Under the pieces are notes generated by a model. That model was not told where the DNA came from. It did not search any database and saw only the letters and a list, made by a program, of their open reading frames with translations. Made by a program: the position numbers and the translations under genes. Positions 1 to 64,000 of a stretch of 64,000 bases of DNA are shown here, piece after piece; positions within the stretch are counted from its first letter, which is position 1, and each line of letters starts with the position of its first letter. Location: the NCBI GenBank assembly GCA_002269645.1, contig NIVC01003688.1, positions 1-64,000 on the forward strand, in the 5' to 3' direction. This stretch comes from Macrostomum lignano. Lineage: Eukaryota.

Positions 1-169
1 AACTCTTTTCCTCTCTTAGCAAGAAAATAAAATCAAATTAGATAATTATTATTGATCAATCAAGAACACAAATACCCAGGTTGCGTACTACACTATAATC
101 AAAAGAAACACCAAAAAAAGACCCAAAAATGTTTTTCCAGTTTAATAAATAGTCTATTAATTAATTTGC

Positions 170-467
170 TTAATTAGGGGCCGCATAACTATTCACCATA
201 TTCAATCGATACTGAATGCCGCTAAATACCAATAGCAGTACGTAGATGCCGCAGCGATGAAGCAATTATTAGATAACTGCTTGTACCGATCGTCAATGTA
301 TTGATAACTGTAGCCAGAGCTGGCCCATTTCGCCTGGTCAAAGTAGATATCCTTCGGCTAGAGCTACCGCATTGACACGGGCAAATATGCCAAGCAGTAG
401 CAGCATCACATGCCCACACTGACAGTACAAGCAGTGAGACTGACAATTTCGGGCCGAGCAGAGCCAT
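170..467 (-). CDS. RNASEK: Ribonuclease kappa / V-ATPase subunit f homolog, intronless, frameshifted as assembled
   Basis: Joining frames gives MALLGPKLSVSLLVLSVW[G.]VMLLLLGIFARVNAVALAE[D]IYFDQAKW...YKQLSNNCFIAA[G]IYVLLLVFSGIQYRLNMVNSYAAPN*. This matches the RNASEK pattern GPKL..C..VLS.WG..ML..LGIF...CFIAA..Y. It needs indels near 414 (-2), 351 (+1) and 250 (-1); the corrected length is 300 nt (99 aa). Confidence 0.85.
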
Positions 468-680
468 GTTCTTGATGCTAATGACCAACTGTTTGCTTCA
501 GATTAATTTTAGCAAGCGATTATCTTTGAGTCTTTTTCGTCGAAACAGAAAAGCAGAAATTCAATATTCGAAATGATTGTTAAATAATTTGAAAAAATTC
601 ATCAAGACAATGCTTTTGAATTAAAAGCTGAATAAAATAGTTAGTTAGGAATAGAAAGTAATGCTGGGTCGTCTCTAAGA

Positions 681-2650
681 ACCTGCATGACCAAACGGGA
701 AGTCAAATAACCTGCATGACCAAACGGGAAGTCAAATAACCTACATGACCAAACGGGAAGTCAAATAACCTGCATGACCAAACGGGAAGTCAAATAACCT
801 ACATGACCAAACGGGAAGTCAAATAACCTACATGACCAAACGGGAAGTCAAATAACCTACATGACCAAACGGGAAGTCAAATAACCTACATGACCAAACG
901 GAAGTCAAATAACCTACATGACCAAACAGGAAGTCAAATAACCTACATGACCAAACGGGAAGTCAAATAACCTACATGACCAAACGGGAAGTCAAATAAC
1001 CTACATGACCAAACGGGAAGTCAAATAACCTACATGACCAAACGGGAAGTCAAATAACCTACATGACCAAACAGGAAGTCAAATAACCTACATGACCAAA
1101 CGGGAAGTCAAATAACCTACATGACCAAACGGGAAGTCAAATAACCTACATGACCAAACGGGAAGTCAAATAACCTACATGACCAAACGGGAAGTCAAAT
1201 AACCTACATGACCAAACGGGAAGTCAAATAACCTACATGACCAAACGGGAAGTCAAATAACCTACATGACCAAACGGGAAGTCAAATAACCTGCATGACC
1301 AAACGGGAAGTCAAATAACCTGCATGACCAAACGGGAAGTCAAATAACCTACATGACCAAACGGGAAGTCAAATAACCTACATGACCAAACGGGAAGTCA
1401 AATAACCTACATGACCAAACGGGAAGTCAAATAACCTACATGACCAAACGGGAAGTCAAATAACCTACATGACCAAACGGGAAGTCAAATAACCTACATG
1501 ACCAAACAGGAAGTCAAATAACCTGCATGACCAAACGGGAAGTCAAATAACCTACATGACCAAACGGGAAGTCAAATAACCTACATGACCAAACGGGAAG
1601 TCAAATAACCTACATGACCAAACGGGAAGTCAAATAACCTACATGACCAAACGGGAAGTCAAATAACCTACATGACCAAACGGGAAGTCAAATAACCTAC
1701 ATGACCAAACGGGAAGTCAAATAACCTACATGACCAAACGGGAAGTCAAGTAACCTACATGACCAAACGGGAAGTCAAATAACCTACATGACCAAACGGG
1801 AGTCAAATAACCTGCATGATCAAACGGGAAGTCAAATAACCTACATGACCAAACGGGAAGTCAAATAACCTACATGACCAAACGGGAAGTCAAATAACCT
1901 ACATGACCAAACGGGAAGTCAAATAACCTACATGACCAAACGGGAAGTCAAATAACCTACATGACCAAACGGGAAGTCAAGTAACCTACATGACCAAACG
2001 GGAAGTCAAATAACCTACATGACCAAACGGGGAGTCAAATAACCTGCATGACCAAACGGGAAGTCAAATAACCTACATGACCAAACGGGAAGTCAAATAA
2101 CCTACATGACCAAACGGGAAGTCAAGTAACCTACATGACCAAACGGGAAGTCAAATAACCTACATGACCAAACGGGGAGTCAAATAACCTGCATGATCAA
2201 ACGGGAAGTCAAATAACCTACATGACCAAACGGGGAGTCAAATAACCTGCATGATCAAACGGGAAGTCAAATAACCTACATGACCAAACGGGAAGTCAAA
2301 CAACCTACATGACCAAACGGGAAGTCAAGTAACCTACATGACCAAACGGGAAGTCAAATAACCTACATGACCAAACGGGGAGTCAAATAACCTGCATGAT
2401 CAAACGGGAAGTCAAATAACCTACATGACCAAACGGGAAGTCAAATAACCTGCATGACCAAACGGGAAGTCAAATAACCTACATGACCAAACGGGAAGTC
2501 CAACAACCTACATGACCAAACGGGAAGTCAAATAACCTGCATGACCAAACGGGAAGTCAAATAACCTACATGACCAAACGGGAAGTCCAACAACCTACAT
2601 GACCAAACGGGAAGTCAAATAACCTACATGACCAAACGGGAAGTCAAACA
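681..2650. repeat. 29-bp tandem array GACCAAACGGGAAGTCAAATAACCTACAT, about 68 copies
   Basis: Direct periodicity with few point variants. Confidence 0.97.
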
Positions 2651-3949
2651 ACTAGAAAGACAACTAACAAAATTTAAACCAAAGTTAAAAGACTTTTACA
2701 GTTTAAACTAAGCAAATTTTATATATTTCAACAATTCAGCGTGCATTCGAACAAAAATTGGATATCAATTGCGGAATCTATAGAAAAAAAAGTTATCAAA
2801 TACTGAATTAGAAAAACACGTAGAACGCGGAGATTTCGCGAGACGGGAATTTAATTTAGAGATAATTCTTGGGAGAAAAATATTAAACTAAATTATTACT
2901 GTATAGGATTGATTCCAAATTAATTTATCAACGAGATTTGATTTACAAATAAGTAAAGATGAAAGTCGCACGTAAGATTTAATAACAATTATTACAAATA
3001 TTTAAAATCGCTGGCACAAAGAATCAAACCTCTTCACCAAACAACTCCTACGTAATGCGCGTTAATTAGAAAAAATAACTGTTTTTACATAGAAAAATCT
3101 TTACCACAATTAAAAACACAACGATTACAAATTAACCGCAGTACATTACTCAATCTTGACAACTTAAAGTAGTAGATAGCGTATTTTTTCTTGACGTGTG
3201 CTTTAGATAATTATACTGCGCAAAATTTACAATTAACGACAATCAAATATACTGTCTCTCTGATAATGGAATTCTTCATTGATTGACAGAAAATTGACAC
3301 ATAAATCTTTAAAAAGTTTTTATACCATTAGTCTGCATTTAGCCAATATATTGCTTATTTCAATCGAATAGAGAAGCCAATAGACAGGGGTCAAAAGGAT
3401 GGGGCAGCCAGCTGACTCAACACAAAGGAAATCAAATGGGTTTAAGATGGACTCTAAAGATTAGGAAGAAGCTATGTTAAGGGCTTTTGGTTGCTACTTA
3501 AAGGGCATAACGGGGTCAACTGACCCCCCTCACTGAGGGTGTCACGGCTCAGGGTGGGTGGGGGGCAACGGGGTCAGATGACCCCCCGTCGAGTAAATCA
3601 GAGGGGGGAGATGACCACCTTTCAAGTAAACCAGAGAGGGGTCAGATGACCCCTCACGAGGAAATCAGAGGGGCTACGAATTAAAAAAAGCCATACTTTT
3701 TACCTGCCAGGTTGTTATCCAGGATTTTAGAGGAAGAGCAAGGGGGTCCGTTGACCCCGAAAAATTGATAAAAAATGTCTTACTAAAAAACCTTATCAAA
3801 GGATATGGAGTCAGCTGACCTCCCTACGCGCTAGACTCGACCCTGCTCCAATCAGATTAGTGCATACTTCTACTGTTGACAAGTGAATTATCAAATTCAT
3901 GTAATAAAGCATCGCGTATAGTTTAATAAACAACAAACAATCGTACGCA

Positions 3950-6900
3950 TCAGGCATTAATAGGCTGATAAGCGCTGACAGCGCCGTCTGGCGCCGGCTG
4001 TCGGCACCTGCGCACGCACAGATAGATAACGGCGGCCGACATCAAAAGAAACGGCAGACCCAAGCCGCACAGAATGACAATAATTACCAGGGTTGACACA
4101 GCATCGGCTGGCGGCTGGCCGAGGCCAACGGAAACCGTCCTTGGAAAAGTTAAAGAAATTAAAGTTAGGTTTACTAGCGCGTGAAAGCTGTAGCCGAAAT
4201 CAAATTAAAATGGCTGGGATTTTTAGCTCTTTCACTTAGTAAAAAAATTAAAATACTGTTAGAATAGGACGCATATTACAATTGATACCAATCTAGCACT
4301 ACGGTTTTTAATAGCCGGATCTGAATCAATGACAATGGCAATTGAATTTTCGATAATGGCACCTAGATGTTCGATAATGGCACCTAGATCTACTATAATG
4401 GCCCCTAGATTTTCGATAATGGAACTTTGATTTTTAAAATGACACCCAGATTTTCGATAATGGCACCTAGATTTTCGATAATGGCACTGAGTTTTTCAAT
4501 AAAATGGCACCTAATTTTTTGATAATGGCACTCAGATGTTCGATAATAGCACCCAGATTTTAAAAATGGCACCTAGACTTTCAACAATGACACCTAAATA
4601 TATATTTTCGAGATTTCTATTATATAATTAGTACTGTATGTTAGGCAGATGTAAGATTTCTAAATTAACCTAAAAAAGACTTATTAAAAAGTAATAAAAG
4701 CCCGCATAAAATGTAAAGCACTCACCACACAGTATAGTTAGTTGCAGCGTAAAACTTGTCCTTAGGAATGCCAAATGTGACATTAATAGCTCTGGCGCCG
4801 GTTAACTGAAGCAAATCGCCTCCATACAATGGATAGGCAAAGCTATTGTTAAGCGCCTCAGTTAAGCCAGCTGACAACTGAACAAGGTCCGTATGCTTCA
4901 CAACTGTACTGTTACTAATAGTACGCTTCTCGGCTTTATAGCACACCGGTTTCCATTGAGCGTAGCAAGAATCAGGCGAAAGCCAATTAGACATTCGAAA
5001 TACACCGGGCGTGAATTCGTCATCAATATTGGGTACGTATTTAATCTTCTGTTCTCTCTGCTTTCCATCGGCATCTGGTGTGCCGTCTAAGAGAACAGTT
5101 TCAACACCGAATCTGGCATCTGGCACGCTGCTAAACAGATCTTTGAGTTGGAATTCTACTTGAGTATTATTGCTAGTGAATTGCAACTGAGGCAGATCGT
5201 CCGCTCTGCCTACTGTAGGCGACAATTGCACTTTTAATTTCAAACTGCTGCCGTTCTTTTTAAATATTTCAGCTAGATGTTCGTCTCCAGCGTTCTCAAC
5301 TGAGTAAGTGGCCGGGTCAACCTCCGGTGCCATCGTTTCTGGTGCGATTCATAATGGCGATTAGGATGAGATATAGGTGCCCTATAGTAATCAATTATAG
5401 GCTGCTTTTCTAATGGGGTTTAAAGGGAATTCTACAGATTAGAGGAGAATTCTATTAGTGGATTAGAGAAGGTTCTATTATCGGAAGGGAATGATGATCG
5501 GAAGGGAATTCTATTACCGGATCGGAGGGGAATTCTATTATCGGATCAGAGGGGAATTTTATTATTTGTTTAGAGGGGAATTCCATTATCGAACCGGGGG
5601 AATTCTCTTATCGGATCGAAAGGGAATTCTATTTTAGGATCGGAGGGGAATTAATTTATCGGATCGAAGGGGAATTCTATCATCGGATCGGAGGGGAATT
5701 CTAATGTGGAGATTCCTAAACTGTAAGACCCGTAGATACAGGAGACATTTAGTGCAAAGCAGATCTATTAGCACCTTACCCATCATACTATAAGCAGACA
5801 AAACAAACTGAGTCAAGCCGTTGCTCAGAATCTCCGGTGCCTGTTCCAGCCGCCACAGAAAACTACTGAACGGATAGACGTGAGTAGTATTAACAGGATT
5901 TGTTGGAATCTCGACTTTGTCATTCTTGTCGGAGTATTCGATTAGCTAAAATTATATATAAAGGATGCAGTTGAAAATATCATTATCAAATTAGCATTGT
6001 GTCAGAGTACTGGACTTACATTGGTGAAAGCAAAAGTAAACTTCGACATTAATTTAGCTTTCGGATTGCTAAACGACAAAGCATGGCCTTGTCCGTTGAA
6101 TTGGCAGAGAATATATCAGGCCAGGACACGCTGGCTACTTGTTTAGGATCGTCAAATTGAGCATAGGAGATGGCCACATCGCCGAGGCCCTCGCCAACTG
6201 TGACAAATACATGTAGAGAATCTGCGCTGCGTTGCAAGCGACTGTACACAAGCAGGGTGCCGTTGTTGCACAGCGATTGACAGCTTGGATTGACCTCTGT
6301 TACGAACTAGGGTTATATAGGGAAGAAAATGTTTATGTAGTAAAGTAATGGATTTTGCTGATTTGTTTTTCTACACAGTCAAGAGCTAAGGTTTTATATG
6401 CTCAATGATAATAATAATAATTGACTACGCCTGCCCTAATGGCAGATGTGCAACCAACAGCTCAGCCGCAGCCATTGCGCGGCGCATCTGAAGGCTGTTC
6501 AGTCCAAGGATTGGGGGTCGCCACACAGCTTCAATTACCCCAGCTAATGCTGGCACTCATTTTACAGCTGGGTGAACTGAAGCAATACAGAGTGTGTTAA
6601 GTGTCTTGCTGAAGGACACACAAATTGTTCCAAGTGGGATTGGGATCAAATCCTTAGCCTTCTAGTCATGAGTCTGACGCTCTAACCATTAGGCTACAGC
6701 CCCCCTTAGGTTCACAAACATTAAATTGCTTTTTTCATTGAATTACTTAAAAAATCAATTGTTATATAATATGTTTTATAAGTAAGTTTCTATACAAATT
6801 TAAATATATTACTACCTTTGTAGCATAATACTGGGGATCACACAATATCACATTTTCAAGATTTTTAAGACTCAATGCCTATATTTAATTAACTTTAGAA

Positions 6901-9900
6901 GTACAATACAATAATACATTTTTATTCCAAGATTCTATCATCTGTAAAGTGTATAAATAAACTATCAATTTTTTTTCCTACTTACTAGGGTAGAAATACA
7001 ACTCTACTATGAGTAGAGTTAAAAGGATGACCAAATTGAAAGATGTAACAGTTTTTAAAAAAATCATTTCAAGCTGCACAAGTCAAACTTTTTTCCAAGA
7101 ACACAAAACAAAGGTTAAAATTAACAAGTGTGCCAAGAATTAAATGATTAAAATTTTGTCTAACCCCTACATAGTAAAAATTTTTATATTACTACTACTT
7201 AAGTAATCAAACAAACCACACACTTAAGTTTTTGGGGGGGGGGGTGCTTACTATCAAGGGGATGCTTGCTCTCTAGGAGGGTACTTGCTATTTGGGAAAG
7301 AGGGATACTAGCTACATGTATCTACAATTCTACATGTATGGGATTCTTTATATCTAGAGATGTTTGCTTTTTAGGGATGCCTACAATGAAGAAGGAATTG
7401 GTTCTTAAAAGAATGTGCTTTATAAATTGTTTTCTATGAATAATATTTGCTCCTTTATTATTGGGCACCCTGAAAGGGGGCACTAGATTGCTAGTCTTTC
7501 TTTCTCAAAATAATAAAAAGACAATAAAATAAAACCTTTGCAAGGATAACAGGCATCCCCCTTAAATAGAAAACATAGTCTCTAAGACAAAAAACATTCC
7601 TCTATATAGCAAGTATCCCCAATAATAAGCAACCTTAGACATCAAGCATACCCTAAGATAGCAAGTATCCCCTAGATAGCAAGCAAACCCCTAAAGAGAA
7701 TATCTCAGATAGCAAGCTAATAGTAAACAACCCTAGGCAACAAGCATCCCAAAGATAGCAAGCATCTTGTGCATCCCCTAGATAGCAAACATCCCTGAGA
7801 TAGCAAGTACCCTCTAATAGTAAGCAATTCTAAGCAGCAAGCATCTTCCCAAAAAGCTAGGGATTGGACATGATCACAATTTCATGAATTCACAAACATT
7901 TTTTCACAATTATGATTTCCTTGAAGCCCATTTATGAGGTCATGAATTACTGCTTATTTTTGTGTTTAAATTATAACTTTTCTATTTAATTTAGTACAAT
8001 AAAAATGTGAACACAAATGTATAAAGCAGCAATACATTTGTTGACTTTACAGCAGTACTTGAGTATCTATTATCTAATATATAATGGTTTCTTTTATTGT
8101 TTTGTTATTTTCTACACTTGTAACTTATGAGCTTATAATAATTATAAATTCATATTCATGATCATGCCCAACTTTGAAATTTCACAAAATTTCATGCCCA
8201 ACCAAAATTTTCTGCTTGTCTGACTTCTACAAAAGGCAATCTATATTAAACTTTTAATTCTATATTTTTAATATAGCTGCTTATAAATTCTATAATAACT
8301 AAATATATAGCAGAGCAAAAACTATGCTGATAGTCATTGGGTGATAAAAACAACCATCAGCATAGTTTATATTCTGACTATATGTTTAGCTGTTTTAGAA
8401 TTGTAATAGGCCTCATTTTTATGCCATTATTTTCTTGGAATTGTGCATTTCAAAAGTACTATTATTGTTATACTATACAAATATTATAAATATTTTCTAT
8501 AAGTGAAATATCCTGTATATTTTGAATATTATCATTTGTTATAAACTGTATTGCAAAACTTTACTATGAAAGGGAGCCTGCTGGAGGCCAAGAAAAATAA
8601 ATTGTTTTTGTTTCTATATCAGTTTACCTTGTCTGTCTTCTTGCTTCAAGCTTGAAATTGTTCTAATATCTCAAAATTGAAGCCTTGTTTAATACTTATA
8701 GACTTAGTAATTTAGGTAAAAGCATTAAGAAGCCCTAAAATTGGGAGAGATCAAACTGTTCTCAGAAGAACGAGAAATCCAGATCTAGAATCTGAGAAAT
8801 TGCCTTTAGAAGGCAGGAATCCTACCACAGGGTAGAGAAGTCTAGACTCAGAGTCTGAAAAACCCGCCTCAATGCAGAATACCTAGCAAGTAAGCTGTGA
8901 CCCTCTGATCCCAGGAACACCCAGGACTGAGAGAATAATATCTTTAGAAGGAATAGGATAGACAGTGCCTAAAGACCGCTCAGGCCAATACAATAGAAGT
9001 ACACACGGTACTAATAGAAGTACATACACTACCAATAGAAGTAAATGCATTACTAGTAAAAAGGCAAATAATAACCAGTAAGATCAGTAAGGAGAAATAA
9101 CCACTATTACAACTTTGGTGACTCAGCGGTGAGATTCTGTATCATACAGGAACACCGCTTTGACAACTTTGGTAGCATTGCGGAATCATTTATAAGGACA
9201 GAAATAAGCCCTACATCAGAATTCATAAATAGCTATGTGAAAAATTTAGAACTAGAAGTTTAACACATATTGCAGCATTGCTTTTTGAAGCTTTGTTCTA
9301 TTTATTATGGTTCAAAAGTTATATTACAAGTGCCTAAAGTTCAAAAATATGATAGGACCTTCTTGTAGAATGACCCATATATATAAAAATGGCTTAACTG
9401 ATTTTCTTTAAGCTTGTACTATTTAAACAGAAATTTTGAATGATTTATATCTATATATGTATAGATAGACAAACCATATTTAATATATGGAAGTTTCAAA
9501 AAGCTTTCAAATTCTAACTTTTTAGTCTTTTTTCTATAAACAAAACAAAAGCATATTTTTTTATCTTAAGGTATAGACTTAATACAATATAATAAAATAT
9601 TTCTATGATTATATAATTGCATGTCCATAATCTAGATCAAGTAGTATAAGTCCCAAAAATGGGGTGTGCATTGGCCTTGTATGCCCAAAGTTTGGCATGC
9701 TTACCTGGTATGTACTTTATGCAATAATATAGAAAAGTTTATATTAGGAGGAAAAATATTAACAAGTTTATTATTAAGTATAAATTCAAGCTTTTGGTTT
9801 TTGTAAGCATAAATTTAAGTGGTCATTTTTTGTTACTAAAGTGACTATTACTGAAATAGCTATTACTTAAGTGGATTATTCATGCATATTTGGTATGCTT

Positions 9901-11812
9901 GAATCTTAAAAATTTGTATTTGAAGGAAAGAAACAAAGAATTGGGGAAGAAAGAAAAGAGAGAAACAGAAAAGGAAAAGAAAATAAGGAGAAGAGAAAGA
10001 AGGGAAAGAGGAAAGAGAAAAAGAAAGAAAACAAAAGAGAAAAATGTAAGAAAAGTCATATACAAAGAGCAAAGTGAAAATTAAGTTTCAATTGAGGGAA
10101 CCAAGTTGCATTGAGAGGAACTAAGTTGCAATTGGGAGAAGCTAAGTTGCAACTGGATAGGTGAAATTTTGAAGTTGGACATATATGGTTACAATGCAAA
10201 AAAATTCTTATTGTTGCAACATTTTTTATAATTTCCAATATATATATCACAACTAAATTTGTTTTTTTCTAGTAAATATTTGAATTTGTAATATAGGAAA
10301 TTATTTTTTCTAGCATACTATGTAACAGATTTGGGGTATGGGTATATTTTACTTAAAAATGTATAGGTACATTTACACTTAAAATTTTGCTGAAAACACT
10401 AGCATACTCTAGATACCTTCTTGACAATGGCTCATATGTCTTTGGTAATTCCTTAAAAGCTTTACATTAACAAAACTTGAGTTGCAATAAAGCAAAATAT
10501 GTTGCTTATTAAAAAATACTAAGCCTAGCTAATGCCATATTATTGTTAGTGCCAAAATGTACAACTAGGCCCTGGCTTATTGTAGATATGAAAAATTGGA
10601 ACTTTTGGCTTTGATTCTAGTCTACATTGCAGATGGTGTGCATATATACTAGTACCTTTCTAGTGCACTTTGATGGTATACACTATTGGCATACATAAGT
10701 AATATAACCACGTATACTTTTTAGTATAAAAATTTTGGTAAATAAATTCATGCCCTGCATGAAAATTGTAATGTAAATTAATATTTTTATTATAAAGTAA
10801 AAGAAAATCTGTATAATCTAAAAAGTCTATGATAAACTTTTTGCTCTTTTAAAATTAACAATAAATTAAATTAGTATAGGCCTAAATTATTGCTAAGAGC
10901 ATCAATTTGGCATCATTATTTCTGTAGGTATAATTTAAGTTTTTTAAAATGAAAATATTTGTAATATTTTAAAGACTGTACAAAAGCCTTTTTTTAGAAA
11001 ACTTTAGGCCAACTTATGAAAACCAAATTATCTTTAAGGAGGAATTTTGGGGAAATTTTTAGGGAAATTTTACATTTTGGGGAAATTTTTTGTTTTTGGC
11101 ATATATTGGCATACAGTTAGTTAGATGAGCTAGGATTCTTGTTCTGGCATAGGCCTATACTACTATATGATCTGCAACCTAGATTCTAGTTAATAAACAG
11201 GATTTAATACAACATTAATTGACAATTTTAGTTAAACATGTGAAAAACTTTTACAAAAAAAAAACAAAACAAAAAATAAAATAAAACAAAACAAAACAAC
11301 AAATAAAAAACAAAAAAAACTTTTATAACTTTTACAATTTTTAGGCTATTTAAAAACTGTTGCCAAAGCCTACCTAAGCTAAGGGATCTTATCTTATCAC
11401 TAAAATAAAATAACATTTGCTTGTTACCAAAATGACTATAGTCTGGCAACTAGCTAAGTACAGTACAGTTGGTAATAGGTAGGCCTATTCACCTATGTAT
11501 ATTGTCATGTCATTCACTTTGCTTTGCTTGAACCTTGAGAAAGCCTAAGCCCTACAAGGCAACAGAAATTTACAATAAGGCAAGGTAAGCCTGTAATTTA
11601 TAAATTTCACTGGCACATTATGAACAATATTTAGATGTTGAGGTTTTAATAGTCAATCAATAGTAAATTATTTAGTATATGTATATTTAGATTAAATCAA
11701 TTGTGCATTATGCCTACTGCATACATACCTTATTTTCTGCAGTGGATGGACAGAAAACTGCAAACAAAATGTGAGCAATGACAAAATTAAATAAGCATAA
11801 AGGAAATTGCAT
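3950..11812 (-). CDS. GLMP: Glycosylated lysosomal membrane protein (NCU-G1 family), 5 exons: 11812-11729, 6306-6020, 5945-5780, 5338-4726, 4139-3950
   Basis: Signal peptide MQFPLCLFNFVIAHILFAVFCPSTAENK; family motifs IDDEFTPGVF, YAQWKPVCY and NVTFG...NYTVW; C-terminal TM helix; lysosomal tail YQPINA*. GT-AG junctions are phase-consistent except for one missing base in exon 2 (about 6075-6115). Confidence 0.88.
4335..4600. repeat. About 21-bp tandem array (ATAATGGCACCTAGATTTTCG) in GLMP intron 4
   Basis: Direct periodicity, degenerate edges. Confidence 0.85.
5440..5705. repeat. Degenerate array of about 22 bp (GGGGAATTCTATTATCGGATC) in GLMP intron 3
   Basis: Repeated GGAATTCTATT core. Confidence 0.8.
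6407..6706 (-). mobile_element. tRNA-derived SINE with CORE-like domain, copy 1
   Basis: Minus strand reads: tRNA-like head (TAGCCTAATGG A box, degenerate B box), then GTGTCCTTCAGCAAGACACTTAAC...CAGCTGTAAAATG (MIR/CORE-like), then an (ATT)n tail. Colinear with the copy at 54844. Confidence 0.82.
7250..7850. repeat. Degenerate GATAGCAAGCATCCC repeats in two opposed blocks (7250-7400 vs 7600-7850)
   Basis: GGGATGCTTGCT units on the left, TAGCAAGCATCCC units on the right. Confidence 0.55.
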
Positions 11813-12983
11813 CTTAATGATGTTGGGCAAGATCTAGTAACTTCTGCAGCCAGTTCAGTTGAGGTTCATTTTACGCGTACGATAAAATCCGTTTCAAAAC
11901 AAATTTATAATATTTCTTACACGAAAGAACCATCCTTACTTTTATAAGATTGCTCAAACCAAATGATGTTCATTCAACTTTTATGTCTTTATTCAAATAA
12001 TTTACAAGCGTAGCTACACAGATAAATATATCAATAGTATACAGTGCTACTAAATTATATGATTTTTCTTTATTACCGCATATTGTTTGTTAAAACTCGT
12101 TTAAAGCCGAAAAATCGATGCTGATAAAAATTATCAAATTTACAAATGACAATTAGAATTTTGTACGCCAGTTAGCATCGAGACACACGCGAAACTTTTC
12201 GAAAAGATGACCGGCTGCGGAGGTAGCGTTCAGGCCCCTGTCTATGGTTATTAATTCCTGGAAAGCTTTTTTCCATTTGGGCCAGGACAATTTGACTGTA
12301 ATAAAGTACATTGACCTAAAGTCAAATTATGTATATGTATTTGTGTATGATTTGTATATATTTGCGTATGGACTTTGTATATGACTTTATTTCCCCTCCC
12401 TTATCTAAGGCTTTGAACTGGATCGGCTCGAAATTCCATATGCCTGAAATTTCTAATGTTAAGAGCTACGTACTATGGCTAAAAAATTTTAGCGGTACTT
12501 TCAACCACATGTGTGTGAATTTTTTTCGAGCGCAAAAAAGTGAAATGTACGAGTTTATGATGCTTTTAAGATTGCGATTACTTTAGCTGTAGCGATTCCT
12601 TCTAATCTATTTTTTACTGAAATTATACTGGAAACTTAGGAAGTAAGAAATAAGTTCTGTAAAAACATCAGTTTTTTCTACATGTTCGAGCCTACATGTA
12701 TATCTTCCGATAGTTTTTTATTTCTAGACGATTTTTATTGTTCATGGTGAATTACATGTACCTATGCGTACCTCATGCATTAGCGCTTTGCAAAAAAAAT
12801 CCTACACGGAACGCAGTTAAAAAAACAGTTGTACGCTCGTATTTTTTGTTCCCGCTAGTGAACAATGTTTGATTTTATTTTCTTCCAAGCAATGCTGCAT
12901 ATGGATCGAGTATCTGCAGTTACATGTATGCTTTTATAAATTCGAATTCCAAGTTTAAAAGGAGCGATATTGTGAAATTTAAA

Positions 12984-13026
12984 CAAGGACCACTACTAGT
13001 AGTGCAGTACTACCCAGTGGTCCTTG
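12984..13026. mobile_element. 43-bp TIR-TIR element or transposon excision scar
   Basis: CAAGGACCACT...AGTGGTCCTTG (11-bp perfect TIR), flanked by 8-bp TSD AATTTAAA at 12976-12983 and 13027-13034. Confidence 0.85.
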
Positions 13027-13259
13027 AATTTAAATCGCTAAAAGCCAACAAAAAATTCCTACTTCGCTCTGCTCTGCAGCCGTTCTTTTATAGTTTAGTT
13101 TACTTTAGTTTATTGTAGTTTTTCATGATAAATACATGCCTACGCGAATATTAAATGATGGATCGAAGTAACTTTTGGGTCCGGATCGCGTGGGAAAACT
13201 CCGGTCTGTCGTACGAACACGTACGGATCTATCATGAACAATATGCTACTAGCTATACG

Positions 13260-13292
13260 CAAGGACCACTGTATATACAATGGTCCAGCTTG
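13260..13292. mobile_element. 33-bp TIR-TIR element or excision scar, same family
   Basis: CAAGGACCACT...TGGTCCAGCTTG, flanked by 8-bp TSD GCTATACG at 13252-13259 and 13293-13300. Confidence 0.8.
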
Positions 13293-14054
13293 GCTATACG
13301 GTACATGTATGAGTATATGCAAACTGTCGACTGAATTGCGAATTTGAGAAATATGAAATGGTGTAACCACAGTTATAATGGCAAAGTACTTTTATTTCAG
13401 TACAGATTCAGCGCAAGCTTCACAGTACGTGATCGAGTTACAGTTTGTAATTTTTTTCAAATTCATACGTGTACATTTCTAGCTGTTTAAACAAGCAGGC
13501 CGGCTAATATACAAATTTACATGTGACTGCATCAATTTTTGAGCGAGACTCTAGTTTATGGAGCATAAATTCGTATACATGTACATGTACATGTTTATGC
13601 TACTTGAATAAAATCTTATAGCACGTACCGCATATCATCACTTCAGGCAATCAAAATCATTCCGCAATTTGATGCTGCAATTATTGATAGGCCGATTTTA
13701 TTCAGCTTGGTTGATCAGATAAATTCAAGCTATTGTGGATACAATTGCAGCTGCATTATGGCTTCATTGTATATATTACAGTGTATATTGGCAACAAATC
13801 AATCAAAAATTTAGTGGCACATCCGGTTTTCGGTAACAGCTGTAGCTATTATATAAGGACGTGGAAATTAAAGCAATTTCATTCGATCACAAAAAACACA
13901 GAAAATTCCAATCATCAGGCCGGTCAGTGGAGTGAAAAAAATTCGAAACATTTTCGGACGATCAAATCGACAAATGAGATTATGAGAAATTGGTCCGTCT
14001 GCTCGCAAAATTATTGCCAATTGTACGTAGAACCATGGACGTAGAATATAGGCA

Positions 14055-15260
14055 AGGAAATTCCTGAACGATGATTCTCTGAATCTGAGTCATGGATATG
14101 AGCAATTCTTGAAGGATGATGCTTTGAATATGAGTCATAGATATGAGCAATTCTTGAATGATGATGCTTTGAATCTGAGTCATAGATATGAGCAATTCCT
14201 CACTAAGATGATTCTTTGAATCTGAGTCATAGATATGAGCAATTCCTCACTAAGATGATTCTTTGAATCTGAGTCATAGATATGAGCAATTCTTGAATGA
14301 TGATGCTTTGAATCTGAGTCATAGATATGAGCAATTCCTCACTAAGATGATTCTTTGAATCTGAGTCATAGATATGAGCAATTCCTCACTAAGATGATTC
14401 TTTGAATCTGAGTCATAGATATGAGCAATTCCTCACTAAGATGATGCTTTGAATCTGAGTCATAGATATGAGCAATTCCTCACTAAGATGATTCTTTGAA
14501 TCTGAGTCATAGATATGAGCAATTCCTGACTAAGATGATTCTTTGAATCTGAGTCATAGACGTTAGCAATTCTTGAAAGATGATGCTTTGAATCTGAGTC
14601 ATAGATATGAGCAATTCCTGACTAAGATGATTCTTTGAATCTGAGTCATAGATATGAGCAATTCCTGAACGATGATTCTTTGAATCTGAGTCATAGATAT
14701 GAGCAATTCCTCACTAAGATGATTCTTTGAATCTAAGTCATGAATATGAGCAATTCCTGACTAAGATGATTCTTTGAATCTGAGTCATGGATATGAGCAA
14801 TTCCTGAACGATGATTATTTAAATCTGAGTCATAGATATGAGCAATTTTTGAATGATGATGCTTTGAATCTGAGTCATGGATATGAGCAATTCCTGAACG
14901 ATGATTCTTTAAATCTGAGTCATAGATATGAGCAATTTTTGAATGATGATGCTTTGAATCTGAGTCATGGATATGAGCAATTCCTGAACGATGATTCTTT
15001 GAATCTGAGTCATAGATATGAGCAATTCCTGACTAAGATGATTCTTTGAATCTGAGTCATAGATATGAGCAATTCCTGACTAAGATGATTCTTTGAATCT
15101 GAGTCATGGATTTGAGCAATTCCTGAACGATGATGCTTTGAATCTGAGTCATGGATATGAGCAATTCCTGAACGATGATGCTTTGAACATGAGTCATGGA
15201 TATGAGCAATTCCTGAACGATGATTTTAGAATCTGAATCAGATATGAGGAATTCCTGGAT
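14055..15260. repeat. 45-47 bp tandem array (TTTGAATCTGAGTCATAGATATGAGCAATTCC...)
   Basis: Direct periodicity, two interspersed unit variants. Confidence 0.95.
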
Positions 15261-15779
15261 GACAATTCTTAGAAAAGAATCTATTCTATTCATGGAATTC
15301 GAGTAAAAGAATTCAGCGCTTCGTAAATGACCGGTTCTTTAGAAAGTGAGTTATAAAATTGTGTCATTCCTTAATTGTTAAAAGCTTTTCAAAAGAAAAT
15401 GTATGGTAGAAACTGCGATGTCTAGACAGCTTTTTATCAACACCTCATTTGAGACGGGATTGCTCTTCCATACCCCGCGCATCACCCAGATTGTACTCCC
15501 TGACATGCCTCCCTCCCTCCTTCCTGACTGATATATAGACCCTAGCCCAGGCCCGTGAGCACGTGACTGTATCCAAATAAAGCTGTTTTCAATTAACAAA
15601 ATGCCTTGCACGCGATGGAATAAAAATAGCCTATTTACTCGTATACATGTAGCTACAGCTGTTTAAAAAATAGTTAAAACAAAAACACGCCTCCGGAATT
15701 GGGTTGAATTTGAGAAGCCCACATCCTACTGCAGTGGTTTGCTGTGCAGTCGAAGCTGCCCCTTAGCCCGCGGATTAAA

Positions 15780-16137
15780 TGTCAGACATGCCGATTCGGG
15801 TGTCAGACAAGCCGATTCAGGTGTCAGACATTTCAATTCGGGTGTCAAACATGCTGATTCGGGTGTCAGACAAGCCGATTCAGGTGTCAGACATTTCAAT
15901 TCGGGTGTCAAACATGCTGATTCGGGTGTCAGACATGCCGATTCGGGTGTCAGACATTTCAATTCGGGTTTCAGACATGCCGATTCGGGTGTCAGACATG
16001 CCGATTCGGGTGTCAGACATGCCGATTCGGGTGTCAGATATGCCGATTCGGGTGTCAGAAATTTCAATTCGGGTGTCAGACATGCCGATTCGGGTGTCAG
16101 ACATGCCGATTCGGGTGTCAGACATGCCGATTCGGAT
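15780..16137. repeat. 21-bp tandem array GTGTCAGACATGCCGATTCGG
   Basis: Direct periodicity. Confidence 0.93.
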
Positions 16138-16755
16138 TTACAGCGGCATCGGGCATTACCTGCATGTGAGTACATGAACAATAAAAATATCTTTGAAGAA
16201 GATTTGAATTGACTGATTTTTATTCTTCATCACTAATTGGACAGACGGAATGAATGAGTCGGAGGTTCGCGTCCGGACCAGAAAGCTGTATCTAAGCGGA
16301 TAAAGGAGTAAATTCCCTTCCTGTATGAATGCTGCAAGCGAACAAAATTGAAAATTTTAACACTAACTTGAGCCTCTAATTTGCTACAAAGCGCATTTTT
16401 CTTCCGATTAACGCACCAAATATGGAAGTTTGCTAAGTTAAAATTGGAACAGTTAAAACGCAATGTGCTGCAGTCTTTGCGCAGCTTTGAGAGTGCAGCA
16501 GCGATCATTACGCTGATTGCAGTGGAAAATCTATATGTACCGGTATGAGCAATGTATTTCCGACTTTGAGGTTGGGTCTGAAATCTCAGAAGATTCTCAT
16601 AGCCCCATTTCATTGATTAAGGTAAAATATCTATGAATGCACTAATGTTCGAAGAGAAAAAGAACCTCTTGGGCTTGTTCTCTGTCAGACAAGAGCCAGT
16701 CAGTCACTCACTTAGACAGGAAAGTCACGTAATTGATAGGCTAGATAGTTACTAA

Positions 16756-16930
16756 GGGTGGGGTTTCACAAACGCGAAACTTCACAACCGCTAAATCACC
16801 TACTTTCACAACCGCGAAACTTCACAACCATTAAAATTTTTGCACTTACTTTCATATACGACAGTCTTTTTAGCGGTTATGAAGTTTCGCGTTTATGAAA
16901 GTAGGTGATTTCGCGTTTGTAAAAGCAACC
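16756..16930. mobile_element. MULE (Mutator)-like MITE, 175 bp
   Basis: Long imperfect TIRs (GG..GGTTTCACAAACGCGAAA / TTTCGCGTTTGTAAAAGCAACC) and 9-bp TSD AGTTACTAA at 16747-16755 and 16931-16939. Confidence 0.8.
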
Positions 16931-17231
16931 AGTTACTAACGCAGGGCTTTTTACTGATTTAAATTCTCGCCAGTCTACAAAAACAAAAAATATCATTGAT
17001 TTAATTTGCAAATGTTTTATAATGCAAATCCATTGTTTTAAATTTTATTTCCGGAAAAGTAATGTTTTAAACCATCGAAATTTTTTTCAGGCAAAACTTC
17101 TGCAATTTCCTGATTAAAAAATCTAACATTTTACTCGTACCCGGCCTCCTGCCTCATTGAAGACTTTCCAGTCTGCAGATTTTAATCGTCTGATTAATCT
17201 GAAGGTCAGGAGGCTCTAAAATTGGGGTTTG

Positions 17232-18555
17232 GACGGAGTGCGGTGGGTGCAAGAGTCGGGTCTGAGCGGAGTGAGGGGGTGCAGGAGTCGGGTCTGAGCG
17301 GAGTGAGGGGGTGCAGGAGTGGAGTCTGCGCGGAGTGAGGGGGGTGCAGGAGTCGGGTCTGAGCGGAGTGAGGGGGTGCAGGAGTGGAGTCTGCGCGGAG
17401 TGAGGGGGGTGCAGGAGTCGGGTCTGAGCGGAGTGAGGTGGGTGCAGGAGTGGGGTCTGAGCGGAGTGAGGTGGGTGCAGGAGTGGGGTCTGAGCGGAGT
17501 GAGGGGGTGCAGGAGTCGGGTCTGAGCGGAGTGAGGGGGTGCAGGAGTGGAGTCTGCGCGGAGTGAGGGGGGTGCAGGAGTGGGGTCTGAGCGGAGTGAG
17601 GTGGGTGCAGGAGTGGGGTCTGAGCGGAGTGAGGTGGGTGCAGGAGTGGGGTCTGAGCGGAGTGAGGGGGTGCAGGAGTCGGGTCTGAGCGGAGTGAGGG
17701 GGTGCAGGAGTGGAGTCTGCGCAAAGTGAGGGGGGTGCAGGAGTGGGGTCTGAGCGGAGTGAGGTGGGTGCAGGAGTGGGGTCTGAGCGGAGTGAGGTAG
17801 GTGCAGGAGTGGAGTCTGAGTGGAGTGAGGGGGTGCAGGAGTGGAGTCTGAGCGGAGTGAGGTGGGTGCAGGAGTGGAGTCTGAGTGGAGTGAGGTGGGT
17901 GCAGGAGTGGAGTCTGAGTGGAGTGAGGTGGGTGCAGGAGTGGAGTCTGAGCGGAGTGAGGTGGGTGCAGGAGTGAGGTCTGAGCGGAGTGAGGTGGGTG
18001 CAGGAGTGGGGTCTGTGCGGAGTGAGGTGGGTGCAGGAGTGGAGTCTGAGTGGAGTGAGGGGGTGCAGGAGTGGAGTCTGAGTGGAGTGAGGTGGGTGCA
18101 GGAGTGGGGTCTGAGCGGAGTGAGGTGGGTGCAGGAGTGAGGTCTGAGCGGAGTGAGGTGGGTGCAGGAGTGGAGTCTGAGTGGAGTGAGGGGGTGCAGG
18201 AGTGGAGTCTGAGTGGAGTGAGGTGGGTGCAGGAGTGGAGTCTGAGCGGAGTGAGGTGGGTGCAGGAGTGAGGTCTGAGCGGAGTGAGGTGGGTGCAGGA
18301 GTGGAGTCTGAGTGGAGTGAGGTGGGTGCAGGAGTGGAGTCTGAGCGGAGTGAGGTGGGTGCAGGAGTGAGGTCTGAGCGGAGTGAGGTGGGTGCAGGAG
18401 TGGGGTCTGAGCGGAGTGAGGTGGGTGCAGGAGTGGAGTCTGAGTGGAGTGAGGGGGTGCAGGAGTGGAGTCTGAGCGGAGTGAGGTGGGTGCAGGAGTG
18501 AGGTCTGAGCGGAGTGAGGTGGGTGCAGGAGTGGGGTCTAGCTGGAGTGAGGCTC
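17232..18555. repeat. 32-33 bp G-rich array GGGTGCAGGAGTGGGGTCTGAGCGGAGTGAGGT
   Basis: Direct periodicity. Confidence 0.95.
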
Positions 18556-19294
18556 AGCTTTATGGCTTTAAATCATAAAATGTTTGTAGTGCAAATATTT
18601 TTCTCCAAATAAACAAAAAACTTACTGTAAATAAAATTGAGTTTGTAAAGAAAAGATTAGCACTTTGATTTTTATGATTTCAAGCTAATCCCAAAGCGAA
18701 GAAGAGGTCAAAATCATAGACAGCGAGGAAAAATAGCACATGGCAATAAATCAAACTGTTTCAATGTGCTACGAGTGTAATTAAAGAAGGCGACAGTTTC
18801 TCAATGCAGCCATCCCGCTGATGAAGTGTCACTAGCTATCGGACGCGCGTACAACTAACGATGAGGCAGCCCGCTCTCTGTTTATGCCGGCGTGTTTCTC
18901 ATATGTCTCTTACTTCTATTTTCTCCACTTCAGTGACAAGTGCACGAAATTTAGGCAACTGCGCACAGTGAGAAAAAGCCCCAATACCCAGCTGAGATGG
19001 CGTGGCTATGGGTAGAGCGCCATCTGTTGCCGGTAGAAACAAGCCAATTCCTATCCCATCTTTCGCTGCCTCTGTTAATTTTCTGCTTTTATGTCTGTGC
19101 ACTTTTGTCCAGCTTTTACTTCTCCTCTGAAGCTGCTGACAGATTGACAAGTTTGGCGGGGCACTGCAGGATGTGGCGAGAGATTCTTAATGGAGCAGAA
19201 AGATTTAGAATCTTTCTCTCAAGTTTTTGGTAGTTTGGGGGCATTTCTCAGGGGCTTTTGTTTGATTTTACTGATGGCCTTACCATCTCTAGGG

Positions 19295-20580
19295 GCATAG
19301 GAGAGGGGAGGCAGAGAGGGTGGCAGAGGAGAGGGCAGGGCAGAGGAGAGGGCAGGCCAGAGGGGAGGGGAGGGCAGAGGGAGGGGAGGGCAGAGGAGAG
19401 GGGAGGGCAGAGGAGAGGGGAGGGCAGAGGAGAGGGGAGGGCAGAGGGGAGGGCAGAGGGGAGGGCAGAGGGGATGGGAGGGCAGAGGGCAGGGCAGAGG
19501 AGAGGGGAGGGCAGAGAGGAGGGGAGGGCAGAGAGGAGGGGAGGGCAGAGGGGAGGGGAGGGCAGAGGGCAGGGCAGAGGAGAGGGGAGGGCAGAGAGGA
19601 GGGGAGGGCAGAGGGAGGGGAGGGCAGAGAGGAGGGGAGGGCAGAGAGGAGGGGAGGGCAGAGGGCAGGGCAGAGGAGAGGGGAGGGCAGAGAGGAGGGG
19701 AGGGCAGAGGGCAGGGCAGAGGAGAGGGGAGGGCAGAGAGGAGGGGAGGGCAGAGGGCAGGGCAGAGGAGAGGGGAGGGCAGAGAGGAGGGTAGGGCAGA
19801 AGGGAGGGGAGGGCAGAGAGGAGGGGAGGGCAGAGAGGAGGGGAGGGCAGAGAGGAGGGGAGGGCAGAGAGGAGGGGAGGGCAGAGAGGAGGGGAGGGCA
19901 GAGAGGAGGGGAGGGCAGAGGGTAGGGGAGGCAGAGAGGAGGAGAGGGCAGAGGGGAGGGGAGGGCAGAGAGGAGGGGAGGGCAGAGAGGAGGGGAGGGC
20001 AGAGGGTAGGGGAGGGCAGAGAGGAGGGGAGGGCAGAGAGGAGGGGAGGGCAGAGAGGAGGGGAGGGCAGAGAGGAGGGGAGGGCAGAGAGGAGGGGAGG
20101 GCAGAGAGGAGGGGAGGGCAGAGAGGAGGGGAGGGCAGAGAGGAGGGGAGGGCAGAGAGGAGGGGAGGGCAGAGAGGAGGGGAGGGCAGAGGGGAGGGAG
20201 GGCAGAGAGGAGGGAGGGCAGAGGGGAGGGCAGAGGGGAGGGCAGAGGGGAGGGAAGAGAGGAGGGGAGGGCAGAGGGGAGGGCAGAGGGAGGGCAGAGG
20301 GAGGGCAGAGAGGAGGGGAGGGCAGAGAGGAGGGGAGGGCAGAGGGGAGGGCAGAGGGGAGGGCAGAGGGGAGGGGAGGGCAGAGAGGAGGGGAGGGCAG
20401 AGGGGAGGGCAGAGGGAGGGCAGAGGGGAGGGGAGGGCAGAGAGGAGGGAGGGCAGAGGGGAGGGCAGAGGGGAGGGCAGAGGGAGGGGAGGGCAGAGAG
20501 GAGGGAGGGCAGAGGGGAGGGCAGAGGGGAGGGCAGAGGGGAGGGCAGAGGGGAGGGGAGGGCAGAGAGGAGGGGAGGCG
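19295..20580. repeat. Polypurine array (GGGGAGGGCAGAGAGGA and shorter variants)
   Basis: Almost purely A/G on the plus strand for 1.3 kb. Confidence 0.95.
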
Positions 20581-21112
20581 CTGAACTGTTGCGGACGAAA
20601 GCAGAGACAGCAAGGTCAGCTTCAGAATAATTCGAGTTTCCAGCGCTGTTGCCACGGACACAGCCAGCCAGAAATAAACATCAACCCCCGCCCTTAGGCT
20701 AAGCTGATCGCCCAGTAGCCTGTCATGAAGCCTGTCATGAGCGCATCCGGTTCATTCATCCTTGACCTGTCTGTCTGGTCCATCTTTTAATATTTGCAGA
20801 GTGGTATAAAAGTTATACACAGCGAATACGGTTAACTATATAATGCTCAAGTCTCTCGTGCACTCTTGAAGATATTTTGAAGCAATGTTGTAAGTGGTAG
20901 CGCTTTCATTGCGCATTCAAAATTTTTATCAGTTAAGCAATTTTCATATTTATAAAGTAGCAGTTTATTATTGAAAAGGAATCTATAGTCATTCTATTGA
21001 GTTGATAATGAGTATACTCTCCATTGAATGCATGCAAATTAACAATATAGCCCTGACAATAGTGAGTGATAATAAAAAAATCTTCTTCTTAGCTTTAAAC
21101 TTGCAAGGTCAA

Positions 21113-21800
21113 ATTGGGAATCACGTGACTGGTTAATCAAGTAACAAATGGGAATCACGTGACTGCAATTCAATCGACAAATGGGAATCACGTGACTAGT
21201 TATTCAAGTAACAAATGCAACTCACGTGACTGCAATTCAATCGACAAATGGGAATCACGTGACTGGTCAATCAAGTAACAAATGGGAATCACGTGACTGC
21301 AATTCAATCGACAGATGGGAATCAGTGACTGGTTAATCAAGTAACAAATGGGAATCACGTGACTGCAATTCAATCGACAAATGGGAATAACGTGACTAGT
21401 TATTCAAGTAACAAATGCAAATCACGTGACTAGTTATTCAAGTAACAAATGCAAATCACGTGACTAGTTATTCAAGTAACAAATGCGAATCACGTGACTG
21501 CAATTCAATCGACAAATGGGAATCACGTGACTAGTTATTCAAGTAACAAATGGGAATCACGTGACTGCAATTCAATCGACAAATGGAATCACGTGACTGG
21601 TCAATCAAGTAACAAATGGGAATCACGTGACTGCAATTCAATCGACAGATGGGAATCAGTGACTGGTTAATCAAGTAACAAATGGGAATCACGTGACTAC
21701 AATTCAATCGACAACCAGGAATCACGTGACTGGTAATTTAATCGATAACCGTAAATCACGTGACTACTAAATCAACCGACAACCGGGAGTCACGTGACTG
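21113..21800. repeat. 33-34 bp array with palindromic TCACGTGA core, about 18 intact cores
   Basis: Units such as AATGGGAATCACGTGACTGCAATTCAATCGACA. Confidence 0.92.
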
Positions 21801-22329
21801 GAATTGAAGCCACTTAGCAAAAAATTATCAATCCTCGTATTTATGATTTATTATTTCAGAGTTGTTTAACAAACATAATCAGTCACGAAACCTGCAAAGC
21901 ACAGAGAAAAATCTTTCGTTCCTTAATGAGCAAAGCTTTCTGAATCAGCGCCAGCCCATCGAGAAAATGCAAAACTACTATAACTAAAATGACAAGATAA
22001 TGAGTTTTTATGATTTCAATTTCACGATGCATAAAGTTGAAATACAGTTGAAATACAGTCTGTTTAAGTCTAAGCAATACGGGGTTTATAATTAAGTACT
22101 AAAAGGACTCATTGTTTCACAAGACAAAAATGAATTTTAATTTTTTACGCTCAAAATTTGACTAATAAGCTAGACAATTGATCGACATGAGATTTGCTAT
22201 GGATTCCTCTTTTCAGAGCGGAACTTCAAAGGATAATTAACCGTGTAACTTGAATGCAATGACGGGCGCTGCACCTCTTTCTAGCTGTAGTTCGACATCC
22301 AATTAGCAATATTTTTAAGAATGGCACAC

Positions 22330-22712
22330 ACTGATGACTGACACACCCACAGCTTCCTGTGACTGACACACCCCACAGCTTCCTGTGACTGACACACCCC
22401 ACAGCTTTCTGCGACTGACACACCCCACAGCTTCCTGTGACTGACACACCCCACAGCTTTCTGCGACTGACACACCCCACAGCTTCCTGTGACCGACACA
22501 CCCCACAGCTTCCTGACCGACACACCCCACAGCTTCCTGATCAACACACCCACAGCTTCCTGACCGACACACCCCACCGCTTCCTGAGCCCGACATATCC
22601 CACAGCTTCCTGTGCCCGATACACCCCACAGCTTCCTGTGCCCGACACACCCCACAGCTTCCTGACCGACACACCCTACAGCTTCCTGACTGACACACCC
22701 CATAGCTTCCTG
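22330..22712. repeat. 22-26 bp array GACACACCCCACAGCTTCCTG(TGACT)
   Basis: Direct periodicity; degenerate units resume at 23245-23340 beyond the LINE fragment. Confidence 0.9.
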
Positions 22713-22765
22713 ACCACCACCACCACCACCAACAACAACAACAGCAACAACAACAACAACAACAG

Positions 22766-22798
<33 letters not shown>

Positions 22799-23255
22799 AG
22801 TACGCAGCCCCGCATACAGCGTCACACTTAGAGCAGGGTGCGTCAGAAAGCGCGCCGCAGAGCCTGAAAGCGGACGAAGTCCGCTCCGCTGTTGGCAGTG
22901 TCGGGCGCCCCAGCGTTGCATACATTTTAGGAGGCAGTCCACGTATCGACGGGTTCGGGCCTGACCCCGCCTGAACGGGCCCTGCAAGGTGAGCAGCAGG
23001 ACGTTCTAAACAGGTTGGGGGCAAGAACACGTGGCCCGCCAGTTGAAGTCGCCGCCGGTGCAGGCTGATGGACGGGTGCTGCAGCTTGGCCGATCGTACA
23101 GGGCCTCGGTCCCGACGCTCTCGTCAGCTCGAAAGGCTGCACGGAGCAGCCCTGAGTGTGAGTCGGCCGGCACAGTCAGCACCTTGGTCATCAGCGTGTT
23201 GACAACCAGACCGACGCTCGATGCCACCTCGACCAGCCTGTCGACACATCCCAGA
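22713..23255 (-). mobile_element. 5'-truncated, internally deleted non-LTR retrotransposon 3' end (RTE-like) with (TTG)n tail
   Basis: Broken peptide ASSVGLVVNTLMTKVLTVPAD / SGLLRAAFRADESVGTEALYDR / RRLQLAGHV / LLTLQGPFRRGQARTRRYVDCL resembles the post-RT C-terminus of RTE-type ORF2. The tail is the CAA run at 22730-22798. Confidence 0.7.
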
Positions 23256-23474
23256 TTCCTGACGGACACACTTCAAATCTACCTGATATACACAAGGTCC
23301 TGACCAACACACCTTGGAATTCCTGACCAACGCATCCTAAAGCTTCTTGAGCAACAAACACACCTTTAGCTTTTAAAAGCAAATCAGAATGAATTTCACA
23401 AAACTACTCAACTAAATCTGCCAGACAAATCGATTCAAATTACTCTTTGATCATTGAGTAAATTCATCGCAACA

Positions 23475-23590
23475 TTAAAGAGTCGCTTCATCTCCGCTGC
23501 CACCGAGAATGGACACAGTCTCGCTTTGACAAAACTCTTCATTGAATTCGGCGGCTAATGGACTCAGAAATTCTCGTTGTTGTTGCACAG

Positions 23591-23627
<37 letters not shown>

Positions 23628-24772
23628 AAGCAGGCGGCGTTGACGTCTGCGCCTCGGTGAGCTGTTAGCAACCTGAGCAGGCGGCACCCTCGACACCAAC
23701 GGCAAGGTGTTGCCATCCAGGTAGCCAGTGAGGGAGTAACTGCCCGAGTTCTGTTGCCGCTCCGACCGGAGGTAGCCTGCGGCCGAGGCCCCGCCCGTCC
23801 GGATGCCGAGCAGCTGCTGGAACGCGCACCGGAACTCTCTCTGATTGAAGCAGTACAGTATGGGATTCAGGCCAGAGTTTAGGTAGCCAATCCAGGTGAT
23901 CAGGTCACGTGCCAGCTGGCCAGGCCGCTGCACTGGCTAGCCGTGAACGGGCAGGCAACGTACATGACAAAGAAGGGCAACCAGCAGACGTAGAAACAGC
24001 CAAGGATCAGGCCGAGCGTCTTCGTGGCTTTGGTCTCGTGCCGGATCTGCCGGCAGGCCAGGCCGCCCTGCTGCGCCCTGATGAGCTCGCACTGGTCGGT
24101 GGCGATCCGGTGCACCCTGGCGTAGGCCAGCGTCATCACCAGCAGCGGCAGGAAGAAAGACGTGCTTGCTGACACCACGGCGTAGGAGCGGTTCACCTCC
24201 ATGCGGCACTGCGGCACCCCGGTGTCTGACGGTTCGGCCGACGCAGCTTCAACTGGTCGCACCAGGCCGGAGAACACCGGGCCGAAGCTCAGACCGATGC
24301 TGACCGTCCAGACCACGCCGACCGAAGCGACAATTCGTCTGGGCTGTACAATCTGGCGATAGCGCAGCGGCTTGTTGACTGCGATGTACCTGTCGAGACT
24401 GATGAGGCACAGGTGCAGGATGCTGGCCGTGCAGCACATGATGTCGCAGGATTGAAAGAATTTGCAGAATAGGTCGCCAAACGGCCAGCACTTCAGGAAC
24501 ACGTAGGCTGTAGACGAGGTCATCACGGTCAGAGCGATAGCAATATCCGCAGTTGCTAAGGACGCCAAGAGATGGAAGCATTTCTGCGAACGCAATCGAC
24601 GAAATATGGCCACGGAGCAGATGACCAGCGAGTTGCCAACCAGGGTCTCAACAATGAGCAGCGTCATGAGCAGCAGGGTCAGCAAGCGAAGCGGCAAGTC
24701 CTGGGAAGTCCATAGGAAAGAGAGGGCGGACTCGGTTGAGGACCCGTTTGAGCAGATCGATAGCGGCGGCAT
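23475..24772 (-). CDS. Intronless class A aminergic GPCR (octopamine/dopamine/adrenergic-like), one frameshift near 23925
   Basis: GN in TM1, LATAD in TM2, CDIMCCTAS (Asp3.32) and DRY in TM3, Ser-rich TM5 (VSASTSFFLP), CWLPFF in TM6. WIGYLNSGLNPILY (TM7) lies in a second frame. The C-tail has a polyQ tract. Confidence 0.92.
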
Positions 24773-25639
24773 CGGCTGTAGCAATTGCTGTGTTGCAGGC
24801 TCGATTTGCAGTCAATCGAAAGCAGAAACCAGCCAGGAGAGAGGATTATTTTCCAGTCTCTCGGATAGGGGATTTGGGAAGCGGACCTCAGTGTCGCTAA
24901 GCTGCGAGCCAAGAAATAGCCGCGGGGGGTTCAATGCTTTCTCTCTGTCCCACTAAACACGAGGGACGGCGACTCAAAAAGGCTTGCCTAGAGGTTCCTC
25001 GCCTCACTGCACTGATCGCACTGTGCTTTAGGGATCTTCTTAGGCGATTTCCCATTGGTTTGTACGGAGAGCTGTTCAAATAGCCGCAGCCAATGATGCT
25101 GGTCAAGCTTCATCGCGCTTGCACAGTTGCTAAGCTCAAATACTCAACTCCGGCCTTCTATACATACAGTGTACGATATTCTGTGGAATGCAACTGATAT
25201 TTCTCTGTCGTTAACAATTTTCATCTAGTTTAAAAAAAATCGAACCACAAGTAATTAATCCATAGACTTTGGCGAAAATACTGGTATACGAGTATACTCG
25301 TATTATCTCATAATCAAGCTGATCCAACAACATACATTTGTTAATGTCAGACAGTCTACCCGAATTGTCAGACAAACTACAGAATTTAAAAACAGTTTTA
25401 CGGAATTCTCAGACTACAAATAATTTTAAAAAATGCCAGGTGTAATTTATCGCGCACGAGCTGTCATTACTTATAAAGATCTGAAGTACCACTGAAGAAA
25501 ATTGCGCTTAGACAAAAATGTAGGAATGACAAGATAGGTCAGAAAAGGAGCCACTTCAGAATTAGACTGTCACCTGATTCAAAAACCTGTAGGACCTGGA
25601 GCTAGTTCATAAGAGTGCATCTGCTCAGTTGCACTGTAT

Positions 25640-25925
<286 letters not shown>

Positions 25926-26459
25926 TCTGTTATGAGCAAAAATGAGCCACATTAACTTCCTCAAAATTTTAACGTCGAAAAAGTTAAAGAAAAATATTTT
26001 GACTCCTTCCCGGAATTGAACAAACTAAAATTCTCATTTCAAAAATTTATTGCCCGAGGCTGAAGATGCTACGAAGTTGGAAGCAGGAACTTTCAGCAAA
26101 TTGCTTTTTTCCCAGGCAATTTAGCTGAATGTACGCGTATCTAAAAAAGCAGTTGGGCTTTAATGGATTTTCTTAGAGACGGTGTGGTGATTTGCGGATA
26201 ATGGCCCCTCAGCCTAGTTTTGCCTTCTATCTTACGTTGCAAAATCCGATTCTATGAAGTTTTATCTTCCAATTTACTAATTTATTTTTTTTACGACAGT
26301 CTGCGGCGCTGAATGCGGGACGGAAGTTCAGAGATCTGAGCGATAAGATTGGAGCCTCATAAAACTGTTTTTCGGCCTTAGAGTTGCTTACCATCAATGC
26401 TAGGCTAATCCTTGTGGAGCTATTTATAAAATTGCAAATATGCATTTGTCTACATGCAA

Positions 26460-26524
26460 ATAGCTAGATAGACAGGCAGATAGACTGATAAGATAGATAG
26501 ATAGATAGATATAGATAGATAGAT

Positions 26525-26559
<35 letters not shown>

Positions 26560-26572
26560 TAGATAGATAGAT

Positions 26573-26611
<39 letters not shown>

Positions 26612-26624
26612 TAGATAGATAGAT

Positions 26625-26714
<90 letters not shown>

Positions 26715-26715
26715 G

Positions 26716-26752
<37 letters not shown>

Positions 26753-26830
26753 TTAGATAGATAGATAGATAGATAGATAGGTAGGTTGAGTGGATAGATG
26801 ATAGATCAGGTAAGCAAATAGATAGATAAG
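26460..26830. repeat. (TAGA)n microsatellite, inverted relative to 25640-25925
   Basis: Direct. Confidence 0.97.
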
Positions 26831-27399
26831 TGGGCAGATAGGTAGATTGCCAAGATGCACTGCCACCCTTGTCCTTTAAAGCACAGACTTCAGTCTCAAG
26901 GACGAATACAGAATGAGAAAGCTGAAATTTGATCGCCAATTTGCTCATAAATTAACATTCGCTACAGCCGATCTAAGGCTTCAAAAGAATGCAAATTGCT
27001 GCTTTCGGAAACGACAAGCAAAAATTAGAAATAAAATCTAAACGAAAAAGACAATTCTTTATAAGAGTATCTCGATTATTCATTCATGCACACCAGCTGT
27101 CTGAGGATACGATGTCAATAATTGTAAAAGAAATATCTATTCAACTTCGTAGACTTTTAAGCATATGCAGTTCATGTGCATCAAGATTGAAATATTATGT
27201 AGAGTTGCAAATGAAAGTACAGTGCATGAGTGCGTGTCATAACTTTGTTGCAGTTACATGTAAGTTAGAAAAACTTGTATGATACAGCTAATTATATAAC
27301 TAATCCAGCACTTTCAATAATGGTAGATTGCGTAGTAGGTAAGGGGACTGAAATAATGGCCATGGACACTCGTGATTGTCTATAAGACAAACTACTACG

Positions 27400-28240
27400 C
27401 AACATCATTGTCTATAAGACACATAGAGGCCATTATTTCAGCGTGCCGGAAGCGGTCATTATTCCACACTTTTTATCACGCTTCAATTGACTGTTTTGAG
27501 AGTTATTTTACACATAGACGACTGAGATGTGTGTCTTAGTTTGACCATAGACAACACTGTGATGAGTGCTGATTTCGTTTGCGTCTTGCAAGAAATCAGG
27601 AAAGCGGGTGTAGTACGAGTGAAAGCTACTTGTCTCGTCAAACAACTATGGCTGGTGCATCTCGTCAAACAACTATGGCTGGTGCATCTCGTCAAACAAC
27701 TATGGCTGGTGCATCTCGTCAAACAACTATGTCTGGTGCATCTCGTCAAACAACTATGTCTGGTGCATCTCGTCGAACAGCCTCGCTTATTAATTGGAAA
27801 AAATCTTGTCGACGACTGAACGAACCGTGCGACCTATGCTTCAGTGGAGATGACACAGGAGATGCGGGTGAAGCATGGTGAGTATAATATGTCAACATTG
27901 TAAGTAAATTAGTGGCTATACTAATGGTTATATAGCAACTGTGAATTTTTTACAATGTTCATTAATCTGCAGGTCGGATGGATTCGGAACGCGCAGTTCA
28001 CTTCTTTGAGAACTGCCACTTCAAGAATTGTACGTTTCAGTTTCAGTCTTCTCTTGACTATCCTTTTTCAGTGTATTCCAGAATGTCATGTAAACTGTTT
28101 GCGATTATTCCCTTATATCAGTTAATAAATGCATAGTTAAACTAATCGTCTATGGTTCAAACGCCTGCTAAGGCTGAAATAATGGCCAGTTGAGTTTGTC
28201 ATTATGCCAGGCTGTGTCTTATGGACAATGGTAGATTGTA
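27400..28240 (+). mobile_element. Degenerate inverted-repeat-bounded element with spliced coding remnants (possibly tyrosine recombinase/Crypton-like)
   Basis: Nested inverted pairs: GGCCATTATTTCAGC / GCTGAAATAATGGCC and GTTTGACCATAGAC / GTCTATGGTTCAAAC. Peptide pieces QEIRKAGV, ASLINWKK and HFFENCHFKNCTFQF. Internal 27-bp tandem repeat at 27640-27770. Confidence 0.35.
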
Positions 28241-28314
28241 TAGTATGCATCTGAGTTGAATACTATACAAGTGCATTGCTATGCACTTTTGCTGACATTA
28301 ACACGCGCGTGGGA

Positions 28315-28875
28315 TGCGAAGGCAACTTTCACTGAGATTAACTGTGTAGCATTCGAGTCCCCTAAGCTAGACCCTCAGCGCATTGCATTCGAGCTAGCTG
28401 CTGACTCTCTGGCCCAGCGGATACTCAGGCGGGTCCGGTCAGGCAACTGGAAAAACTGCTCAGAAGCCGAGCTGCCTTTCAAAAAGGTCTCCGAGTGCCT
28501 GACAATCGAGGATGGTATGTTGCATATGAAGAGGCGTGTCTTCATCCCGCCCCGTTTGCGGTTAAAGGCATTCAATTCGGTCCACGATACTCACTCAGGG
28601 GTTTGTACACCAATGTTCAGCTTGCGCAAAACTAAGACCGCGTCTAATGAAATCACGCGACACCTGGCCCCAAGCCTCGGGCCCGTTCCAAAGGATTCAC
28701 ATCGACTGGGCCTTTGTGCCTGAAGCAGGAAACGTCCTAATAGTTGTGGATGCTTTCTCCGGATGGATCGAGGCATTCCCTACCAAGGACAGGTCTGCGA
28801 ACAGTGTCGTGAAGTGCCTCCGAACCGTTTTTTGCCGATTTGGTGTTCCAGAGGTAGTTGTATCCGACAACGCGT
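28315..28875 (+). mobile_element. Ty3/Gypsy integrase fragment (zinc-binding start plus rve core), broken
   Basis: LTIEDGMLHMKRRVFIPPRLR...HDTHSGV and WPQASGPFQRIHIDWAF...LIVVDAFSGWIEA...LRTVFCRFGVPEVVVSDNA. Confidence 0.92.
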
Positions 28876-29230
28876 CTTGCGTCTTGCGTCTTACAAGAAA
28901 TCAGGAAAGCGAGTAGAGCGAGAAAAAGCTATTTGTCTTGTCAAACAACTATGGCTATAGTGCATCTCGTCAAACAGCCGCGCTTATTAATTGGAAAAAT
29001 CTTCCTGTCGACGACTGAACGAACCGTGCGGCGTACCTAGGAAGAAAACGCGACCATGCAGTCTTCAACGCCTCGACGGCTATAAGCGATGCCTCAAAGC
29101 GGACAATCGATTCAGTCGAGCAGCCGACAGTCCCAAAGAATCCCAACTTGGATACTGCGGTACCAAAGAAGCTCATCAGACGAAGCTCATCAGTCGCAAG
29201 CCAAGACGTGCATCTTTCAAATGGTAAGTT
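28873..29230 (+). mobile_element. Second copy of the 27590-27830 segment, fused to the integrase fragment
   Basis: Shared CAAGAAATCAGGAAAGCG...GTGCATCTCGTCAAACA...TTATTAATTGGAAAAA...GTCGACGACTGAACGAACCGTGCG; ends at donor AATG|GTAAGT. Confidence 0.6.
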
Positions 29231-29857
29231 CGGCAACTATACTTGAGCACCTGTATTTCTCTTTCATAGAAAACATTCAACATAGAACAACTCCTTTTGC
29301 AGTGCCAAATCATCAGGCTAAAGACCTAAAGTGTCGAGCATCTTTGGAAACTGCGGCTTTGAGAACTGCATGTTTCACTTTGGGTGACAAATTGATTTTT
29401 ACATTGTCAAATTTCGACCACAAACTGATAAACTGCACTAGCTGTGACATTTTTTGAACTCTTTTCGTGTAGTTGGTACTTTAGCTTTAATGATTTTTCC
29501 TTTTTGTTCATTTACTTCTTGTTGTTCTGTATTTATTAACAAAAATACTGAGCGATGGATTTTTTCAATCCAAATGTCTATGGTACACATCAAAAATGTG
29601 GAATAATGACCAAAATATTTTGTTATTGCGTCTGGGTAAAAGTATAATTACAATGTCTCCTTATGACACCCCACTGCCTCCCTATGACAATTCACACTCT
29701 CTATATGACACCCCTGCTGTTTCTTTTATAAAATGGTCATGAAAATAAATAAGATAACTATATTGTACCATGACCTTTGTGCCCGCTGGACACTTATTCT
29801 TGCCTTTTATAATGCCATGGACTACATTTAAGCCCCCTTGCAGGAAAGAAATATCGA

Positions 29858-31068
29858 AATTAGCGGGCAGTTAATGACATTTAACACCCGATTGTCTCTG
29901 TCAAACTTACTTTAATGCAAATTAGCGGGCAGTTAATGACATTTAACACCCGATTGTCTCTGTCAAACTTACTTTAATGCAAATTAGCGGGCAGTTAATA
30001 ACATTTAACGCCCGATTGTCTCTGTCAAACTTACTTTAATGCAAATTAGCGGGCAGTTAATGACATTTAACGCCCGATTGTCTCTGTCAAACTTACTTTA
30101 ATGCAAATTAGCGGGCAGTTAATGACATTTACCGCCCGATTGTCTCTGTCAAACTTACTTTAATGCAAATTAGCGGGCAGTTAATGACATTTAACGCCCG
30201 ATTGTCTCTGTCAAACTTACTTTAATGCAAATTAGCGGGCAGTTAATGACATTTACCGCCCGATTGTCTCTGTCAAACTTACTTTAATGCAAATTAGCGG
30301 GCAGTTAATGACATTTAACGCCCGATTGTCTCTGTCAAACTTACTTTAATGCAAATTAGCGGGCAGTTAATGACATTTAACGCCCGATTGTCTCTGTCAA
30401 ACTTACTTTAATGCAAATTAGCGGGCAGTTAATGACATTTACCGCCCGATTGTCTCTGTCAAACTTACTTTAATGCAAATTAGCGGGCAGTTAATGACAT
30501 TTACCGCCCGATTGTCTCTGTCAAACTTACTTTAATGCAAATTAGCGGGCAGTTAATGACATTTAACGCCCGATTGTCTCTGTCAAACTTACTTTAATGC
30601 AAATTAGCGGGCAGTTAATGACATTTAACGCCCGATTGTCTCTGTCAAACTTACTTTAATGCAAATTAGCGGGCAGTTAATGACATTTACCGCCCGATTG
30701 TCTCTGTCAAACTTACTTTAATGCAAATTAGCGGGCAGTTAATGACATTTAACGCCCGATTGTCTCTGTCAAACTTACTTTAATGCAAATTAGCGGGCAG
30801 TTAATGACATTTACCGCCCGATTGTCTCTGTCAAACTTACTTTAATGCAAATTAGCGGGCAGTTAATGACATTTAACGCCCGATTGTCTCTGTCAAACTT
30901 ACTTTAATGCAAATTAGCGGGCAGTTAATGACATTTACCGCCCGATTGTCTCTGTCAAACTTACTTTAATGCAAATTAGCGGGCAGTTAATGACATTTAA
31001 CGCCCGATTGTCTCTGTCAAACTTACTTTAATGCAAATTAGCGGGCAGTTAATGACATTTAACGCCCG
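29858..31068. repeat. 62-bp highly homogeneous tandem array, 20 units, each with a hairpin
   Basis: Unit AAATTAGCGGGCAGTTAATGACATTTAACGCCCGATTGTCTCTGTCAAACTTACTTTAATGC. Confidence 0.97.
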
Positions 31069-31270
31069 AATATTCTGTCCCACTTTGTCAAGGACACAAA
31101 TGTGTATGGCACAATAATAGTAATACCCATGCTTTAAGGGCGTTAATGGGAAAATCAGAGGGCGCCGTTAGTAATGTTGTTGTTAGTTAACATTAACAGT
31201 AATGTAACGTTAGTAATCTTAGTTAATGTACTATTGACCATAGACTACAGGATTCCTAGTAGACTAAAGG

Positions 31271-32609
31271 CAGGGAAGCCTCTATGGTCGCTGCGCTCCC
31301 CAGGAAGGGTCACTCACCCGCCCCACCCCACTCCGCTATACGAGTTTAGGGGCATGGCATAGAATGAAATGATGATGCTGCTTATCGATTTCTCGATAAG
31401 TATTTACCTTTCGTATTTAAGTATCACCTTTCGTATTTCACAGCTTGCTATCTAACTGGAAAAAGAATATTGACAGCAATACTGGATATTTGCAGCAAAC
31501 TGCTTTTAAACTTTGCTAAAATAAATCATGGTATTTAATTTCTGTGCTTCACTCTGTCACCAATCTGCCTCGATATGAGAAGAATCCGGCAGTCTCCATG
31601 CACAAATTTCCTTTATCTGCACAGCCAGAGCTTCTGAAAAATGGATCTGTGGAATTCCCCGAAAGTGGACAGCGGCAGAGTTGGAGAAGTTGCGCAGCGA
31701 TCCAAAGCACAACTACCGGATCTGCTGGCTGCTTTTTTCGGAAAGGTTTTTTGTAACCAACTCTCAGGACTCCAAATCCAGCCGTAAACGCTCCGCATTT
31801 GCAAATGCAGATGGACAAGCAAAGTAGCTGAAAAATCGACGGTTGACTTCTGATGCCGTACCCAGCATCTTTTCAAACGCGCCATCCTGCTTGAGTAAAA
31901 CTGTTCCTGAGGAGCGATCTACCACAATGAAATCTGCTCAGACTCGGCGAGAGAGTGCCATGCGTCGCTGCGAGGATGAGGCAGAAACATTCCTCGAAAG
32001 CGATGTCATTACGGACTTCCCTGATCTACTTGCGTTCGAGCTGCCCGATCATTTGCGCTGTTTTTTAAGCACGCATCCGAGTCTCAGGTAAACATTCTCA
32101 ACTGCCCGTGTGCCCTCTGCTGATAGGATAGAGATCGCAACATCAGTGACAGTAGATGTAACTTTTGGCTTTGAGGTCAGTATTGATGGATCGATGCGGA
32201 TTGGCTTTGGCCATGATCTGTATCACCTAAGGGTTTTCTCGCCATGATAAAATATTTCAATTAACTGTCTCTCTCTCCCAAATTCTTCGACAAATCTTTC
32301 CGTGGGTAATCATTCATCTTTTGTTTCATTGTGTTTGGATGGCCTGAAGGGTTGTAAAGTATCTTTCTCGCACTAACAAAGCGGAAGTTTTTTTGAATAA
32401 TACAACTTAAGGTTGCAGACCTAAAGTTCTGAATGTTTTGCGTTGACTAGTGCAAACCGCATCTTTCTATGACTTTTAGTCAAAAAGTTATCAGTCAAAA
32501 AATGAAAAAAACGTTGCATTTCCTATTCATTCACTGCTTTCCAATTGAGCTTTTACCCCTAAACTAGTGTCCCTTCCTGGGGAGCGCAGCGACCATAGAG
32601 GCTTCCCTG
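31271..32609 (+). mobile_element. Non-autonomous P-element-like DNA transposon carrying a decayed THAP domain
   Basis: 39-bp perfect TIR CAGGGAAGCCTCTATGGTCGCTGCGCTCCCCAGGAAGGG; 7-bp TSD CTAAAGG at 31264-31270 and 32610-32616. Frameshifted THAP from 31528: CASLC...SMHKFP...KKWICGIPR...RIC...RLTSDAVPSIF. Confidence 0.87.
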
Positions 32610-33177
32610 CTAAAGGCTTACAGTGACATGTATGATAGCAAGTAGTACGCTCGTATGTACGTAGCCGCAGTCAATTTTCATTTTCATTATATTATTGTCT
32701 ATAAATAACACACTGTAGACAAAAGCAACACGCTTACGTATATATTGGCGCTTCAATTGTACTTTTAGAAGAAAATCGGCCACTTGAACATGTTGAGCTG
32801 TAGATTTTACAATCAACAGAAGCAATTACGATTGCGAGGCCAAATCTTAAGGAACGAGTGTACGACATCTATCCCTACGAATTAGTTAGTCCACAAGTAT
32901 CTCATTCTGGCCAAAACTGCCGTATCTAGAGCAAGTCATTTCCTAATTTCCTCATTTGCTTCCCCAAAAAGTGCAATATCTCGCTGGCGTCGAAGGATGC
33001 AAATGTTGATAAGTTTCTGCTTCGGCAGCCAAGAAGATTTATGACTTATGTAGAGTAGCTGCTGTAAACATGCACCACAGTTAACAGCGCTTCTGCCATT
33101 AGCAATATTTTGTTACAGCCTGGTTTTAGTTTCTCTCTATTAAAGTAACAATTCGCCTCATATTTATTAGATTCTGC

Positions 33178-34110
33178 TTCCACTGAATATCGGGAAATAG
33201 GGTGACAGCTTCCACTGAATATTGGGGAATGGGGTGACAGCTTCCACTGAATATTGGGGAATGGGGTGACAGCTTCCACTGAATATTGGGGAATGGGGTG
33301 ACAGCTTCCACTGAATATTGGGGAATGGGGTGACAGCTTCCACTGAATATTGGAGAATGGGGTGACAGCTTCCACTGAATATTGGGGAATGGGGTGACAG
33401 CTTCCACTGAATATTGGAGAATGGGGTGACAGCTTCCACTGAATATTGGGGAATGGGGTGACAGCTTCCACTGAATATTGGAGAATGGGGTGACAGCTTC
33501 CACTGAATATTGGGGAATGGGGTGACAGCTTCCACTGAATATTGGGGAATGGGGTGACAGCTTCCACTGAATATTGGGGAATGGGGTGACAGCTTCCACT
33601 GAATATTGGGGAATGGGGTGACAGCTTCCACTGAATATTGGGGAATGGGGTGACAGCTTCCACTGAATATTGGGGAATGGGATGACAGCTTCCACTGAAT
33701 ATTGGGGAATGGGATGACAGCTTCCACTGATTATTGGGGAATGGGGTGACAGCTTCCACTGATTATTGGGGAATGGGATGACAGCTTCCACTGAATATTG
33801 GGGAATGGGGTGACAGCTTCCACTGAATATTGGGGAATGGGGTGACAGCTTCCACTGAATATTGGGGAATGGGATGACAGCTTCCACTGAATATTGGGGA
33901 ATGGGGTGACAGCTTCCACTGAATATTGGGGAATGGGATGACAGCTTCCACTGAATATTGGGGAATGGGATGACAGCTTCCACTGATTATTGGGGAATGG
34001 GTTGACAGCTTCCACTGATTATTGGGGAATGGGTTGACAGCTTCCACTGATTATTGGGGAATGGGGTGACAGCTTCCACTGAATATTGGGAAATGGAGTG
34101 ACAGCTTCCA
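33178..34110. repeat. 32-bp array GACAGCTTCCACTGAATATTGGGGAATGGGGT
   Basis: Direct periodicity. Confidence 0.97.
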
Positions 34111-34584
34111 TTAAAGATTTTCAATTCAAAAAATAAATAAAAAGACAAAGCCCCTGGCCGATAAACTTTATCACACATTGCAACAGATATTAAGAGTCAA
34201 AATAATTTGTACCAGTAAATGTATATAGTGTCTTAGGAAATGATTAACTTTGCATAAGCGAAATTAATTTAGGTGTCGTTTTAGTGAGGAGACAAAAAAG
34301 TAGTCAAATTAATAAGAAAATACTATATTTTATAATACGGTGATATTATTAGTGAAACGTGGATTACGAAATTGCACAGCAAAGCAAATAATAAAGGGGG
34401 AAATGCGAATTTTTAATATAACCACGACTAAATTAACTTGTATGAATTACCTGATGACACGCTGGTATACAGATGATTTTACTTTAAATATTAGTATACA
34501 ATATTATACGAGTATGTATGTCGGCATTTTATATATCTAACGAATTTTCGAAAATCGTCATAGGTAACAGTGTTACTGTTGATC

Positions 34585-35236
34585 CATTGTCTATGGCTTC
34601 TGAGGAGTGACTTATTATTGTCTATGGGTTATAAGTGGAGAGTGACTTTCTATTGTCTATGGGTTCTAATTGGAGAGTGACTTTCTATTGTCTATGGGTT
34701 CTAATTGGAAAGTTACTTTCTATTGTCTATGGGTTCTAATTGGAGAGTGACTTTCTATTGTCTATGGGTTCTAATTGGAGAGTGACTTTCTATTATCTAT
34801 GGGTTCTAATTGGAGAGTGACTTTCTATTATCTATGGGTTCTAATTGGAGAGTGACTGTCTATTGTCTATAGCTTTTAATTGGAGAGTGACTGTCTATTG
34901 TCTATGGCTTTTAATTGGAGAGTGACTTTCTATTGTCTATGGCTTTTAATTAGAGAGTGACTGTTTATTGTCTATGCCTTTTAAGTGGAGTGACTGTCTA
35001 TTGTCTATGGCTTTTAAGTGGAGTGACTTTCTATTGTCTATGGCTTTTAAGTGGAGAGTGACTGTCTATTGTCTATGGCTTTTAAGTGGAGTGACTTTCT
35101 ATTGTCTATGGCAACTAAGTGGAGAGTGACTTTCTTTTGTCTATGGGTTCTAATTGGAGAGTGACTTTCTATTGTCTATGGCTTCTAATTGGAGAGTGAC
35201 TTTCTATTGTCTATGGGTTCTAATTGGAGAGTGACT
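34585..35236. repeat. 33-35 bp array GGAGAGTGACTTTCTATTGTCTATGGGTTCTAATT, just 3' of ZW10
   Basis: Direct periodicity. Confidence 0.93.
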
Positions 35237-35329
35237 TAGGATTAATCGAAATGGGGTAACAGGTTGCAATGAAGATCAACCGTTACTAATAACCATATTC
35301 AAGCATCAGCATGCATGACTATACACACC

Positions 35330-38300
35330 TCAGTTAATCTTAGCTAGCACAGCGGCCCTATCGTCAGTATTAGTAAACAGAGCTTTCACAATGCCCCTAA
35401 CCTCAGCGTCGCTAAACGCATCGGCTAGCGGACTTTTACCGTCGCACCACAGGTCGGGAAAAGCGGCTAGCGGAGCAGACAGCATCCGGCCCAGTAGGCA
35501 GAACCTCGGCCAGCCGGGAGCGCAGCGCTCTAACGAAGCCGAACCGTTAGCGGCATCGTTGAACACCTTCGCTAGACGCTCCTGAACCCACTGAAAGATT
35601 CTAGCTAGATCATCGGCATCGCGACAATCGAAATCTTCTTGAGCAAGGGTGAACGATGTCAGCTGAGCAAGCAGGCAATGGGCCAGTGCGCCTAAAGCTT
35701 TGCAGCAAATTTTAGTAGGCAGAACAGACCAGACTCTGGCCAGGCATTCCAACTGGTACAGCGACTGGCGGCACAGTCGATTGTTGGCTTCATAGCTGCC
35801 GCCAGATGATTGCTGACCGACTGTCAGTTGACTGGCCGGCTCCAGGATGAGATCGCGCTGCCGGGCCAGCTGGGCCAGGAAAATTCTGGCGCCGTCTGCG
35901 CGCAGAGCGGCTGCCGCGTCTACCAAACATTTTGGCGGCGGATTCGAACCTCGGCCTGATACTAGCGGGCCGACAAATCTGAGGGCAAAGCGATTTTGGG
36001 GCTGTTTTCTGTAACTGGTTCTTTAGGATTCTTTCAAGGGATTATGAGCGATTTTTTAGGAGATTATGAGTGATTCTTTTAAGGGATAATGAGCGCATCT
36101 TTCAGGGGATTATAAGCAATTCTTGTAGAGGATTATGAGCGATTTTTTTAGGGATTATGAGCGACTCTTTCAGGGGATTATGAGTGATTCTTTCAAGGGA
36201 TTATGAGCGACTCTTTCAGGGGATTATGAGTGATTCTTTCAAGGGATTACGAGCGATTCTTTTAGGGGATTATAAGCAATTCTCGCAGTGGATTATGAGC
36301 GAGCCTTTTAGAGGATTATGAGCGATTCTCTAAGAGGATTTTAAGCAATTCTTGTGGGGGATTATGAGCGATTCTTTCGGAGGATTATGACCGTTTCTTT
36401 CAGGGGATAATGAGCGATTACTTCAGAGGATTATGAGCAGATTTTTTAGAGGATTATGAGCAATTATCTATAGAAGATTCCTGTTAAAGACGTGAAGCTA
36501 ATATAAGACAAGCAACTAACCTATGCTCAATATCCACAGCGCAGTGAGCCAAATAGTGACAATTATTATAATACAGAGCGGCCAGTTGCGGCACAGACGC
36601 CAGCTGCTCGGCGTGAATCAGGCTGGCCGTGTCCCGATAGAGCAGCAGAAGTTTCCGGCAGCACTGGCCAATGCGACAGCGAAGCTCGGCGCTGAACTTG
36701 CCGTCAACTGCGCCTTCTCCTCTTGCTGCTCCGTCGCTCGAGTCGCCGACTCCGTCTCCAGCGGTTGCCGATGCTTCCCGGCAAATCTGGCCAATATATT
36801 CCACTAAGTCAATGGCCGACTGGCTGACCCGACAGGTTGGGAAAGCAAATGTGCGCCTGCGTTTGTTTTGAATCAGTGGAGAGATTATTAAATTTTCTAT
36901 TTACAATAATAATTACACAGTTTACATTTGCTACTGATTTAGTAGTGCAAATAGTGTCGATTTGATATGTTAACTGGAGCGCTTGATGTTTCTTTTATTA
37001 AATAATAATTCATTTAACACACTCATGAACTAATCAGAAAATCGATGACTCACTCAGCACACTCGATGACCAATCAGAAAATCGATGACTCACTCAGCAC
37101 ACTCGATGACCAATCAGAAAATCGATGACTCACTCAGCACACTCGATGACCAATCAGAAAATCGATGACTCACTCAGCACACTCGCTGACCAATCAGAAA
37201 ATATATGACTCACTCAGCACACTCGCTGACCAATCAGAGCATCGATGAGACAATCAGCACACTCGCTGACCAATCAGAGAATCGATGACTCACACAGCAC
37301 ACTCGCTGACAAATCAGAGAATCTATGACTCACTCAGGACACTCGCTGACCAATCAGAGAATCGCTGACTCACTCAACACACTCGCTGACGAATCAGAGA
37401 ATCGATGACTCACTCAACACACTCGCTGACCAATCACAGAATTAATGACTAAATCAGCGCACTCGCTGACCTACCAGAGAATCCCTGACTTACTCAGGAC
37501 ACTCGCTGACTAATCAGGGAATCGATTCAGCACACTCGCTGACCAATCAGAGAATTGTTGACTCAATCAGCACACTCTCTGACTAATCAGGGAATCGCTT
37601 CAGCACACTCGCTGACCAATCAGAGAATTGATGACTCACACAGCACACTCGCTGACCAATCAGAGAATTAATGACTCAATCAGCACACTCGCTGACCAAT
37701 CAGAGAATACTGTACCCCTTCAAACAACCAGAACAAACCATAGCTAGTCTTACCTATCAATGTACTTTTCAATCAATTCAACCGCCTCTTTCCCACCACC
37801 GATGCAGTCGCCAAAATCGATGGCATCCATTCCAGTCTCCGACTGGGCGGCAGCCTCATCAACTAGAGCGCTGTCGGCTAGAGAGCGAGCGGCAATTTCG
37901 CGTCCAGCTTCCAAAATAGCGGCAATGCGTTTCTCGGCGAATACGACGCCAATTTCGCGAACGAATTCGCCTAAACGACTGACGTTGGGCGACACTAAGC
38001 GGCATTCGACAACAAGCTGGTGCTCGAGGCGCTCCACTGCCGCGGCCGTTTCTCCGTAGGCCTTGGGAGATTTGAGCAGGAGAATAACTAAATATCGGTT
38101 TTATGGCATCAATTAAGTGGGAATGAAGTTGGGATGGGATCAGTGAAGTTGGATGGGGATCACTGAAGGTGGGATGGGGATCCCTGAATGTGGGGGGATA
38201 CCCGAATGTGGGATGGGGATCCTTGGTGGGATGGGGATCCCTGAAGGTGGGGGATCCCCGAATGTGGGATGGGATCATGGAATTTGAGATGGGGGATCCC

Positions 38301-39930
38301 TGAAGGTGGGGGATCCCCGAATGTGGGATGGGATCATGGAATTTGAGATGGGGGATCCCTGAAGGTGGGATGGGATCATGGATTGACATGGAATTTGAGA
38401 TGGGGATCCCTGAAGGTGCGATGGGATCATGGAATTTGAGATGGGGATCCCTGAAGGTGGGATGGGATCATGGAATTTGAGATGGGGGATCCCTGAAGGT
38501 GGGATGGGATCATGGAATTTGAGATAGGGATCCCTGAAGGTGGGATGGTATCATTGAATTTGAGATGAGGATCCCTGAAGGTGGGATGGGATCATGGAAT
38601 TTGAGATGGGGGATCCCTGAAGGTGGGATGGGATCATGGAATTTGAGATAGGGATCCCTGAAGGTGGGATGGGATCATGGAGTTTGAGATGGGGATCTCT
38701 GAAGGTGGGATGGGATCATGGAATTTGAGATTGGGGATCCCTGAAGGTGGGATGGGATCATGGAATTTGAGATAGGGATCCCTGAAGGTGGGATGGGATC
38801 ATTGAATTTGAGATGGGGATCCCTGAAGGTGGGATGGGATCATGGAATTTGAGATAGGGATCCCTGAAGGTGGGATGGGATCATGGAGTTTGAGATGGGG
38901 ATCTCTGAAGGTGGGATGGGATCATGGAATTTGAGATTGGGGATCCCTGAAGGTGGGATGGGATCATGGAATTTGAGATAGGGATCCCTGAAGGTGGGAT
39001 GGGATCATTGAATTTGAGATGGGGATCCCTGAAGGTGGGATGGGATCCTTGAATTTGAGATGGGGATCCCTGAAGGTGGGATGGGATCATGGAATTTGAG
39101 ATGGGGATCCCTGAAGGTGGGATGGGATCATGGAATTTGAGATGGGGATCCCTGAAGGTGGGATGGGATCATTGAATTTGAGATGGGGATCCCTGAAGGT
39201 GGGATGGGGATCACTGAAGTTGGGATGGGGAGTGGGGAGATCGATTTACAATATAAAGTGAAGTTTATAGTCCAGAGTACAAATAATTTCGAAAGTAATA
39301 TTTCATGTTATAAAAGAGATTTACCTGCAGTCCAGCCCAGTCCGTAGGCACAGTCTTAGCTAAACAATCTGTAATCAGACGCTCAGCCAGTTGGTTCTCC
39401 ATCAAAGGTCGCAATCGATCAGCCAATGTAGTCATTGCTGCTGGCTGTTGGTCAGACTGGCTCTGCTGCTGCTGCTCTTCAGAAGTGTCGGACAGCGGCA
39501 GGCTCAGCAGGAACTCGCGCAGCGTGTCCAGAGTTGGCGACAGACAGGCGCACAGAGCCAATGGTAGCGGCGGCCTACGAGAGCACCGACGCTGACTGTC
39601 GCTATCATCGACATCGTTTTTGACGTCAGCCTCGCCGTCGGCGGCCTGCTGCTCTTGGCCAGCATCCAGCAGCACCAATTCTAATTGATTTTCAACTGCA
39701 TTGCATTCCAATACGAGAGATCCGTCAGATATTACTGGCAGTAGGAAGCGGGACAGCAGGGTGTCGGCTAATTGGGCGTCCACTTTGGAGTGGAACAGCT
39801 TGAGAGCCTGAAAAGTGAGGCAAAGTTTAATCATGATAATGAGATACTCAATACTAAGATTAATGGAAACATTTCAAATAAAACAGGCAGGCAGACAGAC
39901 AGGAAGGCAGACAGACAAATAGACAGATAC

Positions 39931-39989
<59 letters not shown>

Positions 39990-40076
39990 GGCAGGCAGAC
40001 AGACAGACAGACAGACAAACAAATCGACAGATCCACAGACAGACAGACAGGCAGGCAGGCAGACAGACAGGCAGGC

Positions 40077-40117
<41 letters not shown>

Positions 40118-42525
40118 AATCGACAGATCCACAGACAGACAGACACACTAATACAGATAGGTAAGGCAAATACTGCTCTGTAGATAGACAGATAGTGACA
40201 CTAAGATAGATAGAAACACAGGCAAACCAAACAAGCAGTTAACCCAGACACCGGTGCAGATGGAGAATAGAAGTCAAAAAACGCTACGTAAGGCTTGACA
40301 AACCTGAAACGCCCGCACAAGTTTTGGCGCATTGGCGAGATTTCGGACAGTCAAACTGCAGATCAGCGGTCGCTCCAGCGGCTCTTTGAACACAAAATTA
40401 TTGGACCACATTGACAAGAAGGCGTCGTGCAGATTGTGCTTGCACGTTATAAATAGATTGCGTAGCAGGGTGAGAACCTGAAAAGAGTCGGTTGATGCGT
40501 GCTTTTGATTTAGACTCAAGACCTCACATCTACTCAATACCGATTCAGATCTATTTTATCTAGATTCACATCTATCCTATCCACATGTATATTCAGATCT
40601 ATCCCATCTAGATTCAGATCTATCCTATCTAGATTCAGATCTATCCCATCTACATGCAGATCTATCCTATCTAGATTCAGATCTATCCCATCTAGATGCA
40701 GATCTATCCTATCTAGATGCAGATCTATCCTATCTAGATGCAGATCTATCCCATCTAGATTCAGATCTATCCTATCTAGATTTACATCTATCCTATCTAG
40801 ATTTACACATCCATCCCAGCTAGATTTACACATCTATCCCATCTAGATGCAGATCTATTCCATCTAGATTCACATCTATTCCATCTAGATTCAAATTCAT
40901 TCCATCTAGATTCACATCTATTCCATCTAGATTCACATCTATTCCATATAGATTCACATCTATTCCATCTATATTCACATATATCCCATGTAGATTCAGA
41001 TCTATCCTACCTAGATTGAGATCCATCCAATCTAGATTCGCATATATACTATCTAGAATCAGACTTAACCAATATAGATCAGATCTATTACATCTACATT
41101 CAAATTTAACGAATCGAGATTCAGACCTATCCAATTAACAATTCTGAGCCCACCTGAATATCCTCTTTAACAAGTTGTAAATCGCGACGAAACAGCGCGT
41201 CGAGAGCGACAACTTCGTCGATGCAGTCCAGATATCGGCCCTCTTTAGTGCTCTGCTGCAGGCTGGCCATGCGGCACTGAATGTCGCTAATGACTGACAT
41301 GGCCTGGTGGACCAGCTCGGCGCTGCGCAGCTGCTCCAGCACCTTTGGGGAAGGTGGGACAGACGGTTAATAATTGAAGACGGGAACTCCGCGATAACAT
41401 TGAGAATGAGGATCTGCGATAGCTTCGGTTTAGAACGGAGGATTTGATGCCACAGTTGGCCCAGCAACTGAGGATCCGGGAGGCTGGCCCAGCAACTGAG
41501 GATCTGGAAGGCTGGCCCAGCAACTGAGGATCTGGAAGGCTGGCCCAGCAACTGAGGATCTGGGAGGCTGGCCCAGAAACTGACACTCTGGGAGGCTGGC
41601 AGCCAAGCAACTGAGGATCTGGGAGGCTGGCAGCCAAGCAACTGACACTCTGGGGGGCTGGCCCAGCAACTGAGGATCTGGGAGGCTGGCCCAGCAACTG
41701 ACACTTTGGGGTGCTGGCCCAGCAACTGACACTCTGGGGGGGGGCTGGCCCAGCAACTGAGGATCTGGGAGGCTGGCCCAGCAACTGAGGATCTGGGAGG
41801 CTGGCCCAGCAACTGAGGATCTGGGAGGCTGGCAGCCAAGCAACTGAGGATCTGGGAGGCTGGCAGCCAAGCAACTGACACTCTGGGGGGCTGGCCCAGC
41901 AACTAAGGATCTGGGAGGCTGGCCAGCAACTGAGGATCTGGGAGGCTGGCCCAGCAACTGGGGATCTGGGAGGCTGGCCCAGAAACAGATTATCTGGGAG
42001 GCTGGCTTAGCAACTGGGGATCTGGGAGGGCGGCGGTGACCCAGCATCTGGGGATCTGGGAGAAAAAAATTTAAATCTAGCAATCCAATATTTTTATCAC
42101 AGGTGGCTCACAAACTGAGGATCTTCAATGGTTATGGGAAGACACTATAAGAATCCTAAGCGTGGTTCAGGCCTTGGCTAAAGTTACTGATTTATCCTAC
42201 ACAGACCAAATAGAGAATCAGTGCCAATGATGCAACTAGCAGCTCGTAAGTCAGCTATCTTGTTCACCTTAGGATATTCCGCCAATCTCGCGTCCACCTC
42301 GGGCAGCACCTCGGACCTGGCCCGCTCGATAGCCTGGCCTAATCGGGTCTCAAGCTCGGCCACAGCCTGGGCCAGACTGGCCGACTCGCTGCGCGTGGCT
42401 TTGAAACAGTCAACAAGGCCAGCATCGTTTTCCAGCATGTGCAACATGTCGGCCTTCAAATCGCCAATTGTCACCATCAACGATTTCATGTTGGCAATAA
42501 TGGCCTCGTCTGATTGCTCGGACAT
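35330..42525 (-). CDS. ZW10: Kinetochore/NRZ tethering protein ZW10, 7 exons: 42525-42268, 41342-41154, 40477-40304, 39807-39325, 38061-37754, 36856-36521, 35978-35330 (about 798 aa)
   Basis: FAFPTCRVSQSA, PQLAALYYNNCHYLAH and C-terminal [39 protein letters not shown] match ZW10 motifs. All six GT-AG junctions are in phase. Confidence 0.95.
36035..36470. repeat. About 23-bp array GGGATTATGAGCGATTCTTT (ZW10 intron 6)
   Basis: Direct periodicity. Confidence 0.88.
37030..37705. repeat. 40-bp array GACCAATCAGAGAATCGATGACTCACTCAGCACACTCGCT (ZW10 intron 5)
   Basis: Direct periodicity. Confidence 0.92.
38125..39225. repeat. 41-42 bp array GGGATCCCTGAAGGTGGGATGGGATCATGGAATTTGAGAT (ZW10 intron 4)
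   Basis: Direct periodicity. Confidence 0.95.
39880..40160. repeat. (CAGA)n microsatellite (ZW10 intron 3)
   Basis: Direct. Confidence 0.95.
40540..41130. repeat. 21-bp array ATCTAGATTCAGATCTATCCC (ZW10 intron 2)
   Basis: Direct periodicity. Confidence 0.92.
41456..42060. repeat. 28-bp array CCCAGCAACTGAGGATCTGGGAGGCTGG (ZW10 intron 1)
   Basis: Direct periodicity. Confidence 0.94.
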
Positions 42526-42694
42526 TGTGCCAATTTGACAGTTGTCAAATAGGCAGTTCTTGACATGAATTTAAAGGAAAATTTGTATTCCAAGGGTTTT
42601 TTAAGCATCGAAATATCAGTGCGAATTGGACCTCCAGGGTCCAAATTCAGGATTCCAAATTGATAACTAGGATGCCAATTGGCATAATTTAGAA

Positions 42695-42961
42695 CAGGGG
42701 TTGGCATACTTTTTACCTCAAGGGCCACATAGAGAACCTAGCGCATGACTGCAAGTCAGAGGAGGAGAGAGAGGAGAGGTGAGGGTGAGGGAATTAAAGA
42801 GAAGAGAGGAGACAGGAGGGGAGGAGAAAGAGCTGAGAAGAGTCACAAACCTTGAGCAGGCCAGATTGCTATAATTGTGAAGTTTAAAAGGACCCTGAGG
42901 GCCAGATAGAAAAGTTTTGCAGGCCACATGGGGCTGGCAGACTGGAGTTTGCAAACCCTTG
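42695..42961. mobile_element. hAT (Charlie/MER58-like) MITE, degenerate
   Basis: Ends CAGGGGTTGGCATACT...AAGGGCCACAT and GTTTGCAAACCCTTG. The TSD is only partly conserved (ATTTAGAA / GTGCAGAA). Confidence 0.6.
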
Positions 42962-43026
42962 GTGCAGAAGTTCAAAATCAAAAATAAAAAATCAAAATCT
43001 CTACCTAGAATGACATTGGTTATAAT

Positions 43027-43298
43027 CATACATGCGCAACCTCCAAAATTCGGTCGGCCATGCGACTTAGTTTTAACAAAAATGCGACGTAGTTTTTGGC
43101 CAAAAATGCAAAATTAACGCAACTGTGGGAAAAAGGGAAGGAGTAACTATGACTGTCTTATTAAGTCAAAATGCCTCGTCAGCTACATAGTACTACTACT
43201 TTGGTATTTTTTCGGGTGGGCATTTTTGCGACTTCCTTGGTTGGCCGCCAAATCGGTCGGCCGGATCGGCCGACTTGGCCGACTGTTGCGCATGTATG
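43027..43298 (+). mobile_element. MITE copy 1 carrying a 28S rRNA fragment (43128-43191)
   Basis: 14-bp perfect TIR CATACATGCGCAAC; 8-bp TSD GTTATAAT at 43019-43026 and 43299-43306; internal GGAGTAACTATGACT...AAATGCCTCGTCA. Confidence 0.92.
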
Positions 43299-44573
43299 GT
43301 TATAATGAATAATGATGATAATAATTCTTCTAAGGTTCCTTTGTAAGGCCAACATTTTAGGCCTAGACTGATTTTTTCAAATAATAATAAAAGTTTGGCT
43401 ATTTTAGTTTTATTAGGTCTATCATTAGATCTATTTTTTAAATACAAGTATATTAGGTTGAGCCACAAGTTTATAGAATTTGAACAATTGGAAACTATAA
43501 CAAATAGTCTCAAGAACAAACAGTTTATAGCAATATTATATAGTTACCATTTAAGGCCTTGACCCTCTCCTAACTTGCTTGCAATGCCTTGATACCCTCT
43601 TTCCAGAAGCTTGCAAGCCTTGAATCTATCTATTTCTACATTGCCTGTTCTAAATGTTGCTTGTTGGCAAATTGCTATCTATTGCAAAAGCTCTAAAAGG
43701 ACCTAAACGCATGGCAAGAGGTCTGATAAGCATGGTAGGTGGGGCAAAACATTGAAGCTTAGACTTGTGAGCTTGGCCTAGGTAAGTATTCTTTGTGAAG
43801 CTACACATTGTCAAAAAGGAGCTCCTTGTCATGGTACCCTAGGTAGAGTCTGACCAAGATAAAATTTTTGTTTTCAAGTGAGATTAAGCAAGAATTAAAA
43901 AAATTGAGATTGAGAATAAGTTGATTGAGAATTGGAGATCTGGCTACAATTGTGAATTTGTATAGGAAGAATAGGCCTAGTACTTATGATAAGATATATA
44001 AAACTTAGCCTATATTATAAATAAGTAGATAATAATAATACAAAAGAAGACTCAAATGTGCCATCATAATAAAATATATGTAGCAATATGCAAAAGTAAG
44101 CCATTAACTCTGCCTGTGCCACTGTATGCCATTGCAAGATAAGATATATAAATAGGTTGAAGGTTGGTAATGGCCTACCAGGTGAGCCATAGGATCATGA
44201 TTCATGGTATACCTATGCCAAAACAAATCCTAGGCCTATCAAAATAGTAATTGTTACGCCATGTGCTGGAATTTTTTTTGCAAAAAGAAAAATTATTGAG
44301 ATTATGTATTAAGATTAAGATTGTTTAATTTAAGATTTCTTATGTAATATTAATATATAGCAAATATATAGGCCTAGGCCTAAAAATGTAAGGCCTAAAG
44401 TTAAAAGAATTTATTATTAGTTAAATCATTTTAATTCTTGTACTGCTACTGCTAGCCACTAGGGCGTAGTAATAATAAATACTAAATAGACATATGGACT
44501 AGGCCTATAGCCTGCCTATCTATACAGGCCCAGGAGGCAGGAGCTACTGATTCAATTGTCATAAGGCGTATAC

Positions 44574-44857
44574 CATACATGCGCAACCCCCCTGATTTAC
44601 ACTGGCCATGCGACTTACTTTTTGACAAAAAATGCGACTTAGGCCTACCTATGAAAGAAACTCTAAGAGCAGCATTAACGCAATTTTGGGTAAACGGCAG
44701 GAGTAACTATGACTGTCTTATAAGGGCTAAATGCCTCGTCATCTAATTAGTACTACGTCTGTATTCTTTGGGGTGGGCATTTTTGCGACTTACCCCTGGT
44801 CCACCACAATTTACGGTGGCCAGATCGGCCAGGTCGGCCAGCAGTTGCGCATGTATG
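44574..44857 (+). mobile_element. MITE copy 2 carrying a 28S rRNA fragment (44688-44751)
   Basis: Same 14-bp TIR; 8-bp TSD GCGTATAC at 44566-44573 and 44858-44865. The 64-nt segment is 56/64 identical (ungapped) to the recalled conserved eukaryotic 28S helix 69-71 sequence. Confidence 0.93.
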
Positions 44858-45583
44858 GCGTATACTATAGGGCCTAGTCTTACAAAACGAGTAGGCCTAG
44901 ATCAAAAAATTCCAAAAATGCGTGTAGGGGCGAAAATCAAGCTTAGTGGCGCAAAAAATGCGTATAGGCGTATAGCGGCGAAAAATCAAGCTTAGGCCTT
45001 AGGAACTTAGGGCCATTATGGGCGCAAAAAAGTGTTTGGGGCGAAAAATCAAGTTTAGGGGCGCAAACTTTAGGTTTTTGGAGGCGCAATATGTTCTGTC
45101 AGGCTATTTTGTAGAGGGGGGGGCGAACCTGCGTATCCGCCCCTGCGTATGTAGGGCCTAGGTTAGGCTTACTTAAAAACCTGAAACCTTAAAAAACGTG
45201 AGTGATAAATTATTGAATGAAACAGGTGTGGTGAAGCAAACACGCAAACTTTTGCATTCAAATTTTTTTAGAATCTTCACAGATAATAACAGCTTCTAAA
45301 GAAGCTCAGTTGTATGCGCACAGTAATTAAAGTTTGTCACATGCTTATTCTTTCTATTTTGCTTTAATGTTGTTTTGTTTTATTAGCCCTGTGTTTAATT
45401 ATTTTCAAAAAAACATTTTCATACGGTCGCATTATTTACTACTACTACTGCAATTGGCAAGTACTGCGATATTTTGTGCCGAAGTTGTAACCAAATACAT
45501 TTCCTATTTAATAGTGAGATAGGCCTTAATTTAAGCCTATTCTTGTAAACAAAAAGTCAAGTTTTACTGGGAGTGGCAGAACG

Positions 45584-48500
45584 ATGTCATATGCAAAGGG
45601 TCGCGTTTTGCACATCAGGAATTTGTCCAATCGAGCTGTGTAAGTTTTTGTCATGTCATTAAATTAATTGTTGTGCTATGGTAGCCCCTATGGGTTATTA
45701 TTTAGTTAGGCCTATAATAAACCTATAAGTAAGACATTCATTCTCTCTTATGTTGCTTTTTGCAGTGGCAATTGGGCCATTGGCATAAAAAGTCTTTTCA
45801 CCTAGTTGGATAGGCCTACCAGTCATTTTGGTGACAAGTCATTTTGGTGACAGACAATTCGGTGACAAATAGTCATTTTGGTGACAAAGAGTGGTCGTTT
45901 CAGTGACAAAGAGTAGACGTTTCAGTGACAAATAAAGTTTGTTTCATAATATTAGTTTGTAGTTATTTTGTATATCTATAATATACATATACTATATGTA
46001 TAATTTATAATCTTTGTTAATATCCATGTATAAGTGTCTAGCTTTTATACAGACCCTTAAAGAGTGGATGTTTCAATGACAAATGAAAGACTTGGTAAGA
46101 GATCTTTTTATCAAGTTAGTTTTTAGCTTGTACAAGCTAGTTTTCAATTATTTTGTGTTTATTTAACAAAGCCCAAAAGGAGCAGATAAGTGGTACATAT
46201 ACATAAAGCACTTGCGATGAAATTATAAATACTATAAAGGCTCAAAAGCTCAAAAGGAATGGTATAATGATGGATCCAAATATTCAGATTCGGATTCCGA
46301 ATCCAAAGAAAAGTCTCACTTTTTTAGAAATCCGAATGTTTCAGATTTGGAAATTTTATTTTCCGAATTTCCTAATGTGCTTCCAAATATGAAAAAAAAA
46401 TTCAAAACAAAATTATGCTAATGTAAAAGAAATACAACTTTTTGAAAAGAAAGTCCATTAAAAAATAGGAATGCAAAAATTAGTATAATATCTTTCATTT
46501 TTACAATTGTCTGTTTTTGCAGTAACATATATTATAAAAAAGTGTTATTAAGTAAAGTTAATTAACTTCGTAACCTTTGAGGCATTCAACCTAAAGTTGC
46601 AGAAACATTTAATCGCAGTAATCATTGTTTAAGTGTAATCATTACATTTTTCAAAATGCAAATGCAATGGACTTTATGTGCACTAAATTATACACAGTAA
46701 CTTAGTTATCATATTAAATTGCACAAATATAGCAAGAACGGAGGCAGGACACTAAATTTGACTTTGAGCCTTTACTGGCCAATCGCGCGCTTGCATAGCT
46801 CACCGCTTACAAGGCACACTCTAAAGCATAGCCAGTAACAGTTCAAGCCATGATTCAGCATTTATTGGACTCACCATCAAGCTAAGGCAATGAAATTTAA
46901 CTGATATAAAGTTACGAATATAAAGTATTAAGCAAAACAAAAATATACGAGTATTAATACATTGCAATGCAATTACTTTGCTTTACTTAACACCCGCCTC
47001 AAGTTGGCACCAATTTAAATTACAAAATTAAGGTGTACTACACAAACGTAATATCAGTTAGTATTAGTAATTGGAATTAGTTAGATTAGATATATAAGTT
47101 TTGAGTTTAAGTCTAGTTTAATTCAATTCAGATACTAGATAGATATAGTATAAGCCTGAGATTAGATTGAATCTTATCAGTAAATTAATGTATAGCGCTA
47201 ATACGATTACTAATTAGATGACAAGGCATTTTTGTCACTAAAAGGTGTCATATTTACTCTCGCTGTGTACCTTTTACTTTTGTCTACATTCAAAAACACA
47301 TTCAGATATTTGGATTCGGATTCAGAATTTGTTTGTACATTCGGATTTGGTTTTGGCAACTCTCAAAAATCTACATTTGGTCCATCAATAGAATGTTATA
47401 TGTACACCACACTCAGAAAGGTGTACATTATAGTGGAAAATTCTGGCACATATAAAAAAAATGTGCACAAAGCAGCGTATACAGTGTACAACAAAGGCTT
47501 AGCAGAAGTTTTTAGTGCACAGTGGCATATAGCAAAACCTGATCAGAAAAATTTAGCTTACAATGAATCACTTAAATGTATAATCTGCATATGCAGTGCA
47601 TAAAATATGCTTTAAGATCAAAGCATATTCTGCTTAAAGGAGCAGGATATGAACATAAAGCACTTGCATTGAACTTATATTGTAAAGAAACAAAGCTCAA
47701 AAAGAGCAGTACATATACATAAACTGATAAAGCACTTGCATTGAAATTATAAATACTATAAAGGCACATAGCTCAAAAGGAGCGGTATATGTACATAAAG
47801 TGCTTGCATTGAAATTATAAAGTTCAGAAGTTTAGAAAGCACTTAGTTAGCTAGATTGTCTATTATCCACTGGCACCTGAAACAGCAGCAGGGGCACGCA
47901 CAGTCTGCCGCAAGCCCACAGCAAATGCATGGCAGTCATATTGCTGTCCTGATACTTGCCCTAGAGCTCAAATATTTGGCCTTGCATGTCTCTGTATTGA
48001 CGCCTCTGGATGCATTTTAGTGCCCTCTGTGAGAGCATTTGTGCCTGCAAAGGTGCAGCACTTGAATGAGCAGGTAAAATTGGATATTGCTGCATTGAGC
48101 TCAGTGTTGAAGGTGACAGCTTAGCCAATTCCCATATAATCCTTGACATCTCAATGAATCCCCATGATGTCAAAATGTCCTAATGTTATAGAATCTACTA
48201 ATATAGAACATTCTTAAAGTTGATAAATGCATTATGATAGCTTTTCTCTCATTAGTAATTTTAGTCATAATTTAATTCAACATTTATAATAACTTGTTTT
48301 AATGAAGATAAGACTATACATAATTTGTGCTAATTAAAAAATAGTTTAACTAAATAAATTTATTTTATAACCTTATTGCTTTCAAATATCAAATTACAGT
48401 TTCCAAAAAATTTCCCCTTAATTTTTGGATTTTGTCATATTTATATTATATATATTGCTACATTTCATACATAATATGAGCCATAAGCCCACAATCCCTA

Positions 48501-50903
48501 ACACTCTTGACTCTACAGACTCAAACTTCTCAGTTTGAGAAGCACTTTCCTTCTAAAGCTTTCGCAAATCTTAATACACCCCTTTATCTATGAGCCACAA
48601 CATCAATACTCAACTCTTGACTTAGCAAATGATCAATTAGGTGCATCAAATGGAGTGTTAGGATTTGGGTTATAAATTGCTTTATACTAGATGTCAAAGT
48701 TCTGTTACTTTGTGTTTAAATTTCAAACTTTTCTTATTGTAATTTACATATTTGAAATGATATTTGGCTCAATTTATTTGATATCATTAATCCGCAGGCA
48801 AGATGATCTCCGTCGTGCCTTCTCCAAGTTTGGCTACATCACGGATATAACCATTCCATTGGACTACTACACCGGCCGAATGAAAGGGTATGCATTTGTA
48901 GAATATCCTTTTTCTATAAGTTTAATTCATTTTTTAGTAATGTACTCGTTTCAGTTCAATAATTTTGCCTGGCTGGTTTACAATATACGCATTTTTATAT
49001 CTTGTAGGCTCTGCATTGCAGTTGTCTGTTTTGTTGTAAATTAATAACCTAATCAACTTTAAATATCTGCAGGAAACTATTCTGAAAACCAACCAACCAA
49101 TCAGTCAATCAGTCCTATCACTAAGACCTATTCAATCCTGTCTCTGGACTAAAGCCAATGCACACTAACCAGCAACCGGTGTTTCAACACTGAGTTCGAC
49201 TGACAGCCAGACTGTCAACTGTCAGCTTGCTTGAAGTTGCAGACACGGCCCTAGCCAAAGCCCTAGTCCTAAAAGCAACTGCTGTCATCCAAGGCCAACA
49301 ACAGCCAAGCAATTGTGTCTAATCAGTCAGTCAGTCAGCCAATTTAAATTTCTAAGCGAGGCACTCGTTACCTGTTTTTTGTAAAAGATTTCACTAGCTG
49401 GATTTCTAATCTGAGTAGCAAACTGATAATTTCCCCAGATCGATACATAAAATATCTGTTGGGAAATCCATTGGTTGCTACAGCTGTCTTTGAAATTTAA
49501 GCTAGTGAAATTATTTTTTTCTTATCTTATTTATACTTCGACGCCCAATCTGCACTACTTACTGATCGGCAGTAGGTAAGCTAGGAAGTTTTTCGTTTTA
49601 TTTTCTGTGTCAACCTAAAAAAACTTGAAAAATTCCTTAACTCGATAAATCTTCTCGTCGTGGGCTTAACCGCGATTCGATTGAATTTAAAAACAATCGT
49701 TTACGTTCGACCGCACGAGCGACGCCCGCGAAGCTATCCGCCGGATGGACCGAACCCAGCTGCTGGGCCGGACTATTGAAATTGAGATTGCCCGCGGCTA
49801 CAGGCGCACCCCTGCAGAGATGATGCGCATACAGAAGGAACGCGACCATATGGATCATCGGCGCGAACGGGACGACCGGGACAGGGACCGTGGTCGCGAC
49901 CGGGACAGGGACCGAGACCGTAGGGATCGTAGGGACAGGAGGTGAGAGTTGAGAGTCTTGTCGATTAGAACAGAGGTCGAGAGAGAAATGAAAAGTTAAT
50001 GCGAAACTTGGGAATGGAGTGGTTCAGAAGCATAAATCTGTTTATACGAGTATGATAGAAAGTGGTATAATTACAGGTCGAAATTGGTAGAAATACAGGC
50101 AGTAATTCGTAAAATTGTAGGTAGAAATTACTAAAATTACAGGTAAAAGAGGTAAAAATACAGATAGAAAATGGTAGACTAACATGTAAAAAATGGTAGA
50201 CTAACAGGTAGCAAATGGCAGACTAACATGTAGAAAATGGTAGACTAACATGTAGAAAATGGTAGACTAACATGTAGAAAATGGTAGACTAACAGGTAGC
50301 AAATGGTAGAATTACAGGGAAATGTGGTAGAATTACAGGTGGGAGAGGTAGAACTACGGGTAGGAAGTGGTAGAAGGAATGTAATTCCCCTTCCAGCACA
50401 GCCGCCGACGCACCCCACCCCCCCCCCTACCTGCGCAGCCGCTCGCCGCGTTCCCGCGTCGCAGCTCCGGGCGCGGCCGTCGATCGTCTCGCTCGCCAGC
50501 TGGCAGCGGCAGCCGAGGCGGCGGAGGCGATGACCGCGAATCTCGGCATCATCGCGGCAGCGACCGTGGCGACCGTGACCGCAGCGACCGCGGCGACCGT
50601 GACCGCAGCGACCGCGGCGACCGTGACCGCAGCGACCGAGACCGCAGCAGACGACGTGACGCCACCGACGAGAACGGAGGCGGCGAAGATAATAGGCGTC
50701 GCCGAGCTTCATCGGGCTCTCCGCCGCCTCAGCATCGCTCGCCATCGCCGATGGCACCGCTGCCGCCAGCTTCAGGCCGCGACAACTACGACGACGAGGA
50801 CAATGATCGCCGTGGCGCCGCTTCGATGTCGCGCTCGCCGTCGCACTCTCGTTCGCCGTCTCATTCTCGTTCGCGCTCGCGCTCTCGCTCCGGTTCGCGC
50901 TGA
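45584..50903 (+). CDS. SRSF10: SR splicing factor (RRM + RS domain), 4 exons: 45584-45639, 48798-48902, 49705-49941, 50402-50903 (299 aa)
   Basis: MSYAKGRVLHIRNLSNRAVQDDLRRAFSKFGYITDITIPLDYYTGRMKGYAFVEFDRTSDAREAIRRMDRTQLLGRTIEIEIARGYRRTPAEM matches the SRSF10/12 RRM (PLD.YT...GFA.V.F...IE..A.G.R.TP..M). The tail is RD/RS-rich and ends RSRSRSRSGSR*. Confidence 0.9.
48903..49704 (+). other. U12-type AT-AC intron
   Basis: 5' end ATATCCTTTT, 3' end TTTAC; branch-like TTCCTTAAC (49633) and GGCTTAAC (49663). Removing it restores the RRM frame (GA|G = Glu). Confidence 0.9.
50150..50345. repeat. 22-bp array AAATGGTAGACTAACATGTAGA (SRSF10 intron 3)
   Basis: Direct periodicity. Confidence 0.85.
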
Positions 50904-51034
50904 GTGCCTGGATTCTTCGAACTTTTGTCGTTTAGTTTGTAACTGACCTGCGGGGCTTGTGGCTGCTTTTACAGGAATTTAAACTGAATTTTTTAATGTT
51001 TGCTGTTTATATCTCAAAGTTTTATAGTAGGCTG

Positions 51035-51590
51035 TCAGACTGTCAGAGTGAGATTCCAGACGGTCAGTGTGAGATTCCAAACTGTCAGGGTGAGATTCCA
51101 AACCGTCAGGGTGAGATTCCAGGCTGTCAGTGTGAGATTCCAAACTGTCAGGCTGAGATTCCAGACTGTTATCTGTTGAAGTGAGATTCCAAACTGTCAG
51201 GGTGAGATTCCAAACTGTTATCTGTTGAAGTGAGATTCCAAACTGTCAGGGTGAGATTCCAAACTGTCAGGGTGAGATTCCAAACTGTCAGGGTGAGATT
51301 CCAAACTGTCAGGGTGAGATTCCAAACTGTCAGGGTGAGATTCCAAACTGTCAGGGTGAGATTCCAAACTGTCAGGGTGAGATTCCAAACTGTCAGGGTG
51401 AGATTCCAAACTGTCAGAGTGAGATTCCAAACTGTCAGGGTGAGATTCCAAACTTTCAGGGTGAGATTCCAGACTGTCAGGCTGAGATTCCAGACTGTTA
51501 AAGTGAGAATCCAGATTGTCAGAGTGAGATTCCACTGTCAGATTGAGATTCCACTGTCAGATTGAGATTCCGAACTGTCTAGAGTAAGAT
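51035..51590. repeat. 21-bp array GTGAGATTCCAAACTGTCAGG, just 3' of the SRSF10 stop
   Basis: Direct periodicity. Confidence 0.94.
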
Positions 51591-52444
51591 TTCGAACTAT
51601 CGGGCTTAAGTTTTGAGTCTTAAATTTAAAAAACCTTAATACTAATTGTTAAGCCAGAGCCCTGTGTGAACATTGTTTAATAAATACATCAAACTGCTGG
51701 CAATGTACTGATTCATTACCTGCAGACATTCTGCACTAACTAAGCCAACTGGAATGGACATTTTTGTTGTAAAACTTCAAACACCGACTCTGCGTATAGC
51801 AACCGAAACGCCACTAATCCGCCGGTTTTTACCTGCAAGCACTCATTTTGTTCTGTTTTTGTAACTAATTAATAATAGTTCTGTTTGTCATTTTTTGTAT
51901 CCAAAAACTAGCAAAACGTAAATATTGGCCAATATGCGTGTGTCTATAGCTACTATTATTTATTTAGCTGTTGTCATGGCAACAATGAATACCCGCCGGC
52001 CTAAGCTTATCGTATGTTGGTCTTGCGTTGCACAGTTTCACCGGTTTTTATTCACATAATAATAATTAATAATCATATAGTAAGTGCAACCTAGCAGCTA
52101 ATTATTTATACACTGTGTTCTAACGTTCGCTTTCCTTACTCTAGTGTTTTAATCTGATAATTAATGCTCTACTATAAAAATAAACCATCTGTTTTAAAGG
52201 AAGAACCAAAAAAGTAATATCTCAAACACAGTTGTTGGAAATTTTTTAGTAATATTTGATTTTTTTGTTACTTTACTTTAATTAGTGTATATGCGATATA
52301 TGCGTATTGGTATAAAATATCATTCGAGGTAAAGTTGTTACGGATTGATACAAAATTCGCAAATTTTACTGCTTAATAAGATATTAGCATAATTTAATAT
52401 GTCCCTAATCAGATGAGCTGATGCCAGCTGATTTTTACATATTA

Positions 52445-53305
52445 GGGGACAGGGGTGCTAGAGGAGGACAGAGGTCTAGAGGGGGACAGGGGTGCTAGAG
52501 GGTGACAGGGGTGCTAGAGGGTGACAGGGGTGCTAGAGGGTGACAGGGTTGCTAGAGGGGGATAGAGGTGCTAGAGGGGGAACAAGGGGTGCTAGAGGAG
52601 GACGGGGATGCTAGAGGGGACAGGGGTGCTAGAGGGGGATAGAGGTGCTAGAGGAGGACAGGGGTGCTAGAGGAGGACGGGGATGCTAGAGGGGACAGGG
52701 GTGCTAGAGGGGGATAGAGGTGCTAGAGGAGGACGGGTGCTAGAGGGGGACAGGGGTGCTAGAGGGGGACAGAGGTCTAGAGGGGGACAGGGGTGCTAGA
52801 GGGTGACAGGGGTGCTAGAGGGTGACAGGGTTGCTAGAGGGGATAGAGGTGCTAGAGGGGGAACAAGGGGTGCTAGAGGAGGACGGGGATGCTAGAGGGG
52901 ACAGGGGTGCTAGAGGGGATAGAGGTGCTAGAGGAGGACGGGTGCTAGAGGGGGACAGGGGTGCTAGAGGGGGACAGAGGTCTAGAGGGGGACAGGGGTG
53001 CTAGAGGGTGACAGGGGTGCTAGAGGGTGACAGGGTTGCTAGAGGGGGATAGAGGTGCTAGAGGGGGAACAAGGGGTGCTAGAGGAGGACGGGGATGCTA
53101 GAGGGGACAGGGGTGCTAGAGGGGGATAGAGGTGCTAGAGGAGGACAGGGGTGCTAGAGGAGGACGGGGATGCTAGAGGGGACAGGGGTGCTAGAGGGGG
53201 ATAGAGGTGCTAGAGGAGGACGGGTGCTAGAGGGGGACAGGGGTGCTAGAGGGGGACAGGGGTGCTAGAGGGGGACAGGGGTGCTAGAGGGGGAACAAGG
53301 GGTCA
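52445..53305. repeat. 19-20 bp G-rich array GGGGACAGGGGTGCTAGAG with higher-order repeats
   Basis: Direct periodicity. Confidence 0.94.
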
Positions 53306-53458
53306 GGGGGTAGAGACGACACGTGCTAGGATAGGATGGGATGTCCAGTGCAGTCATGCAGTCAGTTAGCAATAAGTAATACAGCAGCAACATGCTGGAA
53401 TCCTATAGCCAGGTATTTTCATCTCCCTGAGCCGAATTGGGCACGGGCAGTTGCACGC

Positions 53459-56400
53459 TTAGACGGAAATCGCACCGGGCGCTTCCGGCTCCGTTCCGGT
53501 GTCGACCAGGTTCCGGTGTGGGTGGCCGAGGTTCACAGCTGATGCTGGGGCTGCTGCTGTAGCAACAGCTGATGGAGCTGCTGAGAAGGTAGAAAATTGA
53601 ATTCTTATTTAGAAGCGCGATATCTCTAATCATTAAAACTTAATTTTTTGCATTTCCACCAGTTCTCTACTTTAACCGGCCTCTTTAAGCTAATCCAGGA
53701 CAATCTTGCATTCAATGAATTACAGTTTTGCTTTTTAAAAAACGCGCCGGGTTTTAAGAACGCGCGCCCCTCATGCTAAAGCCCCTGGTGCGGGCGCCCC
53801 TGGCTAAAGCCCCAAAAGGATGCGCCATCCCCATCAAAATATCCCACAATAGCTAGCTACACCCCTTGCCCTAAGTGAGAATCGAAACGCCATCAACTTA
53901 ATTACCCCGACTATTAAGCGACTCCCTCAATTCAAAATCGACAGCGTCGCCCGAAGCCGACTGGCTGCCGGGAATCGACGACCGCCGGCTGTCCAGAGTG
54001 GCCGGGTAGCCAACCGACGAGCCGGCGTCCCAGCGCCAGTCCAGCTCCCAATCGCTGCTGTCGTCTCCGCTGTCTCCACCACCGTCGTAGCGACGCTGCC
54101 GATGCTTTGTTTTCCACTCGCTGCCGATGTCAATGCCGACATCCGAGGCGGTCAGCGAGGCGTGGACATGCCGCAGCAGCAGGCCGGACATGCCGGCGCC
54201 GATGCCGCTTCTCTTCGACATCGACGGCCGCCGGCGCCGCTGCCAAGTCCACGTCGTCGATCGATCGTCGGGGACAGTGGATCCGCCGTCGCCGCTGAGC
54301 GCTTCGGCCAAGTCGGCGTCGAGCTCCTGGTGCTTCACTTCGCTGGCTAGGCGGTCGCGCATGCCGCAGGCGAGCCGGTCTCTGCGGTCCTCAGACTGGT
54401 CCGAGTCGAAGCTGAACACCGAGGATGAGGCGGCGAAGTCCTCGTCGGCAAAACTTGGCGCCCTGGCCAGCAGTTCGGGACGGATCTTCACGATTAGGAC
54501 GCAGATGTTGCCGCTGGAGCCGTGCGACTGTGGTTGAGTGGAAGAAGGCAGTTAATGTATGATGAAGGATTCTGGTCACAGATTGAGCAGATGTCAAAGT
54601 AATCTCCTGGATAGCTGGATCAGCAGGACGCTACAGTCGGTTTTCTTAAAAATGAGATGAAGGTCGGTGGGGTAATGTGCTCTTTTGGAGGAGGCCGATT
54701 TTTTCGACCGAATTAGTCTATGGCAAAACCTGCTGATCCCTGAGCACGCGCCCGGGTGAGTTGCGCATGCAAGCACACGCTCACACAAGGTGAACACGTT
54801 TCTAGAAAAACTTTAGGAAACAGGTTTTCCAAAAAATACACTAGGATTGTAGCCTGGTAGTTACAGCGTCGGACTCACGACTTGAAGGTCAGGGGTTCGA
54901 TTCCCGATCTCACTGGAACAATTTGTGTCCTTGAGCAAGACGCTTAACTCTGCATTTGCTTCAGTTCACCCAGCTGTAAAATGGGTGCCAGCATTAGCTG
55001 GGGCAATTGAGGGTGTGTGTGGTGGGGGGGGGGGGTTTCACAAACACGAAATTTCATCACAACATCGAAAATTCAAATAGCAACCATTTTCACAAGGTCG
55101 AAATTTCACAACGTAGAAAACTACTGCATAGTTCTTGTTATAATAAGTTTTCGGTGTTGTGAAATTTCGACCTTGTGAAGGCACCCCTGTGTGGCGACCC
55201 CCCAGCAGGGACTGGACTGAACAGCCGTACGCAGCCTTCAGATGCGCCGTGCAATAGCGCATCGGTTGCACATCTGGCCCTATTGGGGCAGGTGTACTAA
55301 AAAAATTTCAGCACAAAGTTTTTTATAGCTCTATTGATATTCATACTGCTTTTCGTTTGTAAAATTTGGATTCTATGTTAATTTTATATCCCACCTACAT
55401 GTACTGTGCCTAGCATGATAAAAATGGCAGGGCTTGACTCATTGAAAAATATTTTATCATGCTTAGCTTATTGACTGTAACAAAAGTGTAACAAAATGAT
55501 AATATTGATTCATAGAACCAAAACGTAGGATATAAGATTAACATAGAATCATAATTTTCTAATGGAAAAGCTTTATAAATATCTATAGAGCAATAAGAAA
55601 GGCAAGTAATACCAAAAGACAAACGTTGGGTCTCCCTCCTATCAAAAGCAATAACAATTTTTGTGCTGAAATTTTAGTCCTTGTGTGTACAGCGGCCAGC
55701 AGTGTGCACTCTCCGTGGCATTGGGGTTGGCACCTTGGAGCTAGCGTGTGCGCTCTTAGCTAGATTTTAAACGCACCTGCGCCAAGTCCACCAGCCGTTT
55801 TGCCGCAGCCACTGGATGTGCGACCTTCAGCACTTCGGCTGCCACCACTTCGTGTCCGACATGCGACCACAGGCCGCGGTTCGCTAGGACGAGGGCGTCG
55901 TCCCACTCTGTGAGGTTGAGCTGAGTCACCTGCGGATCCGGCACCACTACCGGATGAAGGGAGGACCAGCCCAGCATCCTGGTGCACCTGTATGAGGAAG
56001 TATTGTGTGTATAATGTACATGTTTGTGACCAATTAGTGACTTCACAAACTTCTGTAGTTTACTCGTTGGTGAAACTAATAGTTGGTGAACTCACTATAG
56101 TTGGTGAACTCACTATAGTTGGTGAATTCACTGTAGTTAGTGAACTCACTATAGTTGGTGAACTCAATATAGTTAGTGAACTCACTGTAGTTGGTGAACT
56201 CACTGTATTTGGTGAACTCACTGTAGTTGGTGAACTCACTGTATTTGGTGAACTCACTATAGTTGGTGAACTCACTATAGTTGGTGAACTCACTGTAGTT
56301 GGTGAACTCACTGTAGTTGGTGAACTCACTGTATTTGGTGAACTCACTGTAGTTGGTGAACTCACTGTATTTGGTGAACTCACTATAGTTGGTGAACTCA

Positions 56401-59400
56401 CTATAGTTGGTGAACTCACTGTAGTTGGTGAAGTCACTGTATTTGGTGAACTCACTATAGTTGGTGAACTCACTATAGTTGGTGAACTCACTGTAGTTGG
56501 TGAACTCACTGTATTTGGTGAACTCACTATAGTTGGTGAACTCACTATAGTTGGTGAACTCACTATAGTTGGTGAACTCACTGTAGTTGGTGAACTCACT
56601 GTAGTTGGTGAACTCACTGTAGTTGGTGAACTCACTGTAGTTGGTGAACTCACTATAGTTGGTGAACTCACTAATAGTTGGTGAACTCACTATATTTGGT
56701 GAACTATCTGTAGTTGGTGAACTCACTAATAGTTGGTGAACGCTACATAGTTGGTGAACTCACCTGCACTGGCCATTCACGCGGCCATCGTCAGTGACGA
56801 CACCGCCAGCTTTTGTGACTCTGGTTGCTTCGTCACGGTCTCGCTGGGCCAGGAAGCAGCGGGTGAGCCGGCGCCCAACTCCATCTTCAGCTTCCGGATT
56901 CCGCGGTCGCTGAACAAGCAGTGCTTCAACGTCACCTGCATTGGCGGCTGTCACCTGAGGTTTAATGGCAATCGAAGTGAGGCCACGTTGAAAGTACTTT
57001 TTGTCCTTGTTTATCTTTTTATTGGTTTTCTGACTTTATAAGAAATATTTTACGAATTCCATAGGGATTTTGGGTCTTCTACATCGATTATTTTAGAACT
57101 TATAGGGATTTTAGGGATTCTTTTAGGACTTCTATTGGGATTCTTATAGTACTTCTGTAGGGATTCTTTCGGGACTTCTATGGGGATTCCTATGGAACTT
57201 AAATGTGGATTCTTTTGGGATTTCTTTAGGGTGTCCTATGGGACTTCTGTAGGGATTTTTATGAGACTTCTGTAGGCATTCTATTGTGACTTTTTAGGGA
57301 TTCCTATGGGACTTTTGACTGGATTATTGGCTAATTGAAATTTTCTAGGGGTTTTTCAAGACTTCATAACAATTTTATTTGGGACTTTCGAGCAGATTTG
57401 GTTCTTTAGCTACCTAATAAAAATGTACCATTTTCTTAGAAATCCTCATATTTCTTAGAAACGCCCGCACTCGCCTGCCAGTGCCCCGGCCACCGTTTCA
57501 AATGCAGGGCAGCGCAGGCGGCTCCGCGCCGTCTTCCCAGATTGCGCAGTCGCCGATGGCAGGTCAGCAGCGCGCGACGCAGCGCCGCACCTTCTGGCGA
57601 GGCGGCTGGCGCGGCGCCGGAACCAGCGACAACGCCTCGCAGTTCGGCTTTGAAGGCGCGGCAAAAGTCGGCCTGCAGTCGGCGAGCTATCGCGGCGTCG
57701 CCGTCGCCGTCGAACCAAGGACTACTTACTTATAAACGATACTTAAGTAGTCCTTGCGTCGAACATGGCAAACAGGCCGCCGTCGGGCGTCGGGTAGGGC
57801 ATCCGCTTGGCAACTGAGACGCTGATGATGGAGCTCGGCCGGGAGCCGGCGACCTCGGCGAGGCCGAATTGGAACGGCCCAACGCTCCTGACGGAGCCAG
57901 TCGAGCGGCGTCGCTGCGCCGTTTGCAACGGCGTCGTCGGCGGAGACAGCAGCATCAGGGTCGACTCGGCCGAGGACGCGTCGACGGTGTGGATCGGGCT
58001 GCTGCTCCTGCATCGGCGGGGAGGGGTACGTGTAGTTCAGACTGCCTTTTTCTTCTATTAGTAGACAACTAAATATTGTAGGTATTGAACAATCTGCTTC
58101 AATTCCGATGTATTTTTAACCATTTTTACACCCAGCAATACCATAGCAACACCATGGCAACACCATAGAAACACCATAGCAACACCACAGCAATACCATA
58201 GCAAACACCATAGCAACACCATAGCAACCATAGCAACAATATAGTAACACCATAGCAACACTATAGCAACACTGTAGCAACAATATAGCAACACCATAGC
58301 AACACCATAGCAACAATATAGCAACACCATAGCAACCATAGCAACAATATAGTAACACCATAGCAACACTATAGCAACACTGTAGCAACAATATAGCAAC
58401 ACCATAGCAACACCATAGCAGGACATGACTGTAACGAATTTAATTTAATTTTCCGGAGACTTTTAACTATGGCAATTAAAATTTGTTGCTTTCTTTTTCA
58501 ATTTTCGCTAGTGTTATTTCATTTTGCTACTATCAGTAATGGAATAAGTATAACTTAGAAGCGAAGGGCAAAAGAGCAGCTCAGAGGTGAACCCGTCTGA
58601 CTCTTGTCAGTATTGGCGCGCTTGTATGTTGCTCAGGAGTCTGCGGAATGGGCTGATTGCCGTCATCGCTGGCTGTGTGCATGGGGCGAGTGGAAGTTTA
58701 AAGCTTTGTCTAGCAACAAAAAATCTCGTTTAATTCTTTGATGCTATGACAGCTAATTTTAGCGACTTTGAGTTTCCTGAGTTTGATAATCATTTTATAG
58801 CAATTTCGCCACAAAGGAAATCTGGATCATAATTTACCTAAATAGGTATTATGCGAATGAAGTTAAAAGGAAATGAAGGATGTTGGATTTATTGAAGGAT
58901 TCGAATGATTTGATGGATTTTTCTCTCTGTGTGATATGTCGATCGTAGACTTCTTTCTTTGCTGGAGAACGAAAATAATTGCATTTTTAATAATTCTGAC
59001 ATCTGCTTGATTATCTGCTGTTTCGAGTTATAGGCCCCGGTTTGCTTGACGTCACGCATATTGGTGTGTTAGACAGGGAATCACCGGTTAGATATCGAAT
59101 CACCGGTTAGACAGGGGATCATTGGTTAGACAGCGTAATCATTGGTTAGACAGCGTAATCATTGGTTAGACAGCGTAATTATTGGTTAGAGAGCGTAATT
59201 ATTGGTTAGACAGGGTAATCATTGGTTAGACAGGGAATCACCAGTTAGACAGGGAATCACCGATTAGACAAGGAATCACCGGTTAGACAGGGAATCACCG
59301 GTCAGACAGGGAATCACCAGTTAGACAGGGAATCACCGATTAGACAGGGAATCACCAGTTAGACAGGGAATCACCGATTAGGCAAGGAATCACCGGTTAG

Positions 59401-62400
59401 ACAGGGAATCACCAGTTAGACAGGGAATCACCGATTAGACAAGGAATCACCGGTTTCAAACATGGAATCACCGGTTAGACAGGGAATTATCGGTTAGACA
59501 GGGAATCACCGGTTTCAAACATGGAATCCTCGATTAGACAGGGAATCACCGGTTTCAAACATGGAATCACCGGTTAGACAGGGAATTATCGGTTAGACAG
59601 GGAATCACCGGTTTCAAACATGGAATCCTCGATTAGACAGGGAATCACCGGTTAGACAGGGAATCACCGGTTAGACAGGGAATCACCGGTTAGACAGGGA
59701 ATCACCGGTTAGACAGGGAATCACCGGTTAGACAGGGAATCACCGGTTAGACAGGGAATCACCGGTTAGACACGGGAATCTCCGATTAGACAAGGAATCA
59801 CCGGTTTCAAACATGGAATCACCGGTTAGACAGGGAATTATTGGTTAGACAGGGAATCACCGGTTTCAAACATGGAATCCTCGATTAGACAGGGAATCAC
59901 CGGTTTCAAACATGGAATCACTGGTTAGACAGGGAATTATCGGTTAGACAGGGAATCACCGGTTTCAAACATGGAATCCTCGATTAGACAGGGAATCACC
60001 GGTTAGACAGGGAATCACCGGTTAGACAGGGAATCACCGGTTAGACAGAGAATCACCGGTTAGACAGGGAATCACCGGTCAGACACGGGAATCTCCGATT
60101 AGACATGGGAATCACCGGTCAGACACAGGTCCAACCACAGTTTCCCACCTCACGGAAGCCAGGTCCTGCATAGACATGCCCATCTGCTGGTTGCAGGAGA
60201 GGTCCAAGAAGCTGAGCCTGGATTCCATCAGATTGCGCACAGATCCGCTCAGTGTTGAATTGCAGCCAACGTCAAGAGTTCGCAGTCTGGGCGAGTCGCT
60301 GAGGTCCGGCAGTCGCTGCAGGCAGTTGGAGTGAGCCCTGATCGTAACCAGGCGTTCGAGACGAGACAAAGTCGATGGCAGCGTCTTCAGCTGGTTGCCG
60401 GATATGTTCAATTCGCGAAGCTCGCAAAACTGAAGCATTGTTCTTTGATGATGGGGTACGTTTGAATGCTTTTATTTCGTGGCAAGTACATGCACTGTGA
60501 GCGAAGTTAATAAAAAATTCTGACAAGAACAAGAACAGAACTTGCTTTGGGTGCTTCTTTTTATGAGACATTACGCGCTCAAAGTTCATCGGGGCAATTC
60601 TTTTTAACACCCTTCTAATTCCCATCAAGTAAAATTAAAATTTTCTCTCAAACATCAGTCTTATTCCCCTCAAATACTATTTTAATTCGCCTCAAACTCT
60701 ATTCTAATTCCTCTCCAACACCATTCTAATTCCTCTCAAACACCAATTTTAATTCACCTCACATACAATTCTTATTCTCCTCAAGTACCAGTTTAATTCC
60801 CTTCAAATACCATTCCAATTGCCTTCATATACCATTCTAATTCCCCTCAAACAACATTCTAATTCCCTTCAAATACCATTCTAATTCCCCTCAAACAACA
60901 TTCTAATTCCCTTCAAATACCATTCTAATTCCCCTCAAACAACATTCTAATTCCCTTCAAATACCATTCTAATTCCCCTCAAAAAACATTCTAATTCCCT
61001 TCAAATACCATTCTAATTCCCCTCAAAAACATTCTAATTCCCCTCAAATGAGACCATTATAATTCTCCTCAAACACCATTCTAATTCCCCTCAAACAGCG
61101 TTCTAATTCCCCTTAAATACCATTATAATTCTCCTCAAACAGCATTCTAATTCCCCTCAAACAACATTCTAATTCCCCTCAAATCATTATAATTCTCCTC
61201 AAACAGCATTCTAATTCCCCTCAACTTACCATTCTAATTGCCCTCAAACACGATTCTCATTCTCCCTCAAACAGCAATATAATCCCCCTCAAACACCATT
61301 CTAATTCCCCTCAAACACCCTTCTAATTCCCCTCAAATACCATTCTAATTCCCCTCAAACACAATTCGAATCCCGCGGCACACAATGTACTCAAAAGAAG
61401 CCCAGACTCACTCGTCGTTAATCTCCGTGAGCCGGTTAAACGCTAGCAGCAGAGTCCGCAGGCTGCTCCCAAAGTTCTCCGCAAGGAAGCTGACATCTGC
61501 ATCGCTGAATTGGTTGAACGAAGCCGTCAGGACTTGAAGTCGATTGCCGGAATTCCTAAGCGGCAGTTTTGGCAACTCAACGAGCTGATTGTTGGCTAAA
61601 TTCAACTCAACTAGAGCTGGCGTCAGGTGGAACAGAGCCGCTGGTAGCCTAGTTAACTGGTTGCTATGGAGACAGAGCTCTAGCAGCTCAGTCAGACCGT
61701 TGGCAGCCTCGGCTGGCGCAGCTGGCAGCTCGGCTATTCGGTTTCGCTCCAGACGGAGGCTCTGCAACTTGACGCAGCGCCAGATGTCGGCTGGCAGTCG
61801 GCGAATTTCATTGCCGCCGGCGTGCAGTCGGAGGAGGCTGGCTCGGCCAGACGGCCACAAACAGTCGGGCAGGCTGTCAAGGCGGTTGTCACTGACGTCG
61901 AGGCATTCGAGACGCTTCGGTGGCGGCGATATTTTTAGGCTTTGCAGCTCTGCGTTGGCGGGGATCGAGACATTGGCTTGGGGAGGTTCTTTGGAAATTG
62001 TCGATCAGCTTTGGGGAAATCCAGTTTCTCTCTAGTAACCTTGAGGAAAGGCAGTCTCTGTTTAGTGACCTTGAGGTAAGCGAATTCCTTTCCAGTGACC
62101 TTAAGGAAGGCAGTATCTCTTTAGTGACTTTGATATGAATAAAAGCCTATTTTTGTCCAGTGACCTTGAGAAAAGCAAGTTTCTCTTCAGTAACCTTGCG
62201 GAAAGCGAGTCTCTCTCCAGTGACCTTAAGGAAAGACAGTCTCTCTTTAGTGACCTTGAGGAAAGCGAGTCTCTCGAGTAATCTTGCGGAAAGCGAGTCT
62301 CTCGATCCAGTGACATTGAAGAGAGCCAGTTTCTCTCCAGTGACCTTGAGGAAAGCCAGTTTCTCTCCAGTGACCTTGAGGAAAGCCAGTTTCTCTCCAG

Positions 62401-64000
62401 TGACCTTGAGGAAAGCCAGTTTCTCTCAAGTGACCTTGAGGAGAGCCAGTTTTTCTCCAGTGACCTTGGGGATAGCCAGTTTCTCTCCAGTGACCTTGAG
62501 GAAAGCCAGTTTCTCTCCAGTGACCTTGAGGAAAGCCAGTTTCTCTCCAGTGACCTTGAAGAAAGGCAGTCTCTCTCCAGTGACCTTAAGGGAAAGCCTG
62601 TTTTTCTCCAATAATTGGGGAAAGCGAGTCTCTCTCCAGTGACCTTGAGGAAAGCCAGTCTCTTTCTTTCTAAGTGTATTGAATCGTAAAATGTAAGCAA
62701 CAATAGTGTAATTAAGTATGGCTTATAAAAAATACGAGCGTAGTAGCGTTTTAGTCAAAATATATCATTGAGTTAAAATAGTCTATAAAGGATAAAATAT
62801 AGTTCATAGCTCGCACTAAACAGAAAGTACTCAAAACTCACTATTTTCAACCAATAACAGAGTTCTCAGTGCCGTTCCGTTGACGAAAATGTCTGCAAGC
62901 CTGTTCCTGTCACAGGACAGGAATTCCAGATGGGACAGCGGCTGCAAATCCAGCGTCTCGATCTGGTAAATATAGCGGACGGGGGAGAGGTCGGCTCAAA
63001 AATCTAAGCTGACTTTTGAAAATTCTTTTGAACTGTTTTCTAAAAAAATCTAAAAATTCTTGTCTCTGTATCCAGTTAAATTTAGCACACTAATATATGA
63101 GTACTTTCTTGTGAATTCCTGAATTTTCATCAACGAAGAAGAGCTTCGACAAAGAAAGTTAATAATATCTATTTTACTATATTTACGCGCTCGCACATTA
63201 TTTTTCACTTCAAAAAGGTTTTGTTCCTTTGAATAGTTTGCGAAAAGCAAATAAGTTTCTGTCCTTACAGCTAGGCCAAAAGAAATTTCGTATTTTTAAC
63301 TGACAGCAATGTACTGACGTAGCAGATGTAGTTTTATAAAACTTTTTTTGGCCACAAAATCTAGACTAACCAAATCTAATCTAACCCTATCTAATCTGAC
63401 ACACTCTAATCTGACACAATCTAATTTAACTGAATCTAATTTCACCCAATCTAATCGAATCAAGTCTAATCTCTCCCTCCAATCTAATCTAACCAAATCT
63501 ACTATCACCCAATCTAATCTCACCCAATCTAGTCTAATCAAATCGAATCTAACCAAATCGAATCTAACCGAATATAATCTCACCCAATCTAATCTAACCA
63601 TATCTAATCAAATCAATTTTAATCTCTCCCTCCAATCTAATCTAACCAAATCTACTATCACCCAATCTAATATCACCCAATCTAGTCGAATCAAATCTAA
63701 TCTAACCAAATCTAATCTCACCCAATCTAATCTCACCCAATCTATTCTAATCAAATCTAATCTAACCAAATCTTATCTAACCGAATCTAATCTCAACATA
63801 ATCTAATATAATCCAATTTAATATAACAAAATCTAATATAGCCAAATCTAATGTACCGACACCCAATCTAATCTAACATTATCTAATCTACCATGATCTA
63901 ATCTAACCCCTGTCTAATAAAATCTCGAATCCCAACAACTAAAGCTCACCAGATTATCCCTGAGATCCAGGTACACAAGGTGCGTGAGTCCGGCCAGTCC
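53459..64000 (-). CDS. PHLPP: PHLPP-like LRR + PP2C phosphatase, 5' part outside the window. Exons: >64000-63950, 62962-62842, about 61988-61412, 60442-60149, 58007-57475 (interrupted), 56954-56764, 55987-55777, 54527-53906, 53580-53459
   Basis: LRR series (LDLRDNL, LDVSDNRLDSLP, LNISGNQLKTLP, AHSNC) followed by PP2C motifs FGLAEVAG, AMFDG, ANAGD, VVTDDGRVNG, TRMLG, VVPDP, LANRGLW and AAKRLVDLAQSHG, in PHLPP order. Junction phases are consistent once the 49-nt insertion at 57708-57764 is removed. One GC-AG intron (57474-56955). Confidence 0.9.
54844..55305 (+). mobile_element. tRNA-derived CORE-like SINE, copy 2, interrupted by a MITE
   Basis: A box TAGCCTGGTAG, B box GGTTCGATTCC, CORE-like GTGTCCTTGAGCAAGACGCTTAAC...CTGTAAAATGGG. 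The 3' part (CTGTGTGGCGACCCC...CAGATGCGCC...GTTGCACATCTG) matches the copy at 6407-6706. Confidence 0.85.
55024..55186. mobile_element. MULE-like MITE nested in the SINE, related to 16756-16930
   Basis: Ends GGGGTTTCACAAACACGAAATT / AATTTCGACCTTGTGAAGGCACCC; near-duplicated flanks GTGTGTGGT / CTGTGTGGC. Absent from the other SINE copy. Confidence 0.65.
55295..55680. mobile_element. Possible TIR element
   Basis: ACTAAAA..TTTCAGCACAAA / TTTGTGCTGAAATTTTAGT inverted ends; no clear TSD. Confidence 0.4.
56075..56763. repeat. 18-bp array AGTTGGTGAACTCACTGT, about 38 copies, continuous with the PHLPP 5' splice site
   Basis: Direct periodicity; the terminal unit is the real donor CAG|GTGAGTTCACCAACT on the minus strand. 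Confidence 0.95.
57065..57330. repeat. Degenerate GGGATTC/GGGACTTC array (PHLPP intron)
   Basis: Repeated TAGGGATTCTT...GGGACTTCT cores. Confidence 0.7.
57716..57756. mobile_element. 41-bp TIR-TIR element or excision scar inside a PHLPP coding exon
   Basis: 13-bp perfect TIR CAAGGACTACTTA / TAAGTAGTCCTTG; 8-bp TSD CGTCGAAC at 57708-57715 and 57757-57764. Confidence 0.93.
58135..58420. repeat. 11-bp array CCATAGCAACA
   Basis: Direct periodicity. Confidence 0.92.
59070..60125. repeat. 19-bp array GGGAATCACCGGTTAGACA
   Basis: Direct periodicity with higher-order blocks. Confidence 0.95.
60690..61365. repeat. About 22-bp array CATTCTAATTCCCCTCAAACAC
   Basis: Direct periodicity. Confidence 0.92.
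62030..62660. repeat. 30-bp array CCAGTGACCTTGAGGAAAGCCAGTTTCTCT
   Basis: Direct periodicity. Confidence 0.93.
63360..63910. repeat. ATCTA/AATCT-based low-complexity array
   Basis: Repeated CAATCTAATCT(AACC) units. Confidence 0.88.

Follow-up and report, generated by a model that had tools for sequence, protein, structure and literature searches.

A non-autonomous, probably hAT- or P-like element family of Macrostomum lignano with a captured 28S rDNA segment, most likely carried as a passenger

The window analyzed here is a 64-kb stretch of the Macrostomum lignano genome. Its ZW10 and GPCR open reading frames showed 46–65% identity to M. lignano sequences. For ZW10, the low value stems from a frameshifted gene model; the in-frame stretches matched the M. 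lignano protein A0A1I8F9B3 at 15/15, 15/15, and 17/19 positions. Horizontal transfer between distant species was considered and rejected, as the ZW10 match is perfect in frame and the GPCR match is probably to a paralogue.

Two short MITE copies lie on the forward strand of the window. Copy 1 (c1, 43027–43298, 272 bp, subfamily 1) is bounded by the perfect 8-bp TSD GTTATAAT at 43019–43026 and 43299–43306. Copy 2 (c2, 44574–44857, 284 bp, subfamily 2) is bounded by GCGTATAC at 44566–44573 and 44858–44865, again a perfect 8-mer. Both copies end in perfect 14-bp TIRs. The TIR sequence CATACATGCGCAAC has exactly four matches in the window, at 43027–43040 (+) and 43285–43298 (−) in c1 and at 44574–44587 (+) and 44844–44857 (−) in c2; the chance expectation at up to two mismatches is 0.33 matches. 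The TIRs, both TSDs, the lengths, and the positions reported in a first-pass annotation of this DNA were all found in the sequence. Its description of the copies as colinear but diverged agreed with an identity of 74% by BLAST and 78.5% in ungapped alignment columns. The 5′ arm of c1 contains the tandem subterminal repeat ATGCGAC(T/G)TAGTTTT (43060–43096, +), present as direct repeats at 43060–43074 and 43082–43096, and a further TGCGAC is located in the 3′ arm at 43227–43232. In c2, two subterminal ATGCGACTTA repeats occupy the 5′ arm (44608–44641, +; repeats at 44608–44617 and 44632–44641), and the 3′ arm has a third at 44783–44792. The subfamily 2 motifs of c2 are CTGGCC in the 5′ arm and GGCCAG, three times, in the 3′ arm.

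The body of each copy includes a block of 28S origin. The 28S reference used here was the R2 target duplex of 84 nt given in bioRxiv 10.1101/2024.11.11.623112, which agrees with the 28S sequence quoted in the first-pass annotation. In both copies, the block starts 36 nt before the R2 insertion site and ends 28 nt after it, covering helices 69–71. The c2 block (44688–44751, +) aligned with 28S at 89% over 66 columns (BLAST, E = 1.5e-18), which bears out the 28S derivation proposed earlier. The previously noted 64-mer was located at these positions and is identical to 28S at 56/64 positions without gaps, differing at positions 12, 28, 34–38, and 41. The c1 block covers 43127–43191 (+), of which BLAST aligned 43132–43191 at 79%. 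By part, the flanks and the centre matched 28S at 49/50 and 7/14 positions in c2, and at 42/50 and 6/14 positions in c1. Rfam, searched at the gathering threshold and at E ≤ 10, gave no match at the blocks; a fragment as short as 64 nt from a 3.4-kb model is too small for it to detect. The idea that more of the element derives from 28S was dropped because the arms, compared with about 430 nt of 28S, the central 84 nt of which agree with the published sequence, scored no better than shuffled arms. The TIR GTTGCGCATGTATG agrees with 28S GACGCGCATGAATG at 11/14 positions, and ATTAACGCAA matches ATTAACGAGA.

A six-frame translation search of a 5.8-billion-protein library matched one protein, M. 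lignano BOX15_Mlig018981g1. Its 27.8-kb locus (L001) is the home of three more family members (m1, m2, and m3), two of them intact, with their own perfect and different 8-bp TSDs, AATCTGTG and GCCTAGAT. In ungapped columns, m1 (L001 17707–18004) was 92.6% identical to c1, and m2 (L001 20567–20834) was 95.9% identical to c2, or 90.5% when gaps were counted. The 3′ TIRs of m1, m2, and m3 are intact or have one mismatch, and the 5′ TIRs match at 13/14 positions in m1 and 12/14 in m2. One MITE copy is the source of the last 30 codons in an annotated M. lignano gene model. Together, the two contigs (91.8 kb) contain five members and one orphan block. The family is abundant in Macrostomum and probably high-copy; five copies in 92 kb would correspond, by rough extrapolation, to thousands genome-wide. 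Scans for the TIR pair and for the MITE-specific block variant each gave 0 matches in metagenome, genome, and viral contig collections, and the c1 ORF, tried as a protein-library probe for more copies, returned only a spurious trefoil-repeat match. No autonomous partner with the same TIRs was present in the window or in L001, the sole extra TIR near-match being at 54760–54773 with two mismatches. The idea that the block reflects chance resemblance or an assembly artefact, which the short block length might suggest and nothing else does, is refuted by the E value of the c2 alignment, by the exact TIRs and TSDs, and by the recurrence of the same block in five copies, two independent contigs, and two assemblies.

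The TIRs, the constant TSD length, the dispersed copies, and the small non-coding body (268–298 bp, with stops in 6/6 reading frames and hence no coding capacity) identify a MITE family. The four intact copies have four different perfect 8-bp TSDs at unrelated sites, in line with the earlier suggestion of independent insertions of a cut-and-paste family. We infer a non-autonomous element of hAT- or P-like affiliation. hAT elements are recognized by an 8-bp TSD, a TIR start of YARNG, and the target consensus nTnnnnAn. The 8-bp TSD is present here, but the TIR starts with CATAC, and the TSD has T at position 2 in 1/4 and A at position 7 in 3/4 cases. The P superfamily is characterized by TSDs of 7–8 bp, TIRs starting with CAT, and subterminal repeats; all three features are found in the family, none of them being exclusive to P elements. 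A candidate THAP or P-transposase remnant at 31544–32091 had no Pfam support and was rejected. The MITE copies would be moved by the transposase of another element via 8-bp staggered cuts. This enzyme presumably reads the 14-bp TIR together with the subterminal motifs TGCGAC, AAATGC/GCATTT, and TCGGCC or CTGGCC.

Other identities suggested by the 28S block did not fit the anatomy. rRNA-derived SINEs are retroposons without TIRs, with an A-rich or LINE-like tail and variable TSDs, while the present element has TIRs, fixed 8-bp TSDs, and no tail. R2 elements and their internally deleted derivatives (SIDEs) sit in 28S at AAGG|TAGCC and have a 5′ HDV-like ribozyme and an R2 3′ UTR. Here, the element is flanked by DNA other than rDNA, there is no Rfam match, and nothing lies between the two 28S halves. 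Pokey/piggyBac identity was rejected as well, the TSDs being 8 bp rather than TTAA.

The R2/I-PpoI core CTCTTAAGGTAGC is missing from all five copies, and the centre of the block keeps varying among them. The first-pass annotation had placed 6 of the 8 differences of c2 in the centre. This ungapped count is right, but most of these differences belong to a stretch that lies out of register between two 2-nt indels that compensate each other. On an event basis, c2 departs from 28S by five changes, three of which are central, and the clustering (p about 0.35) does not sustain the claimed excess of change at the hotspot. The altered centre probably reflects a small number of ordinary mutations, chiefly short indels, in the A/T-rich and slippage-prone TTAAGGTAGCCAAA stretch. 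A proposed role as an H69-mimic RNA failed, since the H69 stem is broken in all copies and 71% of the cells pair, no better than in shuffled or slid controls. A compensatory shifted H69 stem (GGCAG/CUGUC in c2) was discarded too: it is lost in c1, m2, and m3, and there is no covariation.

The five copies have in common a G-to-A change (GGCGGGAG>GGCAGGAG), the loss of TA at AAGG|TAGCC, added bases within the TTAA run, and identical block ends. At the level of sequence, these shared features establish that the block was acquired once, in the common ancestor of the five copies. This ancestor would have taken about 64 bp of 28S rDNA, from −36 to +28 around the R2 site, in a single event, and all descendants would have carried the block since then. 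The most likely route is filler DNA, with template switching during the repair of an excision gap or of an internal deletion. The earlier proposal that the transposon captured its own target site was not supported: the four empty sites, as reconstructed, consist of ordinary AT-rich DNA and are not 28S-like. Identity between c1 and m1 (subfamily 1) was 88% in the block and 97% in the arms, and that between c2 and m2 (subfamily 2) was 95% and 95–99%, respectively. Copy-level constraint on the block is absent, and because the block decays no more slowly than the arms, host-level selection on the copies is disfavored. The first-pass annotation had reasoned that such decay, with no excess at the hotspot and no transcripts, would mean neutral capture only. 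This expectation is partly borne out: the block does decay at least as fast as the arms within the subfamilies, with no significant hotspot excess. We consider it probable that the family is a non-autonomous hAT- or P-like element with captured 28S filler DNA as a passenger. The block is most likely a piece of DNA that individual copies would lose at the neutral rate or faster, and not a working decoy or RNA mimic.

Conversely, the hotspot copies may be functional, as candidate endonuclease decoys (for R2, I-PpoI-like, or Pokey-like enzymes), small-RNA templates, or H69-like RNAs, their centre having mutated to escape cleavage. The block flanks are 88–98% identical to 28S in 4/5 copies and 84–98% over all, while the cleavage core is destroyed in all copies and in the orphan block; the extrapolated copy number also speaks for such a role. 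R2 elements occur in Platyhelminthes (PMC5035012). Nevertheless, we regard a function of this kind as very improbable: the H69 helix is not maintained, the copies decay as described above, and neither R2 nor rDNA is present in the window or L001, where Rfam gave no match to them. We know of no decoy made of roughly 25-nt half-sites for R2, I-PpoI-like, or Pokey-like enzymes.

Comparison between the subfamilies yielded evidence against a free passenger. In a MAFFT alignment, the block flanks are among the eight best-conserved islands between the subfamilies. For the m1–c2 pair, the flanks agreed at 48/50 positions and the arms at 130/182 (p = 1e-4), with two copies per subfamily behind the contrast; a gap-permissive alignment shrinks it to 83–95% for the block and 77–88% for the arms. 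The flank islands count against the passenger reading because free drift would not obviously leave such conservation. The subfamilies also differ in their inverted subterminal motifs, TCGGCC/GGCCGA in subfamily 1 and CTGGCC/GGCCAG in subfamily 2. This coordinated change can account for part of the excess divergence of the arms relative to the block.

The block or its flanks may have been co-opted as a cis-acting part of the transposon, a candidate extra binding site for the transposase or a host factor. Source elements keeping the block would then transpose better, and inserted copies would decay freely, so the normal copy-level decay is the pattern expected if the block is required in source elements only. 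The right flank, (C)TAAA(A)TGCCTCGT, is similar to the subterminal motif CAAAAATGCGAC(G/T)T and, together with GGCATTTTTGC of the 3′ arm, makes up an inverted repeat; an extra binding site is therefore possible. Further points in its favor are the 10/12 agreement of AAAATGCGACGT with AAAATGCCTCGT in c1, the block–arm links of m1 (19 nt matching at 74% and an inverted repeat of 11 nt at 91%), and the motif AAATGC, which occurs two to three times per copy, once within the block. The flanks also appear as conserved islands beside the TIRs and the TGCGAC-bearing islands. On the other hand, short two-copy matches of such size often arise by chance, nothing in the arms corresponds to the left flank, the longest island at 31 columns, and the conservation contrast depends on the alignment and on two copies per subfamily. 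On balance, we find co-option unlikely.

The window contains an orphan 28S-like block (b3, 47209–47271, −) outside any MITE copy. It showed 78% ungapped identity to 28S, with 43/50 positions matching in the flanks (about 14% divergence) and 6/14 in the centre. The MITE profile matches b3 at profile positions 129–194 only. Both ends of b3 agree with those of the MITE block within 1 nt, and both centres are altered; b3 lacks the G-to-A change of the family and has no flank substitution in common with the MITE block. Its surroundings have no TIR, TSD, or MITE arms, and its flanks have no second copy in the window or L001. Interpretation of b3 as a decayed family copy was rejected: its block flanks are just ~14% diverged, yet no arm sequence is detectable. 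With the same ends but neither the G-to-A change nor arms, b3 is left unexplained by a single capture into the MITE.

One explanation of b3 is that the source of the block was a discrete, already damaged R2-site product of about 64 nt, which entered the genome more than once, in the MITE ancestor and in b3. Candidates are an rDNA unit misrepaired after endonuclease cleavage or insertion loss, and cDNA of a 28S/R2 co-transcript with its 5′ end set by the R2 ribozyme. Such an origin is compatible with passenger status of the block. The common ends, the altered centres, and the lack of any shared flank substitution between b3 and the MITE block point in this direction. Moreover, the left block end is exactly 36 nt upstream of the R2 site, and cleavage by R2 ribozymes takes place 9 to 36 nt upstream (PMC3774820). 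Every MITE copy has lost the TA that directly follows the R2 insertion point on its 3′ side. However, the block halves have no R2 sequence, ribozyme, or 3′ UTR between them, and the extra bases are in the TTAA run instead of at the R2 junction. Among the MITE copies, the centre is still changing, which points to ordinary hypermutability. The agreement of one end with one cleavage position out of several known is weak evidence, and b3 may be what is left of a related family. We judge a damaged source to be likewise unlikely. The two ideas can be combined: a ~64-nt hotspot unit (−36 to +28), with its core destroyed beforehand, would have entered more than once, its flanks being kept in source lineages by putative binding of the transposase or of an rDNA-site protein. 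This combination is decidedly unlikely. If true, the family would represent a genome-wide spread of uncleavable rDNA-hotspot half-sites. Its link to R2 processing would lie in the left end, which falls on the furthest upstream of the known R2 ribozyme cleavage positions.

MITEs and other non-autonomous elements that contain host sequence are known, through filler DNA in deletion derivatives of hAT and P elements and through transduplication in Pack-MULEs. The present family resembles them in its short TIRs, fixed TSD, lack of an ORF, subterminal repeats, and amplified foreign host-gene segment. It differs in the captured piece, which is the universally conserved 28S core at the R2/I-PpoI/Pokey site and is found in all known members of two diverged subfamilies. 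Dada DNA transposons, which insert specifically into small-RNA genes with TSDs of 6–7 bp, are likewise associated with multicopy RNA genes, whereas the copies described here are in ordinary intergenic or intronic DNA. Some site-specific retrotransposons also carry a 28S copy next to their own target site; their 28S-like part was proposed to pair with the target, while the present family has no R2 sequence and no rDNA targeting.

The first-pass annotation knew of no TIR element built around this site, and the 2024 review of transposable elements derived from rDNA (PMC10946416) lists none. The rRNA-gene-derived elements of that review include the mammalian, 28S-derived SINE28, 5S-derived SINEs, and Cassandra TRIMs (PMC10946416, Table 2). 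They share with our family a mobile element body that includes an rRNA-gene fragment. They are, however, retroelements without TIRs and with variable TSDs, in which the 5S part supplies a Pol III promoter, whereas the family studied here is of the cut-and-paste type, with TIRs, 8-bp TSDs, and no evident promoter role of the fragment. Pokey and mPok (piggyBac, Daphnia) carry rDNA-derived internal sequence, namely IGS repeats (PMC10946416), and are DNA transposons with MITE derivatives tied to the same 28S hotspot. Pokey targets the TTAA of the 28S site and duplicates TTAA on insertion; the present family inserts elsewhere, with 8-bp TSDs, and carries the site instead.

On this reading, the findings define a MITE family in a model flatworm and provide a clean case of a DNA transposon in which a piece of 28S rRNA, from its most conserved part, is carried along. 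Its copies will draw rRNA-matching reads and probes, and can pass for rDNA fragments. Should binding or an R2-linked origin turn out to explain the conserved flanks and the orphan block, the family would form a bridge between ordinary DNA transposons and rDNA-specific elements.

The TIR CATACATGCGCAAC has only four exact occurrences in the window, at 43027-40(+), 43285-98(-), 44574-87(+) and 44844-57(-); the chance expectation for the search at up to two mismatches is 0.33 matches. They delimit two MITE copies, c1 (43027-43298, 272 bp) and c2 (44574-44857, 284 bp), with the TSDs GTTATAAT and GCGTATAC, respectively, on either side. The first-pass annotation had described paired TIR copies with differing 8-bp TSDs, and this was borne out on reading 42800-45100 together with the TIR search. 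The copies are colinear end to end, having 74% identity by BLAST and 78.5% in ungapped MAFFT columns, and neither has protein-coding capacity. DNA scans of public collections returned no matches to the family. Six-frame translation of c1 and c2 yielded a single protein match, M. lignano BOX15_Mlig018981g1, whose locus (L001, 27.8 kb of NIVC01003072.1) contains three further members: the c1-like m1 (L001 17707-18004(-), 298 bp, TSD AATCTGTG), the c2-like m2 (L001 20567-20834(-), 268 bp, TSD GCCTAGAT) and m3 (L001 12418-12594(+), 177 bp), which is 5'-truncated, has no TSD and was not placed in a subfamily. Identity is 92.6% for c1/m1 and 95.9% for c2/m2, as compared with approximately 78% between the subfamilies (ungapped columns). 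The four intact insertions (c1, c2, m1 and m2) lie at unrelated, non-rDNA sites and carry four distinct perfect 8-bp TSDs, which establishes that the family moves by cut-and-paste with an 8-bp stagger. Five members and one orphan block in 91.8 kb (window plus L001) suggest, by extrapolation, a high copy number.

In the matched gene, which encodes a CARD and Roc/Ras protein of 1063 aa, the final 30 codons and the stop come from the m1 reverse strand (L001 17708-17800), and this coding stretch begins 1 base inside the element end. It is either MITE exonisation or an annotation artefact. m3 also falls inside this gene, which extends over 10001-17800, and is presumably intronic.

The arms, the MITE sequence outside the 28S-derived block, carry subterminal repeats. 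The 5' arm contains two to three tandem units of ATGCGAC(T/G)TA(G/C)TTTT..AAAA; the 3' arm has one further TGCGACTT, preceded by GCATTTTTG, the inverse of CAAAAATGC in the 5' arm. Both hAT and P elements typically carry repeats of this sort. Beside the TIRs, the 5'-arm and 3'-arm motifs are TCGGCC and GGCCGA in subfamily 1 (c1 and m1), and CTGGCC and GGCCAG in subfamily 2 (c2 and m2). Because these motifs change in coordination, the comparison suggests that the arms are the functional, co-evolving part of the MITE. The TIR begins with CATAC, against the hAT YARNG rule, and would sit better with P than with hAT elements.

The 28S sequence given in the first-pass annotation is correct, being present verbatim in a published 84-nt R2 target duplex (bioRxiv 10.1101/2024.11.11.623112). 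The c2 block (44688-44751) matched it at 89% with gaps (E 1.5e-18) and at 56 of 64 positions without gaps; the c1 block matched at 79%. Relative to the R2 insertion point, AAGG|TAGCC, the block covers 36 nt on the upstream side and 28 nt on the downstream side. The arms resembled neighbouring 28S no more than shuffled arms did; the rDNA-derived part is confined to ~64 bp. An Rfam search did not detect the block. In all five MITE copies, GGCGGGAG is changed to GGCAGGAG, the TA after AAGG is lost, 2-3 bases are added to the TTAA run, and the block ends are identical. These three common changes and common ends indicate a single acquisition of the block, before the subfamilies diverged. Just past the block, m3 retains a 28S-like G (TAGTG) at a position that is A in c1, c2, m1 and m2. 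The TIRs and TSDs, together with the 28S alignment, support the earlier claim of a 28S-derived core within a cut-and-paste element.

Platyhelminthes have R2, some families of which no longer show site specificity (PMC5035012). R2 ribozymes cut the 28S/R2 co-transcript at points between 9 and 36 nt upstream of where R2 inserts (PMC3774820), and the block starts at -36, coinciding with one limit of this range; the lost TA is the dinucleotide immediately 3' of the insertion point. These coincidences leave some room for derivation from an R2-processed or R2-damaged rDNA unit. Against it, no R2 sequence separates the block halves and the added bases lie away from the R2 junction, in the TTAA run; we consider this origin improbable. 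The proposed excess of change at the hotspot was not supported. Without gaps, six of the eight c2 differences fall within an 8-nt span (p 4e-4), but they form one out-of-register run bounded by +2 and -2 indels; counted as events, there are five changes, three of them central (clustering p 0.35). The centre varies from copy to copy (CTTATAAGGGCT, CTTTTAAGGGCT, ATTTTTAAGGCT, CTTATTAAGTCA and TTTATTAAGCTA), which fits continuing slippage in an A/T-rich run. None of the MITE copies keeps the R2/I-PpoI core CTCTTAAGGTAGC.

A further 28S-like block (47209-47271(-), 78% ungapped identity to 28S) lies outside any MITE copy. Its ends match those of the MITE block to within 1 nt, its centre is altered (6/14) and its flanks match at 43/50 positions. 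The MITE profile matched nothing at this locus outside the block; there is no TIR or TSD, and the flanking sequence is unique. The orphan block lacks the family's G>A change and is not a decayed copy of the c1/c2 family. It could come from a related family having the same core, or could be a sign of a discrete 28S-derived unit inserted more than once. Tandem repeats of ~70 nt (AAAGGAGC..ATAAAGCACTTGCATTGAA) occur ~400 bp away (47636-47830), with a related copy ~1.4 kb away (46165-46266), and a 19-nt imperfect inverted match (46961-79 / 47729-47) brackets the block.

An H69-mimic RNA had been proposed, and the helix 69 stem argues against it. The stem is hit by the common G>A and by a C>G in c1, c2 and m1, neither compensatory; pairing reached only 71% of cells, not above shuffled or slid controls; and a shifted stem predicted in c2 is not kept by the other copies. 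Capture of the element's own target site likewise found no support, as the MITE insertion sites show no 28S resemblance. Within subfamilies, the block is not better conserved than the arms (c1-m1, 88% vs 97%; c2-m2, 95% vs 95-99%). Between subfamilies, both block flanks (the outer 50 positions) are among eight conserved islands in the MAFFT alignment, and the m1-c2 pair retains 48/50 flank positions versus 130/182 in the arms (p 1e-4). The contrast is weaker in pairs with c1 (p 0.02-0.08), and gap-permissive pairwise alignment narrows it to 83-95% vs 77-88%. Against genuine 28S, flank identity remains at 84-98%. With two copies per subfamily as the basis, the rate heterogeneity is in our view real but weak, and part of it can be explained by accelerated, coordinated arm change. 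That a ~64-nt hotspot unit with its core already destroyed entered the genome more than once, its flanks being kept because they are putatively bound, seems to us very doubtful, and decoy or small-RNA roles would be unlikely. An excision scar, as suggested in the first-pass annotation, would be a further candidate for the altered centre. The explanation we favor, with some reserve, is that the block would be a passenger 28S fragment carried by an abundant Macrostomum MITE family.

The window also holds host genes: an NCU-G1-like exon (4722-5333(-)), an aminergic-type GPCR split over two overlapping ORFs (23475-24784(-); top matches of ORF 23900-24784(-) from Macrostomum lignano), an LRR protein gene (61408-61860(-)) and ZW10 (35330-39834(-); C-terminal domain and a weak middle-domain match), upstream of which c1 and c2 lie. 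The ZW10 C-terminal ORF (35330-35926(-), Pfam ZW10_C2) has a nominal 46% identity to M. lignano A0A1I8F9B3, in which in-frame runs of 15/15, 15/15 and 17/19 alternate with model sequence that is out of frame; these runs identify the source of the window as M. lignano or a very close relative. Another reading frame of the region yields part of this protein (RSAI.WRQ); the deposited model is probably frameshifted. A repeat common to 22779-23244, just downstream of the GPCR ORF, and L001 3083-3365 (83-92% identity) probably represents another interspersed family. At 28647-28916(+), with 28256-28723, lies what remains of an LTR-retrotransposon integrase, degenerate and frameshifted (Pfam rve, E 8.6e-12). 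Two short ORFs at 31544-32091(+) have THAP-like motifs (..HKFP.., AVPSIF) and no Pfam match at E<=0.01; a THAP domain here would fit a P-type transposase remnant. Long minisatellite arrays (15.7-16.2, 17.2-20.7, 22.3-23.0, 33.0-34.2, 41.1-42.1, 56.0-56.7, 62.1-62.7 and 63.3-63.8 kb) yield spurious repeat-peptide ORFs on both strands, and the 17.3-18.5 kb array has a counterpart in L001 (22068-22702) with ~75% similarity.

Every defining MITE feature that was tested is present in the element; it lacks those of an rRNA-derived SINE, of R2 or a SIDE derivative of R2, and of Pokey. Non-autonomous DNA transposons are known to take up fragments of host sequence. Pieces of rRNA genes have been described in 5S SINEs, Cassandra, SINE28 and the Pokey IGS repeats (PMC10946416), and a TIR element whose shared core is the 28S helix 69-71/R2-site segment is absent from that catalogue and from the literature searched.

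Follow-up and report, generated by a model that had tools for sequence, protein, structure and literature searches.

A 41-bp palindromic element, probably a transposon remnant, splits the PP2C catalytic motif in one of two copies of a PHLPP-like phosphatase gene of Macrostomum lignano

Introduction

Excision of a P element leaves short stubs of both terminal inverted repeats (TIRs) head to head at the donor site. Duplications of 7–8 bp and a THAP9-like transposase are typical of the P superfamily. The hAT transposases, of the BED / hAT-dimerisation type, normally cut flush, with the hairpin on the flank, and leave no TIR stubs; the terminal motif of hAT elements is YARNG and their target preference is nTnnnnAn. 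Gap repair can leave transposon ends only. MITE families amplify by copying and hence have common interiors, and to our knowledge none has been described that is as short as 33–43 bp. Maize Ds and dSpm insertions in exons are spliced out as pseudo-introns, as was shown for these elements by cDNA sequencing. We know of no IES-type DNA elimination in M. lignano, which is a metazoan.

P elements duplicate 8 bp of target, make cuts staggered by 17 nt and re-insert locally (PMC7776569), and zebrafish Pdre2 carries 13-bp TIRs (PMC10983969). Flatworms, including M. lignano, have micro-introns of less than 75 nt (around 37–90 nt in flatworms), the splice sites of which are nearer to consensus than those of other introns (PMC6530080). 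The splice consensus of M. lignano is a GT[G/A]AG donor and a CAG acceptor (PMC8629364). The species is a hidden polyploid (PMC10468722) and its DV1 assembly includes duplicated blocks that total 180 Mb and are at least 95% identical (PMC5730564).

The present analysis concerns a stretch of 64,000 nucleotides of M. lignano DNA, referred to as the window (positions 1 to 64,000 of contig NIVC01003688.1), in which a short palindromic insert lies within a phosphatase gene.

Results

Anatomy of the insert

On contig NIVC01003688.1 (GCA_002269645.1, Macrostomum lignano), a 41-bp element was present that interrupts the catalytic motif encoded by a PHLPP-like phosphatase gene. The parts of the insert, as defined by sequence anatomy, are as follows.

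57716 to 57756, no strand assigned: 41-bp palindromic element, a putative transposon remnant of two ~20-nt end-stubs head to head
57744 to 57756, minus strand: 5' TIR in gene orientation, CAAGGACTACTTA, 13/13 complementary to 57716–57728
57716 to 57728, minus strand: 3' TIR in gene orientation, TAAGTAGTCCTTG, which holds the AG dinucleotides of the candidate cryptic acceptors
57757 to 57764, minus strand: upstream copy of the 8-bp target-site duplication (TSD), GTTCGACG, which encodes (M)FD-G and begins with GT
57708 to 57715, minus strand: downstream copy of the 8-bp TSD, GTTCGACG, 8/8 identical to 57757–57764
57743 to 57745, minus strand: premature in-frame TAA made by the insert, the frame reading FD-ARTT-stop

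On the gene strand the remnant reads CAAGGACTACTTAAGTATCG-T-TTATAAGTAAGTAGTCCTTG, and the minus-strand layout of the site is GCCAT, GTTCGACG, the element itself (CAAGGACTACTTA AGTATCGTTTATAAG TAAGTAGTCCTTG), GTTCGACG again and GCGACGGC. A previous reading of the window from sequence alone had claimed that a 41-bp palindromic element with a TSD splits FDG, that removal of 49 nt restores the motif and the downstream frame, and that an in-frame TAA appears within four codons. Each of these claims was borne out: the TIRs matched at 13 of 13 positions and the direct repeats at 8 of 8, the 49-nt deletion gave ...GGLFAMFDGDGDAAIARRLQ... with the remainder of the exon back in frame, and the TAA was found at 57745–57743. 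By our own arithmetic, a 13-bp inverted repeat combined with an 8-bp flanking repeat is expected ~4e-6 times by chance per 64 kb. With TIRs at both ends, a TSD of family-specific length and an empty site in homologous sequence (see below), the element has three attributes of a class II (cut-and-paste, TIR) transposon insertion or remnant.

The GC content of the element was 34%, as opposed to 70% for the exon around it, and its RNA was predicted to fold as a hairpin (-17.9 kcal/mol, z = -7.1). An Rfam scan around the insert site gave nothing relevant. A hairpin RNA gene or mirtron was considered and rejected, the hairpin being just 41 nt long and matching no RNA family.

The PHLPP-like gene

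The portions of the interrupted gene that were identified in the window are as follows.

53904 to 62962, minus strand: in-window part of BOX15_Mlig030961g1, a PHLPP-like gene
About 62843–62962, 61411–61950 and 60151–60450, minus strand: LRR exons of BOX15_Mlig030961g1
57475–58007, 56764–56954 and 55777–55987, minus strand: PP2C exons of BOX15_Mlig030961g1
53904–54530, minus strand: C-terminal exon of BOX15_Mlig030961g1
57475 to 58007, minus strand: exon A, with the lesion, which encodes a linker and the N-terminal half of PP2C including the FDG(D/H)G metal-binding motif

Pfam matches of the gene in the window were to LRR_4/LRR_8 and PP2C. The order expected of PHLPP (PH domain, leucine-rich repeat protein phosphatase), with LRRs ahead of a PP2C (PPM) catalytic domain, was evident from Pfam, PDB and precomputed whole-product hits. 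PHLPP proteins also have Ras-association and PH domains at the N terminus; the full-length sister copy described below contained RA (an RA_3 hit), LRR and PP2C domains, with no PH hit on record. The LRR and PP2C domains support the PHLPP identity proposed in the sequence-only reading. Exon A was 533 nt long as assembled and 484 nt long without the insertion, which falls between Asp and Gly of the PP2C motif FDG; the interrupted motif aligned to FDGHG/YDGHG of solved PP2C structures (PDB matches).

Exon A was read through in both PAA50236.1 and PAA75793.1. Models of the older assembly also miss this exon, P0001 by skipping it and P0002 and P0005 by splitting the locus; exact look-ups of P0001, P0002, P0005 and two window ORFs returned no record.

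Empty site in the sister copy and a second lesion

A sister copy of the gene on NIVC01000861.1, roughly 98–99% identical to that in the window, lacked the insert and had the empty site …GCCATGTTCGACGGCGAC…, in context …TTTGCCATGTTCGACGGCGACGGC…. Alignment of the two copies broke exactly at the element, with blocks that overlapped by the 8 nt of the TSD. In a 45%-identical paralog, GTTCGACG occurred once, at the same codon. Taken together, the empty sister site and the single 8-mer in the paralog indicate that the insertion is specific to one copy and later than the gene duplication. Copy-specific SNPs were noted on both sides of the insert, one ~75 nt upstream (CCCGGCC here and CCCAGCC in the sister copy, G vs A) and one ~45 nt downstream (GCAGGCCGAC here and GCAGGCGGAC in the sister copy, C vs G). 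A search with the neighbouring SR-protein gene, aimed at the homeologous block, gave two candidates and no match. Ciliate-like IES or programmed DNA elimination was rejected as an account of the insert, since the gene is metazoan and the site is simply empty in the sister copy.

The gene copy of the window is damaged a second time outside the window: at about 71.0 kb of the record, a deletion of 1.46 kb truncates exon 2, the RA-coding exon. Apart from these two lesions, its exons were all open. The pN/pS ratio between the two copies was about 0.20, which suggests that decay is recent; judging from this value and from the perfect TIRs and TSD, the insertion itself also appears to be recent.

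Related mini-elements

Two further elements with the same terminus were located in the window.

12984 to 13026, no strand assigned: E1, 43 bp, CAAGGACCACT…AGTGGTCCTTG, with the 8-bp duplication AATTTAAA at 12976–12983 and 13027–13034
13260 to 13292, no strand assigned: E2, 33 bp, CAAGGACCACTGTATATACAATGGTCCAGCTTG, with an irregular right end and the 8-bp duplication GCTATACG at 13252–13259 and 13293–13300

The 41-bp element, E1 and E2 had the terminus CAAGGACYACT in common and an 8-bp duplication in all three cases. The TIRs of E1 matched at 11 of 11 positions. E1 and E2, which are 234 nt apart, sit in AT-rich DNA that has no ORF of 110 aa or more. Exact matches to CAAGGACYACT in the window numbered 5, against about 0.06 expected by chance (own arithmetic); in a shuffle test that allowed one mismatch, the mean was 1.9 and 5 of 100 shuffles reached 5. 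A 40-bp version with identical 14-bp termini and an exact 7-bp flanking repeat was found on a metagenome contig, for which ~0.003 chance matches were estimated; this contig had no other similarity to M. lignano DNA. A scan of the window for structures with TIR and TSD returned the present element, its two relatives, one other MITE family and nothing else. A scan of prokaryotic genomes for the termini gave no match. Two other candidates were discarded: a scan of viral contigs with degenerate termini gave two matches, about the number expected by chance, that were the same inverted repeat in one phage sequence without a flanking duplication, and a CAAGGAC…GTCCTTG pair in the sister record (29058–29224) belonged to a tRNA-like GGGAATCGAACCC stretch that may be a SINE and is not a family member.

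The family might be read as mobile ultra-short MITEs, the 41-bp unit being mobilised in trans by a transposase that needs ends of ~13–20 bp, and not as scars. In favor of such a reading, the four independent elements (33, 40, 41 and 43 bp) share their termini, are each flanked by a duplication of their own, and all fold as hairpins. It would also fit the outcome of the search for an autonomous transposase-encoding partner, in which the window and the paralog and sister records (~140 kb of M. lignano DNA) yielded no further CAAGGACYACT termini and no longer element bounded by them. Members of MITE families share interiors, however, and here the interiors were unrelated among all independent copies, an alignment of five copies of 33–43 bp being conserved at the termini only. 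The family thus does not consist of many copies homogeneous along their whole length, as does the true MITE pair in the window (43027–43298 and 44574–44857, 85% identical over the whole length), and at 33–43 bp its members are shorter than any MITE known to us. Each can instead be read as two end-stubs of ~16–21 nt head to head, as after repair of a staggered cut, and the spacing of E1 and E2 suggests one element hopping locally. For these reasons an ultra-short MITE is unlikely, and the unrelated interiors are more in keeping with transposon end-stubs, left as excision scars, than with a copying MITE or an introner family. Because no autonomous element with these termini was found, we infer both the superfamily and the scar origin.

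The annotated 49-nt gap and possible splice sites

The protein PAA50236.1, annotated on this contig, reads AMFDGDGD (…GGLFAMFDGDGD…), so that the annotation drops exactly 49 nt. Since the deposited transcript-based coding sequence is uninterrupted, some RNA evidence without the 49 nt must have been aligned at this contig. In the annotation pipeline, however, BLAT was run with minId 0.8 and globalNearBest 0.01, STAR with up to 1000 multi-mappings, and BLAT-mapped and multi-mapped transcripts were projected onto the genome. Because this pipeline permits cross-mapping of transcripts, the annotated gap is not proof of splicing, and the intact GenBank protein was rejected as such proof.

The 49-nt deletion can be placed in nine equivalent registers, and all nine had non-canonical ends (none GT-AG, GC-AG or AT-AC). 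The exact excisions GT..TG and GC..AC described in the sequence-only reading are both among them. Its statement that no GT/GC-AG pair gives a stop-free in-frame product did not hold, as two GT-AG pairs of 43 and 40 nt start at the GT of the upstream duplication. The overlooked GT is the same one that had been used for GT..TG.

57722 to 57764, minus strand: candidate cryptic GT-AG micro-intron of 43 nt, hypothetical; the 40-nt variant ends at 57725

Removal of 43 nt (cat/GTTCGA...GTAAGTAG/tccttg) would give LFA-IPW-FDGDGD, in which Met is replaced by Ile-Pro-Trp, and removal of 40 nt (...ATAAGTAAG/tagtcc) would give LFA-ISPW-FDGDGD, in which Met is replaced by Ile-Ser-Pro-Trp. Both options are stop-free and in frame and keep FDG, which would be encoded by the downstream copy of the duplication. 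Thus, a donor GT from the duplication and an acceptor AG in the TIR formally define in-frame introns of 43 or 40 nt, neither site of which matches the consensus.

These observations bear on the possibility that transcripts of this copy lose the insert and active phosphatase is still made. Removal could be of the exact 49 nt, perhaps guided by the hairpin bringing the 8-nt repeats together, or of a cryptic GT-AG micro-intron of 43 or 40 nt, with a donor supplied by the duplication and an acceptor lying in the right TIR, in which case an intron would have been born from a scar. The uninterrupted …GGLFAMFDGDGD… of PAA50236.1 on this contig, the two canonical, in-frame and stop-free GT-AG pairs and the intact state of the remaining exons all favor removal. 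There are precedents as well, in introner families with a 5' splice site from the duplication, a 3' site of their own and a few added codons (bioRxiv 10.1101/2022.06.06.494994), and an intron of 40–43 nt is physically possible because flatworms have micro-introns of less than 75 nt (~37–90 nt; PMC6530080). Against these points, no register of the 49-nt deletion (0 of 9) has GT-AG, GC-AG or AT-AC ends, and the donor GTTCGA and the acceptors TAG/AAG are weak and far from the GT[G/A]AG and CAG of the species (PMC8629364). Other donors that could be placed in the gene start with GTG, except one that is apparently GCGAGT, and the placeable acceptors end in CAG. Flatworm micro-introns are nearer to the splice consensus than other introns (PMC6530080), so that the candidate fits this class in length and departs from it in its splice sites, and its acceptor is buried in the 13-bp stem of the hairpin. 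Cross-mapping of transcripts in the annotation pipeline can produce a gap of this kind, exon 2 of the same copy is truncated as well, and the other family members lie outside exons. Near-identical introns in unrelated genes, the mark of introners, were absent from the ~140 kb sample. Removal of the insert from RNA with production of active phosphatase is accordingly improbable, and it is very improbable that the 49 (or 43/40) nt are truly removed from the copy's own transcripts, such that an excision scar would serve as a functional micro-intron within the sequence for the catalytic core of a conserved phosphatase. The suggestion of an incipient introner-like intron thus finds no support in the non-genic relatives, the sharing of termini only, the non-canonical 49-nt ends or the weak 43/40-nt sites.

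A further possibility is that the insert is polymorphic, or an artefact of assembly or haplotype, with most or all chromosomes lacking it and the expressed allele intact. The transcript-based annotation without the 49 nt is compatible with this, as is the fact that the sequenced worms were pooled and belonged to a line carrying additional chromosomes (PMC5730564). Elsewhere in the window, a GPCR gene carries a frameshift of 1 nt, possibly through an error of assembly. A perfect TIR with an 8-bp duplication of the exact target is nevertheless the signature of transposition, not one of mis-assembly; Illumina and RNA-seq reads had been used to polish the assembly, and related elements are present elsewhere. 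We regard this possibility as most improbable. A real insertion that is polymorphic would agree with the transposon-lesion explanation given below, with which the pure-artefact version alone competes.

Discussion

The locus as a whole is probably explained by a recent null lesion in a redundant homeolog, left by a cut-and-paste transposon. The most likely event is an unremarkable recent knockout of one redundant copy, not the birth of an intron. A transposon with 8-bp target duplications and termini CAAGGACYACT… (hAT-like or P-like) would have inserted at GTTCGACG, which spans Asp-Gly of FDG, in one of two diverged homeologs of an RA-LRR-PP2C phosphatase gene. What stayed would be the 41-bp remnant, with ~20 nt of each transposon end, and both copies of the duplication, a net gain of 49 nt. 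The remnant most likely derives from excision followed by break repair that kept the end-stubs, possibly after a cut with a long stagger, like that of P elements, or through abortive gap repair. In mRNA, the remnant would shift the frame and introduce a stop after four codons, before most of PP2C and at least three introns.

Given the frameshift and early stop, the copy is most likely null, and such a copy would be tolerated because the sister copy is intact in a hidden-polyploid genome. The best explanation for the intact PAA50236.1 is that transcripts of the intact copy, or of an empty allele, were projected onto this contig. The proposal in the sequence-only reading of a fresh null allele made by a TIR/TSD element is well supported by the empty sister site, the perfect TIR and TSD, the pN/pS of ~0.2 and the second lesion. 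Two observations are counterpoints to a null copy: open exons outside the two lesions are also expected of a gene that still functions, and the deposited transcript-based annotation gives an uninterrupted AMFDGDGD.

On the most likely reading, the locus is a clean example of the decay of a redundant copy after genome duplication in M. lignano, one homeolog being hit twice, by a scar in its catalytic motif and by a separate deletion in another exon, with the other homeolog left intact. PAA50236.1 (BOX15_Mlig030961g1) shows an intact motif that the DNA cannot encode without a non-canonical 49-nt intron. An intact protein over broken DNA indicates that annotation by transcript projection can hide null copies in this highly duplicated genome, and hidden null copies matter for the design of knock-out and RNAi experiments in M. 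lignano. The finding of three such stub pairs, all of one family, within 64 kb suggests that a cut-and-paste transposon has been very active in this genome, a point relevant to transposon biology and perhaps also to the building of transgenesis tools. Were the scar truly spliced out, a rare case of animal intron birth would have been caught; exact removal of 49 nt would mean that non-canonical boundaries are made adjacent by a hairpin, and the abundant CAAGGACYACT stub family could then supply new micro-introns in flatworms.

Comparison with known systems

The insert resembles a ciliate IES in that it is short, AT-rich and exonic, is bounded by direct repeats and restores the frame when removed with one repeat, but the sister copy lacks it and its boundaries are a transposon duplication, not TA or pointer repeats. 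With the introners of Micromonas, Aureococcus, Symbiodinium and others it shares a TIR/TSD element in a coding exon and, as a formal scheme, the possibility that the duplication provides the 5' splice site and the element the 3' one, with a few codons gained. In contrast with introners, the candidate splice sites are weak, the other family copies are non-genic and near-identical introns are not present in unrelated genes. Exonic transposon ends also offer cryptic splice sites in maize Ds and dSpm, where removal from RNA can partly restore the frame; here, removal is just a formal possibility. Like MITEs, the elements are non-coding, have TIRs and a target duplication, occur in several copies and form hairpins, but the present family shares only ~11–14 terminal nucleotides and, at 33–43 bp, is far shorter than described MITEs.

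The insert can also be compared with hAT and P elements. As in hAT elements (Ac/Ds and internally deleted derivatives), the duplication is 8 bp, the TIRs are short and the terminus CAAGG fits YARNG, whereas the TIR stubs that remain here are normally not left by hAT excision. By inspection (n = 3), none of the targets GTTCGACG, AATTTAAA and GCTATACG fully fits nTnnnnAn on one strand. Neither a hAT transposase nor a THAP9-like transposase or full-length element was found in the ~140 kb of M. lignano DNA examined. In comparison with P elements, the terminus CAAGG… is not that of any P element known to us and the stubs are up to ~20–21 nt as opposed to the 17-nt stagger of Drosophila P. The site is otherwise like the footprints of P elements (Drosophila P, zebrafish Pdre/THAP9) in its 8-bp duplication, of which both copies are kept, and in its TIR stubs head to head, and the 234 nt between E1 and E2 fits local re-insertion.

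Gene identity and structure of the insert

On the minus strand, the exons specify leucine-rich repeats together with a PP2C domain. When the 80 residues coded directly downstream of the insert were used as query in an exhaustive HMMER search, one protein was returned, PAA50236.1 (BOX15_Mlig030961g1; locus L005, NIVC01003688.1, assembly GCA_002269645.1), which was 100% identical. Window positions 43459-64000 matched L005 36574-16033 with 0 mismatches and, since L005 is base-for-base the same as the window, window coordinates are also record coordinates. The cluster mate of this protein, PAA75793.1 (BOX15_Mlig009093g1; 1420 aa; RA, LRR and PP2C domains), is encoded by the sister copy at locus L006 (NIVC01000861.1). 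The interrupted exon comprises the following features.

57475-58007, minus strand: first PP2C exon (exon A)
57716-57756: palindromic insert of 41 nt, 13 nt at each end perfectly complementary
57757-57764 and 57708-57715: two perfect copies of the duplication GTTCGACG, either side of the insert

The exon reads GGC CTG TTT GCC ATG TTC GAC G, followed by the insert CAAGGACTACTTAAGTATCGTTTATAAGTAAGTAGTCCTTG and then by GTTCGACG GC GAC GGC. Deletion of 49 nt gave a single open frame, PYPTPDGGLFAMFDGDGDAAIARRLQADF; the assembled frame runs FDARTT and then TAA. In alignments of the repaired domain with solved PP2C phosphatases, FAMFDGDGD lay against FYGVFDGHG and FFGVYDGHGG, which indicates that the insert splits the Asp-Gly of the metal-binding PP2C signature. 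Nine 49-nt deletions are equivalent because of the 8-nt repeat, and GT-AG, GC-AG or AT-AC ends were found in none of the nine; the non-canonical excisions named in the sequence-only reading, GT..TG and GC..AC, are both right. The insert is 34% GC as opposed to 70% for the surrounding exon, and by our own arithmetic a structure of this kind is expected by chance about 4e-6 times per 64 kb. A scan of the whole window for inverted repeats with flanking repeats returned only the insert, one relative and one other MITE family.

Other features of the window

At the end of exon A there appears to be a GC donor, CAG/GCGAGT (57469-57474, minus strand), the only donor that joins in frame to the acceptor cag/GTGACA at 56954/56955; an alternative GT donor would require another acceptor and one residue less. 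Minisatellites, with 20-55 copies of units 11-30 nt long, fill almost all introns of the gene, and the 18-nt array after exon B, the next PP2C exon downstream, starts at the splice donor, so that every unit carries the donor sequence GTGAGT.

56079-56763, 52445-53294, 58134-58420, 59068-60125, 60606-61371 and 62011-62663: minisatellites of the gene
57432-57461: near-perfect short inverted repeat TTTCTTAGAAAT / ATTTCTTAGAAA, 6-nt loop, intronic, about 15 nt downstream of exon A, no flanking duplication seen
23475-24784, minus strand: single-exon amine-receptor-like GPCR in two overlapping reading frames, needing a 1-nt frameshift near 23900-23935, between PFTASQC and DLITWIGYLNSGLNPILY (the gene is a pseudogene or the assembly has an indel here)
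17000-21000: block of about 4 kb, 53-64% GC, extreme GC skew (+0.5 to +0.64), with long repeat ORFs rich in Pro/Ser/Leu and in Gly/Arg/Glu; its appearance is that of satellite-like repeats, not of a gene

Empty site and fate of the gene copy

L006 has CTGTTTGCCATGTTCGACGGCGACGGCGAC at the corresponding position, with the target 8-mer once and the insert absent. The two loci are collinear, and their alignment blocks stop exactly at the insert, with the 8-nt duplication as their overlap. In a distant paralog (P0004; 45% identity, locus L002) the same codon is uninterrupted, GTG TTC GAC GGT. The empty site and the uninterrupted codon together indicate a genuine transposition into one gene copy, later than the divergence of the copies. 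Over 3027 exon nucleotides, pS between L005 and L006 was 0.040 and pN was 0.008; their ratio, 0.20, points to purifying selection on both copies during most of their separate history and to a recent lesion; such an age fits the perfect terminal inverted repeats and duplication.

The TAA stop falls within exon A and has at least three introns downstream of it, so the expected product would be truncated ahead of nearly the whole catalytic domain, and the mRNA is likely to be a target of nonsense-mediated decay. A second, apparently inactivating lesion was noted outside the window, where L006 11029-12492 is missing from L005 (a 1.46-kb deletion, junction at about 9007/9021 of L005 in the region of about 8950-9025, or about 71.0 kb of NIVC01003688.1). 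It takes out most of exon 2, corresponding to about aa 62-241 of PAA75793.1 in the N-terminal region with the RA_3 hit, and the frame past it meets a stop (RRRTARRSDIK*); the sister copy is intact. The deposited model of the window's copy begins only at the position matching Met317 of the sister protein, which fits this deletion. M. lignano is a hidden polyploid, and the DV1 line that was sequenced carries extra chromosomes as well as 180 Mb of duplicated blocks at 95% identity or above (PMC5730564; PMC10468722), so loss of one gene copy is expected to be tolerated. The proposal of a fresh null allele was supported and can be sharpened to a probable transposon end-stub scar, confined to one homeolog, in a copy with a second lesion.

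Annotation and candidate splicing of the insert

PAA50236.1 reads GGLFAMFDGDGD despite the insert in its own contig, and its annotated CDS must therefore omit exactly 49 nt, as an intron with non-canonical ends. The annotation was built by mapping a de novo transcriptome with BLAT (minId 0.8; alignments were retained if they scored within 1% of the best), then STAR with up to 1000 multi-mappings, then StringTie and TACO assembly, with proteins taken from the genome sequence. A transcript of the intact sister copy, a chimeric de novo contig or an unassembled empty allele would be placed here with a gap of 49 nt, and translation of such a projected model would still carry the residues of the window's copy. 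The 49-nt "intron" is thus probably an artefact of projecting intact-homeolog transcripts, and because the pipeline can draw in foreign transcripts in this way, the intact protein is no evidence for splicing. Models built on the older assembly were likewise unable to take in the exon with the insert: P0001 skips it, P0002 ends before it and P0005 begins at the first Met after it.

The anatomy described in the sequence-only reading is real, but its statement that no canonical pair gives an in-frame product without a stop was wrong, since the GT that opens the upstream duplication gives two GT-AG pairs. One, of 43 nt, uses the acceptor GTAAGTAG/TCCTTG (product LFA-IPW-FDGDGD) and the other, of 40 nt, the acceptor ATAAGTAAG/TAGTCC (product LFA-ISPW-FDGDGD); both products retain FDG, coded by the downstream duplication copy. 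Micro-introns of less than 75 nt in flatworms, including M. lignano, have splice sites nearer consensus than other introns (PMC6530080), and the species consensus is a GT[G/A]AG donor and a CAG acceptor (PMC8629364). All other placed donors of the gene are GTG (GTGAG, GTGCG, GTGGG) except one, apparently GCGAGT, and its placeable acceptors end in CAG; the candidate donor GTTCGA and acceptors TAG and AAG fit neither the consensus nor these sites. The candidate acceptor also lies inside the 13-bp stem of a predicted hairpin (-17.9 kcal/mol). Formally the scheme is that of described introners, in which the 5' site comes from the duplication, the 3' site lies in the element and a few codons are added, but within the sample available the family to which the insert belongs showed none of their defining properties. 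Rescue of this copy at the RNA level is very improbable, and the idea of an incipient intron, which persists mainly because the public annotation encodes the 49-nt gap, was left unsupported.

Element family and comparison with known transposons

Two further small elements, E1 and E2, share the terminus CAAGGACYACT with the insert. Both are in AT-rich non-coding sequence, at a distance of 234 nt from each other.

Elements with related termini (position; length; sequence; flanking repeat)
Insert; 57716-57756; 41 bp; CAAGGACTACTTA…TAAGTAGTCCTTG; GTTCGACG (8 bp)
E1; 12984-13026; 43 bp; CAAGGACCACTACTAGTAGTGCAGTACTACCCAGTGGTCCTTG; AATTTAAA (8 bp)
E2; 13260-13292; 33 bp; CAAGGACCACTGTATATACAATGGTCCAGCTTG; GCTATACG (8 bp)
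L001 element; metagenome contig Ga0075521_10027727; 40 bp; 14-nt termini CAAGGACTACTTAA…TTAAGTAGTCCTTG; GCCTGTG (7 bp)

The 11-mer occurs exactly five times in the window against about 0.06 expected by chance (our estimate); a mean of 1.9 from shuffled sequence was computed with one mismatch allowed. The L001 element is present in two copies (1077-1116 and 1856-1895) within a larger duplicated segment, and about 0.003 chance matches to its pattern were estimated for the whole collection. With the same 14-nt termini, it indicates that the family, or a close relative, is present outside the M. lignano assembly. L001 itself is a repeat-rich eukaryotic contig, in which inspection by eye suggested a possible fragment of a reverse transcriptase. 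A segment of a sister-copy intron (L006 29058-29224) was rejected as a member, its CAAGGAC…GTCCTTG mimicry being superficial; it carries a tRNA-like GGGAATCGAACCC motif and is possibly a SINE.

When all copies were aligned, the termini alone were conserved and the interiors were unrelated; each is readable as a pair of 16-21-nt end-stubs joined head to head, and all form hairpins. The main rival for the origin of the 41-bp unit is a self-mobile micro-MITE. MITE copies, however, have interiors in common, as in a genuine pair in the same window that is 85% identical end to end, whereas these elements do not. The fixed 8-bp duplication, the retained stubs of both ends, the unique interiors and the two scars 234 nt apart argue instead for one cut-and-paste family whose repeated insertion and imprecise excision would leave stub-pair scars. 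A longer element with these termini was not found in about 140 kb of M. lignano DNA. The presence of three scars within 64 kb points to a highly active family, and its apparent abundance, together with the annotation pitfall, is of wider interest.

The MITE pair has the following features.

43027-43298 (272 bp) and 44574-44857 (284 bp): TIR CATACATGCGCAAC, similar to the 13-bp TIR CATACCTGTCAAC of Pdre2, a P-like element from zebrafish; 8-bp duplications GTTATAAT and GCGTATAC

The event is of a known kind, to which the insert adds one more case. Both a P-like and a hAT superfamily are plausible, because the CAAGG terminus also matches the hAT end motif and because abortive gap repair could yield the same stub-pair product. 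P elements make 8-bp duplications and a 17-nt staggered cut and re-insert locally (PMC7776569), and the TIRs of zebrafish P-like elements are 13 bp long (PMC10983969). The 8-bp duplication is common to P elements and the elements of the window, and local re-insertion would fit the close spacing of E1 and E2.
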